Source: a virus
Lineage: Duplodnaviria > Caudoviricetes
Length of the DNA stretch: 64,000 bases
Virus record (IMG/VR): IMGVR_UViG_641201351_000001
Coordinates: 32,001 to 96,000 of that record
Strand: one strand, 5' to 3'
Shown: positions 1 to 64,000 of the stretch, piece by piece
How positions within the stretch are numbered: the first letter of the stretch is position 1
Layout: every line of letters starts with the position of its first letter
Program-made: the position numbers and the translations under genes
Notes under the pieces: model-generated
What the model was told of the DNA's origin: nothing
Seen by the model: the letters and a program-made list of their open reading frames with translations, nothing else
Database searches by the model: none

Positions 1-498
1 GAGAAAAATAGCTTTAAAGACGCTGCAAAAATTTTTGGAATGGATGAACAAATGCTACAGCTAGCAATTTCTGCTTACGAAAAAACAAAGAAATTGGCTA
101 AGATTGCGAGAGAAGGACAAAATCACCCGATTCAAGCTACTTCTGCATCAATTACAAAAACAGCTATGGTTGATCTCTTAGAATACCTGTCAATGACAGG
201 GTATGGATATATGACTTTAACAGTTCATGACAGCATTTTCTTTGAAATCAAGAAAGAATTTATTTTTGATGCACTTCCAAAAATAAAAGAAATAATGGAA
301 CAAGCTGGTCCAAAAGTTGTTCCCGGAATTATAACTCCAGTTGATGTTGAGGTAGGAGAGAAAATATCGGTATATTGCAATTCTTGCGGTAAAGAAAACG
401 AGATTAATAGATACATGGTAAATCTAAATGAGAAGATAATTGTTGATTTTACTAAGGATCCTTATATTTGCGATGAATGCTTTAACAGGGTTATTTAA
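1..498 (+). CDS. polA: DNA polymerase family A, C-terminal part (5' partial), with a C-terminal Zn-ribbon-like tail
   Basis: Frame open from base 1. AREGQNHPIQATSA and motif C TVHDSIFFE are PolA palm motifs. Tail has CNSC...CDEC. Confidence 0.92.
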   Translation, partial: EKNSFKDAAKIFGMDEQMLQLAISAYEKTKKLAKIAREGQNHPIQATSASITKTAMVDLLEYLSMTGYGYMTLTVHDSIFFEIKKEFIFDALPKIKEIMEQAGPKVVPGIITPVDVEVGEKISVYCNSCGKENEINRYMVNLNEKIIVDFTKDPYICDECFNRVI

Positions 499-781
499 AA
501 TAGTTTCTTAACCAAAAATTCCAGAAGGGCATTAGGGATATTTCAAACGATGCTACTATAAAAACTTCTAACAAATCCAATTTTCTGCCAATCAAGTCTT
601 CAAATAGATTAGATATAATCCACAGAAATCCAGCTACTCCCCAAGAAATATCACGAAAACTCGGCTTTTGTTTAATTATGAAGCTTCCTATTAACACTAC
701 TAGTGAAAATGTAGCCCAGGAAGTTATTATCATTCCCAAGAAATTAACAAAGAGCCTCACTATGTCGCTATTTAGTTCCAT
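491..781 (-). CDS. Small membrane protein, possible lysis accessory
   Basis: 96 aa with 2-3 hydrophobic segments; overlaps the upstream holin-like genes. Confidence 0.55.
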   Translation of the reverse strand: MELNSDIVRLFVNFLGMIITSWATFSLVVLIGSFIIKQKPSFRDISWGVAGFLWIISNLFEDLIGRKLDLLEVFIVASFEISLMPFWNFWLRNYFK

Positions 782-1034
782 TGTCGTTCTTTACCCCCGT
801 CCTATCTTTTTTATCATCATCGTTCTCTTTTTCGTTGACATTATAGGAATTTCCTTTTAATCTGTGTGCGAGTTCACCTATACCTAATAGGGCACCCCAG
901 GCTGAGCCTATTAAAAATGCCCAACCTTGAGGTATATCCTCTCCCGTTAATAAACTGCGTATTAAGAGTGCTAGTGCAGTAACGGAGGTAATTGTTAATA
1001 AAGTTATTCTTATTATAGTGTTTTCTTGATTCAT
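768..1034 (-). CDS. Two-TM holin-like membrane protein
   Basis: Two hydrophobic helices (ITLLTITSVTALALLI; WAFLIGSAWGALLGI) and a charged C-tail; ATGA overlap with the upstream gene. Confidence 0.55.
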   Translation of the reverse strand: MNQENTIIRITLLTITSVTALALLIRSLLTGEDIPQGWAFLIGSAWGALLGIGELAHRLKGNSYNVNEKENDDDKKDRTGVKNDNGTK

Positions 1035-1309
1035 TTTTGCTTTTCATTTTCCCACGCATTCTTAAGGTTCAAGAAGGAAACTACAGCATCAATAAGACCA
1101 GAAACAAAATTAACAATTTCCTTTTGCTTTTCCTCGCTTAATGAAGTTATGTTTAGCGCTTCATCAAGAAGATCCATTGCAATTCTCTTCTTTTCTTTCC
1201 CGTCTTTTTCTTTATATAGACTTTCTACCTTTTGGACCACTTTTATAACTGTAGGGAGGTATTGAACAACTAGGTTTAGGAATGAGATTATTTTTAATAT
1301 AGCTACCAT
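1031..1309 (-). CDS. LL-H-family holin-like protein
   Basis: N-terminal hydrophobic stretch, then VVQKVE..DGKEKKRIA..LIDAVV resembling the LL-H holin pattern; AGGTGG SD 5 nt before ATG 1309. Confidence 0.55.
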   Translation of the reverse strand: MVAILKIISFLNLVVQYLPTVIKVVQKVESLYKEKDGKEKKRIAMDLLDEALNITSLSEEKQKEIVNFVSGLIDAVVSFLNLKNAWENEKQK

Positions 1310-1371
1310 GATTACCACCTTTATTTATTTTATTTAAATGTAGAGAAGAGTTTTATTTTTCCCGGTGCGTA

Positions 1372-1400
1372 TTGACAGCTATGCTGTTTTATGGTAATAT
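1372..1400 (+). promoter_or_regulatory. Sigma70/SigA-type promoter
   Basis: TTGACA-17 nt-TAATAT with TG extension. Confidence 0.8.
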
Positions 1401-1416
1401 TGAACAAGGGAGAAAC

Positions 1417-1746
1417 ATGCTAGGAGCAGTTTACATACTAGAAAAGAGGGGAAGGGGTTTTTACAAGGTTATAGAGAAGGTGGTTAATGAGTTTGTCAAT
1501 GATTCTGATTTAGAGAGTTTAACAATTAGTTTGGCGAATGATGTTTTTGCAAAAAATGGAGCAATTGGTAAAGTTGAACCAACAAATGAATTTTTTATGA
1601 GCGGTTCTGTAGAAATCGATGGAAAAAAATTTAAAACGAGAAGAGTAAAAACTTATAGAGTAAAGATAAATCACTCAAAACTGACAAAAGATGCGGAATT
1701 TTTTGTTGAATCTGTTATTTTAAGTGAGAATGGACAAGTGGCATAA
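1417..1746 (+). CDS. Hypothetical protein (109 aa)
   Basis: ATG 1417 follows the promoter and an AAGGGAG SD; the track start (TTG 1372) is the -35 box. Confidence 0.7.
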   Translation: MLGAVYILEKRGRGFYKVIEKVVNEFVNDSDLESLTISLANDVFAKNGAIGKVEPTNEFFMSGSVEIDGKKFKTRRVKTYRVKINHSKLTKDAEFFVESVILSENGQVA

Positions 1747-2158
1747 AAGATTCATTGAATTAGCAAAAACAATTGCTCAATATTCGAAGGATCCAAGAAC
1801 AAAAGTAGGTGCTGTAATTGTTGATAATGAAAGAAGAATTGTTTCTATGGGATATAATGGCTTCCCAAGAAAAGTTTTGGATTTAGAAGAAAGATTAAAT
1901 AACAGAAAAGAAAAACTCAAATATGTTGTTCATGCAGAGTTGAATGCTATTTTAAATGCTAAAAGAGATATAGAGGGAACAACAATTTATGTTTATCCTT
2001 ATTTTCCTTGCAATGAGTGTGCCAAAGCAATAATTCAGTCTGGTATAAAGAAGGTAATAACTACGGGAATAGTAGATGATAATTGGAAAGAATCAGTTGA
2101 AGCCTCAAAAAACATGTTTAATGAAGCTGGTATAATTGTGGAAATCTTTCAAGAATAA
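1730..2158 (+). CDS. dCMP deaminase
   Basis: HAELNAI and PCNECAKAI zinc motifs, plus SKDPRTKVGAVIV and MGYNG. Confidence 0.95.
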   Translation: MDKWHKRFIELAKTIAQYSKDPRTKVGAVIVDNERRIVSMGYNGFPRKVLDLEERLNNRKEKLKYVVHAELNAILNAKRDIEGTTIYVYPYFPCNECAKAIIQSGIKKVITTGIVDDNWKESVEASKNMFNEAGIIVEIFQE

Positions 2159-2187
2159 GATTTATTTTGTTTATTTAAAATAAGTGT

Positions 2188-2616
2188 ATGTATATTGATG
2201 TTATAAAATTAATCTTGCTTATAGTTTCTTTTACAAATGGTAAACCAGCTACAGAGGATATCGCTTGGCAAGTAGCTTTTAAATTTACACTACCAGAAAA
2301 TACGCCAATAGTTGAAGTTTCATTTGATTATGTGCCTATTTACTTTTCTTCTTTAAACGGAAATCTTTGCGGAATATCTTATGGAGCGTTTGTGATTATT
2401 GATCCAAACAATAAAGAAAAAGGTTGTGAAAATACATTGGAACACGAATTGGCGCATATTTGGCAATATAGGTCTTATGGGTTTATATTACCCATAACAT
2501 ATCCATTTATGAAAGACTTTTGGGAAACTGATGAACCATGGCACAAAATACCAGAAACACACAGAGTTTTAAACTTTCCCCTTATAAGATTTTATATACC
2601 GTTAACTTTTCCGTGA
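2188..2616 (+). CDS. Exported or membrane zincin-like metallopeptidase
   Basis: N-terminal hydrophobic leader; LEHELAHIWQ (HEXXH); TAAAAT 6 nt before ATG. Confidence 0.65.
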   Translation: MYIDVIKLILLIVSFTNGKPATEDIAWQVAFKFTLPENTPIVEVSFDYVPIYFSSLNGNLCGISYGAFVIIDPNNKEKGCENTLEHELAHIWQYRSYGFILPITYPFMKDFWETDEPWHKIPETHRVLNFPLIRFYIPLTFP

Positions 2617-2630
2617 TAACATAAAAACAA

Positions 2631-3155
2631 ATGAAGGATACTTTCAACATCTACATAGACGTAGCCTTAAGAAAATCTGGTGTTTTAATAACAAAAGGCA
2701 AACAACCGATAGAGCATTTTTTAATTAAGTATGACAAAGAATTTAATGTAGAAAACTTTGAAGCTATTGTTGCACACAAAAAATTTATAAAAAAGACATT
2801 TCAAAAAATAAAAGAAAAGTATAAAAAGTTTGATAAGGCATTTTTAGAAGCAGATGTTCTTGGTTATAGAAAAGGGGGTTTTAAGAATAAGGAATTAATG
2901 ACAATAGTAAGAATGAATTATAGCTTTTCTTTAAGTGAAGTTTTAGTTAAACCAAAAAATATTCACTTTATAACAGCGTCTGTATGGAAAAGAAAACTAC
3001 TAGGAAATGCCGCTTTAAAAAAAGCAGAGTACAAAGAAAGGTTGGTAAAATTGATTGAAAAGGAATTGCACATAGAAATTAGTGATATCAAAAGTATGGA
3101 TATATTGGATGCATACGGCATTTTCCTGTATTTCTTTAAATCAAATGTTGTGTAG
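2631..3155 (+). CDS. RuvC-like Holliday junction resolvase
   Basis: IYIDVALRKSG, FLEAD, ITASVWKR and DILDAYGI match the RuvC acidic residue pattern. Confidence 0.75.
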   Translation: MKDTFNIYIDVALRKSGVLITKGKQPIEHFLIKYDKEFNVENFEAIVAHKKFIKKTFQKIKEKYKKFDKAFLEADVLGYRKGGFKNKELMTIVRMNYSFSLSEVLVKPKNIHFITASVWKRKLLGNAALKKAEYKERLVKLIEKELHIEISDIKSMDILDAYGIFLYFFKSNVV

Positions 3156-3164
3156 ACTCAAGCG

Positions 3165-3193
3165 TTGACTTCTTTCTCTTCTTGTGTTATCAT
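3165..3193 (+). promoter_or_regulatory. Sigma70-type promoter, leaderless for the RNR gene
   Basis: TTGACT-17 nt-TATCAT with TG extension; ATG 3201 lies 7 nt after the -10 box. Confidence 0.75.
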
Positions 3194-3200
3194 AGAAGCC

Positions 3201-5594
3201 ATGACTGACCTAGCAAGATACAAGGAAGAGCTTTACGGATCTGAAGCCTTAAGGGTTCTTTTTGATAAGATAAAGAGTAATTTTGAAGAGGATGTTGATA
3301 CTTTTGAGAAATTTTTGGAATATGGAGAACCAGAAAATGCGCTAACAAAAGAAGAAATTAACAATGTATTTACTGAACTTGAAAAACTAGGATTAATTGA
3401 AGAAATTAAAGATGAGCTTTCTTCTTTCTACAAAGTAAAGAAAGAAGATTTGATTGACGGGTTTTTTGTTCAAAACATTTCTAGCGAAATCTACAAACAA
3501 AAATACCAACTGAAGGATGGAAAAAACAAAAATGAGCTAGTTGATTTAACGCCATACCACACATTTGTTCGTGTAGCACTAGCTGTAGCATTAGTTAATG
3601 CTAGATACTCAAAAAGATTAGAAAAGTATGGTTTAGATGCATTTAAGACTTTTGTTGACGATTTTCTTTCCTTCTTTTACATTTTGGCAACTGGAAGATC
3701 TACTGGTGCGGGTAGAGTAATGTCAAACGCTGGTTCTAAGTTATATAAGACTTACACGACACTAATAAACTGTACAGTAATGAGGCAAATTCCTGATAGC
3801 ATGCATGGAATAATGGAAACACTAACTGAAGCTAGTCTTACCTTAAAGGCTGGTGCGGGAACAGGATACGATTTTTCCTCTATTCGTCCTAAGGGCGCTT
3901 TTGTTCACGGTGCTGGTGCAGAAACTTCTGGTGTAGTTTCATTTGCTGAAATTTTTGACAAAATGTGTTCAACTATTATGTCTGCTGGTGGAAGAAGAGG
4001 AGCACAAATGCTTGTTATTGATGTAAGACATCCAGAAAGCATTGATCTATTTATGGCAAAAAGAAATGATGGGGTTCTTAGATATTTCAACATTTCTCTT
4101 CTTTTCCCCAATTCACTAATGGAAAAAGTTAAAAATGACGAAGAATTTGAGCAATGGTTCTGGACTTTTGAGATGACATTTACTCCTAGTGAGGTTATTG
4201 AAAAAAATGGTAACAATGTTTTCTTTATTGGAGATAAAGAAGTAGTAATTGTTGAAAATGGCAAACTTCCTTATGAGTACGAAGAATACGACTATTTTGC
4301 TTTTGGTGAAGATCATCAAGTAATGAAATATGAAAATTTTGGTAAAGATAAGTATAGAATTTACAAAAAAGAAGTATTTAAGAGAGTAAGAGCTAGGGAA
4401 ATTTATGATATCGTAATGCAATCTACCTACGACTATGCAGAACCAGGAATTATTTTTATTGATAATGTAAACAACAAAAATGTTTTGAAGGGAAAGGAAT
4501 ACATTAGGGCAACAAATCCATGTGGAGAACAGCCTTTGCCACCATACGGTTCTTGCAATTTAGGTTCTATTTTCCTTCACAGGTTTGTTAAGGAGCCCTT
4601 TAATTATGATTTGAAACCAGAAGAAAATTTTGATTTTGACAAACTTTTTGAGGTTTCCAGGTTAATGAATAGATTTCTTGATTTTGTTAATGACATAACA
4701 AATCTTCCGCTAGTTCAATTAAAAGAGGCCGCTTTTACTAAGAGAAGGCATGGGCTTGGAATTTCTGGTATTGCAGACACATTAATAATGGTTGGACTTA
4801 GATACGGTTCTGAGGAAGCTGCAAAGTTTTTAGAAAAAATAATGTATACGATACAACTTGCTTCTGCAGTAGAAAATGTTAGAATGGCCGATATTTATGG
4901 TCCTGCTCCCGTTGGCGTTACACTAAAAGAATGGGTAGATGTGTTTGGTCATTTAAAAGAGAAGCTTGAAGAGATTTACGGAGAAGACTTTTATAAACTA
5001 CCACTTAGATATTCTCACGCAATCTCTATTGCTCCAACTGGAACAATTTCTTTAACATTCGGAAACAATGTAGCTAACGGAATTGAGCCTACTTTTGCTT
5101 TGTCTTACATGAGGAACATTAGATTGCCTGGCAAAAAAACAAAAACTCAAGAAGAGGTCTATTCATTTGCTGCAATCCTTTTTAAGAATTACTTTGGACA
5201 CACAAATTACAATGAATATTTTGTTACTACAAACGATATTACTGTAGATGAACATATAAGGATGCAAGCTAGCGCACAGAAATATGTTGATAGCGCAATT
5301 TCAAAGACCTGCAATGTTCCTACTGATTATCCATTTGAGATGTTTAAAGAAGCTTATATTAAGGCATATGAATTGGGCCTTAAAGGATTTACCACATTCA
5401 GATTTAACCCCAAGTTTTCTGTAGGCGTTCTTGTAAAGAAAGATGACTTAGAGAACCTGTTAATTGAATTTGAAACAGATACTGGGGAGAAATATGTTGT
5501 AAAAGGTTCAGATATTGTTGTTTATGATGGTGAAGAACATGTGGCAGCCAATCTTTACGAGGCATTAAAAGAAGGCATTTACGGGCGCATGTAA
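3201..5594 (+). CDS. nrdJ: Class II (B12-dependent) ribonucleotide reductase, catalytic part (NrdJa-like)
   Basis: TLINC, RRGAQM, ATNPCGEQPL, SCNLGS, IAPTGTIS, GIEP motifs; no class I beta subunit nearby; next gene carries the NrdJ C-terminal part. Confidence 0.9.
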   Translation: MTDLARYKEELYGSEALRVLFDKIKSNFEEDVDTFEKFLEYGEPENALTKEEINNVFTELEKLGLIEEIKDELSSFYKVKKEDLIDGFFVQNISSEIYKQKYQLKDGKNKNELVDLTPYHTFVRVALAVALVNARYSKRLEKYGLDAFKTFVDDFLSFFYILATGRSTGAGRVMSNAGSKLYKTYTTLINCTVMRQIPDSMHGIMETLTEASLTLKAGAGTGYDFSSIRPKGAFVHGAGAETSGVVSFAEIFDKMCSTIMSAGGRRGAQMLVIDVRHPESIDLFMAKRNDGVLRYFNISLLFPNSLMEKVKNDEEFEQWFWTFEMTFTPSEVIEKNGNNVFFIGDKEVVIVENGKLPYEYEEYDYFAFGEDHQVMKYENFGKDKYRIYKKEVFKRVRAREIYDIVMQSTYDYAEPGIIFIDNVNNKNVLKGKEYIRATNPCGEQPLPPYGSCNLGSIFLHRFVKEPFNYDLKPEENFDFDKLFEVSRLMNRFLDFVNDITNLPLVQLKEAAFTKRRHGLGISGIADTLIMVGLRYGSEEAAKFLEKIMYTIQLASAVENVRMADIYGPAPVGVTLKEWVDVFGHLKEKLEEIYGEDFYKLPLRYSHAISIAPTGTISLTFGNNVANGIEPTFALSYMRNIRLPGKKTKTQEEVYSFAAILFKNYFGHTNYNEYFVTTNDITVDEHIRMQASAQKYVDSAISKTCNVPTDYPFEMFKEAYIKAYELGLKGFTTFRFNPKFSVGVLVKKDDLENLLIEFETDTGEKYVVKGSDIVVYDGEEHVAANLYEALKEGIYGRM

Positions 5595-5606
5595 AAGGAG
5601 GCCTAC

Positions 5607-6206
5607 ATGGTAGAGATAAAGGGAAAGATAATCGGATTTCGTCTTCTAGAAAACAAAGAAGATGATAAACAAAAACCCCTTATTAGAAATCAAGTGGTTC
5701 ATGGTTATACAATAAAAATTTCATACAACGATCACTCTCTCTATTTCACCTTAAATTTTGATGAGCAAGGAAATCTTTTAGAGCTTTTTGTTAACAGCTC
5801 CTCAACATCGTCTTCAACTAATGCTTATATACAAGCGATCGCTAGAATGGTAAGCAATCAATTAAAATATAGAATTCCAATAGAAAAGATTATCAAGCAC
5901 TTAGATAACCTTGATTCTGGAGAAACTTATTTGGTAAAGTTTCCTGGAATGAAGAAATCTAAATTCATTAAAAGTATTCCTGATTTAATAGCAAAAGTTT
6001 TGACATACTACAAAGATGAAGAAACGCTTAAAAAAATTTCCCAAGGAAATAATTTAGATGAAAAACCAGAAGAAAAATATAATGATGAAACAAAAATTGA
6101 AGTTAAGACCTCTTCTATAACTTGTCCCTCATGTGGAAGCAATAGCGTAAAAGTTGAAGAAGGATGCTTTACATGCTTGTCTTGCGGGTATTCTAAGTGT
6201 GGCTGA
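5607..6206 (+). CDS. Class II RNR C-terminal subunit (TSCPD domain plus Zn ribbon, NrdJb-like)
   Basis: AIARMVS, SIPD and C-terminal CPSCGS..EEGCFTCLSCGYSKCG; AGGAGG SD. Confidence 0.85.
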   Translation: MVEIKGKIIGFRLLENKEDDKQKPLIRNQVVHGYTIKISYNDHSLYFTLNFDEQGNLLELFVNSSSTSSSTNAYIQAIARMVSNQLKYRIPIEKIIKHLDNLDSGETYLVKFPGMKKSKFIKSIPDLIAKVLTYYKDEETLKKISQGNNLDEKPEEKYNDETKIEVKTSSITCPSCGSNSVKVEEGCFTCLSCGYSKCG

Positions 6207-6239
6207 GGCTTTTGTGGTATATTTAGGTTGGAGGTGTAC

Positions 6240-6446
6240 ATGAACCTTTCCTGGGTGGAAGAACTTAGAAAGGAAAGAGAAATGATCGAAAGCGAATATG
6301 CCTCTCTTGGACAAAAGATACAAGAACTAGAAGCTAGAAGGAAAATGTTAAGAGAACGGGCAATTTATTTGGAGGGTGTTTTAGATGCTGTAAAGAAGAT
6401 TCAAGAAGAAACACAAGCCAACGAAACAAGCCAAGAAGGTAACTAA
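6240..6446 (+). CDS. Small coiled-coil protein
   Basis: GGAGGTG SD before ATG 6240; heptad-rich sequence. Confidence 0.7.
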   Translation: MNLSWVEELRKEREMIESEYASLGQKIQELEARRKMLRERAIYLEGVLDAVKKIQEETQANETSQEGN

Positions 6447-6458
6447 AGGAGAGAAAAC

Positions 6459-6911
6459 ATGTTAGTAGATCAGGATGGAAAGCCACTAAGCAAGAAGGAG
6501 CTTAAGTATCTTCCTAATTTTTTGGGAATTGTTTCTGTTGTTACAAAGAAAAGCGTTGTGGAAACAAATGAACCACTTGAACCATACTTTATAATGTTTA
6601 TGCTTGTTACGCCTCAAAAAATGGAGCTTTATTCTCAGGCTGGTTCGTTGTTGCAGGAGGTAATACTTCACAATCTTCTTGACTCATATGTTAAGAAGGA
6701 ATACGGGAAAGAATTAAAGGAAATGGACGAAAAAGAAGCACAAAAAATGCTTTCCGAATTTTTGAGGAAATATCAAGTAAACATTCAGCCACAACCAATT
6801 CCTCTGGATTTTGTTGTTTTAGAAAACATTGACGAAGAAGAATTAAAGAAGCTAGTAGAGCAGGAAAAACTAAAGAGCGGCTTTTTGGTAAGCGGCAATG
6901 AACAAGGATAA
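6459..6911 (+). CDS. Hypothetical protein
   Basis: 150-aa ORF with AAGGAG SD, in operon. Confidence 0.75.
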   Translation: MLVDQDGKPLSKKELKYLPNFLGIVSVVTKKSVVETNEPLEPYFIMFMLVTPQKMELYSQAGSLLQEVILHNLLDSYVKKEYGKELKEMDEKEAQKMLSEFLRKYQVNIQPQPIPLDFVVLENIDEEELKKLVEQEKLKSGFLVSGNEQG

Positions 6912-7227
6912 AGTTCTTACAGTCAACTCGCTAATTGTTAGGGTTCAAAAGAGTGGAGAGAAGTATACTGATACTGGATTAGTTGTTGTGGAAGAAGAAA
7001 AGGCTGTAAATTTTGGAGAAGTTGTATCTTTACCCTTTCTAATTACAGAATCTCATAAAGAATACGAAGAACTTGTAAAACATATTTCGGTAGGAGATAC
7101 TGTAATATTTAATGCAAAAATGACATACAATATCATTAAGCTTGAAAATCAAAAACCAAACGAAGAATTTTTAATAATATCACTTGATAACATACACGCA
7201 ATTGTAAAGAAGAAGGAGGTGCAATGA
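6898..7227 (+). CDS. GroES/Cpn10-like co-chaperonin
   Basis: LIVRV..TDTGLVV (mobile loop)..GEVVS..VGDTVIF..EEFLIISLDNIHAIV aligns by eye with GroES. Confidence 0.8.
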   Translation: MNKDKVLTVNSLIVRVQKSGEKYTDTGLVVVEEEKAVNFGEVVSLPFLITESHKEYEELVKHISVGDTVIFNAKMTYNIIKLENQKPNEEFLIISLDNIHAIVKKKEVQ

Positions 7228-7439
7228 CAACAACCTTCTCTTTTAAAACGAAAAAAACATGTTCTTGTAAATTTTCTGACGAATATACACTTGTTTGCGA
7301 AAATGATAGCTGCAAATTGTATTCCAACGGTATTTTAGTAACAAAAGATAAAAATTACGCAAGAACACTAATAGAAAGTGTTAAGGATTCTTTAGAAGAA
7401 GAGGACTATAGAAAGGCATTGGAGCTTTTGGGGGGTTAG
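7224..7439 (+). CDS. Small Cys-containing hypothetical protein
   Basis: AGGAGGT SD, ATGA overlap, 4 Cys. Confidence 0.65.
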   Translation: MTTTFSFKTKKTCSCKFSDEYTLVCENDSCKLYSNGILVTKDKNYARTLIESVKDSLEEEDYRKALELLGG

Positions 7440-7440
7440 T

Positions 7441-7884
7441 ATGGACATTGTTTTGTTTTTCAAAACCTCTTTACTAACCTTCTTAATTTCTCATGTTTAT
7501 ATACGATACCTAAAGTATATACCCAAATTTCGTATCTTTAAGGGCATTTTTCAAGAATATTACTATTGTTATGCGTGTGTAGGTTTTTGGGTAGCGGCGC
7601 TTATTGTTGTGATTGTTCGTCCTGAAATAACTGATAAGCTTTTGTTTGCAATTTTAGGAACAATTGGATTTTTGTATAATTTTGATACAAGCGTCCTTTT
7701 TTCAAGAATTAGAGAAAATGGACTTTTTTCTTTTACCCCTGTTGTAAGTGCTGTAATCCTTGCTGCTTTTGTCTTTTTAATTTCCTTGAAAATTTCTGCA
7801 ATTTCTTTGCTATTAACAATATCGCTAACAAATGTTATTTACAAAGAACTCTATGAACGCTTTTTAGGAGGCTCCGATGCCTAA
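7441..7884 (+). CDS. Multi-TM membrane protein with CxxC (DUF1360-like)
   Basis: CYACVGFW at the start of a TM helix; about 4-5 hydrophobic segments. Confidence 0.6.
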   Translation: MDIVLFFKTSLLTFLISHVYIRYLKYIPKFRIFKGIFQEYYYCYACVGFWVAALIVVIVRPEITDKLLFAILGTIGFLYNFDTSVLFSRIRENGLFSFTPVVSAVILAAFVFLISLKISAISLLLTISLTNVIYKELYERFLGGSDA

Positions 7885-8185
7885 AAAGGTAAAAACAGAA
7901 GATATTTTGTCTTCTTTAATACAAACAAACTTTACACTTTCCAACAAAAAGGATTTTTTTCCAACAACCAAGAAGGAATTTTTAAAACTGAAAAAGTTTT
8001 TGGGAAAGTCATTAAACCTAGAAGGAAGATATGATTTTGATGCTATATATTTGCCTATAAATGAAATTATATCTTTAGTTTCACAGAAGGATTATTGGAC
8101 AACCAAAGAACTGAAACTACTTGATGAGCAGATTAAAGAGTATTCTCTTAGATATTTAGTAAAGACTGTAGCAAATATGATATAA
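7877..8185 (+). CDS. Hypothetical protein
   Basis: AGGAGG SD, overlaps the upstream stop. Confidence 0.7.
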   Translation: MPKKVKTEDILSSLIQTNFTLSNKKDFFPTTKKEFLKLKKFLGKSLNLEGRYDFDAIYLPINEIISLVSQKDYWTTKELKLLDEQIKEYSLRYLVKTVANMI

Positions 8186-8200
8186 TCTTTTTGAGGATAT

Positions 8201-8548
8201 ATGGACAGAAACAACACAAGACAAAAATTTCAAGAGGTAAGACAGGCAAAAATGCTTGCATTTTTGTCTAATACATGTAGTTTTTGTCAACAACTGTTAA
8301 ATGAATATGGTAATGTTTTAGATACTTTAGGTGTCGTAAGACTGTTTGTTGAAGAAGATAGAATTCTTTTCAACAAAGAGTATGTATATGTAAGAGAATG
8401 GCTAAAAAACAACAATCAAGAACTAGCAAAGTATCCATATATAACTCCGGTTCTTTTAGTTAGGGATGATAATTTGAACACAGTCGGAGTTTATCTTGGA
8501 TATATGAGTATAAAAACCTTTTTAGATCAATTAACAAATACGCAATAA
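8201..8548 (+). CDS. Thioredoxin/glutaredoxin-fold protein
   Basis: FLSNTCSFC (CxxC) and ITPVLLV (cis-Pro loop). Confidence 0.7.
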   Translation: MDRNNTRQKFQEVRQAKMLAFLSNTCSFCQQLLNEYGNVLDTLGVVRLFVEEDRILFNKEYVYVREWLKNNNQELAKYPYITPVLLVRDDNLNTVGVYLGYMSIKTFLDQLTNTQ

Positions 8549-8557
8549 AATGAAAGA

Positions 8558-9013
8558 ATGAGAGAAGTTATTTTACCTGAAATAAAAATTACCTATATAC
8601 CTGATAGAAAGGTCAGGTTTTATATTGATTTTGAAAAGCTTTTTAATCTTGGCCTTCATAAGTCAAACCTTGTTGTAAGTTTCCAAAACAAAAACTTTGA
8701 GTTTTCTGAAGAAAATATCTTTGAAAGACTACTTTTTAACCCCCCTCCTGAGGATAATATTGTTGAGGAATTTCAACTAATAGTTATAACTTTAGCAATA
8801 AAAGTCGTAGAAAAATTAATTGTTAGATTTCTGGAATCAAAAAGTGAATACGATGTTAACTATGAAGAATTAGAATCTAAATTTAACGAAATAAAATCAA
8901 AATATGAAAACCTTGGATTTATACTTGAATTTGAAACGACAGCATTAGTTCCCTTTTATCTGTTCGTGTTGGATGTTTTATTAGATGTATTTAAAATTGG
9001 GGAGGAGCAATGA
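8558..9013 (+). CDS. Hypothetical protein
   Basis: 151-aa ORF; TAAAAT 6 nt before ATG. Confidence 0.7.
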   Translation: MREVILPEIKITYIPDRKVRFYIDFEKLFNLGLHKSNLVVSFQNKNFEFSEENIFERLLFNPPPEDNIVEEFQLIVITLAIKVVEKLIVRFLESKSEYDVNYEELESKFNEIKSKYENLGFILEFETTALVPFYLFVLDVLLDVFKIGEEQ

Positions 9014-10482
9014 AATATCTAACTATAGCAAGTTCTGGGGCGGAAGATTTTATTTGTATTTCTGATTCTCCAGTAGATCAAACAACGAATAATCTCCCTG
9101 TTAATTCTAAATGTATAAGACTAAGAACAAAAGCATCTTCAATTGAAGGATTTTGCCCTCCATTAGGACAAAAAATACCAAAAGAAAATTATGTTGTGTA
9201 TAACGAATCGTCAAATTCAATTGATTATTACGAAGCAAGTGCGAATACAAATTGTTCTGTTGGATACACGAAAAAAACAATAGCTTTATATCAAAAACCC
9301 AAATTCAGATATTTCAGAGCTTTAATTTTATACGGATGGAGCATGAAGAATTATTCGTGTTGCGGATGGGACACTAGTGTAGCTCCAAATAGGTCCAAGC
9401 GTGGTTTAGTGCCGTTTAGATATGAAGTTTGGTATTTTGAGTTTGATTCCATAGAAGACGCATATGCCTGGAGGAATCCAAAGCCCTATAATCTGACACC
9501 AATGCACTTATCTACTGAGTCAAGTATATCTTCTACAACAAACTACCAAAGAGGGGTTGGTTATGCATCATCTGCAGATTATTCCTTTCTTGGTAGTTAC
9601 CTACATGGAACATATGGTCTTCAAAATATAGATGATGAAAATGGAACAAAAACAATTTTTATAACCACCGGAGGATCCACAAATTCTGTACATATATTGT
9701 CTGGCAACTACACAAAAGTAAGAATGTATGAAGGGGATTTTTACAATTACCTTTATAATCAAGCATACAATTCTTCCGGTTATCAAAACATACCACTTTG
9801 GCCTTTAAGACGGCAATTCACAACCAGCTATAATGACTATACAGATGAAGAAAAGGAATCTATAGAAACTTTTTCAAATCTTTATATTGCAGGAATAGAA
9901 TATGTTCTTCCAGATAGATATTTTAGACAAAATCCAATATACACAGGTGGAGGCGGATATTGGGTATATCATTATTCTCTTACTCCAAGCTTAGAAAAAT
10001 TAGATTCAACTAATACTATTGGTACAGATATAATGGGTTTTGCTGATTTAGAGATAAATTGGTATTTTGGTAGTAAAACATTTTTTACAAAGACAGACGG
10101 CGTTTACTTCTCCGGAGCTACTTCTTCATGTTCATTTCCTTTTGATCCTATTTTTGCCAATATTATGCAATATTATATGTCTAGAACCCTATATTATAAC
10201 CCATCGGGAGCTTCACTTTATGCGACAAAGAATAGCATTTCTGGATATACAACATCTCCACCAGATTCCAAACCACCAGTAATGTTTCCAATAATTGTAA
10301 CTATGAGAGGAGATATAGGAGGAGATAGGGTAAGACATGCAGCAATAAAACTTGGCATAAGTATCGTTTATGCTGTGCAATATGGTCAAAATGAAGATAA
10401 ACAAAACTTGCCTTCATATCAATTTCCTGACGTTTGTCCGCCAAACACCATACCTAATGCAAACTGGATTCTTAATCTGTAA
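9010..10482 (+). CDS. Tyr/Ser/Thr/Asn-rich protein, probable virion (fibre or baseplate) component
   Basis: 490 aa with beta-rich composition, several Cys and a GGAGG SD; function inferred from composition and neighbours. Confidence 0.55.
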   Translation: MKYLTIASSGAEDFICISDSPVDQTTNNLPVNSKCIRLRTKASSIEGFCPPLGQKIPKENYVVYNESSNSIDYYEASANTNCSVGYTKKTIALYQKPKFRYFRALILYGWSMKNYSCCGWDTSVAPNRSKRGLVPFRYEVWYFEFDSIEDAYAWRNPKPYNLTPMHLSTESSISSTTNYQRGVGYASSADYSFLGSYLHGTYGLQNIDDENGTKTIFITTGGSTNSVHILSGNYTKVRMYEGDFYNYLYNQAYNSSGYQNIPLWPLRRQFTTSYNDYTDEEKESIETFSNLYIAGIEYVLPDRYFRQNPIYTGGGGYWVYHYSLTPSLEKLDSTNTIGTDIMGFADLEINWYFGSKTFFTKTDGVYFSGATSSCSFPFDPIFANIMQYYMSRTLYYNPSGASLYATKNSISGYTTSPPDSKPPVMFPIIVTMRGDIGGDRVRHAAIKLGISIVYAVQYGQNEDKQNLPSYQFPDVCPPNTIPNANWILNL

Positions 10483-10535
10483 GATAGTTGATAAACTGTA
10501 AACGGTTTTCTTAATTTTTCTGATAATATAAAACT

Positions 10536-11408
10536 ATGGCAATATGTTATATAGGACAAGAAGAAGTTTATAGTACACCAAGCCATAATGACAGACTTGC
10601 TATTCTTGATGCAGAAAATGCTACATCATTAAAGGATGATTTAAACTTTATTAGAAGTGTAATTTTTAATATTTTGGGGTTAGATTTTGGAAATGCGGAT
10701 AATAAATGGTATAAAGTTCCTTTTTATAATTTGACTTTTCTTTTTGAAAAATATTCTTCACTAGAATCAGATTTTTCTGTAGAACACTACACATCTTCCG
10801 AAAATCCAAATTTAGCTGGGAAGCATAAAAATATCACAGCAACAGGAAACTTAAATGTTTCTGGATATGGTTTAATAGGACAAAATTTATCGGTTGGAAG
10901 CTATTTAGATGTTGGTACGACTTTAACGACAGGTTCTGACGCTACTATAGGTGGAAATCTAACAGTAAATCTTAGTGGTTCAATATTAATTGATTTGAGT
11001 GTAGGAAGAGATTTAAGTGTTGGACGAAATACCCAAATAGGAAATAATTTGTCTGTTAATAACAATGCAACTATTGTTAACAATACGAATATTGGTGGAA
11101 ATTTAACTGTAGGAGGGTTTGGAACATTTGGCAGCTATATAAATGTACAAGGTAATGCAACAATTCAAGGAGCCGCATCTATAGGACAAACTTTAACTGT
11201 AACTGGTGCTACAACTCTTCAAAGCACGCTTAGTGTTTATAACAACACAAGTATATCTGGAACTTTATCTGTTTTAGGTAATGCAACTTTTTCTGCTAAC
11301 GCAACAATATCAGGAAACCTTACTGTAAATGGACATACATCTACAGGTTCTTTGTATGTTGGAAAGCAGTATATAGCGTTATTAGGAACAGCAAATGTAA
11401 CCAATTAA
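10536..11408 (+). CDS. Beta-helix repeat protein (bactofilin-like or tail-fibre-like)
   Basis: C-terminal two thirds consist of 6/12-aa repeats such as GGNLTV, GRDLSV, GNATI, GTLSV. Confidence 0.7.
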   Translation: MAICYIGQEEVYSTPSHNDRLAILDAENATSLKDDLNFIRSVIFNILGLDFGNADNKWYKVPFYNLTFLFEKYSSLESDFSVEHYTSSENPNLAGKHKNITATGNLNVSGYGLIGQNLSVGSYLDVGTTLTTGSDATIGGNLTVNLSGSILIDLSVGRDLSVGRNTQIGNNLSVNNNATIVNNTNIGGNLTVGGFGTFGSYINVQGNATIQGAASIGQTLTVTGATTLQSTLSVYNNTSISGTLSVLGNATFSANATISGNLTVNGHTSTGSLYVGKQYIALLGTANVTN

Positions 11409-11410
11409 CC

Positions 11411-11938
11411 ATGAGAGTCATTATAGTTAATAAAAAATTAGAACAATACCTCTCAAAATCGTTTAAGTTGAGAGAAGATTTAATATTTGAGTATTATAGG
11501 GGAAGGTGGATTTACTATAACGACATTATTATTCCTCATATCTCTAATGACGATTTTGAAGGATTTTTCTTTTCTGGAGAAAATATTATAACGACAGACA
11601 AAGAACTTGAGGAGAATAAAATTTATTTTGTAAATGATTTTGAGGGTATTTTTACAAAGGAGGAGGCAGCTTTAACAAAGCTAAGGGTTGCCTACGAACT
11701 ATCTCCAACAGAGTACTTTGTTGTGTTGAGGAACAACAAATTTCTCGGCGTTCTGTACAAAAACAACCTCCCTTTAAGTTTGGTAGATTACATAATGTTA
11801 GAAACGAATAAAAGACCGAAATTTAAAGTTAATGTAGATAGATTTGAAATGAAAAAGAAGTTTGTACACATACTAAAAATGTCTAATATTGAAATTGATG
11901 AAGAAATGTTCTTTAGATTAGATGAAATTATAGAATGA
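11411..11938 (+). CDS. Hypothetical protein
   Basis: 175-aa ORF tightly packed in operon. Confidence 0.7.
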   Translation: MRVIIVNKKLEQYLSKSFKLREDLIFEYYRGRWIYYNDIIIPHISNDDFEGFFFSGENIITTDKELEENKIYFVNDFEGIFTKEEAALTKLRVAYELSPTEYFVVLRNNKFLGVLYKNNLPLSLVDYIMLETNKRPKFKVNVDRFEMKKKFVHILKMSNIEIDEEMFFRLDEIIE

Positions 11939-11939
11939 T

Positions 11940-12425
11940 ATGCCACGCTGGAATACATTGGCAATAAAAAATTTTGGTTTTATTGAAGATAATGTATTAT
12001 CTGTTTTTCAGGACTATAAAAATCAATTTAACTTCAAAAATCAAGAACAAACCATACCAAATGACATTAAACTAAATTATGAAGGGGACATAGATTTTTA
12101 CAACGATGATGTTGTTCTAGTATACAATCTAGAGGCATTTATTCAAAGACTTTATTTTTTCCTTATAACGAAAAAGGGAACCTTACCTGGAAACAATGAA
12201 TTTGGCGCATCGTTAGAAGATTACATCGGAACAGGAAGACCTAATCTTAACCTTCTTTTAAGAACCCTAGAGGAAGATTTAAAGACTTTTGATGAAATAG
12301 AGTTTATTAATGATATAAAGGCATCTTTAGTTTCAAATGAACAGACAGAAACTATAGAAATAAATCTGGACTTAAAAGTTAGGGGATTTAAATACAGGGC
12401 GTTTTTAGACTTGGAGCTTATTTAA
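11940..12425 (+). CDS. Baseplate wedge / sheath initiator (T4 gp25-like)
   Basis: QRLYFFLITKKGTLPGNNEFGASLEDYIG matches the gp25 L.T..G......FG..L pattern. Confidence 0.75.
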   Translation: MPRWNTLAIKNFGFIEDNVLSVFQDYKNQFNFKNQEQTIPNDIKLNYEGDIDFYNDDVVLVYNLEAFIQRLYFFLITKKGTLPGNNEFGASLEDYIGTGRPNLNLLLRTLEEDLKTFDEIEFINDIKASLVSNEQTETIEINLDLKVRGFKYRAFLDLELI

Positions 12426-13127
12426 TTAATCCTCGTACCACTTTCTGTTGTAGTCTATATCAAAGTCTTTCTTTAGGTTAAACTTGTGTCCATGAACAAC
12501 ACCTTCACCTATTGCAATAGAAAGCTTTCTACTTAAAACATCATTTCTCCATCTGGGATTAGCTAAATCTGCAACAACATAAGCCAAAACTTTTAGTTTT
12601 TCCCATTCATATTTTGGGTTTAGTTCTTTTATTCTCTTGTTGTATTCGTTTATGTGATCCTTTCTAGGAGCGCCGTTTTGAACAGCCACATCAAAACACA
12701 AGGCTAAGGCTCTTTCGCTTTCAAAATTTAATGCTTCACAAAGAAGTTGCGCCCTCCTAAAGTAGTTGTTTGCAGCCTTTTTAAAGGCTTCTACAGTTTC
12801 TTTTTCCTTAGCTAGGTTTTCAAACTTTATTGACCACTCTCTTTTTACTCCTTTTCCAACGAGAACATTTTTAAGAATGAAGTCTTTGAGTGTTCCGTTG
12901 TATAAAGCCTCTACAAACCCTTTTCCTAGGTATTTTTCTAAGGTTTCTTTGCTTATCATTTTCAATAGTCTTTGAAGTGTTCCTTGTCCTATGTTCCATT
13001 GAAGGGGGCCATATGAAAGTATTTGACCGTCAAAATTTCCTGCTACTCTACCCCAATCCCCACTTACTTCAAATAGGGAAACAAGTCTGAGTAGCTTTTC
13101 TTTTAGATCTTCTTTTATTTTCTTCAT
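12426..13127 (-). CDS. Lysozyme-fold peptidoglycan hydrolase (endolysin candidate)
   Basis: FE..G, GNFDGQILSYGPLQWN.GQGTL and FDVAVQNG are lysozyme/chitosanase-superfamily motifs. Confidence 0.7.
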   Translation of the reverse strand: MKKIKEDLKEKLLRLVSLFEVSGDWGRVAGNFDGQILSYGPLQWNIGQGTLQRLLKMISKETLEKYLGKGFVEALYNGTLKDFILKNVLVGKGVKREWSIKFENLAKEKETVEAFKKAANNYFRRAQLLCEALNFESERALALCFDVAVQNGAPRKDHINEYNKRIKELNPKYEWEKLKVLAYVVADLANPRWRNDVLSRKLSIAIGEGVVHGHKFNLKKDFDIDYNRKWYED

Positions 13128-13186
13128 ATAATATTAGTTTACAGTCTTTAATTGAACGAAAATTTTGTGATAATATAAAGTCAGCA

Positions 13187-14209
13187 ATGAAGACTAGAAC
13201 AATTGACGAAATTAGATATCTAAAAAGACTAGAAAACATCATAAAAGCTAGAATGCAAGATATTGTTAATAGCAATGATATCATTGAGTCTACCCCAGAA
13301 GATAAAGTAAGAATACGGATACCTATAATGGACGAACCGTATTTTAAACCTGTGTTTCCTGGTAGTGGTGCTGGGGCAGGATCTGGATCGGGGAGTGAAC
13401 CTGGAGAGGGTAGCGAGGAAGGTGATCACGAAATTGAAATTGAACTTACTGTTGAAGAACTTTCTGAACTTCTATTTGAATACCTAGGATTGCCCAAAAT
13501 AAAACCAAAAGGCTCTTCTGTAGAGAAAGAAGAATATTTAATTGAAGGAATTTCTAAGACTGGACCAAGATCTAGAATACACAGGAGGAAAACATATTAC
13601 GAAATTATGAAGTATGGTTATAAAGAAGATTCTATAAGGTACAAACACCTTAGGAAAAGAGAAGTACCAATATTTGATGCAATAGTTTATTTTGCAAGAG
13701 ATTACTCTGCATCAGTAGATGACAAGAAAAAATTTAAAATAAAATCAACAGCGTTTTGGATAAATAACTTCATTAAATACAATTACAAGAATGTAACAAC
13801 AAAGTTTGCTGTTCACGACACAAAGGCTAAATTTGTAAGCGAGCAAGATTTTTTTAAGTTGTCTGAAGGTGGAGCTACGCTTTGTTCTTCAGTTTTTGAG
13901 TTAATATATGAAGACTACAGAAGGTATTCAGTAGACGATTATAATTTTTACCTCTTTTACTTCTCTGATGGCGAAAATCTACCAGATGACAATCCTAAAC
14001 TTAGGGAATTAGTAGAAAAGCTATCAGAGGACTTTAACTTAATAGCTTATGGAGAGGTAAAAAGTACAGATGTTTATTACGGATATGGATCTAAAGAAAC
14101 TCTGGTTCCATTATTTATTTCAGTTGGAAAAGATAATGTATTTGCAGAAAAAATCTTTTCAGTAAAGGATTTTATATTGAGGCTTTTTGGTGAGAAAAAT
14201 GAAAGGTAG
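13187..14209 (+). CDS. YeaH/YhbH (DUF444) vWA-domain protein
   Basis: IPI.DEPYF, Gly-rich linker, ELT.EEL..LFE.LGLP, MIDAS residues DYSAS, GGAT and FSDGEN. Confidence 0.9.
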   Translation: MKTRTIDEIRYLKRLENIIKARMQDIVNSNDIIESTPEDKVRIRIPIMDEPYFKPVFPGSGAGAGSGSGSEPGEGSEEGDHEIEIELTVEELSELLFEYLGLPKIKPKGSSVEKEEYLIEGISKTGPRSRIHRRKTYYEIMKYGYKEDSIRYKHLRKREVPIFDAIVYFARDYSASVDDKKKFKIKSTAFWINNFIKYNYKNVTTKFAVHDTKAKFVSEQDFFKLSEGGATLCSSVFELIYEDYRRYSVDDYNFYLFYFSDGENLPDDNPKLRELVEKLSEDFNLIAYGEVKSTDVYYGYGSKETLVPLFISVGKDNVFAEKIFSVKDFILRLFGEKNER

Positions 14210-15536
14210 AAATTACGAAAAAGAAACCTTAGAAATTCTTGAATGGGTAAAAGATTTGGGTTTAGAACCGAAAGACACAATTTTTGTAGATGTAGATAGA
14301 GATAAGCTAATTTTTGCAATATCAAACCACTTTGTTAATGGAATTCCACATTGGACAAAAGGAAGAAATTTCATAAAATACAAAGAACATGAATTGCAAG
14401 GAGGAAAAGTATTTGAAGTTGTTTTTAATAGTACACCAGCAGTAGCCTATATGAGTCTGGCGTTGACAGAAGCTGATATATTGACGATTATTGCTCATGT
14501 TTACGGTCATACACACATTTTTGCAAATAATATTTTTGAATACAAGGATGACAACATATTAGAAAAACTTAACTATTCTCTCCAAGTTTACGAAGAAATG
14601 CTTTCTTATTATTCTTACGATGAGCTAGATGTAATTTATGACTACGCTTATACTGCTTGGAACCTTTTGGTTCCTGATGAAATTCGTGAGAATAAAATAG
14701 AAAACACAACTAAAGAAGAGTTTACTGAGAATAAAATATTTAACAAATTTTTGGGAAGGAAGCCAAAAGTAGAAGATTTTAGGGAAAAGTACAAAAAAGA
14801 GAAAGAAACGGAGTTTAAAAAGAAATATGGAATAGGTTCTGTGTATATACACGAATACATACTAGAACATTCACCCATTCCTGATTGGATGAAAACGCTT
14901 ATAAACAATGAAATTGATCTGCTTAAAGTAATAATGAGAAAGTCAAAATTAAAAATTCTCCACGAGGGGTTTGCTTCTTGGGTAGATACAAAATATCTGC
15001 TTGAAAAAATGGAGGGAAAAGAGTTTTTTAGTAGCTTAATTTCATCTACTCTTGTTGGTTATCCCAGTTTGAGAAATCCTTACTATATTGGATATAAGTT
15101 GTTAGAATTTGCAGAGAATTTTATGAATAAGAAAATACCAGAATATGTTAAATATGTTGATGATTTTGAGCTTATAGAGGAGGTGTTTAATGAAGACTTT
15201 TTTTATTGGCTTTTAAAGCAGTTTCCTCTAGATGAGGATGAGAAGAAAATTTTGTCTGACAGAGAATTGTTTGAAGAAGTTTTTGAGAATCAGAAACAAA
15301 AACTTTTATCAGAATGTCTAAATTATTATCCAATCATTTATATAGATGACTACCCAGATAACATTGAGGAGCCGTCATATGATTATCTAAAAGTATCTTC
15401 GTATTCGCAAAACAGAAAATTAAAGCTTACTTCACAAACCCCGTTGGACACTAGGTATGCTTACGAAACACTAAAAGTTTTAGAAAAAATTTGGATGGGA
15501 CCAATTGTGTTAAGATACAAAACGCTAAAAAAATAG
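14200..15536 (+). CDS. SpoVR/YcgB family protein
   Basis: PHWTKG, VFEVVFNS.P..AY, IAHVYGHTHIF, LHEGFASW and NPYYIG. Start uncertain (14187 or ATG 14200). Confidence 0.9.
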
Positions 15537-15563
15537 GCGAAAGTGCCGGGATATAATTAGATT

Positions 15564-17414
15564 ATGAACCTTGTGGATATTATAAGTTTCTTTGGAACTA
15601 CAGGATCACAACTTCCGTTTAACATAAAAGAAGAGGAAGGAAAATATTACCTAATAAACAACCCCAATAACAAAGTAAACAATATTCCGCTTTCAGATGG
15701 AATTTATTTTGAAGTAATTCAAGGTACGCTAGACAATCAAAACGGGCTAACTCAAAATTTGGTTGTTAAGCTAAGAAATCCAAACAATATACAAATAGCT
15801 TCCTCGTATGTTGTTAGACTTTACAACGCCCAAAACGGTGCTCTACTATTTGAAACTTATGTACCCACTTCCTTCGATGGTTTAGAAGTTTCTTTTTCAA
15901 CTAATGTAAATGTTCCACTTATTACGATTGAAGCAAACGGGTTAGTCCTCTACACAAGTTATGAATACTTAAATGGCTATATTCCTTTAGACCAAAGAAT
16001 TTATGCTTCTTTTAGAGATCCTAATAACATTGAAGTTTTTAGGGCTTTTTTTGTTAGAAAGGTAAACAACAAAAGATATTTCACTTCAACCTTCAGATCT
16101 GTTTACAACAAGTTTTTGAATTCGTCGGCAATTCCTTTTAGATTTTTAGACGCTTACCTAAACAATACAATAATAGGAAATTTCAATTATCAAATAATCA
16201 CAGAATTTAAATTTCCACAGCAGTATAGATTTATTTCAGAACAAGAGTCGCTTTCTATAAGCGCTTATTCAATAATGCTTTTAGCTTTCTATAAAGATTT
16301 TGTTGAAAAACTATCTGGATTTTTAGTAGATGAAGTAGACTTTTCACAACTAGATAAAGATTCAAGAAACTTTCCTTACAAAAAGTATTTTTACAACAAA
16401 AACACTTTGTCTTACGAAAAAGTATCCTCCTATGTGGACATAACAGAGCTTTTGCTTGCAATACTACTAGGAATAAAAATATATGGAATGCTAGATTCCA
16501 GCAAACAAATAATTGATAATTTGGTTAATGCGCTAAACACTTTTTCACCAACTGTTTATTATCCAGACGCATCAGTTGGTTCAAAGGCTTTAATACCTGA
16601 TATCATAAATTCAAATGTAGAAGAACAGTATTCTTTGTTTACAAATGTTTTATTTGCGCATATATTAAATCTTTTAGGAATTGATAATTCGACATTAATC
16701 GATGAAATAAACAGAGTATTTGTCAATAATAGCAAAAAAACAGAAAATAGGTCTTTAGGCACTATAAACTCTTTTACTCCTCTTGAAGCGGCAGTTATTT
16801 TAAAATTTGCACCCCAATATCTTGATACAAGTAACAATTATGTTTCTTCACTAATTTCTTCAGCAACCTCTCATCTCTATTCTGTAGAATATGTAAACTC
16901 TATAGCTTTAAATTCTGATGCAAATTCAGATTCTTACAACCCAATATATAGTGAAAATCTGTCTTCAGCTTTGCCATTTTACGACAAAAGAACTTATGTA
17001 AATCTAATTATAAATAGTCTGTTAGATAATCCGATAAACAACTTTAGAGCTTTTTCTTCTGACGAAGCAATATTGGATAGCTACAAATATTCTATTTACG
17101 AAGGTTTTTATATATTGCCTTCACTTAGAGCAAACCTGACATATTTCTTTTTGAGTATGGAGAATGCATTTGAAGGTAGGGTAGAAGAAAAATCTGAAGT
17201 TGTGCTTATAGATAGTGTTATAAGTGTTGGAACAAATCAGTTGATTGTGGAATTAATTTTTAATAAACCAGTAAAAATTTTGTCAATAATTTCTAATCAA
17301 GGAGTACCTACAGCTTACGCATCGTCAATGTCTGAAAGCGCTCACCATGTATTAACATTTTCTGTTATTAACACCTACTTAAATGGGGTTTTAGAAATTT
17401 ACGTTCTAAGTTAA
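15564..17414 (+). CDS. Hypothetical 616-aa protein, possibly structural
   Basis: Long Asn/Ser-rich ORF with TATAAT 6 nt before ATG. Confidence 0.7.
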   Translation: MNLVDIISFFGTTGSQLPFNIKEEEGKYYLINNPNNKVNNIPLSDGIYFEVIQGTLDNQNGLTQNLVVKLRNPNNIQIASSYVVRLYNAQNGALLFETYVPTSFDGLEVSFSTNVNVPLITIEANGLVLYTSYEYLNGYIPLDQRIYASFRDPNNIEVFRAFFVRKVNNKRYFTSTFRSVYNKFLNSSAIPFRFLDAYLNNTIIGNFNYQIITEFKFPQQYRFISEQESLSISAYSIMLLAFYKDFVEKLSGFLVDEVDFSQLDKDSRNFPYKKYFYNKNTLSYEKVSSYVDITELLLAILLGIKIYGMLDSSKQIIDNLVNALNTFSPTVYYPDASVGSKALIPDIINSNVEEQYSLFTNVLFAHILNLLGIDNSTLIDEINRVFVNNSKKTENRSLGTINSFTPLEAAVILKFAPQYLDTSNNYVSSLISSATSHLYSVEYVNSIALNSDANSDSYNPIYSENLSSALPFYDKRTYVNLIINSLLDNPINNFRAFSSDEAILDSYKYSIYEGFYILPSLRANLTYFFLSMENAFEGRVEEKSEVVLIDSVISVGTNQLIVELIFNKPVKILSIISNQGVPTAYASSMSESAHHVLTFSVINTYLNGVLEIYVLS

Positions 17415-17452
17415 CCTAAAGAACGGGAAGAAAGTGCTATAATATACTCAAG

Positions 17453-19312
17453 ATGAAGTTAAACAGGTTTTTCAAGGGTAAAACAGCGGAGAGCAGAAAA
17501 CTTTCATTTAAAGAATTTCTTGAGGAAAAATTTGTAAGAAACCCCGCAAAGTATTCTAGAAGTGCACATAAATACCTTTTTGATGCAATTACATATTTTG
17601 GGTTCGATGAGGAAAGAAAAATTCCAAAAATCTTTGCAGATGAGCTTTTTGGTGTTGACGATAAAATAAGAGAATTCATGACTATTTTAGAAGCGGGCGC
17701 AAATGGTCATGATGTAAGAAGAAGAATAATCCTTTTTGTTGGTCCAGTAGGAACGGCAAAAAGTACCTTTGTAAGCATTATTAAGAAGGCACTAGAAAGA
17801 TACTCCAAAACAGAAGAAGGAGAAATTTATGCTATAGAATTTTGTCCGATACATGAAGATCCACTAAATTTGATTCCAGAAGATACAAGAGATGATTTTT
17901 ATAAGGAGTTTGGAGTAAAAATAGATCAAGAACTTTGCCCAGTTTGCAGGCATAAATTAAAGGAACTGAAATATGAAGATGTTAGTACAGTACCAGTAGT
18001 TAGGTTTACTTTTTCTGAAGCCGAAAGAAGAGGAATTGCTACATTTGTTCCTGCAGATTGGACCTCACAAGATGTTTCTGTACTTGTTGGCTCAGAAAAT
18101 TTCAGAGCTGTGCAAGAGTTAGGTGATCCTTCACATCCTTTGGGTTGGAATTTTAATGGTTCATTATTTGTTGCAAACAGAGGAATTCATGAATTTATTG
18201 AGCTTCACAAAGCAAAACCAGACCTTCTTTTTCCTTTAATTACTGTTGCACAAGAAAGAAAAGTAAAAGTTGATAGGTTTGGTTTAATCGATGTTGATGA
18301 GGTCTTGATTGCGCATACAAACTATGCAGAATACAATAAATTCGTTAACAAAAAAGAAAATGAAGCGTTAAAAGATAGAACAAGAGAAATAAATTGGATT
18401 TACAATTTAAGATGGGACGATGAAGAAAAAATTTATAAAAAAATGTTGGGAGAAACTACATATCATTTGGCTCCTTGGACATTAAAGTTCATTTCGGGTA
18501 TTGCAATTATGTCTAGATTATCACCAGATAGAGATAAGAAGTATGACTTGTTAACTTCATTAAAACTTTACAACGGTGATTATGGTGCAATGTACTCTGA
18601 ATACCATGTAGACGAAATGAAACATCCTGACGATGGTAAGTTCGGCATTTCGCCAAGGGTAGCAGTAGATGCGCTAAGCTTTGCTTCAGTAGGAAACACT
18701 TGTGTTACTCCAATTAGAGCCTACGAAAAACTAGAAGAAATAATTAAATCTGGAAATGTTGACATACCTCATAAAGAATTTTTGGCGCTAAAAGATATGA
18801 TTTTAACAGAATACAACAAATTTATCAAAGATGCAGTCTTCAGAGCTTTCATCGGTTCTTCCTTTGCCACCGAAGCGCAAAAGTATGTGGATCGTTATAT
18901 TGAAAACGCCCAGGCGTTTATTAATGGAGAAAAAATAAAAGATCCATTTACAGGAAATTATGTAGAACCTGATGAAAAATTTTTAAGGTCAATTGAAGAG
19001 CTAGTTGGAATTTCTAAAGAAGCCGCAAAAGATTTTAGAATGAAAATTCTTGTTAAAGCAACAAATTTACTGAGAATGGGCAAAAAGATTACTTACGATA
19101 TTCATCCTCTGCTAAAAGAAGCGATTGAAAATAAAATCTTTGGCGATAGAGCAACATTTATAAGGGGCTCAATAACTTCTGTAGTAAAAACTGAAGAACA
19201 GGAAAAGCACATACAAGAAGCAGTTGAAGAACTTAAAAAGGTTGGATTTTGCGAAGTTTGTGCAAGAGAAGCTATAAGCTATGTAGCATACCTACTTGAT
19301 GTAGCAAGATAA
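17453..19312 (+). CDS. prkA: PrkA/YeaG family AAA+ ATPase (serine protein kinase annotation)
   Basis: Walker A GPVGTAKST, CPIHEDPL, QDVSVLVG, ANRGIHEFIE, IAHTN, EALKDR and GISPR. Confidence 0.93.
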   Translation: MKLNRFFKGKTAESRKLSFKEFLEEKFVRNPAKYSRSAHKYLFDAITYFGFDEERKIPKIFADELFGVDDKIREFMTILEAGANGHDVRRRIILFVGPVGTAKSTFVSIIKKALERYSKTEEGEIYAIEFCPIHEDPLNLIPEDTRDDFYKEFGVKIDQELCPVCRHKLKELKYEDVSTVPVVRFTFSEAERRGIATFVPADWTSQDVSVLVGSENFRAVQELGDPSHPLGWNFNGSLFVANRGIHEFIELHKAKPDLLFPLITVAQERKVKVDRFGLIDVDEVLIAHTNYAEYNKFVNKKENEALKDRTREINWIYNLRWDDEEKIYKKMLGETTYHLAPWTLKFISGIAIMSRLSPDRDKKYDLLTSLKLYNGDYGAMYSEYHVDEMKHPDDGKFGISPRVAVDALSFASVGNTCVTPIRAYEKLEEIIKSGNVDIPHKEFLALKDMILTEYNKFIKDAVFRAFIGSSFATEAQKYVDRYIENAQAFINGEKIKDPFTGNYVEPDEKFLRSIEELVGISKEAAKDFRMKILVKATNLLRMGKKITYDIHPLLKEAIENKIFGDRATFIRGSITSVVKTEEQEKHIQEAVEELKKVGFCEVCAREAISYVAYLLDVAR

Positions 19313-19371
19313 AAAAGAAGAATTTGAAATTTAAACTAACTTTTCCTTCCCTAACAATGGGAAGGACGACC

Positions 19372-19400
19372 TTGCTTTCCAAAACTTTTTGTGTTAAGAT
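19372..19400 (+). promoter_or_regulatory. Sigma70-type promoter for dNMP kinase
   Basis: TTGCTT-17 nt-TAAGAT with TG extension; ATG 9 nt downstream, no SD. Confidence 0.6.
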
Positions 19401-19409
19401 AGGTCTAGT

Positions 19410-19997
19410 ATGTACCTACCGAGTTTAATAGGGCTAGTGGGAAAAGCGGGTTCAGGAAAAGACAGATTCTACTATTCGGTTTTAGCGAAATATAATTATG
19501 TGAGAATAGCTTTTGGCGATCCTGTAAAAGTTCTGTCAGTAATTCACTTACTAAAAAGTTATCCTGGAATTCTGGAAAAAGAAGATCAATTGCTAAGAGT
19601 TTTTCCTTCTCTGTATATTGAACTATTTTCTAACCAAAAAACCTCTCTTTCTAGAACACTTCAACAATATATCGGAACTGACTTAGCAAGAAGATTTGAT
19701 GAAAATTATTGGATAAAAATAGCAGAAGAACTTATAAAGGAAAAACTAGAAAAAGGAATTCGAGTAGCAGTTACTGATGTCAGATTTTTGAATGAGGCAG
19801 AAAGCATTAAGAAGCTTGGTGGAATTTTAATTAAGATAGTTGGTAAAGGTTCCTACGATTATGGTAATTTGGAAGCAAAACATCAATCAGAAAGCGAATT
19901 GGAAAAAATAGTTTGCGATTATACAGAAAATGAGTTTACTTCTCTAATTAAAAAACACCAAATCCTCGCTTCGGAGGTAGAAGATACAGGACAGTAG
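19410..19997 (+). CDS. Deoxynucleoside monophosphate kinase
   Basis: GLVGKAGSGKD, FGDPVK, RTLQQYIGT, VTDVRFLNE and HQSE. Confidence 0.92.
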   Translation: MYLPSLIGLVGKAGSGKDRFYYSVLAKYNYVRIAFGDPVKVLSVIHLLKSYPGILEKEDQLLRVFPSLYIELFSNQKTSLSRTLQQYIGTDLARRFDENYWIKIAEELIKEKLEKGIRVAVTDVRFLNEAESIKKLGGILIKIVGKGSYDYGNLEAKHQSESELEKIVCDYTENEFTSLIKKHQILASEVEDTGQ

Positions 19998-20018
19998 AAT
20001 TACTGTCCCGTATTTTTT
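19984..20018 (+). terminator. Intrinsic terminator
   Basis: GGACAGTA-GAAT-TACTGTCC hairpin followed by a T run. Confidence 0.65.
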
Positions 20019-20022
20019 AGAC

Positions 20023-20051
20023 TTGACTCAAAACATGGAGTGTGGTATGAT
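20023..20051 (+). promoter_or_regulatory. Sigma70-type promoter for the tRNA
   Basis: TTGACT-17 nt-TATGAT with TG extension. Confidence 0.85.
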
Positions 20052-20067
20052 AGCTTTTGAGATGAGT

Positions 20068-20143
20068 GGCCTCGTAGCTCAACAGGAAGAGCACTCGCCT
20101 TGTAAGCGGGGGGTTGTGGGTTCAAATCCCACCGGGGCCTCCA
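20068..20143 (+). tRNA. tRNA-Thr (anticodon UGU), CCA encoded
   Basis: GGCCTCG/CGGGGCC acceptor, GCTC/GAGC D-stem, CTCGC-CT TGT AA-GCGGG anticodon arm, GTGGG-TTCAAAT-CCCAC T-arm, then T-CCA. Confidence 0.95.
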
Positions 20144-20148
20144 GAAAG

Positions 20149-20484
20149 ATGAAAAAAGTAAAAATAATAACCTCCTCAGAGCCTAATAAAGACTTTGTTA
20201 ATATAAACCTCCTAAATCGTAATGGAATTTTGAGGAAAAGCATTACCTATGGAGTTATGTTGAGAGAAACAAATTATGTATTTTTTGGAGTCAATGGAGA
20301 AACATACTTCAAAAACTATGTTAAAGATGTCTTTATAAGCGGAAAAAATAAACTTTTAGAAGAACTAAAAACAAAGGACACAATAAATCTTGTAACTATT
20401 GATGGAAAAGAAAATTTTTACAGCAAAATCTTAAAAGAAGTTTTATCTGATATCTTAAAAGAAGAAGGTTTTGAAGTCATTTAA
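20149..20484 (+). CDS. Hypothetical protein (111 aa)
   Basis: ATG 5 nt after the tRNA CCA; the upstream part of the track ORF is promoter plus tRNA. Confidence 0.65.
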   Translation: MKKVKIITSSEPNKDFVNINLLNRNGILRKSITYGVMLRETNYVFFGVNGETYFKNYVKDVFISGKNKLLEELKTKDTINLVTIDGKENFYSKILKEVLSDILKEEGFEVI

Positions 20485-22336
20485 GAATCTCATTATCAAC
20501 AATTTCACCAAAAACCCTTTTGGCAAATTTGGCTTCTTCTTCCCTAATAAGTTTATCAAATTTATCTATTATGCTTCTTTTTTTATCAACTTTAAATAAG
20601 TCATTTTCTAAATCTTTCGGAGTGCCAACTATTGAAATAGTCTGTAGAGGAAGGTTTACCAAAAGATAAGTAAGTATCGCAACGGTATCACTCATATCTT
20701 TTGATGTATCTGGTTTGTGATCAACTTTCTTTTTTTCTCTGTCTTCAATTAAATTAGACAACTCCCAAAACAAAATTGGATGATAATACAGATGTATGCC
20801 ACCATTGTCTAACCTATCTCCCTTCCCAGAAGATGGGGGCGCTTCACCAAAAATTCTTTCTCTTAACAATGCATAGTGTTCGTAGGTAACATATTTGTTG
20901 TAGGTAACTTTCATGTGTGGATATCGTCTTTTTAGCCATTGCGCTGTTGAAGCTGAGTTATATATGTCAAAAAATGTGTGTGTAATGTTAAACTTCCTTT
21001 CTTCTATAAGTTTTTCAATTAGATTGTGCACGGCGTTTATTTGAACCTCCTCTTCATCAAACATATATCCAGTAAATCTAAATACAAGGTCAACGACTGG
21101 CCTGGGAATTAATTTTCCTTCCTTTGAATAATAGAATTCTCTATGTCCGAGAGCTATTGCGTAAGCATCTCCCTCTGTAGAAACTCTACCTAAACCAGGA
21201 TCGGCTACAAGAACATATTCAACACCTTCTTTTCCATAAAACCAGTCTTTAAATTCTAGATTGTAGGGATCTATTTTTTCATATGAGCCATCTTCTTTTA
21301 GGGTGAAAGCTTCAAGTTTAGGATTATTGTAAAAATCTTCTGGTGGCAAAGGAAACTTTAGTGGATGAAGTTCCGAAGGTTTCATTGCGTTTTTTAATCT
21401 TTCCAAATCCGTAAACCAAGCGTCTATTGGCTGTTCTGGTGGATTACAAGCATAAATTGTTTCTGCTTCTACGGGATTTTTTTCAAACTCAGAGGCAAAG
21501 GTTTCTCTTGTTATCATTGGATTTGGATTAAATTCCCAAGTAGGATATTTTGCCACAAAAGAATGAGGTAGCCCCAAATGTTCCTTATATAGTTTCTGTA
21601 TCATTCCGTTTGATTCGCTGTAACGCATGTATGAAATAGCAAAAATTTTTTCTTTCCCATTAAATCTTGACCTAGAAGAAGACCTTAACATTGTCCACAT
21701 TTTTTCTGGATTTCTAAAAGACTTAGCATCTATTTCGTCTGCTACTGCTACAAGAATGTTTTTTCCTTCCAGAGAATCGCTTTCTGAGTGGCCGCTGACT
21801 AGATGAATATTTTTGGGAAAGATAATGTGTTTTTCCTTTATATCTGTGTCTGGATTAAAACCAAACTGTCTAAAGGCTTTTGGACCAGCGTTTCTTATGT
21901 AGTTCTTTAGTGGATCAAAAAATACACTTGTAGCTTGGTCAGCTGATGCTGCAACATTAAGAAAAGTGATAATTTCTGAACTTGGTATCCCAAAGTATTT
22001 ATGTGGAGAATACATGCAAAGTAGACGATAAACAAGCCTCATAAAAATTATTCTTGTAATAAAGTCCTTTCCGCCACCCTTTCCAACCCATAAGATTATA
22101 TAATTGATGCCGTTTTCAAAATCGTCTGCTATTTCTAAAACCTTCTTTTGAGGTTCAGAAAGACCATAAAGATTTATGCCTAAATAATCGTTACTCGTTA
22201 CAAAGGTAATAATGTCTACTGGTTCTATTTCATAAATATCTTTTGGATTAAGTTCTGCCTTAGCTTCGTAAGTTTTTTTCTCTATGAGAGAGTTTATGTC
22301 TTTAATTATTGAGAAACTTTCACTCTTCTTCGGCAT
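20477..22336 (-). CDS. Terminase large subunit
   Basis: Walker A WVGKGGGKD, Walker B VAVADEID, PTWEFNP, nuclease VADPG..GDAYA, FFDIYNS and VDH..SKDMSD. Confidence 0.9.
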   Translation of the reverse strand: MPKKSESFSIIKDINSLIEKKTYEAKAELNPKDIYEIEPVDIITFVTSNDYLGINLYGLSEPQKKVLEIADDFENGINYIILWVGKGGGKDFITRIIFMRLVYRLLCMYSPHKYFGIPSSEIITFLNVAASADQATSVFFDPLKNYIRNAGPKAFRQFGFNPDTDIKEKHIIFPKNIHLVSGHSESDSLEGKNILVAVADEIDAKSFRNPEKMWTMLRSSSRSRFNGKEKIFAISYMRYSESNGMIQKLYKEHLGLPHSFVAKYPTWEFNPNPMITRETFASEFEKNPVEAETIYACNPPEQPIDAWFTDLERLKNAMKPSELHPLKFPLPPEDFYNNPKLEAFTLKEDGSYEKIDPYNLEFKDWFYGKEGVEYVLVADPGLGRVSTEGDAYAIALGHREFYYSKEGKLIPRPVVDLVFRFTGYMFDEEEVQINAVHNLIEKLIEERKFNITHTFFDIYNSASTAQWLKRRYPHMKVTYNKYVTYEHYALLRERIFGEAPPSSGKGDRLDNGGIHLYYHPILFWELSNLIEDREKKKVDHKPDTSKDMSDTVAILTYLLVNLPLQTISIVGTPKDLENDLFKVDKKRSIIDKFDKLIREEEAKFAKRVFGEIVDNEILK

Positions 22337-23108
22337 AATCCACATCTAGTGCGTTTTTTTCGTTTAATTCTTTAATTCTGTTTCTTACGGCAGTTGTGTT
22401 AACAATGAGTGTAATAAAGTCTTCTAAAGAGTTGGCCTCTATTAATGCCCTAGCATACTCGTCTTGATAAAGCCTTTCTTGAAGCTTTATTGCTGTTTGA
22501 GGATCTAATTCTGATAAGATTTCGTACATTGCCTTTACAAAAGCAACTTCCCTTTGTCTATCAAGCACTTTTTCTATTAGGTTTAGATAAGTATTTGTTT
22601 GATCAACAGAAAGTTTCAATAGAACCTCAAATCTCCTTATGCTATCTTTCCAAGCGTTTAGGAGCTTTCTATTTTCAAGAACACCATCAATTCCTTTTTC
22701 TGCTAACAGGGAAGATATTTTTTCTCTTAATTTTTTAGAGATTATTGTATTGAATGTTATTTCCTTTGATAGTGCGCTTACTGAATTAAAAAAAGAATAT
22801 AAAACGCCAAAATGTGAGCTTGGATCTACAAAGCTGAGTTCCTGCAACTTCTTATCGTCAAAGTAGAAAAGATAAAAGTCTTGAAGAAGTTTGTGTATTA
22901 AGCTTGTGGATACGCCATAGCGGTTTGATATTTCATTTATGCTCAGTTTGTTTATGGAATAATCTTCTAAAACTTTGGCGATTAAATCTCTTCTTGATAG
23001 AGTTTTGTGGTTTTTGTGTGTTTCTTCTAAAGATTCAAACAAAGCAATTGCTTCTTGTAAATCCTTCTTTTCTGCTTCTTTTAATAGTTTAATGTTTATG
23101 TCCCTCAT
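22320..23108 (-). CDS. HTH protein, terminase small subunit candidate
   Basis: LSINEISNRYGVSTSLIHKLL HTH; helical; directly upstream of TerL. Confidence 0.55.
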   Translation of the reverse strand: MRDINIKLLKEAEKKDLQEAIALFESLEETHKNHKTLSRRDLIAKVLEDYSINKLSINEISNRYGVSTSLIHKLLQDFYLFYFDDKKLQELSFVDPSSHFGVLYSFFNSVSALSKEITFNTIISKKLREKISSLLAEKGIDGVLENRKLLNAWKDSIRRFEVLLKLSVDQTNTYLNLIEKVLDRQREVAFVKAMYEILSELDPQTAIKLQERLYQDEYARALIEANSLEDFITLIVNTTAVRNRIKELNEKNALDVDYAEEE

Positions 23109-23485
23109 GGTTCCTTGCAGCTATCCAAAGTTTCTGGCACAAAATGTCTTTCAGATTTTTTGTTTGCTTTCACAAAAAGCCAAACTATTTCACCAGCGAT
23201 TCTTGTTTTCTTTACTGCCTTGAAAATCGTTTCAGAGCTTTCACTCCAAGAAAAAGTATCTCCTTCCTTTAAACACTCAAATCCTTCGTAAGGAAATTCT
23301 ACATAATCTTTCTCACTTTCTATGTCATCTTCTTTTAGTCGTTGAAGTATGTATCTCCTCAAAGTGGAATAGGGAATATTGTATTTAACTGAAAGATCAT
23401 AATAACCAGCTTCTTTATCTCTAAGATACTCTTTATAGACCTCCTCTAATAGCTTTCGTTTTTCCTCAGAAATTTTTCTTGGCAT
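23105..23485 (-). CDS. HTH DNA-binding protein
   Basis: YYDLSVKYNIPYSTLRRYI HTH motif. Confidence 0.65.
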   Translation of the reverse strand: MPRKISEEKRKLLEEVYKEYLRDKEAGYYDLSVKYNIPYSTLRRYILQRLKEDDIESEKDYVEFPYEGFECLKEGDTFSWSESSETIFKAVKKTRIAGEIVWLFVKANKKSERHFVPETLDSCKEP

Positions 23486-24017
23486 ATTCTTTAAAATCCT
23501 CTGGATCTAATTCTTTTATTTCTTGAGGTAACATATCAAAGTCTTTTGATAAACCGTATTTGTTTAGAATAAAGTAGATTTTGTTAATTAAAACATTTTT
23601 TTGTTTTGTTATTGATTCTATATCTTCTGTTAATTCGCTTTTTGTTTCTGGTGTATCAATTGAACCTTTTTCACAAAAATCCAAATATTTTTCCTTAAAT
23701 ATTTCTGGTGGAAGCTTTCTTAAAGACTCATCAAGACTGTAAAAATTGTTTTTGCATCTAATGACAAAAAAAGACCTATTTTCTAACTCTATTAAATTTT
23801 CTTGATTAATTACAGAATTTTTGTCGTAATCTTTTTCTTCCTGAACCAGAGATGTTTTTCCTTCTGGAGTGTCTGTATCCTCCTTTCTCTGTTTAACATC
23901 TTCAAAATTTTTTTGATTGCTTAATTCCCCTATCGCTTTTAACAAATTTGCTAATAGTGATAAAATTTGAATAAGTGTTGGAAAGATTAAAAATAAAGAC
24001 TTTATAAGCCCAAACAT
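23466..24017 (-). CDS. Hypothetical protein with N-terminal hydrophobic helix
   Basis: 183-aa ORF. Confidence 0.65.
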   Translation of the reverse strand: MFGLIKSLFLIFPTLIQILSLLANLLKAIGELSNQKNFEDVKQRKEDTDTPEGKTSLVQEEKDYDKNSVINQENLIELENRSFFVIRCKNNFYSLDESLRKLPPEIFKEKYLDFCEKGSIDTPETKSELTEDIESITKQKNVLINKIYFILNKYGLSKDFDMLPQEIKELDPEDFKEYAKKNF

Positions 24018-24048
24018 AGTTCACTCACAAAAATGATAAAATGTATGT

Positions 24049-24315
24049 GTGGAAAAGCTCATTCATATTTATTATATCAAATCTGCAATTTCTGAAGACA
24101 AGAAAATAAAATTTCTCAGATTAAAAGATTTATGCGTTCAACTAGACGACATTTCTATAAAATCTTGTAATAAAGATGTATTAAATAAAATGTTTATCAA
24201 AGAACATATAGTGAACTCGCCTTACTCTGATGAAATGACTTTGATAAAATTTGCAGAAAAATTAACTGCTTTAAGAAAAATTTATGGCGACAACAAGATA
24301 CTTGAAATAATTTAA
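24049..24315 (+). CDS. Hypothetical protein
   Basis: TGATAAAAT 6 nt before GTG; ends at a hairpin. Confidence 0.6.
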   Translation: MEKLIHIYYIKSAISEDKKIKFLRLKDLCVQLDDISIKSCNKDVLNKMFIKEHIVNSPYSDEMTLIKFAEKLTALRKIYGDNKILEII

Positions 24316-24358
24316 CCCCCCCCACGAAAAATAAGCTTTTAATTGCGTGGGGGGTTTT
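24314..24358. terminator. Hairpin between convergent genes (probable bidirectional terminator)
   Basis: AACCCCCC..CACG and CGTGGGGGGTT inverted repeat with a T run. Confidence 0.65.
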
Positions 24359-24361
24359 CGT

Positions 24362-25102
24362 TTATAGCTTGTGCGGATCAGAATATATGTAACCGAAGGA
24401 AGCACCTGTGTTGAATGTATCTGCAAGAACTTGATACCAACCGCTATTGTATAGCGGCCTTGCCAAGGCAGTAATATTTTCTAGAATAATAGCGTTCTCA
24501 GAAGAATACGAAACAGAAAAATCTCTTAACATTGCAAGGTAAAGACCAGCATTTCTACTAACTTCATTTAAAACCTTATCTTTCAATGCAACAACAAAAA
24601 GAAACCCAGGAATGTATTTTTCATTATATTCAAATTCTCTTCCGCTTACATAATAAAAAGTAGTGTTTGAGGAAAGAAAATCATTAGGTAAGGGAGTACC
24701 ATTTACATCACTAGGAAGTTCAACTCTCTTAATTCCTCTAGCTTCGGGCATATATATTTCGGAACTGTAAGCGAGGAGAGGGTTTATATTTACTCCGTTT
24801 TTAAAGGATTGCAAAAGTATTGTAGCTCTTTCCATTGTTATTGAACCATCATAGAAGCCTGGAACAAAAATAGGTATTGGCGTTCCTATAACAGTTCTCG
24901 TTCTTGATCCCATTGACTCGTTGATTCTTAAGTTAGTTGCTAAACCAATTTTTTCTACACCAACAGAAAATTTTTGTTCATCTTCACTAACTAGAGTTAC
25001 TTTGTCGTTATTTAGTAAGTCATTTGTTTCATTGGTACCTGTTGTTTTTACTCCAATTAAATAAATTTCGGCAAATTGAGAAGTTTTAATAGGTACTCCC
25101 AT
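24362..25102 (-). CDS. Tail tube-like protein 2
   Basis: IGLATNLRINES.G..VIG..P..YDGSITMER resembles myovirus tube proteins; follows the sheath. Confidence 0.7.
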   Translation of the reverse strand: MGVPIKTSQFAEIYLIGVKTTGTNETNDLLNNDKVTLVSEDEQKFSVGVEKIGLATNLRINESMGSRTRTVIGTPIPIFVPGFYDGSITMERATILLQSFKNGVNINPLLAYSSEIYMPEARGIKRVELPSDVNGTPLPNDFLSSNTTFYYVSGREFEYNEKYIPGFLFVVALKDKVLNEVSRNAGLYLAMLRDFSVSYSSENAIILENITALARPLYNSGWYQVLADTFNTGASFGYIYSDPHKL

Positions 25103-25103
25103 T

Positions 25104-25754
25104 TTATCCTCCTAATAAAGCATTTGCGAGGTTTTCTATTAGTCCTCTGAGGTTAACGAGTTTTCCTGTTCCCCTTACATCAGTCATTATAATTGTGTCA
25201 TCGCCGCTAATTCTTGTTGAATACTCAGAGGGCATGAAAACATATAAAGATCTATTAAGAAAAGGTTGTACTATGTCAGAAAAACCAATATCAGGTGTTT
25301 CAACAGAAGTTATAGATATGAAAGTATAGAATGGATAATCTAAGAAATCCCTACCAGTAACTGGTCCTAAAAATTCTTCAACCCGTCTTTGAAGTGTAGG
25401 TACATACCAGTAATCTGGTAGTGTTGTGAAATCTCTTACAGAAAGAGTATCTAATGTCATTCTAGAGATAGAGATTGTAGCAGAATAGTTATTGGGAACA
25501 ACAATTGGGTTTGTAGGCTCACCAATTCCCCAAACTGGTCTAGAGTTATAAGATTCATCTATAGAAACATTGTTTGCGATACCGATTGGTTTAAACAAGG
25601 CGAAATTTCCTTCTAGTGCGCCCCAAATATTATTTGAATTGTTAAGAATGTTTAGCAGCGCTAAACCTAAATCAGCAGGTGATTGCCCTGCTTGAAGTAA
25701 TGTGTTGAAGGATAGTGTTTTTATTATTGCGTAAGGACTAAATCTTGGTGTCAT
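25104..25754 (-). CDS. Tail tube-like protein 1
   Basis: IGIANNVSIDESY..VWGIG..P..YSATISISR; immediately after the sheath gene. Confidence 0.7.
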   Translation of the reverse strand: MTPRFSPYAIIKTLSFNTLLQAGQSPADLGLALLNILNNSNNIWGALEGNFALFKPIGIANNVSIDESYNSRPVWGIGEPTNPIVVPNNYSATISISRMTLDTLSVRDFTTLPDYWYVPTLQRRVEEFLGPVTGRDFLDYPFYTFISITSVETPDIGFSDIVQPFLNRSLYVFMPSEYSTRISGDDTIIMTDVRGTGKLVNLRGLIENLANALLGG

Positions 25755-25774
25755 TTTTTATCCTCCAACTTAGT

Positions 25775-27721
25775 TTACTCCAAATCGAATGTTACTTTCA
25801 TTGTAACTAGGATAAACTTAATTTCGGTTACTGGTTGATAGAAGAATTCTACATAGTAAACAGTTTTGTCTTCATTAGAAGTAACTTTTACATCTTTATA
25901 GGCAACGATTTGTTTGCCAACAAGATTAGATAGAAGTGCTTCTGTGTATACCTTGATGTCGTTTTCAGTTTTGCGCCCGTAGCTTTTTCTTCCAATGAAT
26001 TGTTCTTGTAGGTTTTTGTAAACATACGATTGTAGGAAATCATCAATTCTTCTAAGAACAAATTCTTGGAAGCCTTGAGTTACAGGACCAAGCCAAGTTG
26101 TTGGATTGTGATGAATACGATAAACGATGCCACCAAAAGAAGTTTTTACTTTTTCTACAAATAAAACTCTGTTAGAAATAAGATCGTCCTTTTGAGTATA
26201 GGTCCAATTGTAGAGAGGTTCAGCACCAATGCCGCTTATTGGTAGGAATGTAATAGAATCCTGGGGTTCTCTGTTGGCGTGCATGCCTGCAACATAAGAT
26301 GCAAAGAATTCTCCACCAAGAAGTTCAACCTTTCCTTCATCGTTAAATACGTTGCTGTAGAAAGGAAATACGACAGCTTGTGCTCTATCTGTGCCACCAA
26401 ACATTGCAGAAATTGTATTTAAAATATTTCTGTTATAAAGGTACTCAGATGCAGTTACAGATTCATTTGGAGAAGGCGCTGGTAAACCAAACACGCCAAC
26501 TCTAGCCTTTCGTCTGTTAACTTGGGACATTGTTTGTACGTGAGAAAGGAAAGTAGAAGCAATTCCCTTAAATATTGTTAAACGATCGTTAAGTTGTGTT
26601 ACATTTGTAAACTTGTAAGCTGGAATGACAAAGTTAACTTCTTCCTCTTCTAAAGTTGCCAATCCTTGGGACCAAATGTTTATGTAGTTAGATACAGCAG
26701 TTTGATAATATCCTGTGCCATCGTCGCCGTTTGTTCCACCAGAAAGGCTAAAGATTCTTGTGGCTAGTATGTGTGGGTTTATTGTTGTATCTACAAGGTG
26801 ATTGATTGTGTAAGCGTCTTTAGCGAACCAGTTTGCGGGATCAGAAAGAGATGTATAGTCTTGATAATCACTCCCATCAAAGAATGGTGTTGCTGAAAGG
26901 TTGAATAGTAGCGGGTTAGAGAGAAGATCATCAACTGTTCCAAAGCTAGTTTTTACTAGCCTAGACTTTGTAAAACCAAAGAGTCCACCATAAAGCACCT
27001 CATATACAAAAAGTCCAAGAGGTATATCTACTGGATTTGTATCACTAGCATCAAAAATTTGAACAACATCAGTAGGTTGAAGTTGTTCCTTAAGCAGATT
27101 AATTAGTGCAGTTTGGAAAGCTGGTCCTGCTGCTAGCGCTGCGTTTACTATAGATCTATCCACAAAAAATAGAGTGCTTCCTCTTTTTACTAAAACAGTA
27201 GGTGTTGTAAACTTTCTTGGAAAAGTAAAAGTTTCTCTGGTTACTGAAAAATCTGGATGCTTTTGGTAAATGGTAAAGATTATAGTATCATCAGCTTCAT
27301 TTGCAGAAGTGAAGTTTTCATCTAAATCAAAAGAAACATAAATCTGATTGGAACGTGTAGAAGCTTCATAAGAAACAAAATTTAAGTTTGCTGGTGATGT
27401 ATCAGAAGTATTTTGTGCTACAGGAATAGAAACACTAGCGGTTGTTGGGTTGCCTATTCTTACAGCAACAACCTCACCAGCACCACCAATAAAAGCGGCC
27501 TTAATATGTTCAAGAAGTGGCCCACCCTTAAAGATGCTGACAGCTTCAGCAAAGGAAGTCAGTCTATAGGGTTTATAAGTTTCGCCTCCCTCAGCTAAAC
27601 CTAGTAGAGCAACAATTCCTGTTCCTACTCCGTTGATTTGCTTAACAGCGCTTAGGTCAGTTTTTACATATGCGCCAAGTTGCTTTATTAACTTTCCATC
27701 AAAATATACGGAAATAGCCAT
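25775..27721 (-). CDS. Contractile tail sheath protein
   Basis: VALLGLAEGG, F.GG.L, LSGGTNG, RRIDDF, F.G.K and PVTEIKFI; strong AGGAGGT SD. Confidence 0.92.
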   Translation of the reverse strand: MAISVYFDGKLIKQLGAYVKTDLSAVKQINGVGTGIVALLGLAEGGETYKPYRLTSFAEAVSIFKGGPLLEHIKAAFIGGAGEVVAVRIGNPTTASVSIPVAQNTSDTSPANLNFVSYEASTRSNQIYVSFDLDENFTSANEADDTIIFTIYQKHPDFSVTRETFTFPRKFTTPTVLVKRGSTLFFVDRSIVNAALAAGPAFQTALINLLKEQLQPTDVVQIFDASDTNPVDIPLGLFVYEVLYGGLFGFTKSRLVKTSFGTVDDLLSNPLLFNLSATPFFDGSDYQDYTSLSDPANWFAKDAYTINHLVDTTINPHILATRIFSLSGGTNGDDGTGYYQTAVSNYINIWSQGLATLEEEEVNFVIPAYKFTNVTQLNDRLTIFKGIASTFLSHVQTMSQVNRRKARVGVFGLPAPSPNESVTASEYLYNRNILNTISAMFGGTDRAQAVVFPFYSNVFNDEGKVELLGGEFFASYVAGMHANREPQDSITFLPISGIGAEPLYNWTYTQKDDLISNRVLFVEKVKTSFGGIVYRIHHNPTTWLGPVTQGFQEFVLRRIDDFLQSYVYKNLQEQFIGRKSYGRKTENDIKVYTEALLSNLVGKQIVAYKDVKVTSNEDKTVYYVEFFYQPVTEIKFILVTMKVTFDLE

Positions 27722-27781
27722 GTTTTTTACCTCCTTCCCCCATTTTACAGAAGCTATTTTGTTTTTTTAGGAACTAAAAAT

Positions 27782-28492
27782 TTATGTTTCTACGGGCATT
27801 TTTATACAAACCTTTTTAAAGGAGCCGTCCTCATTGATTATTATTGCTTCGTAATCTTCGCAATCTTCGTTAGGAAGAACATCTCTTATTATGCCAAAAT
27901 AAGCTTCTTCTCTTGGAATTTTTTTACCAAATATCAACCTTTTTCCGCTTGCATATACCTCTCTGTAAAAAAGTGGATGATTAGCTATGATTTTTTCGTC
28001 TTGGCTATCGTTATATCTTTCAATTACAAAATCTGGAATTCCTCTTTTTAAGAGGTAAAAAGATTCTTGCGCTTCAAGCAAAAGGCGCAAAACAAAATCC
28101 CCTAACACATCTCTGTCAATAGGATCAAAAGACCAAATGAAGAAAGAAACTTTGAATTCTTCTATGAAACCATAAATGTCTTTTTTCAAAACATTACCTA
28201 TAAATCTTTTACTTCCTTGATTATCTAAGGCGATGTTTATGCCTCTTTTAAATAAAAATTCATTATCAGTATTGGCATTTTTTAAGGTTGTGAAGTATGT
28301 AGCAGATGGAAAAGAAGTTGTTATACTAAGTGGGTTTCTTAAGTTTAGCTGATTAAAAATGTTCTTAAAATAATCTACAAAAACTAATTTTGGATTAGGA
28401 TAAGAAGGTATAGGTAAATCGCTATTTGGAACATAGTTTTGAGCAATGCTCAAAAACTCTAAATCATTTGTCAAATCGCTAAAGGTTGACAT
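27782..28492 (-). CDS. Neck / tail terminator-like protein
   Basis: Position before the sheath; FFIWSFDPIDRD motif. Confidence 0.55.
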   Translation of the reverse strand: MSTFSDLTNDLEFLSIAQNYVPNSDLPIPSYPNPKLVFVDYFKNIFNQLNLRNPLSITTSFPSATYFTTLKNANTDNEFLFKRGINIALDNQGSKRFIGNVLKKDIYGFIEEFKVSFFIWSFDPIDRDVLGDFVLRLLLEAQESFYLLKRGIPDFVIERYNDSQDEKIIANHPLFYREVYASGKRLIFGKKIPREEAYFGIIRDVLPNEDCEDYEAIIINEDGSFKKVCIKMPVET

Positions 28493-28494
28493 AA

Positions 28495-29157
28495 TTAGTT
28501 CTCCTTGTTAATTGCGTCAATAAAAATGTTCTTTAAAATATCTTCTATTTCCTCGTTTTTTGCGCCTACAAAATTAACTGATTCTACGACTTCTGTGTAA
28601 TTTGAATTTTCAAAATTAGCGTTTTCTTTGCCAAGAGCAATTCTTTCAGATAGATAATGAGTTGCTACTTTAAAAGATTTGTATAGCATTCCAGCTAACC
28701 AAATATCTTTAGGCTCAGAATCAACATAAACGCTTGTGTAGAGCGTTCCATCGGAAGAATAAATATCAAACCTATCTCTTATAAAAAACAATCCCCCTTC
28801 TTCTTGAAGTTTTAGAAGTTTTACTGGAACTTCTGGTTTAGTTACCATTCTAAAAGTATCTGTAAAAAATACGCCTTCACGCCTTCTTTGTGGAGTGTCA
28901 GAATTGTCTATAACTATGGCTATAGTTTCTATTGGGTTCTTATAAACAACACCGCTACCGCCACAAACAGGACAATTTATTGAAGGATTTAGCGTTCTTT
29001 TATCAAAACAAGTTTTGCCATCTGGAAAACGATAATTGCAAAGTTCAGCTTCGTAATATAAAACTTTATATCCGCCCATAAAAAAGGCTTTCTCTACTAT
29101 GTTTTTCGCTATAGAATATAGCCTTGTTGAAGGATATTCGTTAAATTTGAATTTCAT
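28495..29157 (-). CDS. Neck / head-closure-like protein with Zn finger
   Basis: C..C and CPVCGGSG; lies between capsid and sheath genes. Confidence 0.6.
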   Translation of the reverse strand: MKFKFNEYPSTRLYSIAKNIVEKAFFMGGYKVLYYEAELCNYRFPDGKTCFDKRTLNPSINCPVCGGSGVVYKNPIETIAIVIDNSDTPQRRREGVFFTDTFRMVTKPEVPVKLLKLQEEGGLFFIRDRFDIYSSDGTLYTSVYVDSEPKDIWLAGMLYKSFKVATHYLSERIALGKENANFENSNYTEVVESVNFVGAKNEEIEDILKNIFIDAINKEN

Positions 29158-29166
29158 TTTCTTTAT

Positions 29167-29682
29167 TCAGAATACATCAATTTTTTCAAGATTTCTTATG
29201 TAAGAAATTTGCTGAAGCTCACCTAAAATCTTTTCCTCAAAAATGCCATTTCCCATCTTAGATATATAGAGTTCGTTTTTCCTGAAATTTAACAAATCCT
29301 CTCTTTTAAAGAAAATTATTGTTTGCGAAAAAGAATAGCTTCCTTTGGGAAATAAGTTGTAATTGTATATTCTGTATACATTCGTTAGGTAAATTGTTTT
29401 TTCATGTATTAGCTGTTTTAGTGTTTCCATTGATATATTAAATGATTTTTTGCTATACCTAAATAAAGAAATTTTTATCATAGAATTTTCACCAGCAAAG
29501 ATAATTTCATCAGCGTCCAAAAACTTTAAAAAATCATTAGTACTTACATAGAAGACATTTGTTGAAATCTTTTTTCTTCCCAAATTAATGGAACACTTCA
29601 AGTTAAACTCTCTGAAGTTGAAGTTTTTTTGGAGATATTCTTCATAACGCTTTACAGTTTTTACTTTATTCAAATGGCTCAT
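29167..29682 (-). CDS. Hypothetical protein
   Basis: TGTTATAAT 9 nt before ATG; ends KIDVF. Confidence 0.65.
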   Translation of the reverse strand: MSHLNKVKTVKRYEEYLQKNFNFREFNLKCSINLGRKKISTNVFYVSTNDFLKFLDADEIIFAGENSMIKISLFRYSKKSFNISMETLKQLIHEKTIYLTNVYRIYNYNLFPKGSYSFSQTIIFFKREDLLNFRKNELYISKMGNGIFEEKILGELQQISYIRNLEKIDVF

Positions 29683-29700
29683 GCTAGCTACATTATAACA

Positions 29701-29740
29701 AAAAAGAAAATGCCCCCCAACAAATGGGAGGCATTTTTTT
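29701..29740 (-). terminator. Terminator after the major capsid gene
   Basis: AAAATGCCCCCCA/TGGGAGGCATTTT inverted repeat flanked by A and T runs. Confidence 0.8.
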
Positions 29741-29755
29741 AGCTTACTTCAATCT

Positions 29756-31168
29756 TTATACAATTGGTTCTTGACCAACGTTGACGATGAGGAAGTTAAA
29801 TTCTGGGGCTCTAGAGAATACAGAAGCTACCTTCCATATGACGTAATCATGAGTAAGTGCAGGAGGTAGTCTGTAAAGTTCCATACCAATCCAGACAGCC
29901 ATAGTAGTTACATTAGGATCTATTCCTACAACTACACCAGTTCCAGGAATTTTCTTCCATCTATAAACGCCGGAAGGAGTAGTTACTGTTTCATGACCAT
30001 CATCTATCCAAGTAAAGTCGCCGTTTACAGTAGACACCTTAACACGCTTATAGAACTTGTATTCTTGAGAACCAGGATCCTTTCTGTAAACATCAAGCCA
30101 CTTTACATTGACAAGACCATGGAATTGGAACCGAACACCTTTACCAGCTTCAGTAGAGTCGATATAGACATCTATATACTTGGCAGCACTTTCTCCATAG
30201 AAGTTGGCTGCCTTGAAAGCATAGCTGTAAACTGTTGTATTAGCAGGATCGCCAAGACCGCTGTTGTAAGGCAGAGTTACGAAATTATCTGTAGTGCTAA
30301 CAGTCCAAGAGTTAGAAGGAGCAGCGAAATCACCTACCTCAGCACCGAAACGAGCAGGGTTAAACTTGTGGAAATCACCGAGGAACTGAGAAGGATAGAG
30401 AGAATGTTCGCCACGAACGCCGATATAGGACTGAGCATCTGCACCAAGCAGACCAGCCCTTCTATCGGCAGTAGTCATTACTCTAGAGATTTGGTAGAAA
30501 GAAGCTTGTAAGTTAAGCTTATCAACATAGCTAATGAATACAGCAGTAGGATTAGCGAAAGCTTGTGTAGATACTACACGGCTTTCAGCTTCCCAAAGCA
30601 GGTCAATGGAAAGAGGTCTACCTCCAGCATCAAGAACATTTTGAGGAGCGCCCCTCTTAATTATATTGATGATGCCATCCTGTTGAAGATTATTTGGGCT
30701 ACCAGGAACATCATCGCCAAGAAGGTTATCTCCATAGAAAGCCAAATACTCAAATTCGTTGGCAACAGCGATCATCTTTTCACGCTTAACCAACTCGTCA
30801 ATCTGCATAACGCCATTTTGGGTAGTCCTGGTAGCTAGCTCGGTAACTGTAATCCTGTGTCCAACTAGCATTGGCCTAATGCGTCTACGGACAACATTGA
30901 CCTCTACAGTCCTAGGAAGACCGCCTTCTCTGAAAGCAGCATAACCAATCTTATCGTGCCTAGCAGTTACAACATTGTATTCGTGTTCATAAGCTTTTGC
31001 CTTTACAGCGTTCTTTGAAAGAAGATCAGTAAGCGGAGTGTCAAGAACATTGAGTTGAGTTACTTCAGGTTCTAGGTCTTCTCTTTCTAAAGACTCTGCA
31101 ACTTGACCAGCTGCATTAAGCGCTTTTAGTGTTGCTTCATCCAAGTGCTTTAAATGTTCGTATGGCAT
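29756..31168 (-). CDS. Major capsid protein
   Basis: LERE.LE, HEYNV, EGGLP, A..FEY..FYGD, QDGI and LDAGG pattern of large-myovirus HK97-fold capsids; AGGAGGT SD; terminator follows. Confidence 0.92.
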   Translation of the reverse strand: MPYEHLKHLDEATLKALNAAGQVAESLEREDLEPEVTQLNVLDTPLTDLLSKNAVKAKAYEHEYNVVTARHDKIGYAAFREGGLPRTVEVNVVRRRIRPMLVGHRITVTELATRTTQNGVMQIDELVKREKMIAVANEFEYLAFYGDNLLGDDVPGSPNNLQQDGIINIIKRGAPQNVLDAGGRPLSIDLLWEAESRVVSTQAFANPTAVFISYVDKLNLQASFYQISRVMTTADRRAGLLGADAQSYIGVRGEHSLYPSQFLGDFHKFNPARFGAEVGDFAAPSNSWTVSTTDNFVTLPYNSGLGDPANTTVYSYAFKAANFYGESAAKYIDVYIDSTEAGKGVRFQFHGLVNVKWLDVYRKDPGSQEYKFYKRVKVSTVNGDFTWIDDGHETVTTPSGVYRWKKIPGTGVVVGIDPNVTTMAVWIGMELYRLPPALTHDYVIWKVASVFSRAPEFNFLIVNVGQEPIV

Positions 31169-31203
31169 ATTTGTTTTACCTCCTCTTCAAATCATATAAT
31201 AGC

Positions 31204-32838
31204 TTATTGGCTAATTTTGCGATTATTCTTATATTGTCTGTAAATAAGCTCAAATTCCTCTGGTTCTAAACCAAATTCTTCTTTTGCAAAGTTATAAAGC
31301 TCCATTTTCTTCTCATTAAGCTGAATTGGTGTTCCCTTATAAGTTAGGTATTCTTTTATTTTTTCTTCTAAGCTTTTCAGCTTAGCCTTGTTAGCTAGAA
31401 CAGACTTTAGCTTTTCTTGAAAGTTGCTTTCAAATGTTCCTGCTTGAGGGTGAACTTCAGTATTTACGCCAAGCCTAGGAGCGATATTGACACTATTTAA
31501 AGACTTGGTTGTAGATTCTAGTTTTTCATTAACTTCCTTGTAAAGGTCTTCAAACGAAGAAAGAGATTTTTCTACGCTTTCAATTTTTTCGTTATAAGAT
31601 TCAAGCTTGCTAATAACAGACTTTAGCTCTGCGAATTTTTCAAGGCTAGCTTCAACAATGTCAACAACATAATTAACTCTGTTTTCTAAGGAAGCCAATT
31701 TAGATTCAACAAAAGATTTTAGCTCTGCTAGAGAACTAGAAACAACTGCATCTTCGCTTTCTTCTTGCGGCGCTTTAGAAGAAAGCATAGAAAGAACCCC
31801 AGAAAGCTTTTCTTCTAGAAAGTCTAGCTTATCAAGGATGTAATTGAAAGTTTCTTCATCTTCCTTTTCGTGTTCTTCTACTTCTTCTTGAACCAAAGCA
31901 ACTTTGTCCTGTGTTTCTTCATTTTGACCTTCTAAAGCGCCCTCTTCTTTATCTTCTTCAGAAGGTTCTTCAGAAGCTTCTCCTTGTAGATCGCCTAAGT
32001 CTAAAACCTGAGCTTCATCTTGCTTCATTTCTTGTTTTTCTTCAGAAGCATCTTCTGAAGCGTCTGCTTGAACCTCCTCTTCCAAGGCCTCAAGAACTCC
32101 TTCTTGCTTTTCTTCTTCTGGGTTTTTTAGGTCTTTCGCCATAGTATCTTCCTCCATAGCTTTTTCTACACCATTATAAACTAGGCTTTTTAAAACTTTA
32201 ACGAAAGTATCAATATTTATAGGTTGACCAGTAATAGAAACTTCATATAAGCGCATTTTGGGAGGAACATTTACATATACTCCATTGATAACCTTTGTCT
32301 GAGGTTTGCCAATAGGTATAGCTCCTATAGACAAACCAATTTTACTAGTAAACCTATCATCTGCAGATTGAAGATGCTTGTAAACTTTTTGCGCAAGCTC
32401 ATGATTTTTATCTAACAATATCCAAACAAAAAGCTTGTTGTCATAAATTTCTGCCGCAATGGGAATTCCAATAGGAACATCTATATCTGGATGCTTTGAA
32501 GGATTTCCAGCGTGCTTATAGCCATGCTCATAGAAAATTCTTCCTGAATTTACAAATTCTTCTAAAGAATCTCCAAAAGTGTATTTAACATCTAAAATCG
32601 CATCATTAACTAAATCAATGCTAGGCGTAGAAGCTACGCCAAATATTACCCAATCACCAGGTTTTAGTTCAAGATTTTTTCTTTTTACAAAAAATTCGCC
32701 TTTGATAGGTTTTATTTCTGGAACCTTATCAGAAAAAAATTCTGCTCCACTAGGCGTTGTGTAAACATTTGTGCTTTTTATTACTTCAAACTTTGTTTCT
32801 AGTGGAATATTAAGCACTTCTTTCATAGCTTTACTCAT
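31204..32838 (-). CDS. Prohead protease fused to acidic scaffold
   Basis: GVAST..D..ND, FYEHG (His), GLSIG (Ser), YEVSIT..P.N, then a Glu-rich coiled coil. Confidence 0.85.
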   Translation of the reverse strand: MSKAMKEVLNIPLETKFEVIKSTNVYTTPSGAEFFSDKVPEIKPIKGEFFVKRKNLELKPGDWVIFGVASTPSIDLVNDAILDVKYTFGDSLEEFVNSGRIFYEHGYKHAGNPSKHPDIDVPIGIPIAAEIYDNKLFVWILLDKNHELAQKVYKHLQSADDRFTSKIGLSIGAIPIGKPQTKVINGVYVNVPPKMRLYEVSITGQPINIDTFVKVLKSLVYNGVEKAMEEDTMAKDLKNPEEEKQEGVLEALEEEVQADASEDASEEKQEMKQDEAQVLDLGDLQGEASEEPSEEDKEEGALEGQNEETQDKVALVQEEVEEHEKEDEETFNYILDKLDFLEEKLSGVLSMLSSKAPQEESEDAVVSSSLAELKSFVESKLASLENRVNYVVDIVEASLEKFAELKSVISKLESYNEKIESVEKSLSSFEDLYKEVNEKLESTTKSLNSVNIAPRLGVNTEVHPQAGTFESNFQEKLKSVLANKAKLKSLEEKIKEYLTYKGTPIQLNEKKMELYNFAKEEFGLEPEEFELIYRQYKNNRKISQ

Positions 32839-33098
32839 TATAGTTTTTCGTTATAGAATTTTTTAGCTTCTTGCAAAAGAAGCTCAAAAAACCAGCCTTC
32901 AAAGGTATCAAGGTGAAAATAATCTAAAATTTCTTCTTCTTTAATGTCAAACAATTTTATTGTGTCAATAAAAGCTTTTACTGCTTCATCAATAAGTCTT
33001 TGTTTTTCTTCTTTGTCGTCTGTGTTTTCAGCTTCTTGAAGTCTAGATTTCATAAATAGCGTTGTGATGGCTGCAATAAGTTGTTTACTCAGCTTCAT
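32838..33098 (-). CDS. Hypothetical head-module protein
   Basis: 86 aa, coupled to both neighbours. Confidence 0.65.
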   Translation of the reverse strand: MKLSKQLIAAITTLFMKSRLQEAENTDDKEEKQRLIDEAVKAFIDTIKLFDIKEEEILDYFHLDTFEGWFFELLLQEAKKFYNEKL

Positions 33099-36000
33099 TT
33101 TCTTTCTCCTTTTTCAAAGCGAGTTTATAATCTTCTATTAGTCTTTTTATTATCGGGTAGTAAGTTGGATACTTGTTTTTGAATTCTTCTTCGCCATAAA
33201 GGAAGTAAAATTCTAAAGAAGTTGAAGGTACTTCAATGATATTAAAGAAAGAATAAAAGTTCATTATCTCATACTCTTTCATCATTTCTTCTAATTTTGA
33301 TTCAAATTCTTCGCCCATTTCTGATATTTTTTTCTGGGCATCTTTTAGAAAGCTGTAGTAATTCGAGTAAAGAACTTGAAGATCGCTACTTAAACTTGTT
33401 GATGTTAGTTGGATTTTACCTAGAATGTTTTTATCTAATCCTAATTCTTCTGATGCTCTTTTTGTAAACTCAACTATTCTTGGCCTTTGATGTCTAAGGA
33501 AAGTCAAAACAATAAATTCTGGGATTTCTTCAGACAACTTTTTGATTTCGCTAGAATCAAAATTTTTTCTTTCAATTTCCTTTTCAATAATATTTTCTAT
33601 TGTATCATATTCGTCTATTTCTACATCATAGTCTTCTGATGAGTAGTTTTCTGTTGTGTCATCTTTTCTTTGTACCAAATCTTTTATATGACGATATGCA
33701 CTCGCTAACGCATGTCCTATTTCGTGCATCAAAGTAGCAGTAAAAGGCGTAACTACTTTTATATACCTATCTTTTTCTTTTTTCTCTAGTGATATTTCTT
33801 TTTTATCCTCAATAATTGCGTCAATTGTTCCTTTTTTATCTAAAGAAGCACTTTCAAGCGATCTCAACATCATGCTAATAGACGGCCTTTGAAGATGTTG
33901 TTTTAATAGGTAGGCTATAGGATTGATATTAATTGTGTTTCCTGACGCATAATACCAACCATTTGGATTAATGACGACATTGATATACTTTTCAGATATT
34001 TCTTTAACAAAATTAAACCAATCTTCGCCTAATATAGGCTTCACTTTGTCTAAAAACTTACTAAACATTAGAGAAGACATTGGTGTATCAAAAGGAGAGT
34101 AGTATCCTACCATGGAATCTACAAGGTTTTGCGCATTGACAGATTCTGGAGGTGGAGGAGTTGTTCTTATACTTTCTTCATCAGATAAAGCGATTGAGCT
34201 TTTTCCTTCTGCTGAAAGTTCAATTGCATTTTTTATTAGAAGTTCTACGAAACGATTTTTTTCTATTTTTCCTTCAAACCACTTAAAAAATTTGTTGAAA
34301 GTTAATCTTTCTTTTAAATTTCCTTTTGTTTCTTCTATGAAGTAGTTAAAGGATTCCAATTCCTGAATAATTTCTTTTTCGCTTTTTCCAATTGAATAGA
34401 AATATTCAACAAGCGCATGCATGTATACATGAAAACCTAAATCTCTTACTGAAACTTTATAGACATTTTTTCCGATTCTAACTTTTGCTGACAATTCTAG
34501 TCCTCTTATGTCGTCATTAGCAGAATAGTCAACAACTTCAAAATCTTGCAAAGACAGCCTTATTTTGTCTAAGGTTTTCATCTTTTCTTTTGATGAAAGC
34601 GCCTTTCTTAGCTCATGAATTTTGCTTGAAACAAAGCCTTCTAAAGCCTTGCTTATAGCGCTCTTATCTCCTGATAGAAAATAAGCTCCTCCTCTACCGA
34701 TGAAAGCTAAGGTCATCGCTTGAAGATCGCTTGGAGTCAAGAAATTTGGACTGTTTAACTTGTGAGTAAATATATGATCCAAACTTCTTAAAGCAAGCTC
34801 CTTAGGAAGAATTTCTAAAAGTCCATATGTTTCAGGAGTTCTTTTATCTAAAAGTTCTTCAAGCGTTTTTTCAAAGAAAAATTCCTTCATTTCTTCAATG
34901 TCAATTAGATTATAAAAATCCTCAGAATTCTTTCTTGAAGAAAACTCAGGAGAAGAAATTCTCACTTTTAATACAGGTTTTCCTAATAGATTTACAACTC
35001 TTATAAAGTCTAATTTTTGATCGTTACTAATAAAGCTAGTTTCATTAGCGCTGTAAAGTGAAAAGATGTTCTTTTCTTCTTTTTCTGCGTAAATCAAGTC
35101 AGAGTTTTCTGATAGTCTTCTCATCGCATCAACAATAATCGCTTTGTATCTAGAAGTTAAGAATGCAGGAAACCTTTTTGGTTTTTCTTTTTCAAAAATT
35201 CCAACCAAGGAGTTTGCAATCAGATTATTTCTCATAGCAAACAAAGATGTGTAGATTTTTTTGTATTCTTTTTGTATCTTACTTATCTCTTCGCTAAAAG
35301 TTTCTAAAGCATTTTTTTCGCTTTCAAAAAGATACATTAAATCTTCTCGTATGAAATATTCTAAGTAATACATCATTGATTCTAGTGATGCGATAGTTCT
35401 TTTTGTAATTCTTCTTTTTGCGTTAATGTCGTTTAACATTTTGTTTATTGACGATACAACATTTTCTATACCTTTTAGAATATCTGCTTTTTGTTCTACT
35501 GAAAGAGATGAAATACTTCTGAGTAGATCAGTAATATTTTGATAAGAATTTAGAATCGCCTCAAAATGTTCACCAGAAGTAATCTTAAAATATTCAGCTA
35601 GTGTTGAAGGATTTGCTAAGTGTGTAAGAAGATTTGCAGCAGCTATTCTATACATCAACTTCTTTTCGCCTGAAGAATTAACTTCTTTTTCAATAATTTT
35701 ATCGTATGCGTAAATCATGTAATCTGTAAAGTCTGCTACTGCACTAATTGCACTAAGATTATTTGGTTCTGCAACATAAGACAAATTTTTTGTAGAAATA
35801 TCTGTAAGAAACTCAACAAATCCTTTTATAAAATCAGCTATCTCAAAAAGCTTCTCTGGATAATCTTCATATTTTTCTAAAAGCGCTTTTATTATTGGAA
35901 AAACTTTTTCTGTTACAAGAGAATCGCTTTTGTTATGATACCTGCTCAATAGTGTGTTTATTATGTCTACAACAAATTTAAGCTCTTGTATATCTTCTGA

Positions 36001-37662
36001 AGGTTTTCTTTGAGAAAATATTTCTAAAACTCTATAAAGATTGTTGTCTTCAAGCATTTCTTTTATTTCTTCAGGATTAAACTGTATTTCTCTAGCCAAA
36101 AGAGAAGTGTCAGTATATTTAGCTAGCTCTGGAGAAATTAAAGTTAAAGCTTTTGCGTCTGCAAGAAGATCAGCTAAATCTGAAGCAACATTGCGATCGC
36201 TGTAAAGATCAAGAAAAAATCTTCTTAGATAGGTTGATGCAGGTATATTTTCTGAAAGTAAGTTTATTTCTTCAGAAAATACATGTTCTATAAAAGTTTC
36301 TTTGTAAGCATTTTCGCTAGGCAGGAAGAAAGACAAAAATAGAATTAGACTATGCACATCATCTTCTTTTAATAAAGGCTCCTTAGAAACAAACGAAATG
36401 ACTTGCTCAGTTGCGAAGTCTAAAAGTTTGTCTAAAGATTCTTTATATCTTGCCTCATGTATTGCTATTTCAACATCGTCAGAAGAGTCGTATAATTCTT
36501 CTAACGAACTTAGATTTTCAATAGCTTTTACTATCAAGTCTTTTAGCTTAAAATAAGAACTTTCTTCTGAAAATTTATCTAAGGACGCAAACAAAACGAG
36601 CGCAGACATTATAACTTCTTCTTTAGAATTTGCAAATTCCTTAAAGGCTTTTTGAATAGTAAGAGGAGCCAATATAGCTTTATCTAGTCTAGGTGTTACT
36701 TCTAGAAGAACTTCAAAAAAAGAACTCAGATAGTTTTTTATGTTTTCTGGAGAATAAAGGTCAAATCCATAAAATTCTTTTCGCAAAAAATTGTTTACAT
36801 CAAGCATTACTTTTATTAGGCTTTTTTTAGACATTAACTCTTCTACTGTAAGCTCTGTGAGCGCTTTTGGAGATAAAGCGTAAATTAAATTTCTCTCTAT
36901 GTCGTAGAGGTCTATGTTAGCTTTTGAAAAGTATATTCCTTTTAACCTGTCTTTGTAGAGGTTATAAAAGGACAAAAACCAGTTAGCGTCAACATCTAAT
37001 TGAGCGCCGTTATATTTTGAAATAACTAAATAAGTGAGAACATTTAAAGCGCCATCAGAAATATCTTTTAAGTAGTTAGACAAAAATTTCTTTAGCTCCT
37101 GAAAAGCGCCTTCCTTCTTAAATACAAATGTTATATCTTCTTGACCTATAAAATCGTACTTATTTAAATAGCCCCTTTCTAGCAAAAATCCGATTGCTAA
37201 AGAAGTCATTAAAGTGAAAAATCCTGATATCTGTTTAGTTCCACTAGGAACTTCCCAATTTTCATCAATTCCTAAAATATTGTTCAATTCAATTAGATTG
37301 CCTTCGCTAGCGTCTATGTCAAAGATGCTTTCGTCTAGCTTTTCTATAAATTCTTCCAAATAGCTGCTTTCTTCTTCTTTTTCAGGTTCCTGAAAACTTT
37401 CTTCTCTGTAGCTTTCATAGACTTGTTGTTTTTGCGCAATTTGATATTTTTGCGCATATTTTTCGTATTCTTCGAGTATCCAATTTGAATCAGGTTGATT
37501 AACGATAACGCCGTTCTTAGGTTTAATTACTTGTCCTTCAAAAAATACAAAAGTAGTAGGATAGTCTTTGTGATAAAGAACAAATCCTTCAGGAACTCTT
37601 TTTACAACATCATAATCTTTTTCTGTTGTAATAGGACCAGTTATTGAATAAAAAGTGCCCAT
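33085..37662 (-). CDS. Giant protein (about 1525 aa) with C-terminal zincin motif
   Basis: TLMHEIGHAL plus downstream E..S..LEFY..YP..Y. Start at TTG 37668 or ATG 37662. Confidence 0.8.
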   Translation of the reverse strand: MGTFYSITGPITTEKDYDVVKRVPEGFVLYHKDYPTTFVFFEGQVIKPKNGVIVNQPDSNWILEEYEKYAQKYQIAQKQQVYESYREESFQEPEKEEESSYLEEFIEKLDESIFDIDASEGNLIELNNILGIDENWEVPSGTKQISGFFTLMTSLAIGFLLERGYLNKYDFIGQEDITFVFKKEGAFQELKKFLSNYLKDISDGALNVLTYLVISKYNGAQLDVDANWFLSFYNLYKDRLKGIYFSKANIDLYDIERNLIYALSPKALTELTVEELMSKKSLIKVMLDVNNFLRKEFYGFDLYSPENIKNYLSSFFEVLLEVTPRLDKAILAPLTIQKAFKEFANSKEEVIMSALVLFASLDKFSEESSYFKLKDLIVKAIENLSSLEELYDSSDDVEIAIHEARYKESLDKLLDFATEQVISFVSKEPLLKEDDVHSLILFLSFFLPSENAYKETFIEHVFSEEINLLSENIPASTYLRRFFLDLYSDRNVASDLADLLADAKALTLISPELAKYTDTSLLAREIQFNPEEIKEMLEDNNLYRVLEIFSQRKPSEDIQELKFVVDIINTLLSRYHNKSDSLVTEKVFPIIKALLEKYEDYPEKLFEIADFIKGFVEFLTDISTKNLSYVAEPNNLSAISAVADFTDYMIYAYDKIIEKEVNSSGEKKLMYRIAAANLLTHLANPSTLAEYFKITSGEHFEAILNSYQNITDLLRSISSLSVEQKADILKGIENVVSSINKMLNDINAKRRITKRTIASLESMMYYLEYFIREDLMYLFESEKNALETFSEEISKIQKEYKKIYTSLFAMRNNLIANSLVGIFEKEKPKRFPAFLTSRYKAIIVDAMRRLSENSDLIYAEKEEKNIFSLYSANETSFISNDQKLDFIRVVNLLGKPVLKVRISSPEFSSRKNSEDFYNLIDIEEMKEFFFEKTLEELLDKRTPETYGLLEILPKELALRSLDHIFTHKLNSPNFLTPSDLQAMTLAFIGRGGAYFLSGDKSAISKALEGFVSSKIHELRKALSSKEKMKTLDKIRLSLQDFEVVDYSANDDIRGLELSAKVRIGKNVYKVSVRDLGFHVYMHALVEYFYSIGKSEKEIIQELESFNYFIEETKGNLKERLTFNKFFKWFEGKIEKNRFVELLIKNAIELSAEGKSSIALSDEESIRTTPPPPESVNAQNLVDSMVGYYSPFDTPMSSLMFSKFLDKVKPILGEDWFNFVKEISEKYINVVINPNGWYYASGNTININPIAYLLKQHLQRPSISMMLRSLESASLDKKGTIDAIIEDKKEISLEKKEKDRYIKVVTPFTATLMHEIGHALASAYRHIKDLVQRKDDTTENYSSEDYDVEIDEYDTIENIIEKEIERKNFDSSEIKKLSEEIPEFIVLTFLRHQRPRIVEFTKRASEELGLDKNILGKIQLTSTSLSSDLQVLYSNYYSFLKDAQKKISEMGEEFESKLEEMMKEYEIMNFYSFFNIIEVPSTSLEFYFLYGEEEFKNKYPTYYPIIKRLIEDYKLALKKEKENEAE

Positions 37663-37683
37663 ATTCAAAATTTATTTTATCAT

Positions 37684-40600
37684 CTACCTTGTTATCTCTA
37701 CAAAAGCCTTTATAAGTTCGTCTAAAATGAAGGACTCAGAAGCTTCTATGCCAACTCTAGACAAAGCGTCTTTTACTATTTTCTTGAAATCTTCAACGAC
37801 TGAAGTTGATAGGTTGTTTTTATTTATTTTGTATTGATAGGCATCTATCTTGTCAGGAAAATCTAAGCCTTCAATCAAGGAAGACAAGTCTTCTTCGCTT
37901 AAATCATACACAGCAACAATTTTAGGTATTAGCGATTTCGCAAGCTTTTCTTTAAATTTGTTTCCAGAATAACTTTTTATAACATCTTTAGCAAGAACTC
38001 TAAGCTCTTTGTCTTCAGGTCTTTCTTGAAGCACGAATTCTAAAAGCGCATCAAGAATTTCATTTGTATCAGAATAGTAAATTAACCTCTTGTCTTCTGA
38101 AACTCTAGCTTTTTCTTTTTCAATGTTTTCTGCAATTTTTTCAGCTTCTTTGAGGAGTTCTTCATCTTTTTCATAAGGAAGAATAGGAAGGTTGAACTTT
38201 TTTAGCACACGATTTGTCAGACTAACAATCGCTTTATCAGGTGAAATGTTAACCTTTTCTTGTTGTATAAATCCTTGCTCATCTTCTGTCTGAATTGTTG
38301 TTTGTATTCCTTCTTCTGTTACATTCACATCTACAACATCTTTTTTGCCTTTAGGTTTTTTCTTAGATTTTGATTTCTTTTTTTCTTTCTTTCGATTTTC
38401 TTTTTTTGCTTCGCTAGATTTTTGTTGCTCTTCTTGTTGAGCTTCAGTTGTTTCTTCTTCTTGTATAGATTCAGCTTCTGTATTAGGACGCAAAGTATCA
38501 ACAATTGCAAATGCTTCTGCTAAGAAATCTGAAGTCCTAGAATACACCTTTGTCTTTTCGCCTTCTCTGATATAATAAAATCCTCTCTCTCCTAAAGATT
38601 TTTTGCCAAAAGAAAAGTTTTCTAGTGAAAACTCAAAATCGCTTTCAAAAAGCATTCTTGAAAAGTAAGGAAGATAGCCTTCAACATTAGGATTTTCTAA
38701 AGCTGCATAAATAATGAGAAGATTGTTTGAAAACAGAGGATTATCAGTATCGTCTAAAGCTAAATAGTGTTCGTTTTCTTCGCTTTCTGCAAACTTGAAA
38801 GTAGCTACTTCTGGTTTGCCCTTTTCGTCTGTGATGACTTCAAGCGATATCTTATCAGTTAAAGGCATTTCAATATATTCGTTAGATTTTGATATTTTCT
38901 TAAAAAGTTCTGCATATGTTTCGCTTCTAATTTTTCTTTTAATTCTATCGCTAATGTAGCTTTCATCAGAAGTTCTTTGAAGTATTGTTTGAGCAACGCT
39001 TCTAGCTAAAGGATTTTTTGATTGCTTGAAAACTTTTTCAGCAGTTGCACGCAAAGATTCTTTCTTTGTTGAAGATGAATACTCATCTAGAATTTCATAA
39101 GAAACATCAACTAAGCTTTTAAAATCTTCGTCTTCATTGTAAGCTTTTTCAAAATCTACTAGATAAGCGTATGCGTTATCTATACTTACAAAGTAAGGCG
39201 ACACTTTGTCTAAGTTTTTAGGATTAAAGATGCCAAAGTAAATTAAACCTTTTATGTCCTTTTCTACTTCAGGATCAAAATCAACAGCTTGTTGAATCGC
39301 CTCAGCAACATAAGAAATTGTTGAAGGCGAAGAAAAAAGATTTATTAAACTAGAGTAGTACTCTTCTTTTTCATCAGAAAGACTTTTTTCAACTTCTTCA
39401 ACAGCTTCTTTATTTTCTTCTACTAAAACAACCTCGCTAGCTTGTTGTTCAAGGTTTTCTTTAGCGAATTCTTTAGCTTTTTCTCTTTGCTTATCAGAAG
39501 ATGTCTTTTTTGTCTTGTCGGATTTAGCTTTTTTGCTAGAGGCTCTTGTTTCAGTTTTTCTAGCTTCTTCAGAAGCTTCTTCAACTGAAGGAGTAGCTTC
39601 AGGAACTTCCTCAGTTTGAGAAGCTGTTTCAACAGCTTCTTCTGCTCTTGTTTCTTCAGAAGGTGTTTCTTCTTTTTCTTTAATTTTCTTTTTAGCTTTC
39701 TTTTTAGACTTCTTTTTCTCTTTTATTGCCTTGTTAAGTTGTTCAATAGACGAATTTAGAAGCTTTTCTTGCGAAGTTGCTTCAGAAATAGTTTCAAAAG
39801 CTTCATCAACTGCTTTTTTAAACTCTTTTCCTAACTTCTTTAAATCCTCTAGCTGAAGAGTTCCTATAATTTTATCGTTAGATTTAAATGCAAAAGATAG
39901 CTTATTGCCTATCTTTTTAATTTCAACTTCTTTATCTTCGTCTACATAAAGAGTCAAAAATTCGCCCTTATCTAGTGTTTTCTCAAGATTTTCTAGGTCT
40001 TCAAAGGCAACTTCTTTATAACTTACTTTTTCCAAAGGAGCTTCAGGTATTGAAGATGTTTCCTCAGTTAAAGAAGGCTGCTCTTCTTCGCCAATAGCAG
40101 GAATTTCTTCTTCAAAGACAATTGGAGGAGTTTGTGTGTGTATTACATTAGGTGAAAAGTCGTCAAAGAGATATAAAAGATTTTCTTTCGGTACTTTTGT
40201 CTTTAAAATGTTGAAAATCGCATCTTCATAATCTTCAAACTCACTATAAGGTACTATGTCTTCAAACTTATTGGAGAAAGAATACTCTTTTGTGCCGTCA
40301 TATTTACCAAAAACTTCTTTCATGAAGGTATTGATTTTGTAAACATAAGGCGCTGTGCCAAATACAAGTGTGTCTAGGTCTTCTTTTGTTGTTATGTCAG
40401 TAAATATGCTTGAAATTTCTCTCAAAACTTCATTTAATCTTACATTGTCTTCTACGCCTTCAATTTCTTGTTCAAGATAAGTTTCAAGAGGCATTCCTTT
40501 GGCTTGCTCTATCTCGCTAATTTTCTTAGATAGTTCTTCAACATTTGGATTATATTGATCAAAAAGATGATAAGCAACAATTGAGGAAGCTAAATCTCTA

Positions 40601-42918
40601 AATCTGTTTACAAAGCTGTCTAAATAAGATTCTATTTCCCACTCCTTGTTTGGTTCTGAGTGATTTTCGTAGACTATGTTTCCAAACTCATCAGTTTTTA
40701 AATTTTGCGCATTAAAAAGTTTTCCTTCTTTAGGTAGAAAAGCTAAATTTCTAACAGACTCCTTGACTTTACTTAAAAGTGTTGCGTTAAGTCTGTTCGT
40801 GCAAGCTTCTTTAGATTCTCCTTCAGCGCAAACATAGCTATCTATTAATACCTTCAAAGCTTCTGCAAAAACTTGTTTATCAAAATCTCTAACGCTTTCT
40901 GATTTTGCTTTCAGTTGCGTTGAATACCTTTCTTTAACTGCATCTAAGTAAGTTGAAGCTTGATATAAGAGGCCGCTTAATGCACGATCTGTGTCGTCAT
41001 TTAAAACTACCTTTAAAGTTCCATCAAACCTATCAAACATTCCTGCAAGTAGCGCTAAGTTTGCTAGGTTTTCTTCTACATCACCTATTCCTATTTTTGT
41101 TTCAGGTGAGTGATTAATAAGTTCTCTTATAGCAGAAGGAAGATCTTCAAATATTTCTTCTAGTTTTTCTGGTAATCTTATGCTTTTTGATAGTTCTTTG
41201 ATTTGCTGTTCTTCAATTTGTCTTTGTATTTCAGCTTGATTTAAGAGTTCTTCATACTCCTTTTCTTTTTCTGCTAACATTCGCTTGATAAGCGAAGATC
41301 TTACTAAAGGATTAAAGATTTGTTTAGGAAGGTCTTTTTGATCAGCAAGCTTTATTAATTCACTTGTTGTGTGTTGTAAAACTTTGTTTATATTTGGTAC
41401 AAATCTAAAGTAGCCGTGAACAAGCTGAGTTTCGTATTGGGGAAGAAAAGCGTCAATAAAGAAAGCTAAACCCCCTAGCTTATTTTCACAAAGGCTTGAT
41501 GCGCTTCTTGCCTCCTCTTTAAAGGATTGATATCCTCTTTTGGAGTATTCTAAGTCCATGCTGTAAGAAATGCAAAGGTCTTGAAGAATTTCATAAGTCT
41601 TGCCTCTTTTAGAAAAGTCTTTCATTAACTCTAGTGCTTGATAGATATCTAAAGGTTCAAGGCTGTTGTTTAAAGCCAAAAGGCCTGCAAATGTATTTGC
41701 TAAAGCAGTAAGCGTACGCTCAAAGCCTAAAGATTCTACATTTTTCATTAAGGAAGAAAAATTGAAATCAGCAAAAGATTGTCCCAAGAAAAATTGTGTT
41801 ATCTTGTCAATGTGCTCTTTGTAGTCTTCTTGGCTTTTGTCTAGATACTCTATGCTTTCTTGATAAAGTTTTTCAGGCGAAGTTTCTTTTGGTTCTAAAA
41901 CTTTATCAAGCGCTTCATCAATTAACTCTTCTTTAATTTCTTCAGACAAGTCTTGTGCGCTAGCAAAGGTTTCTTTAAATTCATCAAATTTTTCTTTGGC
42001 GAGGTTAACAAGTTTTCCTAAATCTTCTTCATTAAAAAGTCCTCTTAATTCAAATAAAGCTTCTTTTACTTTGTCTAACGCATTTTCTAACTTTTCTAGA
42101 TTGCTTTCTTTGTCTTCATCTAAATCGTTAGGAAAGAATTGCTCTACAAATTCATCAAATTTGCTTTCTATTAACTTTTTATTCGCCTCAGAAATTAGGT
42201 CTTCTAAAGTAAAAAATTCTTTAAGCTCATCTAAGATTTCTTTTGATTTTTTATCAAGGCTTTCATAAAGATCTTTTGCTTCTGAAAGCTTTAGAGGATT
42301 GCCTTCTTTTAATCTTTCTTCTGCTAACTGAGAAATTGCTTCAAGAAGATCATTTTTTATCGCTTGTATTTCTAGCTGCCTTTGATTTTCTAAAACCTCA
42401 GCTTCTTTTGTAGAAATTTCTTTGCTTTCTAGTTCCTCTGATATTTCTTCTAAAGCTTCTGAACCTTCTTTAAGCTGTTCCTCTAAAACATCTACTACTT
42501 CTTCAGTTTTTTCTTCTGCTAACTCTTGTTGTAATTCTTTAATTTCTTCTTGGCGCTCAACAGAAACTTCTTCTTTTTGCTCAGTAGTTTTTTCTTCTAT
42601 CTTTGTTTCTTCTGGTGAAATTTCTTCTTGTTGCAGGTATTGAGAAATGTCTATATTGTATATCTTCGAAATAGTGTTTAATTGTTCCTCATCTAGCGCA
42701 TTACCAAATCTGTTTAAGTATTCTTCAACATCTACTAAGTGCCAACCGTTTTCAGTTTCTATTGCGATACCATGTTTTGTAGTTTTTTGTCCTTGAAAAT
42801 AGACGCTTCTAGTAGGATTAGACTCCTTATATAAAACCTTTCCTTCAGGTACTACCTTTACCTTATCAAAAGGTGAGTTATCAGTATAGGTATTATTGTA
42901 ATCGTATACAAGGCCCAT
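37684..42918 (-). CDS. Giant acidic helical protein (1744 aa), probable internal virion protein
   Basis: Glu-rich coiled coils with Lys-rich patches; TAGAAT 6 nt before ATG. Function inferred. Confidence 0.75.
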   Translation of the reverse strand: MGLVYDYNNTYTDNSPFDKVKVVPEGKVLYKESNPTRSVYFQGQKTTKHGIAIETENGWHLVDVEEYLNRFGNALDEEQLNTISKIYNIDISQYLQQEEISPEETKIEEKTTEQKEEVSVERQEEIKELQQELAEEKTEEVVDVLEEQLKEGSEALEEISEELESKEISTKEAEVLENQRQLEIQAIKNDLLEAISQLAEERLKEGNPLKLSEAKDLYESLDKKSKEILDELKEFFTLEDLISEANKKLIESKFDEFVEQFFPNDLDEDKESNLEKLENALDKVKEALFELRGLFNEEDLGKLVNLAKEKFDEFKETFASAQDLSEEIKEELIDEALDKVLEPKETSPEKLYQESIEYLDKSQEDYKEHIDKITQFFLGQSFADFNFSSLMKNVESLGFERTLTALANTFAGLLALNNSLEPLDIYQALELMKDFSKRGKTYEILQDLCISYSMDLEYSKRGYQSFKEEARSASSLCENKLGGLAFFIDAFLPQYETQLVHGYFRFVPNINKVLQHTTSELIKLADQKDLPKQIFNPLVRSSLIKRMLAEKEKEYEELLNQAEIQRQIEEQQIKELSKSIRLPEKLEEIFEDLPSAIRELINHSPETKIGIGDVEENLANLALLAGMFDRFDGTLKVVLNDDTDRALSGLLYQASTYLDAVKERYSTQLKAKSESVRDFDKQVFAEALKVLIDSYVCAEGESKEACTNRLNATLLSKVKESVRNLAFLPKEGKLFNAQNLKTDEFGNIVYENHSEPNKEWEIESYLDSFVNRFRDLASSIVAYHLFDQYNPNVEELSKKISEIEQAKGMPLETYLEQEIEGVEDNVRLNEVLREISSIFTDITTKEDLDTLVFGTAPYVYKINTFMKEVFGKYDGTKEYSFSNKFEDIVPYSEFEDYEDAIFNILKTKVPKENLLYLFDDFSPNVIHTQTPPIVFEEEIPAIGEEEQPSLTEETSSIPEAPLEKVSYKEVAFEDLENLEKTLDKGEFLTLYVDEDKEVEIKKIGNKLSFAFKSNDKIIGTLQLEDLKKLGKEFKKAVDEAFETISEATSQEKLLNSSIEQLNKAIKEKKKSKKKAKKKIKEKEETPSEETRAEEAVETASQTEEVPEATPSVEEASEEARKTETRASSKKAKSDKTKKTSSDKQREKAKEFAKENLEQQASEVVLVEENKEAVEEVEKSLSDEKEEYYSSLINLFSSPSTISYVAEAIQQAVDFDPEVEKDIKGLIYFGIFNPKNLDKVSPYFVSIDNAYAYLVDFEKAYNEDEDFKSLVDVSYEILDEYSSSTKKESLRATAEKVFKQSKNPLARSVAQTILQRTSDESYISDRIKRKIRSETYAELFKKISKSNEYIEMPLTDKISLEVITDEKGKPEVATFKFAESEENEHYLALDDTDNPLFSNNLLIIYAALENPNVEGYLPYFSRMLFESDFEFSLENFSFGKKSLGERGFYYIREGEKTKVYSRTSDFLAEAFAIVDTLRPNTEAESIQEEETTEAQQEEQQKSSEAKKENRKKEKKKSKSKKKPKGKKDVVDVNVTEEGIQTTIQTEDEQGFIQQEKVNISPDKAIVSLTNRVLKKFNLPILPYEKDEELLKEAEKIAENIEKEKARVSEDKRLIYYSDTNEILDALLEFVLQERPEDKELRVLAKDVIKSYSGNKFKEKLAKSLIPKIVAVYDLSEEDLSSLIEGLDFPDKIDAYQYKINKNNLSTSVVEDFKKIVKDALSRVGIEASESFILDELIKAFVEITR

Positions 42919-42930
42919 ATCTGTATTCTA

Positions 42931-43308
42931 CTATTCGCCTTTTTCTTCTTCTGGTATACAGTAGATTTCTCTTAAAGCAGTAAGTGGATCTTCATCTACG
43001 CCATATTTGCTTAGATATTTGATAGCCAAATCTAAGTGATAACAAGACTGAAACTTATCATCATTTTGCTCAAATTCTACCAAAGCGCTTAGGCCGCTAA
43101 GATATTCAGCGAATTTTTTACCGCTATAATCTTCCTCTAAAGACGGTGTTTTTTCATACAAAACATTAGCCCATTCCCAAGATAAATGTGGTAAAAACAG
43201 CGATAAAAATTTTCCTACATATTCTTTTCTTCTTTCAGTATCCATTTCTTTGCACATTTCAAGAAGTTCTTTGGGCATTTGTTCTTCGTTTGTCATGTTA
43301 TCCTCCAA
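42931..43308 (-). CDS. Hypothetical protein
   Basis: About 120 aa; GGAGG SD favours the second Met (MTNEEQ). Confidence 0.7.
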   Translation of the reverse strand: MEDNMTNEEQMPKELLEMCKEMDTERRKEYVGKFLSLFLPHLSWEWANVLYEKTPSLEEDYSGKKFAEYLSGLSALVEFEQNDDKFQSCYHLDLAIKYLSKYGVDEDPLTALREIYCIPEEEKGE

Positions 43309-46300
43309 CTACTTAACATCTATCTTAACAGGAGTAATGATGTTAGATAAAGCATCGACTACTTTTCTATAGAAGGCTTCTTCCCTTTCTCTCATAATAG
43401 CCTCATATTCTTCTTCCTCGCCTTGTTCAAGAATAGGTGTATTTTGAGCAAGAAGTTTTTGTGTATCAAAGAGTTTTTTAACTTCAAACGACTTCAATCC
43501 TAAAACAGATGCAACACTTTGAGGAAGAATAATTGACGCATCTACTTTACCTTTTTGTTTTCCACCGGGGCGAAAAGCTCTACCTAGCATTTGCAAAATA
43601 GTTTCGTAAGAGAAAGTAGCACCATGAACAACGATTTTTTGTGAAGGCATGTTTACGCCTCTAGCTAACGCTCTTGAGAGAACAGTTATAGAAGGCTTGT
43701 TGTTAGCGTTATGACTTTCAATGATTTTCATTCTATCAGCCATGTCAGTTTCACCAGTAACTGCTCCATTGTAATACCTCTTAAGCGCCTCAACAATGCC
43801 CTTATCGCCAAATAACGGTATCAAATTTCTAAACATTTTTCCTAAAGGCGTATTTTTTCTAATATTGTCAAAAACATAGTCTAAAGACTTTACAAAAGCT
43901 GTGCTAGGAGAAGTAATTAGAATTTTTCGGCCTAAATCTTGAGAAGTTTTACTTGATGTTGCGAATGGCTTCAAAGCTTCTTCTACTACTCTTTTAAATT
44001 GTTCTGTAGTTGCGATTGCGTTGTAAGAAGCTTTATCAAGCTCTTTACCAATCTGTTCGCCAATTGTATCTAGTGTAACATCGTTACCTTCGCTTTGTTT
44101 AATTTGGAAATTTTCATTTAGTGTTCCATCTTCATTTAAAAAAGGCGCTGCCTTAGGATCGTTTCTATCAACAAGTGTTTTTACACCTGTTTGAAGGTCT
44201 TGCTTAGCTAAGCGAATTCTAAACTCACCTTGGGCTGTGTTTTCAATTACTGGATAGTAGAGGTGTTTATCGTCAGAAAGCATAGGTGTAATAAAGAAAG
44301 TGTATTTCATCATTTTGTTTCTCGTTTCAATAGAAATCTTTCTTTCGCTTCCTGTTTTTTGTTTCCTTTGCTCCAATAAGCCGCTAACGCCTGTCCTTCT
44401 TTTCAAGGTTCCAGACATTTCTTGTTCTTTATCAACCTTTTTATTCCAAGCATAACCAGGAAATCTAATCTTAAATCCCTTTTTAAACTTTTGTTGTCTA
44501 TTTTCTCTTGAAGCATTAACATCTACATCAAACTCAATTTCAGCAGAACCAAGGCCGTGAGTTACTACATTTTCAAATCCTAAACTAAGCAAATCAGCAA
44601 ATGTATATTGTGTGTTGCCCAAAGAAATTACAGGAACTTTTGTTGCCAATTCAAGAATTTCTTTCTTTAACTTTGTTTTCTTTTCACCTTCAGCTGTCTT
44701 GTATTCCTTTATTTTGGGAATTATGTGTTTTAAGATGTTGTTGCTGCCAAATCTGTCTAAAATATTTGGACTAACTGACGATAAAGTGTCAACCAAGCTT
44801 CTTATAGCAATTTCTCTAACTGAGGCATTTTTAGGTTTATTTTCTTCGTCAACAATTATGAATGGACCTTCTTCATCAAAGCTAGTAAAACCGTATTCTA
44901 ATGCACGTTCCCAGGTAAAAGCACCACCTTGTACATAACTAAATAAGGTAGCAAAACCAGGCACATACATTTCATAGAACAACTTAGAATCTACTGATTT
45001 TTTTGATCGTGTAACAGGATCATAAATTGTTGTATCTACAGGTCTGTCTTCTTTATATAACTTAGCTATTTGATAAATAGTTGAAGCTACAGTTAAGAAC
45101 ATGTCTTCAAACTTTTGTTTTGCTTTTTCTGGTTCTCTAACTAAAGGATCATCAGAAGATAGTTTTTGTGGATCAGCGGATGAAGTAGGCCATGCTAAAG
45201 GATCATCAGTTTTTATATCAAGAGTAATTCCTTTAAGTTCAAGGTTAGTAGCACCAACAACATCAAGATAAGTTGCAGTAGTTTTAAGCATGTCTTCATT
45301 GATTATTGGTCCACTAGGTGTTTTAATTACAGGATCTCCAAGAATTCTTTTAAATAAATGTCCTTGATAGAACAGCATTTCCATTGCTGAAGAAAAATCT
45401 TTAGGGCTGTTAGACATTGCAGTAGCGTTAAGTAGTAATGTATAACCACGATTTGCGTCAGAAGTTATAGAATCTGATAAATCTTCAATGTGTCTTCTTC
45501 TAGCAGAACTTTTTGAGAAAATTGTAGAAGCTTCGTCTACTAACAACATTCCAAACATTCCGAAAGGAACTGCAAGTCTTTGTCCTTTGTGAGAAATAAT
45601 AGAAGGACCAGAAAGAAGGTTTAAGAAATATTTGTCAGCTTCATCCTCTGCACTAGCAGATTCCATTTTTTGGAATGTAGAAAGCTTCATGATTACCATT
45701 TTGGGAAGATTTACTTTTTCTCCCCTGTTTGCTCTGGCCCACAAATCTAGCAGTTGACTCCATTTTTCTCTTCTTTGCTGAGGATTGCCTTCTATGACAA
45801 ATATTTCTTGACCCACTTTCCAGCCAAACAATGTTTCAGCGTCATCAATCCAGCCTTTTGCAATGGATTCAGGCATTACTGCTAAGGCTGGTCTTTGGTC
45901 AAAAGTAATTGTTTTGTTGTCCCTATTATAAGAAACTGTATGAAGTCCGAGATTTGTTGCTAGTGCGTACGCTAAAAGTCCAGTAAAAGTTTTTCCTAGA
46001 CCAGTAGCGTGCGCAATAAACATTCCTACTTTCTGTAAGTTTTCTAACTTAGAAGTGTGTCTTAGATAATGAGGATGTAAAAACTTAAGAAGCGCTTGAA
46101 CTTGATAAGGCTGCAAAGAAATTTTAGAATTTGCGAACTTTATTCTTTCGTTGTAGGAAATTGGACCAAGTTTAGGAGAATTATATCCTATAATGCCAAA
46201 TTTCTGAAGCAGTAGCGGCATCCACATTAAAGGAAACTTTTCGCCAAAGTTTCCTTTAGGAACAGGTAAAATTTCTTTTTTGTTGCCGTCAATTCTTATT

Positions 46301-47883
46301 AGATTTCCTTTAGCATCTTTTTGTATGTTTAATAAAGACCACAAATCATCAAGTTCTTCTTTAAACTTGCCCCCTTTAACGAAAAGAGAAAATAGCTTTC
46401 TATGATAATCTCTTTCCTCCTCAGGAAATAGTGTGTTAATAACATTAGGATCTTCTTCAGCGCTAGGAATATTTTCTCTTTTACCTCTTTCAAAAACTCT
46501 TGCAGAAATGTCTTTTTTAAGAATTTTTGCGGCCTCTTCAATCGTAGAAGAACTAACTTCTTGATAAAGGGGATGAAGATATTTTTGTTTACCAATAGGA
46601 AGACCAAATATTTTTGCAGTATCATCATCTAGCTTAATGATGTTTCCTGTTGGTATATCTAAAACACCAGCAGGTATTATTGCATTACTGCCTAAAATTT
46701 CTGCCACTAATATATCGATATCTCTTTGTGCAGCGCCTCTTTTGTTTAAAAGTTTTGGATTTTGTATTATTTCGGTGAGAAGATTATCAAGAGCTCTTTC
46801 GTATTCTTCACTATCAATTTTCAACAATCTTTTCAATTCAGTAAACAACGCTTCATTACTAGCACCTTGAGAACGGAGTTTGAGGAGGTTGTCAGAGAAG
46901 AAAACCTCTTTTCCAGAAAACTGATCTTTTGTAGCTAGATAGGTTGAAAGGTTTGTAAGATACTTATTCTCTGGATCGTACACATAAACATAATCAAGGT
47001 TGTTTTTTTGATTTTGTGCAGAAAGTTTCTTTTCTTGTTGCAGATACTTATTTGCATCAGAATCTACTGCTTGAAGCAAGTCTTTCAAGAGCTTTTTCTT
47101 AGCCTCTGTAATTCCTCTAAAATAAACACCTTCTTTTAAAATTTCGTCAATAATGCCTTCGTCTTTTTTATTTTTTTGAAGAGAAGCTTCAATTAGTCCA
47201 GCAACATCTTCTTTGCTAGCCTTTCCTGCTTGAACCTTAGCTAGCGCTTGTGCTGTATTTTTGTTTGCAGGTATGAGCATCCAAGGTTTACCTTCTTCTA
47301 GTTGTTCTACTTTTACACCTAAAAATTTTCCTCCAACTAAAACACGCCCATCCTCAACATTGTAAGCAATATAACCTGCAGGAACTTTTTCTACAACGCC
47401 TTTTTCGTTAGCGAATTGAGAATAGTTGATAGACTTAGTAGTAGCTAAAAGAAGAATATCTTTGCTTCTTTCCTGAAAGCTAAATAGAATGTCCTCAATA
47501 GACTTTATGTAATTTTGCATATTCACACCTTCCTCTTCTGTTTCCAATTTTATATCTTCTAATAGTGAGAGAGATTTTAGCGTTCTGTCTGAAATTTTCT
47601 CTACTTTTTCTATTTTAAATCCGTGCCAAACAAGAATTTGAGGCAAGATAAAAAGCGCCTCTTCTGTTTTTAATTCTACGCCAACAAAAACTTGAATACT
47701 AAAGTGTTTGTTTCTTTTCGCTACAGAATAAAAAATCTCTCTTTCCAATATCTGTTCTAACGCAAACTTAATGTTTTCATTGATTGCCTTAATGTAATAA
47801 TCTTGTATTTTGTTTTTTGCTAGTATAAAGTGAATTTCTGCTTCGTTATCTCCTTGAGAAAGATGATATACAATTTTCTTCAT
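43309..47883 (-). CDS. Giant SF2 (SNF2-like) helicase/ATPase
   Basis: LQPYQ, AHATGLGKT, LLVDEAS, LNAT..SNSP, ARGVNMP and QMLGRAFR. Confidence 0.88.
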   Translation of the reverse strand: MKKIVYHLSQGDNEAEIHFILAKNKIQDYYIKAINENIKFALEQILEREIFYSVAKRNKHFSIQVFVGVELKTEEALFILPQILVWHGFKIEKVEKISDRTLKSLSLLEDIKLETEEEGVNMQNYIKSIEDILFSFQERSKDILLLATTKSINYSQFANEKGVVEKVPAGYIAYNVEDGRVLVGGKFLGVKVEQLEEGKPWMLIPANKNTAQALAKVQAGKASKEDVAGLIEASLQKNKKDEGIIDEILKEGVYFRGITEAKKKLLKDLLQAVDSDANKYLQQEKKLSAQNQKNNLDYVYVYDPENKYLTNLSTYLATKDQFSGKEVFFSDNLLKLRSQGASNEALFTELKRLLKIDSEEYERALDNLLTEIIQNPKLLNKRGAAQRDIDILVAEILGSNAIIPAGVLDIPTGNIIKLDDDTAKIFGLPIGKQKYLHPLYQEVSSSTIEEAAKILKKDISARVFERGKRENIPSAEEDPNVINTLFPEEERDYHRKLFSLFVKGGKFKEELDDLWSLLNIQKDAKGNLIRIDGNKKEILPVPKGNFGEKFPLMWMPLLLQKFGIIGYNSPKLGPISYNERIKFANSKISLQPYQVQALLKFLHPHYLRHTSKLENLQKVGMFIAHATGLGKTFTGLLAYALATNLGLHTVSYNRDNKTITFDQRPALAVMPESIAKGWIDDAETLFGWKVGQEIFVIEGNPQQRREKWSQLLDLWARANRGEKVNLPKMVIMKLSTFQKMESASAEDEADKYFLNLLSGPSIISHKGQRLAVPFGMFGMLLVDEASTIFSKSSARRRHIEDLSDSITSDANRGYTLLLNATAMSNSPKDFSSAMEMLFYQGHLFKRILGDPVIKTPSGPIINEDMLKTTATYLDVVGATNLELKGITLDIKTDDPLAWPTSSADPQKLSSDDPLVREPEKAKQKFEDMFLTVASTIYQIAKLYKEDRPVDTTIYDPVTRSKKSVDSKLFYEMYVPGFATLFSYVQGGAFTWERALEYGFTSFDEEGPFIIVDEENKPKNASVREIAIRSLVDTLSSVSPNILDRFGSNNILKHIIPKIKEYKTAEGEKKTKLKKEILELATKVPVISLGNTQYTFADLLSLGFENVVTHGLGSAEIEFDVDVNASRENRQQKFKKGFKIRFPGYAWNKKVDKEQEMSGTLKRRTGVSGLLEQRKQKTGSERKISIETRNKMMKYTFFITPMLSDDKHLYYPVIENTAQGEFRIRLAKQDLQTGVKTLVDRNDPKAAPFLNEDGTLNENFQIKQSEGNDVTLDTIGEQIGKELDKASYNAIATTEQFKRVVEEALKPFATSSKTSQDLGRKILITSPSTAFVKSLDYVFDNIRKNTPLGKMFRNLIPLFGDKGIVEALKRYYNGAVTGETDMADRMKIIESHNANNKPSITVLSRALARGVNMPSQKIVVHGATFSYETILQMLGRAFRPGGKQKGKVDASIILPQSVASVLGLKSFEVKKLFDTQKLLAQNTPILEQGEEEEYEAIMREREEAFYRKVVDALSNIITPVKIDVK

Positions 47884-48743
47884 AAATCCTCCAAAAACTT
47901 TTCAAGGTTTCTCATGTATGCAAAGACTTTGGGAAACTGCTGCAGATAGTTTCTATGAAAAAAGTAAAAAACAAAAGCTTCTATGAAATCTTCTTTTGGC
48001 CCAAGTGTAGATTCTAAGCTGATAATTTCATCGTTTTCATGGTATAAATTTTTACTCAAATTTAGGCCAAAAAACTCTCCAACCTTCAAATCTTCGTCAG
48101 AAAGTTTTTCTCTTTTCCAGCCCCTCAAAGATATAAATCTTTCAATTTGTTCTGGAAAAGAAGAAGAAAGCTTTTGAAAGGTTATATTTGCAATTTCTCT
48201 TGCAGTAGCCAAAGAAGCTACTGAAATGCCCTGAGTAAAGTTAGGTACTCTTCTAACTACAGGTACAGTCAAGTAAAGGTAGTAAGGTTGAAAGACATGA
48301 AGATAAATTTTGTCATGGGAAAAACTAGAACCTATAATAGCTAAATCAGGATCAAAGTCTACAAGTTCTCTAATCTCACTTTTCTTATGCCAATAAACTT
48401 TTGTGATTTTAAAGAGATTAAACACTACTTCTACTTGCTTAAAAACAGCACGAAGATTTAAAAGCGCATAAAAAGGAATTACATTATCTACTACTAGCGC
48501 CGCAAAACTCAAAAGTTCTTCTTTGTTTAGCCTAGCAACTTTGTTTTCATCAATGTTTCCTTCGTCATCATAAATATCAATAGTAGGATCATAAAACAAA
48601 CCTTGGTCTTTTGCTTCTAATAGCCTTAGCGCTGATAATGTGGAATCGCTAGGCGAATATTGTCCTACTTCATAAAGGTTATTTGAAAAAGGAACTGGGT
48701 AATTGGGGGCTATTAAAGGATTATCTTCACTAATTCTTGCCAC
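47880..48743 (-). CDS. Hypothetical protein with degenerate zincin-like C-terminus
   Basis: AREIAN...PKEDFIEAFVFY...FPKVFAYM; TGTTAAAAT 6 nt before GTG. Confidence 0.65.
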   Translation of the reverse strand: MARISEDNPLIAPNYPVPFSNNLYEVGQYSPSDSTLSALRLLEAKDQGLFYDPTIDIYDDEGNIDENKVARLNKEELLSFAALVVDNVIPFYALLNLRAVFKQVEVVFNLFKITKVYWHKKSEIRELVDFDPDLAIIGSSFSHDKIYLHVFQPYYLYLTVPVVRRVPNFTQGISVASLATAREIANITFQKLSSSFPEQIERFISLRGWKREKLSDEDLKVGEFFGLNLSKNLYHENDEIISLESTLGPKEDFIEAFVFYFFHRNYLQQFPKVFAYMRNLEKFLEDL

Positions 48744-48787
48744 AAGACTATTTTAACACAAGTTAAAAAGGTTTATTTTGCAAGAAA

Positions 48788-50740
48788 TTAAGGAGGATAT
48801 ACACTATTTATGTCTTTAAAGTACAAAAACATAAAATTTTCCACAAAATCCGATTCGGCAAACATTTGGCGCAAAACAATAGAATTTCTTCTGTTGAAGT
48901 AGTTATCTTGATAATATTCATTCGACGAATCAATTGTGTATAACTTACCAGCATCTAAAATTTTTACTTTAACTTCGTTTGATGGATCGTTTGTATCTAC
49001 ATATAAAGCAACAGTAATGTAAAATTCATCTACGAGAATACTTCCGTATCTTTCTTGGTTTTGATTACCTTGAAGACCAGGATTTCTAGCTACAGGAATA
49101 GTAAAAACAATTCCAACAATACAATCTTTATAAAATTCTACAAAACCAACAGAAAAATCATTACTTGTTGTGTATATAGATTTGTAAAAATGATAAGACA
49201 AACACCCTGTATAATCAATATCTGGATGTTTAGAAGATAAAATTGAGCAAATGTCTTCATTAAATTCTTGTTTTACAACTAAACCTGGTGGGTTTCCAGG
49301 AGAAGAAGACTGCTTTTTGTCTTCAAATAACGGAAGTTCGCTGTTGTGAATTTCTATGTTTCCTGAAGTTGCCATGAATGTAAAGCAACCGCTCTTTTTA
49401 GCCGCATTTAAAATATACTCACTATTATCTCTTGTAAAAATTAACACACTAGGCAGGGAAGGACAGAAATCCAAGTAAGAATTTCCCCTTAGAACAGAAT
49501 TTGTTGATCCACCATAAGAAGACGTGTCAAAAATATCACTAAATCTTGGATATGCAAAAATAACTAACTTATTATTTTTTTCTTTTGCAAAGAACAAATT
49601 TTTCTTATAATAAAGCTCAGAGTGCAATGTGTCATCATAAATATTTACATTATTAGTGTATGTACTATTTGAACCAAGAGAGGCCAAATAAGAAAATTTG
49701 TAAAATTCTTTTGGATTTTCTCTTACAAATGGAATATAATTTGAAAAAGAAAAATTAAAATTGTCATCAAGACTAACAACTCTGATGTACCCCAAGTAAA
49801 GAGTTATAGATTTTCTGTTAACAGAGGTAGAAACATAAAGAGAATATGGTTCTAAAAACTTTGTTTCATTTGAATATATCTTGCGAATATATGTGTTGTT
49901 AACAAAATATGTATATACAGAATAGTAATTATTGTCATAAACATCCAAGTTAATAGAAAAATTTTCCAAAAGATAGGAAGTGTCTTTAAGATGATTTTCC
50001 GTTCTTGTTTCTACCTTAATCGGTGTTATACTTGGTTGCCCATTTGAAAGACCAATAGAAAAAACATGATAAGTATAATCTAAAGTAAAACTTTCACTAT
50101 TATAATCACCATGCAAATATGAAGCCAAAAATACATTATCTTTTAAGTGAGTAATCCCCATAAAATTTCCGTGAGGTACTTGCGGATACAGAGAAAGAGG
50201 ATGATAAATCCCCTCTAAAGTAATACTACTTGAAGTTATTTTGTAAATAAAATAAATGTCATCGTAGAATAAATAAATAGAAGTTGAACCACCTTGCTTT
50301 TCAGCGTAAATAAGGCCCTTTTCAACATAATAAAAACCATCCTCAGTTTTAAATATTATCTTTTGAGTGTCATCATTTGTATAGTAATACTTTACAATAA
50401 AACCTGTTTCATTTGAAAAAAATGGGTGGGAATAAAAATTGGTTATGACGCTCAGTAAATCGTTAATGGGATTGTATACAGCAACAGCTTCAAGACAATC
50501 ATTTCCTTCTGATGTTGTACATCCATCAATAAGTTTGTATAGCTTTAATCTGTAATTAACGCCACCTATATTAGATAGATAATTTAAGTATTCAGTTTGC
50601 AATAAATAAATTTCACCATTTTTTTCTAAAAACGCTCCTGTCTGATAAAATGGGTTCCAAAACCCTTCTTCAGAAACTCGCCAATAAGTTAATTCTGTAT
50701 TTTTTTGTTCACTTTGTTTTTGTATACAATCTGTAGCCAT
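48788..50740 (-). CDS. Tyr-rich beta protein, probable virion / receptor-binding protein
   Basis: 650 aa; paralogue of 50771..52609. Confidence 0.6.
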   Translation of the reverse strand: MATDCIQKQSEQKNTELTYWRVSEEGFWNPFYQTGAFLEKNGEIYLLQTEYLNYLSNIGGVNYRLKLYKLIDGCTTSEGNDCLEAVAVYNPINDLLSVITNFYSHPFFSNETGFIVKYYYTNDDTQKIIFKTEDGFYYVEKGLIYAEKQGGSTSIYLFYDDIYFIYKITSSSITLEGIYHPLSLYPQVPHGNFMGITHLKDNVFLASYLHGDYNSESFTLDYTYHVFSIGLSNGQPSITPIKVETRTENHLKDTSYLLENFSINLDVYDNNYYSVYTYFVNNTYIRKIYSNETKFLEPYSLYVSTSVNRKSITLYLGYIRVVSLDDNFNFSFSNYIPFVRENPKEFYKFSYLASLGSNSTYTNNVNIYDDTLHSELYYKKNLFFAKEKNNKLVIFAYPRFSDIFDTSSYGGSTNSVLRGNSYLDFCPSLPSVLIFTRDNSEYILNAAKKSGCFTFMATSGNIEIHNSELPLFEDKKQSSSPGNPPGLVVKQEFNEDICSILSSKHPDIDYTGCLSYHFYKSIYTTSNDFSVGFVEFYKDCIVGIVFTIPVARNPGLQGNQNQERYGSILVDEFYITVALYVDTNDPSNEVKVKILDAGKLYTIDSSNEYYQDNYFNRRNSIVLRQMFAESDFVENFMFLYFKDINSVYPP

Positions 50741-50770
50741 ATCGGTTTTTATTATACAAGGAAAATATTG

Positions 50771-52609
50771 TTACGCAGCAACGCCACCTCCATCTCCTTG
50801 AGGTAGTTCGCTGTAAACATACACAGAATAGTGTAATCTTTTTTGATTATCAAAGAAAATTTGTGGAATATGTACAGAAGCTCCTCTATTAGTATAAGTA
50901 TCACTAGGAGAAGCTACATAAAGCGGTGCAGCGTCTAGTATTTTATATTCTTTTATAAGATTACCTTGTTCATCAAAAGAAAATCTGAACAAAACGATAA
51001 CTAAATATTCTTCTATTGGGGATTCGTTTGGAGCAGATTTTAAATCGTTTTGCGTATTCAAAAGCCTAAAAGCACCTACTATCGATAAACTACACCCATC
51101 ACTAAAACTTTGAACTGCATTTAATAGCTGAATAAAATAACCAATAATGTTTACGAAATAAAACCCTAGAGAAGAACAATCAGAGATTGCATATTTGTAA
51201 GATAGAATTTGACATATATCTGACTTCGCTGAGTTATTTACAAATACTCCATAAGGAGTTGTTGGATTTGTTGTTTTTTCTTCGAAAATTGGCAAAGCAC
51301 TATTAAAAAACTTATAGTAAAAATCCAAATTGTTGTCTTCACTTACACCAGTAAAATAATTTTCATTAAAAACAAATTTTAGATTTGCTTCATCAAAGTC
51401 ATAGATAACAAAGGTTGCTGGAATTCTAACAAAAGTATAGTGCGACATTGCTACATTTGTTTTACCAATATCTGGTAAATCTTCTATCGTTAAGTAATCA
51501 ATCATTCCCACCAGAACAACTTTGTTGCCAATTTTGAAAAACTTACCATTAATAAAATCGATATGGTTAACATATGTATTACTTACATTAAGTAGATTTG
51601 TAAGAAGAGTGTTCAGATCACTATAAAAGGCTGGAGTGTAAAAATCAGATATTGTTAAACCATCTCGATTGGAAAATTTAATAACTTTTAATAGTAATGG
51701 TTCAAGTTCGACACCAAACCCACTAGTATCATCGTAAAAATAAAAGTAAAGATACGTTCCTAGAACAAACAAATCATCAGAATTATGCACAGCCTGCAAA
51801 AAGTAGCTGTTTACTTGAAATGTATATGGATCCAAAGTGCTTATTCCATAATCTGAAGGGTTTGTAGAAAATGACAACTGATGTTGTGCAAGTATACTCT
51901 TTTGACCACTTTGCGTATCTAATGAATACATCAAAAGTTTAGGCATAAGGTAGAGATCTGACGTAGAGCTTACTCCTGCATATAAAAATAAGCTATTTCC
52001 TTTATACTTCAAAAATCCTTGTTCATATGTTGCGCTATCTGGTAGACAACCTCCAAGGGCTGCATGTTCCAAAATTGGAATTTCTATTCTTTCTAAAGTC
52101 ATTGAATTAGAAGAGATTCTAAAAATAAGATAGATATCGAAGGAAGATAAAATGTAGGTGTTATAATAACCCGTAGTTCTAAACAGGGAATTTTCTACTT
52201 TAATAACCGCCAAATATTCATCAGAACCTACTTGTTGCAGATCATAAAAATTTATAGGATAAATATTAAGAAGCTTGTAAATTTGCTCACCACCTTGAAC
52301 GCTGCATAAATACTGTGAAAGAGCGTTAAAAATTTCACTATCTACATAAGTTAAGTCAATTGATGATACAACGCTGCAGGTATCTTCATAACAACTTGTT
52401 TCATCTACAAGTTTTGCCTCAACTACATAGTTTTGAATTACTTCATCATATCTTCTTGCAAAATAAAAAAGATAGTTTCTTCCGTTTATAGGAAACTTAA
52501 ACGAGGAATAAAGATTATTTTGATTATAATAGTAAGGTAGCAACTCATCAATAAATCCGTTAAAGTTTGGTTCTTGAGTTCTGTTTATGTTTGCGCAATC
52601 TATTCCCAT
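50771..52609 (-). CDS. Tyr-rich beta protein, probable virion / receptor-binding protein
   Basis: 612 aa; shares NS.LP.FE.K, DIC.ILS.K and KILDA..LY with its neighbour. Confidence 0.6.
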   Translation of the reverse strand: MGIDCANINRTQEPNFNGFIDELLPYYYNQNNLYSSFKFPINGRNYLFYFARRYDEVIQNYVVEAKLVDETSCYEDTCSVVSSIDLTYVDSEIFNALSQYLCSVQGGEQIYKLLNIYPINFYDLQQVGSDEYLAVIKVENSLFRTTGYYNTYILSSFDIYLIFRISSNSMTLERIEIPILEHAALGGCLPDSATYEQGFLKYKGNSLFLYAGVSSTSDLYLMPKLLMYSLDTQSGQKSILAQHQLSFSTNPSDYGISTLDPYTFQVNSYFLQAVHNSDDLFVLGTYLYFYFYDDTSGFGVELEPLLLKVIKFSNRDGLTISDFYTPAFYSDLNTLLTNLLNVSNTYVNHIDFINGKFFKIGNKVVLVGMIDYLTIEDLPDIGKTNVAMSHYTFVRIPATFVIYDFDEANLKFVFNENYFTGVSEDNNLDFYYKFFNSALPIFEEKTTNPTTPYGVFVNNSAKSDICQILSYKYAISDCSSLGFYFVNIIGYFIQLLNAVQSFSDGCSLSIVGAFRLLNTQNDLKSAPNESPIEEYLVIVLFRFSFDEQGNLIKEYKILDAAPLYVASPSDTYTNRGASVHIPQIFFDNQKRLHYSVYVYSELPQGDGGGVAA

Positions 52610-52817
52610 AAGTACTATTTTAATCAGAATGTTTTAGCAATAATTTAAATTTGAAAAAGCGTTTACTTACATTTCGCTCTCACTACATATATAAACTTAT
52701 TCCTATTTCGCACTTTATCCAAAACAAAATCCGTTTCAAGTTATTGCCAAAAAACGCAATATATATGGATAGCGTTTAGCTCTTTTTTGTATGGAGTTTG
52801 TGATAAGAATGTTTCTC

Positions 52818-52850
52818 AAAAAATAATTAGGGGGGCTTGTTTGGCCCCCC
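52818..52850 (-). terminator. Intrinsic terminator
   Basis: GGGGGGC/GCCCCCC hairpin with T-rich tail on the minus strand. Confidence 0.7.
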
Positions 52851-52866
52851 ACACCCCTTTCCTCCC

Positions 52867-53073
52867 TTACTTTAGCCTATAGGCATATTCTGTTGCGTAA
52901 GGGAGAAAGGGCACCTCCCAAACCTCAATGTATTCTGCACCCCTTTTCTTAACGATAAGGGCTTCTGCATGGCGATTTATGCCGATAGTCTTGAGAATGT
53001 TCTTGACAAGCATGGGGTTAAGAACAAGAACATACCCCTTTTCGTCCCAAAATTGTCCAATGGGCTTCTTCAT
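52867..53073 (-). CDS. Small early protein (68 aa), paralogue of 53328..53534
   Basis: GGAGGTGA SD before ATG 53073; GAEYIEVW..AYRLK. Confidence 0.8.
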   Translation of the reverse strand: MKKPIGQFWDEKGYVLVLNPMLVKNILKTIGINRHAEALIVKKRGAEYIEVWEVPFLPYATEYAYRLK

Positions 53074-53092
53074 CCCACTCACCTCCACCTTC

Positions 53093-53121
53093 ATAATACC
53101 CTACTTAATCCTTTTTGTCAA
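53093..53121 (-). promoter_or_regulatory. Sigma70-type promoter
   Basis: TTGACA-17 nt-TATTAT. Confidence 0.85.
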
Positions 53122-53280
53122 GCCCCAACACTTAATCACCATGCGTATCATGCGTGTATTCGGCATATAGGGAGGGCGCATAAGCTTGAGTGAGAGTGTG
53201 TTAGGAAAATTTACACGCTGAAACGCTAATGCACAAAATGTAACTTTTTTATTTTTCCCCTAGCGTTTAATTTTGTTTTA

Positions 53281-53314
53281 AAAAAAGATTAAGGGGGGCC
53301 AAGTTAGCCCCCCC
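53281..53314 (-). terminator. Intrinsic terminator
   Basis: GGGGGGC/GCCCCCC hairpin plus T tail on the minus strand. Confidence 0.7.
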
Positions 53315-53327
53315 ACTACGCCTATCG

Positions 53328-53534
53328 CTACTTCAAGCGATAGGCAATATCGTAAAGCTTCCACCCAAAGGTACCCCACACCTCGGCGTAATCGGCCCCA
53401 GAAGAATCAAGCTTTACAAGAAGATAGGGGAAGCGCTCACAAGTACCAATATACTCAAGTACGGACTTCACATCCTGAGAATCTTGCAAGAAAATGTAGC
53501 TATCGTCAAAGTCCCTGAGAAGCTTCTTTTCCAT
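53328..53534 (-). CDS. Small early protein (68 aa), paralogue of 52867..53073
   Basis: GGAGGTGA SD; GADYAEVW..AYRLK. Confidence 0.8.
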   Translation of the reverse strand: MEKKLLRDFDDSYIFLQDSQDVKSVLEYIGTCERFPYLLVKLDSSGADYAEVWGTFGWKLYDIAYRLK

Positions 53535-53553
53535 CCTACTCACCTCCACCTTC

Positions 53554-53582
53554 ATCATAACCCATTAATGACTATTTGTCAA
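53554..53582 (-). promoter_or_regulatory. Sigma70-type promoter
   Basis: TTGACA-17 nt-TATGAT. Confidence 0.85.
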
Positions 53583-53766
53583 GCCTATCTGCCAATAGCG
53601 TGCACCTAACGTTGAGGTAAGTATGAAGTTTGTGTTGGGGAAAATTGCTTAAAGCGTAAACGCATAAACGCTAAACGCAAAGCCACAGAATTTTGTCTGT
53701 TGGAGATATTAATGGATAGCGTTTAATTGTTTTTGTATGCCCCCCTTCAACGGGGGGGCGTGCAAG

Positions 53767-53919
53767 CTAACCTTCTATGACCTCTCCTCCGATGAGGAGG
53801 AATACTATTTTCCCGCCCCTTTTATCCATAGCTTCTAGGGCGAATCCTGACAACCTTATTTCCTCAGCGTACCTGATGAAGTGTAGAAGATTTTCAATGA
53901 ACCTGATGACTTTGCTCAT
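53767..53919 (-). CDS. 50-aa early protein not in the ORF track
   Basis: MSKVIRFIENLLHFIRYAEEIRLSGFALEAMDKRGGKIVFLLIGGEVIEG; own promoter, GGAGGTGA SD and a downstream G/C hairpin. Confidence 0.75.
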   Translation of the reverse strand: MSKVIRFIENLLHFIRYAEEIRLSGFALEAMDKRGGKIVFLLIGGEVIEG

Positions 53920-53937
53920 GGTTCACCTCCCAACACT

Positions 53938-53966
53938 AAGATACCTCTTTTAGTACATTTTGTCAA
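53938..53966 (-). promoter_or_regulatory. Sigma70-type promoter
   Basis: TTGACA-17 nt-TATCTT. Confidence 0.8.
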
Positions 53967-53975
53967 GGGGGGAGT

Positions 53976-54005
53976 AAAAAGAAAAACCTCCCCTTTACGG
54001 GGAGG
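53976..54005 (-). terminator. Repeated terminator CCTCCCC-loop-GGGGAGG
   Basis: Hairpin followed by TTTTTCTTTTT on the minus strand. Confidence 0.85.
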
Positions 54006-54021
54006 TTAAGGTTAGGGGGGC

Positions 54022-54252
54022 TTACTTAAACTCCTTCACATAAGGAGCTTGCAAGCCCCTCTGCCTTATTAACAAAACCCTATCAGGAAACACAGCGAGA
54101 GAGTGATGAACAAAGTCAAGCTTGCTTAGAGTTTCGGAGAAGTCCAAAAGAAGGACTTCACCAAAGTTTTCATCCTCCAAGATTTTTACCGAGATTCCGA
54201 GATTGAGGGATTCAAGGAACTCTTTCAACGCTTCTTTCTCTTGCCTAGTCAT
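54022..54252 (-). CDS. Small early protein (76 aa)
   Basis: GGAGGTGA SD before ATG 54252. Confidence 0.75.
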   Translation of the reverse strand: MTRQEKEALKEFLESLNLGISVKILEDENFGEVLLLDFSETLSKLDFVHHSLAVFPDRVLLIRQRGLQAPYVKEFK

Positions 54253-54271
54253 GCTCATCACCTCCACCCTC

Positions 54272-54300
54272 ATCTTAGCACCAGAAAATAAGTGCGTCAA
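54272..54300 (-). promoter_or_regulatory. Sigma70-type promoter
   Basis: TTGACG-17 nt-TAAGAT with TG extension. Confidence 0.8.
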
Positions 54301-54327
54301 GAGGCATTAGCGTTTACTTAGCGTTTT

Positions 54328-54357
54328 AAAAAAGAAAAACCTCCCCGAAAGGGGAGG
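54328..54357 (-). terminator. Repeated terminator CCTCCCC-loop-GGGGAGG
   Basis: Hairpin plus T run. Confidence 0.85.
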
Positions 54358-54381
54358 CTACACTTCCTCTACCATTTCCAC

Positions 54382-54618
54382 TCAGGATCGGATATACATC
54401 ACGCTATCCCCGTAGTACCATGCACTAAGTACTTTATCTTTGTCAGTAACTACCACGGCCACTCCAGTTGGATTGTGAAGATTAAAGTAGATGTCGTGTG
54501 TTAGACCATACTCATCTTCAGCGATGATGTGTAAGAGATCGCCGTCTGTATAGACTTCCTTTACTTTTTTCCTGACCAAAGACCCGTTTAGTAAGATGTT
54601 TAGTACCTTTCCGACCAT
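54382..54618 (-). CDS. Small early protein (78 aa)
   Basis: AAGGAGGTGA SD before ATG 54618. Confidence 0.75.
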   Translation of the reverse strand: MVGKVLNILLNGSLVRKKVKEVYTDGDLLHIIAEDEYGLTHDIYFNLHNPTGVAVVVTDKDKVLSAWYYGDSVMYIRS

Positions 54619-54656
54619 CTTCTTCACCTCCTTGAGCCTTCCTCAGGCTCACATCT

Positions 54657-54685
54657 ATCTTAATACCTCAGCACCTCAAAGTCAA
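54657..54685 (-). promoter_or_regulatory. Sigma70-type promoter
   Basis: TTGACT-17 nt-TAAGAT. Confidence 0.75.
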
Positions 54686-54863
54686 GGCTCCATAGCGTGT
54701 ACATTATCTATTTCTAGGTGCGTATGCTTGCGATTTGCGATTTATTTACGCTAAAAGCGTAATACACGCTAAAAGCAAAATAAAAACTATCTCCAAAATA
54801 CTTTTTCCACTTAGCTTTATCAAAACACTATAGGTTATCTTTTGCGTTTACTTAGCACATCTT

Positions 54864-54892
54864 AAAAGAAAAGACCTCCCCTTTCGGGGAGG
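54864..54892 (-). terminator. Repeated terminator CCTCCCC-loop-GGGGAGG
   Basis: Hairpin plus T-rich tail. Confidence 0.85.
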
Positions 54893-54908
54893 TATCCTTG
54901 TAGGGATT

Positions 54909-55154
54909 TTACTCTACAAGGATCTTACGAATCTTGCCCTTTCTTTCCTCTATGCGCACTTTTCCAAAGGGGCTGTCCTCAAAGCCAACAAGCCTCCAGC
55001 TACTAGCACTAGTAACGCGGCATTGATCGCACCTCTTGGGTGGTTTGGTCTTAGCTTCAGCCACAAACTCCTTTCCACACTTCTCGCAAACGAGGACGAT
55101 CTTTTTAGGTGTCGGGCTCCTTTTCGTCATGCTAGCCTTTGTGCTCTTTCCCAT
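54909..55154 (-). CDS. Basic Zn-ribbon protein, paralogue of 59036..59266
   Basis: CEKCGKEF..PPKRCDQCR; AAGGAGGT SD. Confidence 0.85.
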   Translation of the reverse strand: MGKSTKASMTKRSPTPKKIVLVCEKCGKEFVAEAKTKPPKRCDQCRVTSASSWRLVGFEDSPFGKVRIEERKGKIRKILVE

Positions 55155-55190
55155 CTTTTACCTCCTTTGTCCCCTTGCGGGGACACCTTC

Positions 55191-55219
55191 ACTATACCTC
55201 ATATCCCCCTTTTTGTCAA
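55191..55219 (-). promoter_or_regulatory. Sigma70-type promoter
   Basis: TTGACA-17 nt-TATAGT. Confidence 0.85.
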
Positions 55220-55504
55220 GACCTATCTTGTGGGGTTTATTAGGGGGGGCGCTCAAAGCGTGTAGATTTGAAGATTGTCGTGAGATTTTGAAGATAGTTA
55301 AATGTAAACGCTAAAGCAGAGATTAGGGAGAGTTTTATGAAAATAAACGCTAGGATAATAAAAGTTTTGATTTTGAGATTTTTATTTTTGGGGTTTTTGT
55401 TTTTGAGATTTTTTGATCATTGGGTTTGTTTTGGGCGCTTGTTTTAAAATCTATTGAAAGCGTTTACTTGTTTTTGCGCAAAATAAAAAACAAAACATTT
55501 TCTT

Positions 55505-55990
55505 TTAATCTTCGTAAACAATCAAAATAGCATTCTTTGATATTCCTAGTTTAATAGCTTTCTCGTAAGTATCAACTACTATATCTGCAGATTTTATGTA
55601 TCTGGAGTTCATTGTGTCGTAGACAATACCTTCAAAAATTCCTAAATCTGAGATGATTTTTACTTTTTTGCCGCAAAGATGTTTTTTACGATTTTTGTCA
55701 AAGAATAAATCTTGTGATAGCGCTATGATTGTTTCTTTAACTCTTTCTATTGGGCCACAAGAGGCAACATATGGATCATCATCAGTTTGCTGAGGAACTA
55801 AGTTATAGAAGGATAATCTATTTAGCTTTTTGGCTAGAATAATATTAAAGTCTTCTTTGCTTTTGTCTTTTATGTAAAAATTCTTTGCGATTTGATATCT
55901 TTTATGGGCGATTTTTTCTTTGATCACAAAATATTGATCAATCATTAGAGGATTGAACAAAAACAGGAAAATGGTAAAAAGTTTTTTCAT
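55505..55990 (-). CDS. Exported 3D-domain / RlpA-like lytic transglycosylase-type protein
   Basis: Hydrophobic N-terminus; YN..PQQTDDDPYVASCG, IIALSQDL and VYDTMN..ADI. Confidence 0.7.
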   Translation of the reverse strand: MKKLFTIFLFLFNPLMIDQYFVIKEKIAHKRYQIAKNFYIKDKSKEDFNIILAKKLNRLSFYNLVPQQTDDDPYVASCGPIERVKETIIALSQDLFFDKNRKKHLCGKKVKIISDLGIFEGIVYDTMNSRYIKSADIVVDTYEKAIKLGISKNAILIVYED

Positions 55991-56023
55991 CTTGTTCCTC
56001 CTTTGCGTTTAGTTACCGAGCCT

Positions 56024-56051
56024 AAAGAAAAAACCTCCCCGAAAGGGGAGG
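56024..56051 (-). terminator. Repeated terminator CCTCCCC-loop-GGGGAGG
   Basis: Hairpin plus T run. Confidence 0.85.
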
Positions 56052-56073
56052 TTTTCTTCTTCAGGTATGCAGG

Positions 56074-56439
56074 TTAACTGACATACCTGAAGAATGGCAA
56101 CACCTTGGGGTGAGGAACTACCTCAATGATTAGTTTTTTTCCGTCAAAGCTAGAGATGATTAGCCCATCGTCAAGATATAGGTAGACATTCCTATCCCCC
56201 CTCGGAACGACAAAGAAGTTAGCAAAACCATTGTAACCCTCAGGAACCCCCCTAAGTGAAGCACCAGCGTACTCTACAAAGATGCGCCTAAGGTTAGAAA
56301 CCTCTACAAAGGCCCTAACGCTAAGCGCATCTTCACCCTTCTTCACATTCCCACCGATTTTTACATCGGTAGGCAGACCCCACTTCTCAAGGTACCTCTT
56401 GACCTCTTCCACGATCTTGTTCTGGAGTTTTTCTTCCAT
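56074..56439 (-). CDS. Early hypothetical protein (121 aa)
   Basis: AGGAGGTG SD before ATG 56439. Confidence 0.8.
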   Translation of the reverse strand: MEEKLQNKIVEEVKRYLEKWGLPTDVKIGGNVKKGEDALSVRAFVEVSNLRRIFVEYAGASLRGVPEGYNGFANFFVVPRGDRNVYLYLDDGLIISSFDGKKLIIEVVPHPKVLPFFRYVS

Positions 56440-56479
56440 CTTACACCTCCTCGCCTGAGGATTTACCCCAGGCACCTTC

Positions 56480-56508
56480 ATCCTACCACACCTTTCGTCT
56501 TGTGTCAA
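56480..56508 (-). promoter_or_regulatory. Sigma70-type promoter
   Basis: TTGACA-17 nt-TAGGAT with TG extension. Confidence 0.8.
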
Positions 56509-56641
56509 GCCCTCCCCCTCTCCGAGCATTGACTTGAGATTTTCGTGCGCTTTTGCGAGAAAGCTAAAATGTAAACGCTTTGGGAGAAATGAACGCTGAA
56601 ACGCTTAAGCAAAGAATGGTGTGTCTTGTTTTGTGGTAATA

Positions 56642-57250
56642 TTAAAAGTTTTCTTCTATTTCAAAGAGAACGCAAATATAACTCCTAGAAACGACAATGC
56701 TTTCTGTTTTCTTTGATAGTGAAACTTGGGAGATTAAAGGAAAGTATATTTCTTTTTCTTTGGCAAAATCTTCTTCTTTTGCCGGATAAAAGAAAATGTT
56801 TTTGCTTTCTATTGTTTGATAGGATCTCGTTATTGGGCTGTAAAATTTTTGTTGTGTTGTTTTTATCTTCATGAGAAAAGGTTTTGTTGAGTTGATGAGA
56901 TATCTCTTTTCGTCATCATTAACATAGTTTAAATACATGCTTTCAAAAAGCAAATCTAAAAAGTCTTCTAAGCCGCTTTCTAAATCTTCTTTATTTGGAA
57001 ACATGTCAAAAGTTTTTCTGAGGTAAAAGAAAGATTTATTTACAGCTTCTAGATGAGAGAAGGGGTTATCTAGTCTTCTTTCTTTTAACTGAAAAAGTAT
57101 TGATCTGCTAAAAAACTTTGGTTTTCTAAGAAAAAGAAGCTCTTTGTTTTGTTCAAGGATTTTTTCAACTGCTTCATAAATCATTGACTTAACTTTGTTT
57201 TGGTCAAATTTTTTGCTATCTAGCAAAATTAGTTTTTTCTCTAGCCTCAT
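56642..57250 (-). CDS. Hypothetical protein, C-terminal EENF
   Basis: Leaderless behind the promoter at 57257-57285. Confidence 0.8.
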   Translation of the reverse strand: MRLEKKLILLDSKKFDQNKVKSMIYEAVEKILEQNKELLFLRKPKFFSRSILFQLKERRLDNPFSHLEAVNKSFFYLRKTFDMFPNKEDLESGLEDFLDLLFESMYLNYVNDDEKRYLINSTKPFLMKIKTTQQKFYSPITRSYQTIESKNIFFYPAKEEDFAKEKEIYFPLISQVSLSKKTESIVVSRSYICVLFEIEENF

Positions 57251-57256
57251 GTTTTT

Positions 57257-57285
57257 AGGTTAGCAAAGCGCTAAAGCGTTGTCAA
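57257..57285 (-). promoter_or_regulatory. Sigma70-type promoter (leaderless)
   Basis: TTGACA-17 nt-TAACCT, then 6 nt and ATG. Confidence 0.8.
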
Positions 57286-57348
57286 GCGTTATATATTTGA
57301 GATGACAGCGTTTACTTATTTTTTCGTTAGAAAAAACTAAAAATTTTC

Positions 57349-57783
57349 TCAAAACACTTCTCTTAATATCACAAACTCAACTTCTCCAAAGCACAAATAT
57401 AGCGAACTATTTTTATCATAAACTCCAAAAATTGGTTTGTATATTGAATATGATCGGTGCGCATAATCCTTTTCAGACTTTTCTTTTAAGTAATATCTAA
57501 TCAAATCTTCATAATCTTCTATTTGTATAATGTCAAGAAGTTCTAATGTTATTCTTCTTTTGAAATCCTCCACGCTTGCATGTTCTTTTAAAGCAAACAT
57601 TCTTTTTTCTTTCCAGCGATTTAAAGCGTGTTTGTAATTTTTAAAATTCTCTTTGTATTTTGAATACGCTTTCTCAAAATCTTTGTAGTAAGTAATTTTG
57701 TGAGCATAATGCTTTAGAGAAATCATCGGGCTGTAGTGAGGTTGTGCAAAAAAGTATTTTTTGGCCTTTACTTCAAAAATCAT
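57349..57783 (-). CDS. Hypothetical protein, paralogue of 57796..58221 (ends REVF)
   Basis: EVK.KKYF..P.Y.P.I.LK.Y and YEDLI..YL shared with the neighbour. Confidence 0.85.
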   Translation of the reverse strand: MIFEVKAKKYFFAQPHYSPMISLKHYAHKITYYKDFEKAYSKYKENFKNYKHALNRWKEKRMFALKEHASVEDFKRRITLELLDIIQIEDYEDLIRYYLKEKSEKDYAHRSYSIYKPIFGVYDKNSSLYLCFGEVEFVILREVF

Positions 57784-57795
57784 AATTAAACCCCT

Positions 57796-58221
57796 TCAAA
57801 ACACTTCATGAATTTTCACATATTCAACTTCTCCGAAAAATACATAAGCTAGATTACTTTTATCGTGAAACCCCAAAATCGGTTTATGTATCAAAAAGAG
57901 ATTTCTTTTAAACTTCCCATTCAAATATGAAGTTATCAAATCTTCGTAAGTTTCCATTGGAAACATATAAAGAACTTCTGATGTTCTTAAATTTTCAAAG
58001 TATTCTATAGGTTTTAATTCTTCCTCTAAAACAAACATTTTTATTCCCTCCCAACGATTAAATGCAACTTTGTAATTACGAAATTCTTTTTTGTAGGCTT
58101 CAAAAGCATTTTCAAAGGTTTTGTAATAGTAAATTTTGTAAGTATATCTCTTTAAGTGTATCTTTGGATTGTAGTAGGGTTTTACATAGAAATATTTTTT
58201 ACCCTTGACCTCCAATGTCAT
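57796..58221 (-). CDS. Hypothetical protein, paralogue of 57349..57783 (ends HEVF)
   Basis: AGGAGGTGA SD; colinear similarity to the neighbour. Confidence 0.85.
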   Translation of the reverse strand: MTLEVKGKKYFYVKPYYNPKIHLKRYTYKIYYYKTFENAFEAYKKEFRNYKVAFNRWEGIKMFVLEEELKPIEYFENLRTSEVLYMFPMETYEDLITSYLNGKFKRNLFLIHKPILGFHDKSNLAYVFFGEVEYVKIHEVF

Positions 58222-58239
58222 GACTCACCTCCTAGCATC

Positions 58240-58268
58240 AGGCTAACACAAGGGGTGCTAAAAGGCAA
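58240..58268 (-). promoter_or_regulatory. Sigma70-type promoter
   Basis: TTGCCT-17 nt-TAGCCT with TG extension. Confidence 0.6.
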
Positions 58269-58369
58269 GAAGGGCTTTGGTGTGGAAAAGGGTATTAAAA
58301 TAGGGGGCCCAAAAATATGTGGATAGCGTTTACTTAGTTTTGGCAAAAATAAAAACAAAAAATAATTTC

Positions 58370-58479
58370 CTAGAAAATCTCTAGTGGAAAAATTTCAAAA
58401 ACTTCTATATCTCCGAACAAAAGATTTCTCTATGTACTATTGGTCTAGTTTTCATTACAAACGGAATGTTTATGTTCAC
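58370..58479 (-). pseudogene. Frameshifted 3' remnant of the 57349/57796 family
   Basis: MKTRPIV in one frame and RNLLFGDIEVFEIFPLEIF-stop in another; compare HKPILG..FGEVEYVKIHEVF. Confidence 0.45.
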
Positions 58480-58480
58480 C

Positions 58481-58927
58481 TCAAAAGTAAGGAAAATAGT
58501 CAGGGAAAAATATTAAGTCTACAAGTATTCTCTTCTTCGGATTATATCTATGTGTACTTTCGGCAAAAGACAATATGATTGTATCAGGAACTAAACCTTT
58601 CCTATACGCAGATATTACCTTTTTGTGAATAAAAGGATGTGGGTTTTTAATAAATTCAAAAATGTTTTTGGATTTTCTATAGTTAAGCCTGAAGTTATAG
58701 GGTGTAAAGGTAAAATATTGGTTTAGCATTAAAAACGCCTTAATACCAATATCTACAGGAATATCTGTACTTACATACTTGTATCCGCTATATTTGTGGT
58801 CTTCCTTTAATCCGTATCCTTGAGGATTAAGAAATTCATTTACATCTTGAGCATACTTTTCTAAAATTTTCTTAAAGTGCGAACTTTTTACAATATAAAG
58901 TTTTGCGTAAGTGCTGCTTGCAACCAT
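58481..58927 (-). CDS. Hypothetical protein (ends FPYF)
   Basis: Leaderless behind the promoter at 58934-58962. Confidence 0.75.
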   Translation of the reverse strand: MVASSTYAKLYIVKSSHFKKILEKYAQDVNEFLNPQGYGLKEDHKYSGYKYVSTDIPVDIGIKAFLMLNQYFTFTPYNFRLNYRKSKNIFEFIKNPHPFIHKKVISAYRKGLVPDTIILSFAESTHRYNPKKRILVDLIFFPDYFPYF

Positions 58928-58933
58928 GCTTGT

Positions 58934-58962
58934 ACCCTATCACACACCAGGGGAATAGTCAA
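58934..58962 (-). promoter_or_regulatory. Sigma70-type promoter (leaderless)
   Basis: TTGACT-17 nt-TAGGGT with TG extension, then 6 nt and ATG. Confidence 0.65.
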
Positions 58963-58992
58963 GGGGGGCTTAGCGTTTACTTAATTTTGGGT

Positions 58993-59020
58993 AAAAGAAA
59001 AACCTCCCCTTTCGGGGAGG
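58993..59020 (-). terminator. Repeated terminator CCTCCCC-loop-GGGGAGG
   Basis: Hairpin plus T run. Confidence 0.85.
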
Positions 59021-59035
59021 CTTGTATTCTTCTTG

Positions 59036-59266
59036 CTATTCAACCAAGATTTTCCTCACTTTACCATTCCTTTCCTCAACCCTAACCTTACCATATTTAG
59101 TATCCTCGTAGCCAATCACTTTCCATGTAGTATTCTTGCGGCAATCTTCACAATATTTAGGAGGACGGGTTTTGCTTTCGGTAACAAACTCCTTTTGGCA
59201 CTTTTGGCACACAATCAAGACCTTCTTTACATGAACATTACGGACCTTCTTTTCGTTCTTGCCCAT
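59036..59266 (-). CDS. Basic Zn-ribbon protein, paralogue of 54909..55154
   Basis: CQKCQKEF..PPKYCEDCR; GGAGGTGA SD before ATG 59266. Confidence 0.85.
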   Translation of the reverse strand: MGKNEKKVRNVHVKKVLIVCQKCQKEFVTESKTRPPKYCEDCRKNTTWKVIGYEDTKYGKVRVEERNGKVRKILVE

Positions 59267-59285
59267 CTTCTTCACCTCCACCCCC

Positions 59286-59314
59286 AAGATACCACAAAGA
59301 AAGATGATTGTCAA
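59286..59314 (-). promoter_or_regulatory. Sigma70-type promoter
   Basis: TTGACA-17 nt-TATCTT with TG extension. Confidence 0.85.
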
Positions 59315-59416
59315 GGGGGGATTGAGAAGATTGACCTCGGTTGGGCTGGTTTTGCGTGAACTTCAGACTGCAAAGTTGCGAAGTTTGGAAGGGGATTGTT
59401 AAAAATAAACGCTTAA

Positions 59417-59824
59417 TCATAAATTGTCAGTTTCTTTATTTTCTTCTAGTTCCCTCAACTTTTTAGCATAAAACCACTCTAAGAAGATGATAAAAAGTGT
59501 GTTAAATAGGAGATAAAGAACTAAGTCATTTGTATAAATCTTTTTTGTTATCATTTCTGTGGCAAAAAGAAAAATAAATTGAATTACAATGAAAGCTAAT
59601 ATTAAAATCCTTAAAAGGGGAATATCTTTGAAATCTGGATAAGTTTTCAAATAAGAGTCCTCAGCTTTTTTGCCAAAATTCATCATGAATATCGCAAACA
59701 AAATATAAAATTCCTTTTCGCTTAAAGCTAATAATTTTGCAACAATAAAAGAAAATGCGTTATAAATTAAATAGAAAAACATTGACATTCTTATTGATTG
59801 TATTTGTGCTTCATGCTTGTTCAC
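59417..59824 (-). CDS. Four-TM membrane protein
   Basis: GAGGTG SD, GTG start, four hydrophobic segments. Confidence 0.75.
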   Translation of the reverse strand: MNKHEAQIQSIRMSMFFYLIYNAFSFIVAKLLALSEKEFYILFAIFMMNFGKKAEDSYLKTYPDFKDIPLLRILILAFIVIQFIFLFATEMITKKIYTNDLVLYLLFNTLFIIFLEWFYAKKLRELEENKETDNL

Positions 59825-59834
59825 TTTTCACCTC

Positions 59835-60380
59835 TCAGAAAGAAATGTTCTTTTTAACAAGGTAAGCGTTAGCGTACACTCTGAAAATATCTTCTCTTTC
59901 ACCTTTAAACTCTACTTCTAACCTAAAAATTTTTATTGGCACAAAAAGATACGCTGGTATTCTTTGTAGAATTTGCAAATCATTACATGCTTTAAAAAGC
60001 TCTTTAAAGGACTTAAAGAAAAATGCATGGTTTTCTACTCTTTTTAAATTTCTTGAAATTTCTAAAAAAAACTCAGAATCAGCAGATCCTTTTACTGCAA
60101 GTGTTCTTGCTACACTAGCGGGATAAAGAAGCCAATATATGTCTTTCAAATCCACACTTTCTACCGAAACAAGTTTAAGATTTTTTAGTTTTAATATTTG
60201 CGGCCCTAACCCTTCATTTAGCATTTTAAAATCTTTTTCTATTTGAGAAAAATCATCTATGAAAACAACTTTGTTGCTAACGATTGAAGCCAATTTTTCA
60301 GACATTTTTTGAATATAGTCTTTTTCATTAAAGACTGCATATCGTTTATGTAAAACATCTAAGAATGGTGGTACTTCCAT
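59835..60380 (-). CDS. Hypothetical protein (ends NISF)
   Basis: GGAGGTGA SD behind a promoter. Confidence 0.8.
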   Translation of the reverse strand: MEVPPFLDVLHKRYAVFNEKDYIQKMSEKLASIVSNKVVFIDDFSQIEKDFKMLNEGLGPQILKLKNLKLVSVESVDLKDIYWLLYPASVARTLAVKGSADSEFFLEISRNLKRVENHAFFFKSFKELFKACNDLQILQRIPAYLFVPIKIFRLEVEFKGEREDIFRVYANAYLVKKNISF

Positions 60381-60405
60381 TTAGGTTCACCTCCCCCCAA
60401 GAGGG

Positions 60406-60434
60406 AGTGTAACACAAGCCTAGGCGCTTGTCAA
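60406..60434 (-). promoter_or_regulatory. Sigma70-type promoter
   Basis: TTGACA-17 nt-TACACT with TG extension. Confidence 0.85.
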
Positions 60435-60502
60435 GAGCGCTTGATAAATGTGTATATATTTTGATAGCGTTTATTTGTTTTATGACAAAACAAAAAAATT
60501 CC

Positions 60503-61045
60503 TTAAAATATCTCGTTAAGGCTATACAAATACATCTTTCCTAGCATTGCAGAAACCTCTATTTTTAGAGAGGTTTCTTCAGGTTTTGTATTTTCAAAGG
60601 TTATGTAATAATCGGGAATAAAGATTTGACCTTTTTTAAAATCAAAGATGTTGTCAATAGCGTAAAAGTATTTTTTGCTTACAACTTTAACTCTTATTTT
60701 GTCGCTATAAATTCCATTTATTCCATTTGCTGGAACAGCATAATCTGCTATGTAAAAAGCTATATCGTTTTTAAAAGTTTTTATTTTTCTTGGCGCAAAT
60801 TTGTCAAGTAGCGATTCAAAAGGTGCGGATCTATAGTGATAAAGATTTTTAACAAATAAAGTTCCCAAATCAAGAATTGTGTCTATATCATATTTGTCTT
60901 CCTCAAAAATCATCATTGGAAGCCTTTTCTTTTCATTAAAGTCAAACTTTTTACCATTCTGAGTAATGTAGTATCTGAAGATAACAAGAACTTCATCAGA
61001 AAATTTTTTCTCAAAAACTTCAGTATTTACGATGTTTCTAATCAT
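60503..61045 (-). CDS. Hypothetical protein (ends NEIF)
   Basis: TAATG coupling; AGGAGGTG SD inside the upstream gene. Confidence 0.8.
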   Translation of the reverse strand: MIRNIVNTEVFEKKFSDEVLVIFRYYITQNGKKFDFNEKKRLPMMIFEEDKYDIDTILDLGTLFVKNLYHYRSAPFESLLDKFAPRKIKTFKNDIAFYIADYAVPANGINGIYSDKIRVKVVSKKYFYAIDNIFDFKKGQIFIPDYYITFENTKPEETSLKIEVSAMLGKMYLYSLNEIF

Positions 61046-61575
61046 TAAAACACCTCCTCTATTTTGTATTCATACAAAACTCCAATTAATCCTTCTATCA
61101 TTCCAGAAAGTTCATCTGTATCTTTCAAAAGTATTTTCCTTTGTGCAACAAATAAAGTATCGCCTTCTATTACTTCTTTTAAATCTTTTATCTCTTCTAT
61201 TTGAGAAGGCCTAAGATAAACAATAGACATTGTGTAGTCATCAATAACATGTTCGCTATAATCATCAATAAAAACCGAGAAATACTTTTTTTCAATAGCT
61301 TTGCTACAAACAACCTTTGTGCTGAAAGTCTTCAACAAATCTCTCTCAAGAGATAAACATGACAAGTTGTTGTAAAAATACTCAATTGATCTGTAAAAAG
61401 TTTTGTTGTCTACGAAATCAGAAATAATGAAAGATTTGTACAAAGAAAACTCTCCTACTATTTCGTCAGCAAAGCGATTGTTTTCGCTAGGATAATAGTC
61501 TAGTTCTAGATACGCTTTATATCTCTTCAAGATTTTAAAGGACTTTGACTCCAAGAAACCTTCTACTGCTTTCAT
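61045..61575 (-). CDS. Hypothetical protein, paralogue of 62337..62867 (ends EEVF)
   Basis: YKAYLEL.YYP..NRFADEIV and GMIEGL.GVLYEYKIEEVF; likely start MKAVEG. Confidence 0.85.
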   Translation of the reverse strand: MKAVEGFLESKSFKILKRYKAYLELDYYPSENNRFADEIVGEFSLYKSFIISDFVDNKTFYRSIEYFYNNLSCLSLERDLLKTFSTKVVCSKAIEKKYFSVFIDDYSEHVIDDYTMSIVYLRPSQIEEIKDLKEVIEGDTLFVAQRKILLKDTDELSGMIEGLIGVLYEYKIEEVF

Positions 61576-61618
61576 TCTAATCCCCCCCTTCTTAAAGACA
61601 TAATCATAGCAATGAAAC

Positions 61619-62131
61619 TTAAAAAATCTCTTCACGATGCTTTACTCTATATATTCTTCCAACAAAACATTTTTCAATTAATTCTACCCTTTTAAACCAT
61701 CTGCCTTCTCTAAATGACTCAACAACAGAATCAACAATAAGCAAGTAAACTGCAGGATAAAGCATTTCTAAATCTGTTATTCTCTCTCTTATGTAATTCA
61801 CTTCTGAAATCTTCATTCTATCGTAAACATAAGTTGTGTGAATTACTCTTTTGTTAGAAATAACCTTTTTCTCACTACCACTATGAGCTATAATATAGCA
61901 ATCATACTCAGGGTCAAGAACTTGGTAAAAATAAATGTATTTGCGTCCTATCTTGTCAGTTGTTAGCTTAGATATCTTTTTCAAGTATTCCTCTTTGTTC
62001 AAAATCTTCACTTCTCTAGATATGCCGCTATTAGAGAAAAAGTAGTTGGCATCTAAGATTTCTAAAAAAGGCAAAAAGTTTTTGAGGCTTTTGTAATCTT
62101 CTAGTTCTTTAATAATGCTTTCCCCCACCAT
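61619..62131 (-). CDS. Hypothetical protein, paralogue of 63510..64000 (ends EEIF)
   Basis: FLPFLEI, KEEY, DK.GRKY.YF, YDR, YP.VYLL and GRIY shared. Confidence 0.85.
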   Translation of the reverse strand: MVGESIIKELEDYKSLKNFLPFLEILDANYFFSNSGISREVKILNKEEYLKKISKLTTDKIGRKYIYFYQVLDPEYDCYIIAHSGSEKKVISNKRVIHTTYVYDRMKISEVNYIRERITDLEMLYPAVYLLIVDSVVESFREGRWFKRVELIEKCFVGRIYRVKHREEIF

Positions 62132-62148
62132 GACACCTCCCCTCTTAA

Positions 62149-62177
62149 AGGCTACTGCTAAGGCCCTATAAAGTCAA
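62149..62177 (-). promoter_or_regulatory. Sigma70-type promoter
   Basis: TTGACT-17 nt-TAGCCT. Confidence 0.65.
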
Positions 62178-62268
62178 GAAGAGAGAGGCAAGGCTTTATG
62201 AAGCACAAAAGCTAGGGGGGGGAAGATATATTTAGGATAGCGTTTACTTGTTTTTAACGAAACAAAAA

Positions 62269-62337
62269 TCAAAAAGCTTCATTTGGAGTGTGGAAATGTC
62301 TATAAAACGGGGGACTATTTACTATGTCTTTAATCAT
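62269..62337 (-). CDS. 22-aa mini-ORF, internally deleted copy of 60503..61045
   Basis: MIKDIVNSPPFYRHFHTPNEAF; same SD and TGATG coupling as the paralogous junction at 61045. Confidence 0.55.
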   Translation of the reverse strand: MIKDIVNSPPFYRHFHTPNEAF

Positions 62338-62867
62338 CAAAACACCTCCTCTATTTTGTATTCATATAAAACTCCAGCCAATCCTTCTATCATTCCAGGA
62401 AAATCGCTAACATCATCAAGTAATATTTCTCTTTCAGCAACAAATAGTTGGTAGTTTCCTACTAGTTCTCTTAAGCTTTTTACTTCTTCTATTTGTGAAG
62501 GTTTGAGATATGAAACGACTATTGAGCTAACTTCATTGCTATAATCAACATATTCGTCAATAAAAAGCGAATAATATTTTTTGGCAATTCTCTTGCCACT
62601 AATAACTTTCGTATCAAAAGTTTTAAATAAATCTCTTTCTAATGTTAAACCAGACATAACATTGTAGTAATACTCAATGGCCTTGTAAAAGATTTTGTTG
62701 CTTACATAGTCAGAAATAATAAAAGCCTTACAACGAGAAAATTCTTCAACTATTTCGTCTGCAAAACGATTGCTATTGTTTGGATAGTAATTAAGTTCTA
62801 AGTAAGCTTTGTATATCTTTAATGCTTTAAAGTTAGCCGATTTTAAAAATTCCTCTAAAACTTTCAC
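62337..62867 (-). CDS. Hypothetical protein, paralogue of 61045..61575 (ends EEVF)
   Basis: AAGGAGG SD; high colinear similarity. Start 62867-62876. Confidence 0.85.
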   Translation of the reverse strand: MKVLEEFLKSANFKALKIYKAYLELNYYPNNSNRFADEIVEEFSRCKAFIISDYVSNKIFYKAIEYYYNVMSGLTLERDLFKTFDTKVISGKRIAKKYYSLFIDEYVDYSNEVSSIVVSYLKPSQIEEVKSLRELVGNYQLFVAEREILLDDVSDFPGMIEGLAGVLYEYKIEEVF

Positions 62868-62884
62868 CTGCATCACCTCCTTTC

Positions 62885-63373
62885 TCAGAACATGTAATCA
62901 TAGGTCAATAAAAACCCCAGACCTAAAATATTGTGTGTTTCTTTCAATTTTCTAAAGCCTGCATTTAACACAAAAAACTCATCGTACTCCATAATAGGAA
63001 GAAACATAAAGTCTGTAAAATAATCTTCAATATGTGGCTTTACGAATGAGAAAATATTTTCCTCGTTTATTTCTTTAAATAAGATTTTTCCGTTTTCATC
63101 GTTAGTTACAAAAAATAGCTTTTCTTCATCGTAAAACTTAATATTTTTCACTTTTCTATCAGCGTCTTGATCTAAGGAAGCTTTTATTGCAGTATTTAAA
63201 AAATGTTCAAAATTTTTTCCTCCCAGATCAGTTTCGTATATGTGAGAAATCGTTGAAGCCACATCATTATCAAAATAATAGTATTTGATAGTTACTATTG
63301 AAAAGTGTCTTGCTTTAAACATTCCACTAATCTTCTTGATTTTTTCGTTTACTAAGCGAATGTATTCTTTCAT
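62885..63373 (-). CDS. Hypothetical protein (ends DYMF)
   Basis: GGGGGTGA SD before ATG 63373. Confidence 0.8.
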   Translation of the reverse strand: MKEYIRLVNEKIKKISGMFKARHFSIVTIKYYYFDNDVASTISHIYETDLGGKNFEHFLNTAIKASLDQDADRKVKNIKFYDEEKLFFVTNDENGKILFKEINEENIFSFVKPHIEDYFTDFMFLPIMEYDEFFVLNAGFRKLKETHNILGLGFLLTYDYMF

Positions 63374-63392
63374 CTCTTCACCCCCTCGCCTT

Positions 63393-63421
63393 AGTTTAAA
63401 GGACAAAACGCCTTAGGTCAA
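63393..63421 (-). promoter_or_regulatory. Sigma70-type promoter
   Basis: TTGACC-17 nt-TAAACT. Confidence 0.7.
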
Positions 63422-63509
63422 GTAGCGTGCAAGCGCTCAGTTGTCTATATATAGAGGATAGCGTTTATCTAACCTTTCACAAAAAAGAAAAAAATAAAAA
63501 ACAATAATC

Positions 63510-64000
63510 TTAGAATACTTCTTTGCGATATTTGATCTTATATATTCGTCCTAAAGTTGACTCCTCAACTATTTCTATTCTTTTTGTAAACATATTTTCT
63601 TTATAAGACGCAATCCTGTAATCAAGTACCAATAAGTAAACATTTGGATAAATGTTACTAACAAACTCTACTTCTCTTTGGAAGCTTTTTATTTTAATGG
63701 GAGAAGAATTATTAAATCTATCATATATGTAAGAAGGAAAACGCTTTCTAACATTAGATAATATATTGCTTTCTTCCCATTCGTGATAAACTAGATAGTA
63801 TTTCGTTTCAGGGCGAAAAATTTGGTGGAAATATAAATACTTCCTGCCTTTTTTGTCAACTACTAGGCGAGATAAAATTCTAATATATTCTTCTTTTTCT
63901 ATCATTTTTATTTCATTAGAAACTTTCCACCCAGAACGAAAGTATTGTGATTTAATTATCTCAAGGAAAGGAAGAAAAGGTTTAATATCTTGAAAATCAT
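63510..64000 (-). CDS. Hypothetical protein, 5' partial, paralogue of 61619..62131 (ends KEVF)
   Basis: Frame stays open to the window edge (DFQDIKPFLPFLEII..). Confidence 0.85.
   Translation of the reverse strand, partial: DFQDIKPFLPFLEIIKSQYFRSGWKVSNEIKMIEKEEYIRILSRLVVDKKGRKYLYFHQIFRPETKYYLVYHEWEESNILSNVRKRFPSYIYDRFNNSSPIKIKSFQREVEFVSNIYPNVYLLVLDYRIASYKENMFTKRIEIVEESTLGRIYKIKYRKEVF

Follow-up and report, generated by a model that had tools for sequence, protein, structure and literature searches.

Gene content of the module

The window analysed here, a stretch of 64,000 nt, comes from Thermus phage YS40 or from an isolate nearly identical to it. Positions 13187-19312 carry four open reading frames on the + strand in the order yeaH-spoVR-X-prkA (Table 1). 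The first-pass annotation had described them as a complete and apparently intact PrkA-YeaH-SpoVR trio in rearranged order. Both parts of this description hold: the three proteins score above the Pfam cut-offs and their genes are under strong purifying selection, and the arrangement differs from the prkA-yhbH-spoVR order found in Thermomicrobium and in the Ralstonia jumbo phage RsoM2USA. The three genes remain clustered on one strand, with X inserted among them.

Table 1. Genes and candidate signals of the YS40 module (positions in the window)
Feature	Position	Strand	Description
-10-like TAATAT (13171-13176) and TATAAA (13174-13179)	13171..13179	+	Found by eye; 59-nt divergent spacer upstream of yeaH
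yeaH/yhbH homologue (YS40_056)	13187..14209	+	DUF444 protein with C-terminal vWA domain and complete MIDAS; 340 aa
spoVR/ycgB homologue (YS40_057)	14199..15536	+	445 aa; alternative TTG start at 14187 (449 aa); 11-nt overlap with yeaH end
Promoter-like AAGTGCCGGGATATAAT	15541..15557	+	TATAAT ends 6 nt before X ATG; leaderless-type geometry
X (YS40_058)	15564..17414	+	616 aa; inserted between spoVR and prkA solely in the YS40/TMA lineage
Promoter-like AAGTGCTATAAT	17432..17443	+	9 nt before prkA ATG
prkA/yeaG homologue (YS40_059)	17453..19312	+	N-terminal AAA+ and PrkA C-terminal domain; 619 aa
8-bp GC-rich hairpin	19344..19366	+	Downstream of prkA, at module end

The end of yeaH overlaps the start of spoVR in YS40, MN1 and Lalka. 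The spoVR start is most likely the ATG rather than the upstream TTG, because it is so annotated in phage TMA and because the PHROG profile alignment begins at residue 5. Measured against YS40_Isch, dN/dS is 0.036 for yeaH, 0.033 for spoVR, 0.083 for X and 0.029 for prkA, and dS is 0.6-0.8 for the three trio genes. Purifying selection on all four genes is strong (dN/dS 0.03-0.08), and such low ratios set them far apart from chance ORFs. It should be mentioned that the presence of the trio in a YS40-type phage is not new. The genes have been annotated for years, since the TMA and YS40_Isch records already label them "conserved bacterial protein", "SpoVR" and "serine kinase", with notes in the latter record citing YS40_056-059.

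Features of the encoded proteins

YS40 PrkA matches AAA_PrkA (PF08298; residues 38-359, 278 bits, 1.4e-82) and the complete profile of the PrkA C-terminal domain (PF06798; residues 368-610, 179.5 bits, 1.3e-52), the gathering cut-off being 25 bits for each. A weak match to AAA_5 (E 0.0047) stays under the cut-off. K103 and S104, together with 33 further positions, are invariant in all 50 aligned PrkAs; E250, K253, D282, H288, N290, R309 and R355 are among these residues. A chain of PDB entry 9xip is a relative of the protein (7.2e-97). The score against the E. coli YeaG equivalog (NCBIfam NF011999) is 209.9 bits, below the cut-off of 576, and identity to proteobacterial YeaG-type proteins is about 28%. 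Judged by its sequence, YS40 PrkA is a divergent member of the family, nearest to the Bacillota/Alicyclobacillus type.

In YS40 YeaH, Pfam finds DUF444 in two stretches (164.8 bits, 4.5e-48; gathering cut-off 27 bits), which span profile positions 5-168 and 220-406 in a genome-level search. D172, S174, S176, T231 and D261 are invariant in 30 of 30 viral homologues and make up the complete DxSxS...T...D of the MIDAS. The NCBIfam model for sporulation YhbH (TIGR02877) gives 178.5 bits, below its equivalog cut-off of 467.95.

YS40 SpoVR aligns with Pfam SpoVR (PF04293; gathering cut-off 27 bits) at 81.8 bits and 5.3e-23, over profile positions 9-327 of 407 only, and has no match in the NCBIfam search. 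H100, H104 and E256, a His-x3-His pair and a Glu within HVYGH and xEGF, are invariant in 25 of 25 viral homologues. Two other near-invariant histidines are gone in YS40 and L010, H263 being replaced by Asp and the segment with H412 being deleted. The AF2 model has a pLDDT of 78.4, and a fold search with it returned 0 PDB matches at E <= 0.001. Because of the two lost histidines and the lack of a significant solved fold relative, a hydrolase role for YS40 SpoVR is unsupported.

[quoted passage not shown]

Searches with X gave no match in Pfam, PDB, PADLOC or Atlas, and its AF2 model is poor (pLDDT 46.6). The family has members in 3 of 50,697 GenBank phage records, 7 clusters in 5.8 billion proteins and 10 representatives in 1.84 billion. 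X is absent beside the trio in L010, MN1, phiLo, Lalka, RsoM2USA and LR756511. On these sequence comparisons, X is an insertion of the YS40 lineage that belongs to a tiny orphan family.

Candidate promoters and a hairpin

The promoters had been read as phage-type and leaderless. The short distances from TATAAT to the ATG codons of X and prkA, and the AAGTGC that precedes TATAAT at both genes, agree with part of this reading, and -10-only promoters of its own are probable for the module. The geometry as such is not enriched, however, as TATAAT-N5-9-ATG occurs 7 times in the window against 5.4 expected. AAGTG-N1-10-TATAAT has two matches in the window, one of them at X, where 0.89 is expected by chance and 24 of 100 shuffles reach two. 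The spacing of the -10-like elements upstream of yeaH would leave a leader of 0-4 nt, and a sigma-70 scan made no call at these elements. Downstream of prkA, the fold of 19313-19409 has an MFE of -24.6 kcal/mol (z = -3.17). A terminator scan made no call at the hairpin within it, as a T-run is absent; the hairpin is a possible terminator or processing site.

Distribution and phylogeny

PrkA is encoded in 14 of 50,697 GenBank phage records. The full set is therefore rare in phages, as had been supposed, but it is neither confined to YS40 nor unannotated. By Pfam the trio is present in RsoM2USA and in all four Thermus-phage lineages, so that every larger lineage (YS40/TMA, MN1, Lalka and phiLo) holds it. 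The genes are adjacent in TMA, YS40_Isch, MN1, Lalka8/27a/27b, phiLo and RsoM2USA, and also in uncultured phages of 595-642 kb. The survey of phage genomes suggested by the first-pass annotation bears out co-occurrence: in 49 IMG/VR records with PrkA (49 of the 63 loci found), SpoVR accompanies it in 42 and DUF444 in 45. The three families travel together. The IMG/VR contigs that carry PrkA measure 111-395 kb, and RsoM2USA is reported to have a genome of 344 kb and a 270-min latent period; the other phages that carry the module are large and slow. Strong selection maintains the complete set in several unrelated groups of large phages.

A phylogeny that includes cellular copies places the Thermus-phage PrkAs together in a single clade (13 rows, SH-aLRT 99). 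Its sister rows are P0018 and P0020, and the P0018 cluster contains an Alicyclobacillus PrkA. Identity across the four divergent Thermus-phage lineages is about 41%. Among the best 120 matches of YS40 PrkA, a YS40-like metagenome series is 55-74% identical and all others are at or below 45%; the nearest named cellular relative in this set is from Alicyclobacillus (45%), and none of the 120 is named as a Thermus protein. The single clade and the lack of a Thermus-named protein among these matches suggest long residence of the module in Thermus phages. Thermus itself has copies: DUF444 and SpoVR are above cut-off in a Thermus thermophilus control genome, and T. aquaticus is reported to have spoVR and prkA (PMC4605624). 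The phage copy is therefore not filling a gap.

A link of the trio to low-GC phages with an amino-acid demand unlike that of the host was considered and failed. The GC content of the trio locus is 61% in MN1, 52% in phiLo and 32% in YS40, and that of the Thermus host is 69%.

Almost certainly, then, the YS40 module is a phage copy of the bacterial PrkA/YeaG - YhbH/YeaH - SpoVR/YcgB system, long resident in Thermus phages and still strongly selected, with X as an unrelated, lineage-specific insertion between spoVR and prkA.

Comparison with known systems

The bacterial and archaeal system (yeaGH and ycgB in E. coli; prkA-yhbH and spoVR in B. subtilis) comprises the same three Pfam families in clustered, co-oriented genes, and YS40 keeps its Walker A, MIDAS and SpoVR His/His/Glu residues. 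Unlike that system, the YS40 module belongs to a lytic phage, and all three proteins fall far under the NCBIfam equivalog cut-offs. YS40 YeaH and SpoVR are also short next to the bacterial and jumbo-phage forms of about 390-530 aa, and SpoVR_C (PF24755), which Pfam detects in the RsoM2USA copy, is undetected in YS40 SpoVR. RsoM2USA and most IMG/VR jumbo contigs differ from YS40 in the same direction, with bacterial gene order, longer bacterial-like proteins and separate PrkA clades.

The gene for an AAA+ ATPase also adjoins a vWA gene with an intact MIDAS in the MoxR-type pairs RavA-ViaA, CbbQ-CbbO and BchI-BchD. The likeness drawn here is limited to this arrangement and the weak AAA_5 match. 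PrkA has its own Pfam family, a large C-terminal domain and an obligatory third partner in SpoVR.

Timing and genomic neighbourhood

Gene 12 of Lalka27a is a DUF444 gene (Pfam), the homologue of yeaH. It is reported to belong to the middle class and to be served by a promoter of its own, P12-M, which has sRNA-seq support and is non-late; the late promoters of this phage carry a distinct TAGGGT element (10.64898/2026.04.20.719267). Selection in several phage groups, together with mid-infection transcription in one of them, implies a direct short-term benefit in the infected cell and narrows the possible roles.

The late structural genes around gene 12 raise the alternative that the AAA+/vWA pair is a chaperone that helps to build or mature capsid or tail parts, a use also entertained in the first-pass annotation. 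The trio of Lalka27a/b has the genes for portal and minor head protein on one side and that for TerL on the other; in YS40 the neighbours of the module are a sheath-initiator-like gene and the terminase gene, the latter about 1.2 kb downstream. Against this stand the non-late promoter reported for gene 12 and the MN1 trio, whose neighbours, a dCTP deaminase gene and hypothetical genes, are not structural; the same trio, moreover, works in non-viral bacteria and archaea. A role in virion maturation is therefore disfavoured, and we regard it as highly improbable.

Possible roles of the trio in infection

In six bacteria, mutants of the three genes are reported to be mutual best cofitness partners, with phenotypes that vary by species (10.1101/072470). 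A 2026 study of E. coli reports that YeaG (SpdA), an AAA+ protein homologous to YS40 PrkA, is needed for non-specific degradation of cytoplasmic protein in starvation, which yields amino acids and ATP, and that deletion of yeaG largely abolishes the starvation-induced bulk protein loss (PMC13684143). The study describes dependence on YeaG, not YeaG as the protease, and its available text has 0 occurrences of YeaH or YcgB. The process is RpoS-controlled, takes hours of starvation and is described there for E. coli and no phage. B. subtilis PrkA is reported to need about 24 h to digest casein (PMC9512850), whereas carefully purified B. anthracis PrkA is described as having no detectable protease or kinase activity, with a contaminant suggested behind the earlier result (PMC13001217). 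The literature on an ATP-dependent activity of PrkA, as protease or kinase, is contradictory.

Of the physiological processes linked to the family to date, YeaG-dependent proteolysis alone would have obvious value for a phage. We tentatively propose that the three proteins may be one ATP-driven protein-remodelling or degradation system made mid-infection, a phage-run version of YeaG/SpdA-dependent bulk proteolysis that recycles host protein. PrkA would be the AAA+ motor, with YeaH as its vWA/MIDAS adaptor in the manner of other AAA+/vWA pairs. SpoVR, with its invariant His-His-Glu set, would be a third subunit, probably metal-binding and translationally coupled to YeaH. If the E. coli case is a guide, the phage could switch this programme on whatever the growth state of the host, and host protein would be turned into building blocks and energy for phage synthesis. 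We infer that the proteins form a complex, that it has an enzymatic activity and that the host proteome is its substrate. The ATP-driven remodelling and proteolysis machine of the first-pass annotation fits the reported need for YeaG in starvation. A bolder form of this proposal is doubtful: the trio would be a self-contained, growth-state-independent machine for recycling the host proteome, the viral counterpart of starvation proteolysis, with PrkA as unfoldase, YeaH as MIDAS adaptor and SpoVR as metal-dependent hydrolase. Such a division of labour would explain the little or no protease activity of purified PrkA alone.

It is unlikely, though conceivable, that the trio signals by phosphorylation. 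PrkA would then be a Ser/Thr kinase regulated by YeaH and SpoVR, and host proteins would be phosphorylated to reprogramme metabolism or transcription in infection; gp0.7 of phage T7 offers a parallel for a phage kinase that reprogrammes the host. The PrkA genes of TMA, YS40_Isch, phiLo and MN1 are annotated as 'serine kinase', and the middle-class timing reported for Lalka27a suits a takeover function. E. coli YeaG is said to autophosphorylate and to phosphorylate casein and AceA (cited in PMC9512850, 10.1101/072470). However, B. subtilis and B. anthracis PrkA are reported to show no kinase activity, and the C-terminal P-loop is described as degenerate (PMC9512850, PMC13001217). The AAA+ Walker A Lys, moreover, is one of the residues that never vary among the 50 aligned PrkAs.

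Still less probable is targeted control of the host state or counter-defence, by which a few specific host proteins (stationary-phase, dormancy or defence), rather than bulk protein, would be removed or remodelled, keeping stressed or starving Thermus productive. The species-dependent phenotypes of trio mutants are consistent with this, as is the report that B. subtilis PrkA affects sporulation via a regulator pathway (PMC9512850). As the host carries a copy too, regulation there may be overridden or imitated by the phage version. Phage PrkAs also have Val or Ile, as do some bacteria, at the position of T217, reported to be an inhibitory phospho-acceptor in B. subtilis PrkA (PMC9512850). Against targeted control, none of the four proteins matches a PADLOC defence family, no candidate target is known, and the E. 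coli data indicate non-specific turnover (PMC13684143).

Finally, that the trio genes are passengers with no function in infection is contradicted by dN/dS of 0.03 for all three at the observed dS, by retention of the module in four lineages so divergent in PrkA, and by the invariant catalytic and MIDAS residues, and is hardly credible.

Implications

The PrkA/YeaG-YeaH-SpoVR system occurs widely among bacteria and archaea, starvation induces it strongly, and its mechanism is opaque (kinase, protease or neither). The 2026 study tied bulk starvation proteolysis to YeaG, with partners and enzyme left unidentified in the text available (PMC13684143). The question is directly testable with the Thermus-phage proteins, which are small and thermostable, as the host is non-pathogenic and genetically tractable and a PrkA homologue has been solved. 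Should SpoVR prove to be a hydrolase, the compact, thermostable phage versions would be the best material for the mechanism of the family. If the proposed bulk proteolysis is correct, protein recycling would join the recycling of host DNA known from T4-type phages. It would also set right the practice of counting viral spoVR among 'sporulation' auxiliary genes (PMC8940887).

A divergent YeaH–SpoVR–PrkA set in YS40

The interval 13187-19312 is filled by four co-oriented ORFs. Pfam assigns ORF 1 to DUF444 (YeaH), ORF 2 to SpoVR and ORF 4 to AAA_PrkA plus the PrkA C-terminal domain, each far above the gathering score, and finds no family for ORF 3, here called X. The first-pass annotation had described an intact trio in a phage; this observation is real, and each of the motifs quoted for the three proteins is present in the translations. 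The Walker A lysine of PrkA and 34 further positions are invariant in 50/50 sequences, the MIDAS residues of YeaH in 30/30 viral sequences, and H100, H104 and E256 of SpoVR in 25/25. NCBIfam recognises YeaH and PrkA far below the equivalog cut-offs (YhbH, 178.5 vs 467.95; PrkA, 209.9 vs 576) and gives no match for the window SpoVR.

The window corresponds to 32001-96000 of the 152,372-bp virus record and has a G+C content of ~32% throughout. Across 13187-19312 DNA identity is 98.7% with Thermus phage TMA and 88% with YS40_Isch, whose annotation notes cite the reference genes YS40_056 (conserved bacterial protein), YS40_057 (SpoVR), YS40_058 (hypothetical), YS40_059 (serine kinase) and YS40_060 (dNMP kinase). 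Public databases have carried these labels for years, so the finding reinterprets known genes and is no first sighting: the trio represents a known system in divergent form, and its genes were already annotated in this phage. A literature search found no paper pairing YS40 with SpoVR, and no treatment of the three genes as a phage module was found in the accessible texts on phage SpoVR/PrkA, on YeaG-YeaH-YcgB or on phages Lalka, phiLo and MN1.

X is restricted to the YS40/TMA lineage among the phages examined. Pfam at E ≤ 1 on seven members, a PDB sequence search, PADLOC and ESM Atlas returned nothing; PHROG matched only its own family, and a profile run against 1.84 billion representatives gave 10 matches, all from this same orphan family. 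The AF2 model (pLDDT 46.6) was too poor for structure search.

Genomic surroundings, promoter-like elements and timing

Features around the trio in the window
Feature	Position	Strand	Remark
Sheath-initiator-like gene and other probable tail/baseplate genes	upstream of trio	+	
Gene annotated peptidoglycan-binding	12426-13127	-	divergent from yeaH
Spacer, peptidoglycan-binding gene to yeaH	13128-13186		59 nt
yeaH, spoVR, X, prkA	13187-19312	+	X at 15564-17414
dNMP kinase gene	19410-19997		downstream of prkA
153-aa ORF	20023-20484	+	TTG start; overlaps tRNA-Thr(TGT)
tRNA-Thr(TGT)	20068-20143	+	same strand as the overlapping ORF
Large terminase gene	downstream of trio	-	strand opposite to trio

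The 153-aa ORF, annotated in TMA as the hypothetical protein TMA_060, is unlikely to be a gene. YS40, MN1 (locus L002) and Lalka (loci L075/L076) each have a dNMP kinase gene no more than ~4 kb downstream of the trio, and in YS40 and MN1 a peptidoglycan-binding protein gene is also close by. These neighbours look like remnant synteny of otherwise very different Thermus phages (32-61% G+C).

The spacer between the divergent peptidoglycan-binding gene and yeaH is so short that the two promoters must overlap. Both X and prkA have a TATAAT shortly upstream, ending 6 and 9 nt, respectively, before the ATG and preceded in each case by AAGTGC; only weaker -10-like hexamers are present 5' of yeaH. Most YS40 and Lalka27a transcripts are reported to be leaderless, starting 6 nt after TANNNT (10.64898/2026.04.20.719267). 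The spacing before X fits this geometry exactly, and the other elements would give leaders of 1-4 nt. TATAAT-N5-9-ATG is not enriched in the window (7 observed vs 5.4 expected), and a generic sigma-70 scan of the window was at chance level (29 vs 31). The leaderless phage-type promoters proposed in the first-pass annotation are plausible and unproven, the element before X having the right geometry and such elements not being enriched. A stable hairpin follows prkA.

An RNA-seq time course of the related phage Lalka27a sorts its genes into classes; an sRNA-seq-supported promoter lacking a -35 element, P12-M, precedes middle gene 12, and late promoters carry a different element, TAGGGT (10.64898/2026.04.20.719267). 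Gene Lalka27a_12 encodes the DUF444 protein, and the next two genes encode SpoVR (13) and PrkA (14). The numbering of that study matches that of GenBank, since the dNMP kinase (gene 20) falls in its 'middle 22-18 cluster'. The Lalka27a trio is flanked by late genes encoding the portal, a minor head protein and TerL.

The trimmed SpoVR protein

The most likely start of SpoVR is the ATG at 14199, giving an 11-nt overlap with yeaH. The protein is trimmed: the Pfam match reaches only position 327 of the 407-position profile, Pfam detects no SpoVR_C domain, one near-invariant histidine is replaced by aspartate, and the segment bearing another is deleted. Its predicted model (pLDDT 78.4, pTM 0.75) had 0 matches at E ≤ 0.001 among PDB structures and a single match in BFVD, a viral protein of 617 aa, exactly as long as phiLo SpoVR. 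Zincin-type peptidases recur below threshold in both the PDB and BFVD lists (E 0.1-1, TM 0.1-0.15); these matches of the predicted model are not significant and may serve only as a lead. A search of ESM Atlas with SpoVR, excluding PF04293, gave no usable match, and YeaH and SpoVR of the phage and of Thermomicrobium matched no PDB chain by sequence. Solved structures of a PrkA homologue are available (9xip, 9xiq and 9xir; 692 aa, E 7e-97 to the window PrkA).

SpoVR length varies among viruses. The phiLo protein (phiLo_31, locus L003 5046-6899) has 617 aa, ~170 aa more than the YS40, MN1 and Lalka forms; its Pfam match stops at residue 373. SpoVR ORFs of 857-941 aa occur in jumbo viral contigs (L016 9829-12402, L050 9829-12402 and L066, from IMG/VR records G009, G043 and G048), where the Pfam match falls in two pieces (profile 5-105 and 101-402) with ~1.1 kb of extra sequence between them. 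This insert may be an intein, judging from the split match; a SpoVR intein is recorded for Chloroflexus (10.1101/2025.01.02.630785). In marine viromes, viral spoVR has been counted among the 'sporulation' auxiliary genes (PMC8940887).

Distribution of the trio in phages

By tblastn against 50,697 GenBank phage records, PrkA was found in 14, SpoVR in 12 and YeaH in 16. The PrkA carriers are the Thermus phages TMA (two records), YS40_Isch, MN1, three Lalka phages and phiLo, together with Ralstonia RsoM2USA, four uncultured phages of 595-642 kb and Enterobacter phage LAU1. Pfam places DUF444 and SpoVR next to PrkA in MN1, phiLo, Lalka27a and RsoM2USA. In LAU1 (MN688132), the YeaG and YeaH genes are at the very start of the 30.8-kb record (226-3113), an arrangement that may reflect flanking host sequence in a record derived from a prophage. 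Four of the YeaH records come from three Bacillus phages, Deep Blue (KU577463/NC_031056), Kioshi (MH638312) and CM1 (LC785692), which have a lone vWA 'sporulation protein'; tblastn detected no PrkA or SpoVR match in them.

The survey of three-family co-occurrence suggested in the first-pass annotation was extended to IMG/VR, where an alignment-based scan gave 63 PrkA loci. Partners were sought at 49 of these, the other 14 being partial matches, mostly at contig ends; SpoVR was present in 42 of the 49 records and DUF444 in 45. Records lacking a partner are mainly proviruses or short contigs with PrkA at an end. Many of the carrier contigs are 111-395 kb long. The viral nature of the jumbo contigs is taken from IMG/VR/CheckV labels, with the GenBank phages as further ground for viral carriage of the trio; among five of them, YS40 TerL matched 0/5 and Terminase_6N 1/5. 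Most IMG/VR loci have the bacterial order prkA-yeaH-spoVR, and eight (L009, L010, L032, L034, L035, L037, L042 and L051) have the Thermus-phage order.

Origin of the phage PrkA

The closest relatives of the window PrkA, among the best 120 matches, are unnamed YS40-like metagenome proteins (74-55% identical), the next being 45-41% identical. Identity is ~40% for Armatimonadota PrkA, up to 37.5% for plasmid-borne copies (Thermomicrobium) and ~28% for the proteobacterial YeaG type. No Thermus-named protein is in the best 120, about three quarters of proteins carrying no name, and a one-protein query against genome contigs returned only a Sporosarcina locus. Judged by these identities, the window PrkA is no recent copy of anything sequenced. 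In the Thermus thermophilus control genome, one of 4 positives among 14 controls, both DUF444 and SpoVR exceed the cut-off, so the host species has its own genes; T. aquaticus is also reported to carry spoVR and prkA (PMC4605624). Recent capture from the host is not supported, with identity at most 45% outside the unnamed metagenome series and Thermus-named proteins absent from the best 120.

A quick maximum-likelihood tree of 50 PrkAs was built from the window, 22 of the 63 IMG/VR loci, MN1, phiLo, Lalka27b, RsoM2USA, LR756511, Sporosarcina, Thermomicrobium, and 8 named and 12 unnamed proteins from the best-match list; it holds no Thermus host sequence. The Thermus-phage PrkAs all group in a single 13-row clade (SH-aLRT 99). 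Rows P0018 and P0020 are sister to it (SH-aLRT 99), and the P0018 cluster includes PrkA of Alicyclobacillus mengziensis and A. curvatus. Both the phage clade and this sister pair carry the motif SHPLxW (P0020 has Y in place of W); most others have SDPRAY at this site. PrkAs from the jumbo contigs are spread over three or more further groups. This pattern is most simply read as a single ancient gain by a forebear of the larger Thermus phages, or as transfer between those phages, the jumbo phages having acquired the gene separately.

Possible role during infection

We tentatively favour, at rather less than even confidence, a reading in which the trio would form an ATP-driven remodelling/degradation complex made in mid-infection, with PrkA as motor, YeaH as MIDAS adaptor and SpoVR as metal-binding partner. 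By turning over cytoplasmic protein of the host, it would feed phage synthesis. This inference draws on homology, co-inheritance, timing in the related phage and E. coli physiology. Mutants of yeaG, yeaH and ycgB are mutual best cofitness partners in six bacteria (10.1101/072470). E. coli YeaG, renamed SpdA, is needed for the non-specific, starvation-induced breakdown of cytoplasmic proteins from which the cell obtains amino acids and ATP; that study makes no mention of YeaH, YcgB or phages (PMC13684143).

Several points count against the degradation complex. The family biochemistry is unsettled: for B. subtilis PrkA, slow ATP-dependent proteolysis of casein requiring the Walker A lysine was reported (PMC9512850), and rigorously purified B. 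anthracis PrkA had neither protease nor kinase activity (PMC13001217). The latter result also bears on a signalling kinase, the role that the label serine kinase implies, which we consider doubtful. That the trio removes selected stress or defence proteins of the host is, beside the non-specific breakdown in E. coli, rather unlikely. The trimmed SpoVR of YS40 and the position of the trio next to packaging genes also count against degradation. That position would suit a virion-assembly chaperone, which is improbable beside the middle class of Lalka27a gene 12. That the trio is a set of passenger genes is hardly credible, given dN/dS against YS40_Isch of 0.036 (yeaH), 0.033 (spoVR), 0.083 (X) and 0.029 (prkA) at dS 0.6-0.8.

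A tie between the trio and AT-rich phages of GC-rich Thermus, through amino-acid demand, was considered and rejected: the MN1 locus has 61% GC and the phiLo locus 52%. The failure of this GC-based prediction likewise counts against the degradation complex.

With its conserved phage clade, mid-infection timing and link to starvation proteolysis, the trio offers a good experimental handle on an open problem.

What the first reader, a model, noticed from the sequence alone, without database searches (positions are those of the whole stretch)
33085..47883. Three giant proteins upstream of the head genes share an N-terminal VPxG-Y..W domain, a candidate packaging/ejection tag
Seen: the 1527-aa protein starts ..DVVKRVPEGFVLYHKDYPTTFVFFEGQ..NWIL; the 1744-aa protein starts ..DKVKVVPEGKVLYKESNPTRSVYFQGQ..GWHL; the helicase has GVVEKVPAGYIAYNVEDGRVLVGGK..PWML at about aa 162-203, right after TTKS. 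The rest of the three proteins look unrelated (zincin, acidic coiled coil, SNF2 ATPase). They lie just upstream of protease/scaffold and capsid. Established: P1 DarA/DarB and phage polyvalent proteins combine SNF2 and metallopeptidase domains and are delivered from the head. Inference: an injected multi-protein system with a common targeting module.
Basis: partly seen in the sequence, partly recalled or inferred. Interest (0 to 1): 0.8.

Follow-up and report, generated by a model that had tools for sequence, protein, structure and literature searches.

The report
Shared docking domain on giant phage proteins
Four very large proteins of a heat-loving Thermus phage carry the same small, previously undescribed domain, which probably recruits them into the phage head for delivery into the host, although that role has not yet been shown.

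Summary
The window is a phiYS40/TMA-type Thermus myophage. gp076 (true start ATG 37662) and gp077 share an N-terminal module of about 70 aa (BLASTP E 4e-9; family profiles P 1e-27). A fourth carrier lies outside the window: an 881-aa protein directly after the portal gene. A profile search of 1.84 billion proteins found 28 carriers. All 28 have the module at residues 1 to about 75, and they fall into just these three families. The helicase copy (residues ~159-214) is invisible pairwise. It is recovered by a 31-sequence HMM (E 0.002, next hit E 1.1), by hhalign (85%, P 7e-6, with sliding and shuffle controls), in a divergent relative (E 0.001), and weakly by reciprocal fold search. The module is the most conserved part of each protein, folds as a small beta domain and has no relative in PDB or Pfam. 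The gene block helicase-078-077-076-075-protease/scaffold-capsid is syntenic in a distant relative. The packaging/ejection role is inferred from context and analogy (T4 CTS, P1 DarB, a Thermus phage virion helicase). The two virion-proteomics papers could not be read, and no binding test was possible. I rate it a new variant of a known kind, interest about 0.6.

The parts
37447..37662 (-). gp076 module (residues 1-72 from ATG 37662): conserved N-terminal peptide MGxxY followed by a small beta domain and a short helix
   Evidence: BLASTP E 4e-9 against gp077. AF2 pLDDT 81-92 for residues 20-75. 17 of the 25 invariant positions in the 16 gp076-like proteins lie here. It is the most conserved 50-aa bin (98%) among three phages.
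33085..37662 (-). gp076 (YS40_076), 1525 aa from the ATG: module plus a long orphan region plus a C-terminal HExGH region
33712..33726 (-). HEIGH motif of gp076 (residues 1313-1317), a candidate zincin active site
   Evidence: H, E, G, H are invariant in 16 of 16 family members. All 15 full-length hits have exactly one HExxH, 152-212 aa from the C-end. Pfam gives only sub-threshold hits: MPTase-PolyVal E 0.027 and DUF4344 in 2 of 16 members.
42703..42918 (-). gp077 module (residues 1-72)
   Evidence: 98% conserved bin. Family profile 76 vs 77: 99.8%, P 1.2e-27.
37684..42918 (-). gp077 (YS40_077), 1744 aa, acidic (D+E 0.21), no known domain
47242..47409 (-). Diverged internal module copy in the helicase gp079 (residues ~159-214)
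   Evidence: The block N159..K208 is invariant in 7 orthologues down to 28% identity. The AF2 model shows the same order of strands and helix. Reciprocal Foldseek ranks are weak.
47524..47883 (-). N-terminal ~120-aa domain of the helicase that precedes the module; it is a separate 123-aa gene in relative L006
   Evidence: BLASTP 35% identity, E 3e-15. ORF layout.
43309..47883 (-). gp079 (YS40_079), 1524-aa SF2/SNF2-like helicase
   Evidence: Helicase_C 26.4 bits (cutoff 23.5); SNF2-rel_dom 20.9 (<24.9); ResIII 21 (<22.5). phrog_16 DNA helicase 1.3e-8.
42931..43308 (-). gp078, small protein (125 aa) between the helicase and gp077, conserved in position in L006
   Evidence: 32% identity to the L006 102-aa ORF, E 6.7e-9.
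32838..33098 (-). gp075, small protein (86 aa) between gp076 and the protease; it overlaps both
   Evidence: An ORF of similar size (98 aa) holds the same position in L006 but shows no detectable similarity.
31204..32838 (-). Prohead protease-scaffold fusion (gp074): conserved protease domain ~1-225, acidic linker, helical C-terminal part
   Evidence: phrog_32465 head maturation protease. Sequence. Alignment with L006.
29756..31168 (-). Major capsid protein (gp073)
   Evidence: phrog_752, E 1.6e-91. 81% identical in L006.
29707..29737 (-). Strong intrinsic-terminator-like hairpin 19 nt after the capsid gene; the only strong one on this strand between 29000 and 48999
   Evidence: 13-bp stem, 6 GC pairs, T run.
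47880..48743 (-). gp080 (287 aa), first gene of the tight block; 4-nt overlap with the helicase start; conserved in L006
   Evidence: 45% identity to L006. A -10-like TAAAAT lies 6 nt before its GTG.

Best explanation
The ~60-aa beta-rich module is a common docking domain. It recruits a set of very large cargo proteins into the assembling head of phiYS40-type phages. The cargo proteins are gp076 (HExGH, zincin-like), gp077 (acidic), the SNF2-like helicase gp079, and an 881-aa protein encoded just after the portal gene. Each cargo would bind through the module to one shared, highly conserved receptor inside the procapsid: the portal, the protease-scaffold core, or the inner face of the capsid protein. 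The cargo would stay in the head with the DNA and be ejected into the host, where it acts early (anti-defence or takeover). Shown here: the homology, the near-exclusive N-terminal position, the extreme conservation, the predicted fold and the head-gene context. Inferred: presence in virions, the receptor, any cleavage, and ejection.
For: (1) All four carriers are homologous in the module and nowhere else. (2) In a profile search of 1.84 billion representatives, 28 of 28 hits carry the module at residues 1 to ~75 (all start at residue 12 or earlier). They fall into only three families: 17 gp076-like, 7 gp077-like and 4 881-like. Full-length members are 871-1985 aa. (3) The module is the best-conserved part of each protein: 98% bins. 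In 16 gp076-like proteins that are 14-23% identical overall, the only invariant positions are 17 in the module and 8 around HExGH and the C-end. The helicase block is invariant down to 28% identity. That level matches the capsid protein (81% identical in L006) rather than the cargo bodies (27-44%), as expected for a domain bound to a conserved structural partner. (4) Context: genes 080-079-078-077-076-075-protease/scaffold-capsid overlap or lie no more than 35 nt apart. No strong terminator occurs until just after the capsid gene. The same order is found in a divergent contig. The fourth carrier overlaps the portal gene by 14 nt. Carriers co-occur on the same contigs in two further lineages. 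(5) Precedents: the N-terminal 30 aa of P1 DarB target cargo to the capsid, and T4 has a CTS (PMC9024508, abstract and section 31). P1 DarA-Hdf bind the inner capsid surface (PMC12810830, abstract). A 1715-aa 'large virionic helicase' and a DarB homologue were found by MS in virions of Thermus phage Lalka27a (bioRxiv 10.64898/2026.04.20.719267, passages). (6) A 125-nm head for a 152-kb genome (PMC10179064 table) leaves room for internal protein by my rough volume estimate (inference). (7) None of the three is a likely tape measure. The tail is 178 nm, and a separate 1032-aa Ala/Gly/Ser-rich ORF and a baseplate cluster lie elsewhere.
Against: I saw no direct evidence that any of the four proteins is in the virion; the proteomics papers on phiYS40 and TMA were not held. 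No binding test could be run. The helicase copy is internal (after ~158 residues, or ~45 in L006). A cleavable N-terminal signal of the T4 type therefore does not fit; only a folded docking domain does. The module is not found on any other cargo outside this phage clade, so there is no 'mobile tag' signature. It resembles no known head-targeting or portal-binding domain or any solved fold. Gene position alone is weak evidence. The 881-aa gene also lies next to a tail-fibre gene. The helicase membership itself rests on profile statistics of moderate strength (85% probability).
Confidence: 0.5

Rival explanations
1. The module is a targeting domain for something in the infected cell, not in the capsid. 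It would bring several phage effectors to one conserved host structure or to DNA (for example nucleoid, membrane or polymerase). The proteins may or may not be packaged.
For: High conservation fits any conserved partner. An accessory binding domain is natural for an SF2 helicase. An internal position in the helicase is unproblematic for such a domain.
Against: The carriers sit in the head-gene block and next to the portal gene, in conserved synteny. The module is at the extreme N-terminus in 28 of 28 relatives. That regularity is typical of assembly or packaging signals and is not needed for a host-binding domain.
Confidence: 0.15
2. The modules bind each other. The four giant proteins form one hetero-oligomeric machine (helicase, metallopeptidase-like, acidic and putative nuclease subunits) that works in the cytoplasm late in infection and is not a virion component.
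For: Paralogous domains often oligomerise (general knowledge). The four families always co-occur.
Against: Nothing here tests self-association. The context is head morphogenesis, not replication. A virion-borne giant helicase has precedent in a Thermus phage.
Confidence: 0.12
3. The module anchors the proteins to an external or tail structure (capsid decoration, neck, baseplate or fibre), so they are structural appendages rather than internal cargo.
For: The 881-aa gene lies between the portal and tail-fibre genes. Many giant phage proteins are fibres or tape measures (general knowledge).
Against: A helicase and an HExGH protein make little sense outside the particle. No fibre, collagen or beta-helix families were hit. 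The baseplate cluster and a better tape-measure candidate lie elsewhere.
Confidence: 0.08
4. Only gp076, gp077 and the 881-aa protein share the module. The helicase segment would then be an unrelated conserved element (for example part of a DNA-binding domain) that resembles it by chance or convergence. This reading can hold together with any of the functional readings above.
For: Pairwise BLAST is not significant. The 2- and 3-sequence HMMs are not significant. Single-family hhalign probabilities are only 7.6-50%. Foldseek E-values are 0.2-0.8. The helicase model has pLDDT 69.
Against: The 31-sequence HMM gives E 0.002 with a clean gap to noise, and this is repeated in a divergent lineage with a leave-out model. 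hhalign gives P 6.7e-6 with sliding and shuffle controls. All three family profiles hit the same columns. Module carriers rank 2, 6 and 38 in BFVD for the helicase model, and the helicase ranks 5 in the reverse search. blastp of the L006 helicase against gp076 gives E 0.008 over 90 aa.
Confidence: 0.15

Closest known systems
Capsid targeting sequences of phage T4 internal proteins and of P1 DarB
   Same: Both are N-terminal elements that direct otherwise unrelated proteins, including the 250-kDa DarB, into the procapsid for delivery to the host. The cargo genes are linked to head morphogenesis (PMC9024508, abstract and section 31).
   Different: T4 and P1 signals are short peptides (more than 9 and up to 30 residues in DarB). 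Here the shared element is a predicted folded domain of about 55-60 aa plus a conserved MGxxY tip. One copy is internal. No sequence similarity was sought or seen. Cleavage is unknown.
Polyvalent proteins of phages and conjugative elements, and MuF-domain head proteins (recalled: Iyer et al. 2017; cited passages)
   Same: Similar repertoire: SNF2-type helicase, zincin-like metallopeptidase, possibly a nuclease. Predicted delivery from the head. The gene after the portal is the usual place of MuF-like proteins (recalled).
   Different: Here the activities are on four separate polypeptides, each with its own copy of a new module, rather than fused in one chain. No MuF domain was detected. MPTase-PolyVal is only a sub-threshold hit (E 0.027).
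Large virionic helicase (Lvh) and DarB homologue of Thermus phage Lalka27a
   Same: Lvh is a giant (1715 aa) SF2-helicase protein encoded among structural genes of a Thermus phage. It was found in virions by mass spectrometry and is presumed to be injected (bioRxiv 10.64898/2026.04.20.719267, passages).
   Different: No homology was shown: tblastn with gp079 finds only TMA and YS40_Isch among 50,697 phage records. No shared N-terminal module is reported in the passages I read.
Ejection and inner-body proteins of phiKZ-like giant phages (SPN3US)
   Same: Many proteins are packaged with the DNA (>40 MDa), processed by the prohead protease and ejected (PMC7411985 and PMC10052503, abstracts in search listing).
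   Different: These are different phage lineages with a different protease. Paralogy there is among whole proteins, not a small shared tag on unrelated giants. Nothing was tested here.

Membership tests
T4/P1-type capsid targeting sequence (CTS) | Located at the extreme N-terminus of the cargo | tested here: inconclusive
   Met for gp076, gp077, the 881-aa protein and 28 of 28 database relatives. Not met for the helicase (residues ~159-214; ~45-95 in L006).
T4/P1-type capsid targeting sequence (CTS) | Short linear peptide (about 10-30 residues) | tested here: not met
   The conserved unit spans about 70 residues and is predicted as six short strands plus a helix, pLDDT 81-92 over residues 20-75.
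T4/P1-type capsid targeting sequence (CTS) | Sufficient to carry a foreign protein into the capsid; in T4 removed by the prohead protease | not testable with these tools
   Needs virion proteomics, N-terminomics and reporter fusions. The proteomics papers were not held.
MuF-like portal-associated head protein / polyvalent protein | Presence of a MuF (Phage_Mu_F) domain | tested here: not met
   No MuF hit in Pfam scans of gp076, gp077, gp079, the 881-aa protein and 21 relatives.
MuF-like portal-associated head protein / polyvalent protein | Several effector domains fused in one giant polypeptide | tested here: not met
   The helicase motifs, the HExGH motif and the D..ExK motif lie on three different proteins.
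SNF2/SF2 helicase (gp079) | Helicase ATP-binding and C-terminal domains above family thresholds | tested here: inconclusive
   Helicase_C 26.4 bits is above the 23.5 cutoff. SNF2-rel_dom 20.9 is below 24.9 and ResIII 21 is below 22.5. A GxGKT motif and DEAS box are visible in the sequence. No PDB sequence relative was found with the profile.
Zincin metallopeptidase (gp076 C-terminal region) | HExxH zinc-binding motif conserved, plus a third ligand, with a family HMM match | tested here: inconclusive
   HExGH is invariant in 16 of 16, with one motif at a constant distance from the C-end in 15 of 15 full-length hits. An invariant E1477 is a possible third ligand (inference). HMM support is sub-threshold only, and there is no PDB relative.
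P1 DarB | Methyltransferase plus helicase domains; virion location dependent on DarA/Hdf | not tested
   No methyltransferase family was hit in gp079. No direct comparison with DarB was made.

The most novel reading that the evidence does not exclude
The module is a new kind of folded capsid-targeting and ejection domain, unrelated to T4/P1 signal peptides and to MuF. Through it, phiYS40-type phages load a 'disaggregated polyvalent' arsenal into the head and inject it with the DNA. The arsenal is an SNF2-like helicase, a zincin-like protein, a giant acidic protein and a putative PD-(D/E)xK nuclease, about 5,700 residues per set. The four modules may occupy equivalent sites on one symmetric receptor such as the portal. 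If so, the module would be a portable, thermostable protein-packaging tag.
Probability: 0.4. Interest if true: 0.75.

Novelty: new variant of a known kind. Interest (0 to 1): 0.6.

Why it matters
Phages are known to deliver proteins along with their DNA. How very large cargo is selected for packaging is understood in only a few cases: T4, P1, and MuF-linked proteins. A small folded domain shared by four otherwise unrelated giant proteins would be a new solution to that problem. It is conserved better than the cargo, and it marks a whole clade of thermophilic phages. It would give a sequence handle for finding injected proteins in uncultured phages. It could also serve as a heat-stable tag for loading foreign proteins into phage heads. 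Finally, it raises the question of what a helicase, a metallopeptidase-like protein and an acidic giant do together at the start of infection of Thermus.

Tried and rejected
Literature:
- Naryshkina 2006 (PMC1773054, PubMed 17027029) and Tamakoshi 2011 (PMC3225780) are not held.
- Searches for secondary accounts of phiYS40 virion proteins, or of a shared domain, found nothing relevant (passages).
- Supplements, such as the Lalka27a virion table, are closed.

Binding, expression and earlier findings:
- Sequencing runs: none was listed, and no RNA holder was listed (one search was a length slip).

Fold and family searches:
- Foldseek PDB: best E 3.1.
- ESM Atlas: no usable hit.
- PDB sequence or profile searches with the gp076 C-terminus, the protease, and alignments A2, A5 and A4: nothing meaningful.
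- Pfam on relatives: only sub-threshold hits.

Context of divergent 881-like genes:
- The metagenome and IMG/VR scans returned only close relatives.
- Scans with P0030, P0032 and P0017 found nothing.
- Portal adjacency is therefore shown only in the phiYS40 group.

Other checks:
- gp075 and gp078 are not paralogues of each other, and gp075 has no detectable L006 counterpart by BLAST.
- I rejected gp077 or gp076 as tape measure. By my recalled rule of about 1.5 A per residue they are too long for a 178-nm tail. They also lie in the head block, and other candidates exist.
- One search returned no answer and was repeated.
Full report
WHAT THE WINDOW IS. The region is 91.7% identical to Thermus phage TMA and 85.8% to YS40_Isch. 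The three giant proteins match single-member PHROG families at more than 3,500 bits. The genome held for the window is 152,372 bp. I infer that it is phiYS40 itself, or a near-identical isolate. By the cross-references in the YS40_Isch record, the ORFs are as follows.
- YS40_076: 33085-37668, minus strand.
- YS40_077: 37684-42918.
- YS40_078: 42931-43308.
- YS40_079, 'helicase': 43309-47883.
- Downstream follow YS40_075, a 544-aa head maturation protease (phrog_32465) and the major capsid protein (phrog_752).

THE OBSERVATION. The quoted strings are present. TMA and YS40_Isch annotate the gp076 orthologue from MGTFY. The real start is therefore ATG 37662, and gp076 and gp077 begin alike (MGTFY.., MGLVY..). 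Their first 73 residues align at 36% identity (48.9 bits, E 4e-9), and nothing else in the two proteins is similar. The helicase is a different matter.
- Pairwise, only a 13-residue stretch aligns (E 1.3).
- An HMM of the two N-termini scores it at E 28.
- The same HMM picked up an unexpected third protein at E 0.015. This is an 881-aa ORF at genome 1941-4586 (minus strand), outside the window. It carries VKKVPPGYILLH..W.L near its N-terminus.

WIDENING THE FAMILY. I searched 1.84 billion representative proteins with a profile of the three N-termini. This found 28 proteins at E<=0.001, of which 23 were at E<=1e-10. In all 28 the match starts at residue 12 or earlier and ends by residue 76. By their remaining sequence they fall into three families.
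- gp076-like: 15 full-length proteins plus 2 fragments. Each full-length member has exactly one HExxH, 152-212 residues from the C-end.
- gp077-like: 7 proteins, acidic (D+E >= 0.20), with no HExxH.
- 881-like: 4 proteins.
Full-length members are 871-1985 aa.

In 23 of the 24 gp076-like and gp077-like database proteins, and in phiYS40's own two, the protein starts MG..Y; the one exception starts MPVVY. Family profiles confirm the relationships: 76 vs 77, 99.8%, P 1.2e-27; 77 vs 881, 95%, P 2.8e-8; 76 vs 881, 87%, P 4e-6.

THE HELICASE COPY.
- With the 31-sequence HMM the helicase becomes the fourth-best of 1,067 six-frame ORFs in the genome. It scores E 0.0021 and 13.8 bits, and the next hit is at E 1.1. 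The alignment covers the whole core of the module.
- Seven helicase orthologues were collected, two of them only 37% and 28% identical. In these, the block N159..K208 (EKVPAGYIAYN..G.VL.GGKF..V..E.L..W.L.P) is invariant and is the most conserved part of the N-terminal third.
- hhalign of the module profile against the orthologue profile gives 84.7% probability, P 6.7e-6.
- Of 20 sliding windows along the helicase, only the two that contain the block score 35-37; the other 18 score 6.6-13.5. Thirty column shuffles reach at most 21.9.
- The three family profiles each hit the same columns on their own.
- A model built without the L006 sequences finds the helicase copy in that divergent contig (E 0.0012 among 131 ORFs, next E 0.39).

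I therefore accept the helicase as a diverged member, with about 15% residual doubt.

STRUCTURE. AlphaFold2 on gp076 residues 1-75 gives pLDDT 77 overall and 81-92 for residues 20-75. It shows six short strands and a C-terminal helix, and the first 13 residues are disordered. The helicase segment (pLDDT 69) shows the same order: strand, strand, strand, strand, [short helix], strand, helix. Fold searches gave the following.
- Foldseek found no solved structure (best E 3.1).
- In BFVD the module hits only its own family: TMA_075, then two 881-aa proteins at E 1.2e-5 and 6.9e-3. The TMA helicase comes fifth at E 0.84.
- In the reverse search, the helicase model finds an 881-aa protein second, TMA_075 sixth and another 881-aa protein 38th, all at non-significant E-values.
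The fold evidence is consistent but weak.

CONSERVATION AND CONTEXT.
- Among the three sequenced phages, the first 50 residues are the most conserved bin of gp076 and of gp077 (98%). Residues 151-200 are a joint-best bin of the helicase (96%).
- Across 16 gp076-like proteins (14-23% identical for the distant ones), the only invariant positions are 17 in the module plus H1313, E1314, G1316, H1317, Y1470, E1477, S1480 and Y1501.
- Genes 080 to 073 overlap or lie at most 35 nt apart. The only strong terminator-like hairpin on that strand between 29000 and 48999 sits 19 nt after the capsid gene.
- A 19-kb IMG/VR contig (L006) from a distant relative has the same order: 080-like, helicase, small ORF, gp077-like, gp076-like, small ORF, protease-scaffold, capsid protein.
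- Between that contig and phiYS40, the capsid protein is 81% identical and the protease-scaffold 41%. The cargo bodies are 27-34% identical or not alignable, whereas the gp076 module is 62% identical.
- The 881-aa gene overlaps the portal gene by 14 nt and is followed by a tail-fibre gene.
- On a 152,804-bp contig from another lineage, a helicase orthologue, a gp076-like protein and an 881-like protein co-occur. In a further lineage, gp076-like and gp077-like proteins share contigs.

MOST LIKELY MECHANISM. I propose a folded docking domain that brings four large cargo proteins to one conserved receptor in the procapsid, so that they are packaged and later ejected.
- Shown here: homology, position, conservation and head-gene context.
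- Inferred: virion location, the receptor, any proteolytic removal, and ejection.
- Precedents read here:
  - The N-terminal 30 residues of P1 DarB suffice for capsid targeting, and T4 has a CTS (PMC9024508, abstract and section 31).
  - DarA-Hdf pairs bind the inner capsid surface (PMC12810830, abstract).
  - A 1715-aa virion helicase and a DarB homologue were found in Thermus phage Lalka27a (preprint passages).
- The 125-nm head for 152 kb (PMC10179064 table) leaves spare volume by my rough estimate.
- Recalled, not seen: the phiYS40 paper identified virion proteins by mass spectrometry, and the TMA paper reported processing by a trypsin-like protease. Either could confirm or refute this reading directly.

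AGAINST THIS READING.
- I saw no virion data.
- No interaction test was possible.
- One copy is internal, and in L006 the ~120-aa domain that precedes it is a separate gene (E 3e-15).
- The module is confined to one phage clade and to four gene families.
- It resembles no known targeting domain.
The rivals are a host- or DNA-targeting domain, a hetero-oligomerisation domain of a cytoplasmic complex, and an anchor to an external or tail structure. I rate each lower, mainly because of the head-gene context and the strict N-terminal position.

COMPARISON WITH KNOWN SYSTEMS. The module would work like a T4 or P1 capsid targeting sequence, but it fails the 'short peptide' feature. It also fails the 'strictly N-terminal' feature for one carrier. 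The cargo repertoire recalls polyvalent proteins, but no MuF domain is present and the activities are on separate chains. The polyvalent-type metallopeptidase model is only a sub-threshold hit (E 0.027, 15 bits against a cutoff of 27.5). The helicase passes the Helicase_C threshold but not the SNF2 threshold. I file it as a new variant of a known kind. The library searches found no description of this shared domain. The two primary papers on these phages and all supplements could not be checked.

Noticed in passing
L003:1941-4586 (-) = genome 1941-4586, outside the window: A fourth module carrier of 881 aa, overlapping the portal gene by 14 nt. Its family has an invariant D752 .. E771-x-K773 .. 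Q782 pattern near the C-end, which looks like a PD-(D/E)xK nuclease signature. No HMM supports this.
   Followed up: partly
L006:835-1206 (+) and L006:1196-5797 (+); window 47524-47883 (-): In a divergent relative, the first ~120 residues of the phiYS40 helicase are a separate 123-aa ORF. It overlaps the helicase ORF by 11 nt in another frame (35% identity, E 3e-15). This could be a gene fusion in phiYS40, a split or frameshift in the relative, or an assembly error.
   Followed up: partly
window 37662-37668 (-): The longest-ORF start of gp076 (TTG 37668) is probably wrong. The orthologues are annotated from the ATG two codons downstream, which gives the conserved MGTFY N-terminus.
   Followed up: yes
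window 42919-42940, 37663-37690, 48744-48790 (-) versus 31169-31190 (-): gp077, gp076 and gp080 have no Shine-Dalgarno sequence. Instead they have -10-like hexamers (TAGAAT, ATAAAT, TAAAAT) 6-7 nt before the start codon, as expected for leaderless transcripts reported for phiYS40 (passage). The capsid gene has a strong GGAGG.
   Followed up: no
window 48788-50740 and 50771-52609 (-): Two tandem paralogues (650 and 612 aa, both phrog_21121, function unknown) lie directly upstream of the block. They do not carry the module.
   Followed up: no
window 24362-25102 and 25104-25754 (-): Another tandem pair of paralogues (phrog_20157) lies just downstream of the tail sheath gene. One has a weak hit to a virion structural protein family.
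   Followed up: no
window 31204-32838 (-): The 'prohead protease' is a fusion. A well-conserved protease domain (~1-225) is followed by a very acidic linker and a helical, scaffold-like C-terminal half that diverges fast.
   Followed up: partly
L010:399-2078 (-) and L010:2957-6052 (-) (genome 118398-120077, 120956-124051): A 560-aa ORF with an HNH/homing-endonuclease match (E 8e-78) lies next to a 1032-aa Ala/Gly/Ser-rich ORF. The latter is a candidate tape measure.
   Followed up: no

What the first reader, a model, noticed from the sequence alone, without database searches (positions are those of the whole stretch)
52658..63467. AGCGTTTA(CTT) motif marks almost every spacer of the early array, often as facing inverted pairs
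Seen: at least 14 plus-strand copies of (T)AGCGTTTA(CTT) and 8 reverse copies, all intergenic. In the transcribed direction the motif follows the stop or terminator of one unit and precedes the next promoter; its distance to the -35 box varies from about 8 to more than 60 nt. Several spacers hold facing pairs (53221/53262, 53665/53718, 55344/55459) or tandem copies (53657-53678). TAGCGTG variants sit just upstream of -35 boxes (near 53596, 54693, 63423). In the first 52 kb I noticed only scattered chance copies in coding DNA (e.g. near 22654). Inference: an operator for a phage protein that shuts off or organises the whole early region, a core site for cassette recombination, or a DNA-entry/replication signal. 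It is not a promoter, SD or terminator element.
Basis: partly seen in the sequence, partly recalled or inferred. Interest (0 to 1): 0.82.

Follow-up and report, generated by a model that had tools for sequence, protein, structure and literature searches.

The report
Conserved boundary box between phage early genes
A short DNA word, always pointing the same way, closes almost every small early gene unit of a heat-loving Thermus phage and its relatives; it is as well conserved as the promoters, is probably the docking site of an unknown protein, and often sits where gene cassettes have been swapped.

Summary
AGCGTTTA occurs 19 times in the window against 1.9 expected. 17 copies lie in 52658-63467, all in 3,005 nt of spacers where 0.12 are expected.

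The word is the core of an oriented box of about 21 nt, AAAAAnAAG-TAAACGCT-ATCC on the transcribed (-) strand. The array is about 20 kb and runs past the window end, to genome 104.4 kb. Three relatives keep the box: 28 of 28 copies of the 11-mer lie on one strand. Box columns are invariant in 63/64 cases, -35 hexamers in 46/48, and the rest of the spacers in 873/1247.

There are two classes of site.
- Forward boxes are tied to a T-tract/A-tract at the end of the upstream unit, not to the next promoter.
- Reverse copies, often 2-3 in 7-8 nt register, sit 85-99 nt upstream of -35 in six GC-richer cassettes.

Cassette swaps often end at the box, but the enrichment within spacers is only about 2-fold (p about 0.04).

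Best reading: the recognition site of an unidentified DNA-binding protein that marks unit boundaries, and that also serves as microhomology for PeSL-like cassette shuffling. The function is inferred. There are no RNA data and no binding protein is known.

The parts
52610..64000 (-). Window part of the early ORFan cassette array. Genes are on the - strand and the array continues beyond the window to genome 104,450.
   Evidence: ORFs; spacers; promoters and terminators; extent
52658..52665 (-). Forward box core (TAAACGCT on the - strand), 35 nt upstream of the TAAAAT leaderless-type -10 of the 612-aa gene
52771..52778 (-). Forward box, long form TAAACGCTATCC; 3' end of cassette A
53212..53227 (+). 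Two reverse-class variant cores in 8-nt register (AGCGTTTC, AGCGTGTA on the - strand), 98-106 nt upstream of the -35 at 53121; 5' end of cassette A
53262..53269 (-). Forward box, 23 nt after the terminator stem ending at 53292; 3' end of cassette B
53657..53679 (+). Three reverse-class cores in 7-8 nt register (one exact, two with one mismatch), 82-97 nt upstream of the -35 at 53582; 5' end of cassette B
53718..53725 (-). Forward box, long form
54309..54316 (-). Forward box, 22 nt after the terminator stem ending at 54338 and 8 nt before the -35 TTGACG
54763..54770 (+). Reverse-class variant (AGCGTGTA), 85 nt upstream of the -35 at 54685; 5' end of cassette E
54843..54850 (-). Forward variant TAAACGCA, 24 nt after the terminator stem ending at 54874. 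This is the right-hand junction of the 54.36-54.84 kb cassette that is absent from TMA and YS40_Isch.
55305..55312 (+). Reverse box, 93 nt upstream of the -35 at 55219
55344..55351 (+). Reverse box; 5' end of cassette F. It is one junction of the slot that holds an extra gene in TMA and the UViG.
55459..55466 (-). Forward box; the other junction of that slot (homology with TMA and the UViG ends 3 nt from it)
56004..56011 (-). Forward variant TAAACGCA, followed directly by the SD and ATG of gene 55505-55990. No -35/-10 lies between them.
56572..56605 (+). Reverse box (exact, 56572) plus two variants (56590, 56598), 71-97 nt upstream of the -35 at 56508; 5' end of cassette H
57307..57314 (-). 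Forward box after a 7-bp AT dyad
58325..58332 (-). Forward box, long form. It is the left repeat of the 646-nt deletion seen in a metagenome contig.
58972..58979 (-). Forward box, 21 nt after the terminator stem ending at 59000 and 9 nt before -35. It is the right repeat of the same deletion, and homology with YS40_Isch and the UViG starts 1 nt from it.
59406..59413 (+). Reverse box directly after the stop codon of gene 59417-59824, 99 nt upstream of the -35 at 59314; 5' end of cassette Z
60466..60473 (-). Forward box after an 8-bp AT dyad
62239..62246 (-). Forward box, long form
63460..63467 (-). Forward box, long form

Best explanation
What it is. AGCGTTTA is the invariant core of an oriented box of about 21 nt, AAAAAnAAG-TAAACGCT-ATCC on the transcribed strand. 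With a T-tract 8-25 nt upstream, the box closes nearly every transcription unit of a roughly 20-kb array of small early genes of unknown function in a phiYS40-type Thermus myovirus. The same core in the opposite orientation, often as 2-3 copies in 7-8 nt register, lies 85-99 nt upstream of the -35 of six GC-richer cassettes. Those cassettes are therefore bounded by inverted cores.

What is shown: the anatomy, the enrichment, the orientation, and conservation equal to that of the -35 hexamers.

First inference (about 0.6). The box is the recognition site of a sequence-specific DNA-binding protein. That protein is unidentified and is more likely phage-encoded than host-encoded.

Second inference (about 0.3). 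The bound protein marks unit boundaries. It stops or insulates transcription at the T-tract just upstream, acting as a polar roadblock. This would matter most for the AT-rich units, whose dyads cannot fold at 65 C.

Side effect (shown in examples, statistically weak). Because it is the best conserved spacer sequence, the box is also the microhomology at which cassettes are deleted, inserted and exchanged between related phages. Promoter/stem-loop modules (PeSLs) play that role in T4-type phages.
For: - Enrichment. 19 copies against 1.9 expected in the window. 17 copies lie in 3,005 nt of spacers against 0.12 expected, and the word is the top 7-9-mer there. Across the whole array, spacers hold 22 copies in 4,390 nt, array coding DNA 2 in 15,451 nt, and the rest of the genome 17 in 132,531 nt.
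- Orientation and relatives. The 11-mer TAAACGCTATC occurs 8, 11 and 9 times in three relatives, all on one strand and all within one stretch of about 16 kb. The backwards control gives 0, 1 and 0. In this genome I count 10 copies in the listing.
- Constraint. In 9 spacers alignable in at least 3 phages, box columns are invariant in 63/64 cases, -35 in 46/48 and the rest in 873/1247. Fisher p = 1.4e-8.
- Width. The logo of 36 non-redundant forward copies shows A at -8, -7, -3 and -2 in 89-94%, and ATC at +8 to +10 in 72-81%.
- Coupling to the unit end. An A-tract ends exactly 4 nt before the box in 27 of 41 copies. A T-tract ends 8-25 nt before it in 30 of 40. TTGAC follows at 7-200 nt and is absent within 220 nt in 14 of 43. 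The box starts 21-24 nt after the stem of four GC terminators.
- Both orientations and tandem 7-8 nt register argue for DNA-level recognition.
- AT dyads before the box: 25 of 43 against 9.7 +/- 2.4 in the control. Their fold energy is 0.0 at 65 C in 10 of 16 copies, and -0.5 and -0.7 in two more.
- Exchange at the box. The same left flank is joined to different right flanks, or the reverse, at the box. Three events have both ends at boxes: the UViG lacks 53278-53717; TMA and the UViG carry a gene between 55354 and 55456; a metagenome contig skips 58352-58997, in each case 19 nt past a box.
Against: - No binding protein is identified. 40 array proteins gave no DNA-binding Pfam family.
- The zinc-ribbon cassette protein gave no fold match. 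The model has pLDDT 72.5 and the best PDB match has E = 0.56.
- There are no transcript data. Two RNA runs laid no reads, which is no test.
- Junction enrichment at the box within spacers is weak: 10/40 against 5.5 expected, p = 0.042; 10/27 against 5.7, p = 0.043; exact copies only, 7/27 against 3.7, p = 0.07.
- 18 of 45 unique junction ends lie in coding DNA.
- The box-free early stretch at 104.7-112 kb has sigma-A-type promoters and is equally mosaic. The box-bearing stretch at 97.5-102.5 kb is fully syntenic.
- One terminator-promoter junction (53920-54021) has no box.
- Gene 55505-55990 has a variant box but no promoter of its own. An efficient roadblock there would silence it.
- Co-orientation could be inherited from tandem duplication rather than selected.
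Confidence: 0.45

Rival explanations
1. The forward box is a promoter. TATCCT, which overlaps the 3' end of the box, would act as a -10-like hexamer, and TAAACGC would be an upstream element read by a phage factor, a modified host polymerase or an unrecognised phage polymerase. This would give the early genes a second transcription mode.
For: All long-form copies point the way the genes do: 28 of 28 in the relatives. They lie upstream of genes. T at +7 is invariant, and A, T and C follow in 72-81%. DNA downstream is AT-rich. Gene 55505-55990 has a variant box but no -35/-10. TMA has a box 16 nt before an annotated start.
Against: Positions +12 to +20 carry only 0.1-0.3 bits, and the last T of the putative hexamer is present in 53%. 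The box does not resemble the TGnTAAAAT-N6-ATG leaderless class of this genome. No Sigma70_r2 or Rpb1 domain was found. The Sigma70_r4 hit is sub-threshold. The T7-type polymerase search had no working control. Reverse copies are left unexplained. The box is fixed relative to the upstream unit end, not to the downstream gene.
Confidence: 0.12
2. The box is the core or terminal inverted repeat of a site-specific recombination or transposition system that moves promoter-gene-terminator cassettes. This would be integron-like or MITE-like.
For: Six cassettes of 418-602 nt, with 42-47% GC in a 33% GC genome, are bounded by inverted cores. Three events have both ends at boxes, and flanks are swapped at the box.
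Against: No tyrosine or serine recombinase, Y1, rve or DDE_Tnp_1 family was found, and the only TnpB-type hit is a sub-threshold zinc ribbon. By eye I see no flanking duplication at any of the 6 cassettes. The 10 or more AT-rich units have forward boxes only. The deletions lie between direct repeats that share about 20-50 nt, as homologous recombination would give. Junction enrichment is only about 2-fold.
Confidence: 0.12
3. The box is a classical operator of a repressor that shuts the early promoters off.
For: Many sites lie in both orientations upstream of early promoters. A few abut -35, with the box starting 16-17 nt before -35 at 54309 and 58972 and variants at 54694 and 63423. As I recall the abstract of the 2007 transcription paper, which I could not fetch, the early-to-middle switch of this phage is unexplained at the polymerase level.
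Against: No box overlaps a -35/-10/+1 core. Distances to -35 range from 7 to 200 nt. Sigma-A-type promoters at 104.7-112 kb and elsewhere lack the box.
Confidence: 0.13
4. The box acts in RNA, as a processing, stability or protein-binding signal in the 3' untranslated part of each early transcript.
For: It is co-oriented with transcription, lies just after the stop codons of the AT-rich units, and follows a dyad.
Against: In four cassettes it lies beyond the terminator's T-tract. The core also occurs inverted. The AT dyads do not fold at 65 C. No Rfam family reaches its threshold.
Confidence: 0.08
5. The box has no function of its own. It is a relic of tandem duplication, kept uniform by gene conversion between cassettes.
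For: The array holds paralogous cassettes: two DUF6839 genes and two zinc-ribbon genes. All units are co-oriented.
Against: 63/64 box columns are invariant against 70% for the surrounding spacer in orthologous comparisons. The six upstream modules share about 51% identity, yet keep the core and the -35. The box is present next to cassettes that are unique to single phages.
Confidence: 0.08

Closest known systems
PeSLs (promoter-early stem-loop cassettes) of T4-type phages. Arbiol et al. 2010, PMC2839356: abstract and section 13 read. Comeau et al. 2014, PMC4122927: abstract read.
   Same: Dense intergenic regulatory modules, made of a sigma-70-type early promoter plus a stem-loop terminator, flank small genes of unknown function in plastic regions of a lytic myovirus. 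Insertions, deletions and replacements between close relatives end in these modules. Both features are seen here.
   Different: In PeSLs the conserved parts are the promoter and the stem-loop themselves. Here the best conserved spacer element is a separate oriented box that matches neither consensus, and a second, inverted class lies 85-99 nt upstream of -35. Mini-circles were not tested.
Polar protein roadblock terminators and fork barriers of rDNA arrays (Reb1/TTF-I sites with an upstream T-rich element; Fob1 barriers). Recalled, not looked up.
   Same: An oriented protein site lies a fixed short distance downstream of a T-rich stretch at the 3' end of each unit of a co-oriented array, and is associated with recombination in the array. 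This is a likeness of working only.
   Different: The organisms and polymerases are unrelated. No binding protein, no termination and no fork arrest are shown here.
Tandem short-repeat operators of ribbon-helix-helix repressors (7-bp heptads of omega of pSM19035; 8-bp metboxes of MetJ). Recalled, not looked up.
   Same: Cores in 7-8 nt register, in direct and inverted orientation, lie upstream of promoters, for example at 53657-53679.
   Different: No ribbon-helix-helix family was found among the 40 array proteins scanned. The sites are 85-99 nt from -35, not over the promoter.
Integron attC sites and terminal inverted repeats of MITEs. Defining features are recalled.
   Same: Inverted short cores bound small cassettes.
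   Different: The cassettes carry their own promoter and terminator. No integrase or transposase was found. No target duplication is seen by eye.

Membership tests
PeSL-type regulatory cassette (T4-type phages) | An intergenic module combining a sigma-70-like early promoter with a stem-loop terminator | tested here: met
   TTGACA-17-TAnnnT promoters and GC-rich hairpin plus T-run terminators lie in the spacers. Canonical terminators precede only 4-5 of the 16 boxes.
PeSL-type regulatory cassette (T4-type phages) | Preferentially flanks small genes without known homologues in plastic regions | tested here: met
   Among 40 array proteins the only families found are two DUF6839, weak zinc-ribbon hits, one AAA and one DUF2201. 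Only 0.56-0.88 of the 85-92.5 kb bins aligns with relatives.
PeSL-type regulatory cassette (T4-type phages) | Indel and replacement junctions between close relatives fall in the modules | tested here: met
   40 of 72 unique HSP ends lie in spacers that make up 22% of the array (p = 7e-10). Concentration at the box itself is weak.
PeSL-type regulatory cassette (T4-type phages) | The conserved repeated sequence is the promoter and the stem-loop | tested here: not met
   The commonest and most invariant spacer word is the box, which is neither promoter nor stem-loop.
PeSL-type regulatory cassette (T4-type phages) | Excised mini-circles formed by exchange between neighbouring modules | not testable with these tools
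   Needs PCR or deep sequencing of lysates.
Sigma-70/sigma-A promoter or intrinsic terminator | Match to the -35/-10 hexamers at 16-18 nt spacing, or a GC-rich hairpin followed by a T-run | tested here: not met
   No scan hit coincides with a box. No conserved hexamer lies at a fixed distance downstream.
MotA-box type middle promoter (T4). Defining features are recalled. | A 9-bp box about 12 bp upstream of a conserved TAnnnT -10 | tested here: not met
   Positions +12 to +20 after the core carry 0.1-0.3 bits.
Integron attC / site-specific cassette system. Defining features are recalled. | A tyrosine recombinase encoded with the array, and promoterless cassettes | tested here: not met
   PF00589 and PF00239 gave no match in the genome, and their controls worked. 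The cassettes have their own promoters.
MITE/IS terminal inverted repeats. Defining features are recalled. | Inverted ends, a target-site duplication, and a cognate transposase | tested here: inconclusive
   Inverted cores bound 6 cassettes. No duplication is seen by eye in any of the 6. Y1_Tnp, rve and DDE_Tnp_1 gave no match, and the only TnpB-type hit is a sub-threshold zinc ribbon. A host enzyme was not examined.
Known RNA families (Rfam 15) | A covariance-model match at the gathering score | tested here: not met
   8 matches at E <= 1, all below their gathering scores, and none at a box.

The most novel reading that the evidence does not exclude
The box is the site of a phage protein that acts as a polar barrier at the 3' end of every early unit. 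It would be a bacterial-virus counterpart of the rDNA terminator and fork-barrier sites. It would enforce termination at a bare T-tract at 65 C, where AT hairpins cannot fold. By stalling polymerases, it would also make the boxes hotspots for the duplication, loss and exchange of cassettes. A variant of this reading is that the six GC-richer cassettes bounded by inverted cores are true mobile units, moved by an enzyme of no known family.
Probability: 0.12. Interest if true: 0.8.

Novelty: new variant of a known kind. Interest (0 to 1): 0.55.

Why it matters
As I recall the abstract of the 2007 transcription study of phiYS40, host polymerase from infected and uninfected cells transcribes all its promoter classes in vitro, so the cause of the temporal switch is open. 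I could not fetch that paper.

An array-specific DNA element that is conserved as strongly as the -35 hexamers, yet is not part of any promoter, gives a concrete handle on that question. It can serve as bait for the missing factor and as a site to mutate.

It also extends the PeSL idea of regulatory modules as joints for gene shuffling to a thermophilic, unrelated myovirus. Here the joint is a separate box.

If the box assists termination where AT-rich hairpins cannot fold, it would show how an AT-rich phage punctuates transcription at 65-70 C.

Tried and rejected
- A 14-mer scan of viral contigs (AGTAAACGCTATCC) gave only single, evidently chance matches.
- Protein-based searches for more relatives added one genome only. 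The 612-aa neighbour found one UViG in viral contigs and the same contig in metagenome contigs. The DUF6839 and zinc-ribbon cassette proteins found nothing in viral contigs.
- Sequencing runs: no RNA holder is listed. Two metatranscriptome runs of a study that holds a relative laid 0 reads, which is no test.
- An ungapped flank-swap test anchored on the box, against TTGAC and GGAGGTG anchors, did not discriminate. The controls also gave many one-sided matches.
- DnaA box, sigma-A -35, UP element, boxA and ECF-type readings of the box were considered by eye and dropped, because no further feature was conserved at the required spacing.
- The zinc-ribbon cassette protein was tried as a candidate binder. 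The model has pLDDT 72.5 and no PDB match at E <= 0.001.
- PHROGs names for six proteins are all 'unknown function'.
- Literature. Searches for the motif letters together with Thermus thermophilus returned only unrelated papers: 12 and 6 papers, listings seen. Searches on phiYS40/promoters and TMA/YS40 gave no paper on this element, listings seen.
- The three primary papers on this phage group are not held, so I cannot say that the box is unreported there. They are PMC1885378 (also tried by its PubMed id), PMC1773054 and PMC3225780. Their supplements were not seen either.

Full report
Where we are. The window is bases 32001-96000 of a 152,372-bp virus record. The stretch 52-64 kb matches Thermus phages TMA and YS40_Isch at about 89% identity over about 60% of its length. 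The YS40_Isch record annotates its genes there as counterparts of YS40_083 to YS40_117. The genome is therefore of the phiYS40 type. That its length equals the published length of phiYS40 is recalled, not checked. GC content is 31-39% across the stretch. The genes of the stretch lie on the - strand, so 'forward' below means reading TAAACGCT on the - strand.

AGCGTTTA occurs 19 times in the window against 1.90 +/- 1.31 in shuffles. Of these, 17 lie in 52658-63467, 12 on the + strand and 5 on the - strand. All 17 lie in the 3,005 nt of spacers between my 22 hand-checked genes, where base composition predicts 0.12. The word and its sub-words are the commonest 7-, 8- and 9-mers of these spacers, ahead of TTGACA and the ribosome-binding words.

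The cluster does not stop at the window's end. The genome holds 41 copies. The array runs from genome 84,610 to about 104,450. Its spacers (4,390 nt) hold 22 copies, its coding DNA (15,451 nt) holds 2, and the remaining 132,531 nt hold 17. That residue of 17 is high but not unique: it ranks 15th of 1,680 words of the same composition, beside codon-driven words. Genome-wide the word ranks first.

Anatomy, forward class. Read on the transcribed strand, the 8-mer is the core of a longer oriented box. Four phages hold 62 forward copies, of which 36 are non-redundant. Among these, A is present at -8, -7, -3 and -2 in 89-94%, and A, T, C follow the core in 72-81%. Beyond +12 there is almost no information. 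The consensus is AAAAAnAAG-TAAACGCT-ATCC.

The 11-mer TAAACGCTATC occurs 8, 11 and 9 times in the three relatives. All copies are on one strand and all lie in one stretch of about 16 kb. The pattern read backwards occurs 0, 1 and 0 times. In this genome I count 10 copies in the listing.

The box is rigidly tied to what lies upstream of it, in 43 non-redundant copies:
- An A-tract ends exactly 4 nt before it in 27 of 41.
- A T-tract ends 8-25 nt before it in 30 of 40.
- The next TTGAC lies anywhere from 7 to 200 nt downstream, and is missing within 220 nt in 14 of 43.
- Where the upstream unit ends in a GC-rich hairpin terminator, the box starts 21, 22, 23 or 24 nt after the stem in four cases.

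In the AT-rich units the T-tract and A-tract form a perfect dyad of at least 5 bp that ends 0-8 nt before the box. This holds in 25 of 43 copies, against 9.7 +/- 2.4 when the last 14 nt are permuted. One orthologous pair shows a double, compensating change (TTTTTG/CAAAAA against TTTTTA/TAAAAA). These AT dyads are not stable hairpins at 65 C. Their energy is 0.0 in 10 of 16 copies, and -0.5 and -0.7 in two more. The four GC terminators keep about -10 kcal/mol.

Anatomy, reverse class. The core also occurs in the opposite orientation, mostly in the GC-richer part (52.8-56.6 and 59.0-59.4 kb). It often forms 2-3 copies in 7-8 nt register, for example at 53657, 53665 and 53672. Each of six promoters has such a copy starting 85-99 nt upstream of its -35, and the orthologues in the three relatives keep that spacing. 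The six upstream modules share only about 51% identity, and the core and the -35 are their only invariant blocks. Together with the forward box after their terminators, these six cassettes (418-602 nt, 42-47% GC against 30-31% next door) are bounded by inverted cores. I see no flanking duplication.

Constraint. Nine spacers can be aligned full-length in at least three phages. In these, box columns are invariant in 63 of 64 cases, -35 hexamers in 46 of 48, the extended box in 82 of 103, and the rest of the spacer in 873 of 1,247. Fisher p = 1.4e-8. The other 14 of 23 spacers had too few full-length orthologues, which itself shows the turnover.

Recombination. The array is mosaic. In the 85-92.5 kb bins only 0.56-0.88 aligns with the relatives, while the flanking core genes align completely.

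Ends of BLAST alignments fall in spacers far more often than expected: 40 of 72 unique ends, where spacers are 22% of the array, p = 7e-10. Within spacers the pull of the box is modest:
- 10 of 40 ends lie within 10 nt of an exact copy, against 5.5 expected (p = 0.042). The TTGAC control gives 3 of 40 against 4.3.
- For synteny-breaking junctions only, the figure is 10 of 27 against 5.7 (p = 0.043) when one-mismatch copies are counted, and 7 of 27 against 3.7 (p = 0.07) for exact copies. 18 of 45 unique ends lie in coding DNA.

Some events are nevertheless clean:
- The UViG lacks 53278-53717, which lies between two forward boxes.
- TMA and the UViG carry a whole gene exactly between the facing boxes at 55354 and 55456.
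- A metagenome contig skips 58352-58997. Both ends lie 19 nt past a forward box.
- In several places one flank of a box is shared between phages while the other flank is unrelated.

The deletion at 54357-54841 lies between two copies of a roughly 50-nt terminator-plus-box module. That is what homologous exchange between repeats would give.

Two results count against a special role of the box in plasticity. The box-free stretch at 104.7-112 kb is as mosaic as the box-bearing part. The box-bearing stretch at 97.5-102.5 kb is fully syntenic.

What it is not.
- The consensus scans place promoters and terminators beside the boxes, not on them.
- No conserved -10 follows at a fixed distance.
- The genome's leaderless TGnTAAAAT-N6-ATG class looks different.
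- Sigma-A-type promoters at 104.7-112 kb lack the box.
- No Rfam family reaches its threshold.
- No tyrosine or serine recombinase, Y1, rve or DDE transposase, sigma region 2 or Rpb1 domain was found in the genome, and the controls for these searches worked. The T7-type polymerase search had no working control. A TnpB-type hit and a sigma region 4 hit are both below threshold.
- Forty array proteins gave no DNA-binding family. The families found were DUF6839 twice, weak zinc-ribbon hits, one AAA and one VWA-like DUF2201.
- A fold of the zinc-ribbon cassette protein (pLDDT 72.5) matched nothing in the PDB, with a best E of 0.56.

Reading. Four things point to recognition of double-stranded DNA by a sequence-specific protein: conservation equal to that of the -35 hexamers, occurrence in both orientations, tandem copies in 7-8 nt register, and confinement to the spacers of one array. 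That is an inference. I put it at about 0.6.

The forward class is fixed to the T-tract at the end of the upstream unit and not to the next promoter. Most units also lack a hairpin that could fold at the host's temperature. The action I think most likely, at about 0.3, is therefore a boundary function. A bound protein would halt polymerase over the T-tract and so close the unit. The reverse copies would mark the far edge of the GC-richer cassettes.

A classical shut-off operator fits the positions less well. A promoter, a site-specific recombination core, an RNA signal and a functionless relic are each possible at roughly 0.1.

That the box serves as a joint for cassette exchange is supported by examples but only weakly by statistics. 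It is best seen as a by-product, as with PeSLs in T4-type phages (PMC2839356, abstract and section 13 read; PMC4122927, abstract read).

Novelty. I found no mention of the box in the searchable library. The three primary papers on phiYS40 and TMA are not held, so prior description cannot be excluded. As it stands this is a new variant of a known kind: a PeSL-like array whose most conserved joint is a separate, oriented box.

Noticed in passing
genome 118,077-118,397 (outside the window; L134 8077-8397): A tandem repeat of about 91 nt, about 3.5 copies at 76-78% matches, fills a roughly 390-nt non-coding gap upstream of a 187-aa ORF (phrog_32403, unknown function) that starts 9 nt after a TATAGT. 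Codons 13-24 of that ORF hold two AGCGTTTA and one GAAACGCTA within 35 nt. This may be an origin or iteron region, or a regulatory region.
   Followed up: partly
They are probably small-terminase-type proteins. The only family hit is Sigma70_r4 at E = 0.006, below the cut-off. Their PHROGs are of unknown function.
   Followed up: partly
whole genome, e.g. window 52609 (the 612-aa gene): About 40 genes have TAnnnT 5-9 nt before the ATG, many of them as TGnTAAAAT-N6-ATG. This is a leaderless, extended -10 type arrangement, distinct from the -35/-10 early promoters.
   Followed up: no
window 52771-56605 and 58972-59413: Six cassettes have 42-47% GC in a 33% GC genome, with GC-rich hairpin terminators. 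They include two DUF6839 genes and two paralogous zinc-ribbon genes (55% identity). They may have been acquired from a GC-richer source.
   Followed up: partly
genome 97,575-100,323 (L136 1575-4323): An AAA ATPase (347 aa) and a 562-aa protein with a VWA-like DUF2201 domain sit as a pair inside the box-bearing array.
   Followed up: no
genome about 96,790 (window-equivalent position about 64,790, past the window end) and its YS40_Isch counterpart: In the AT dyad before the box, this genome and TMA have TTTTTG...CAAAAA while YS40_Isch has TTTTTA...TAAAAA. This is a compensating double change in a stem that should not fold at 65 C.
   Followed up: no
window 55505-55990: This AT-rich gene has no -35/-10 of its own. 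Its SD and ATG follow a terminator and a variant box directly. The TMA orthologue has a TTGCCA-17-TATAGT promoter after its box.
   Followed up: no
window 52000-64000, metagenome runs: Contigs from a manure metagenome run and a hot-spring metagenome run cover 24 and 25 of the 30 bins at 85-99% likeness, with several cassette-sized skips. Relatives of this phage therefore occur in those two samples.
   Followed up: partly
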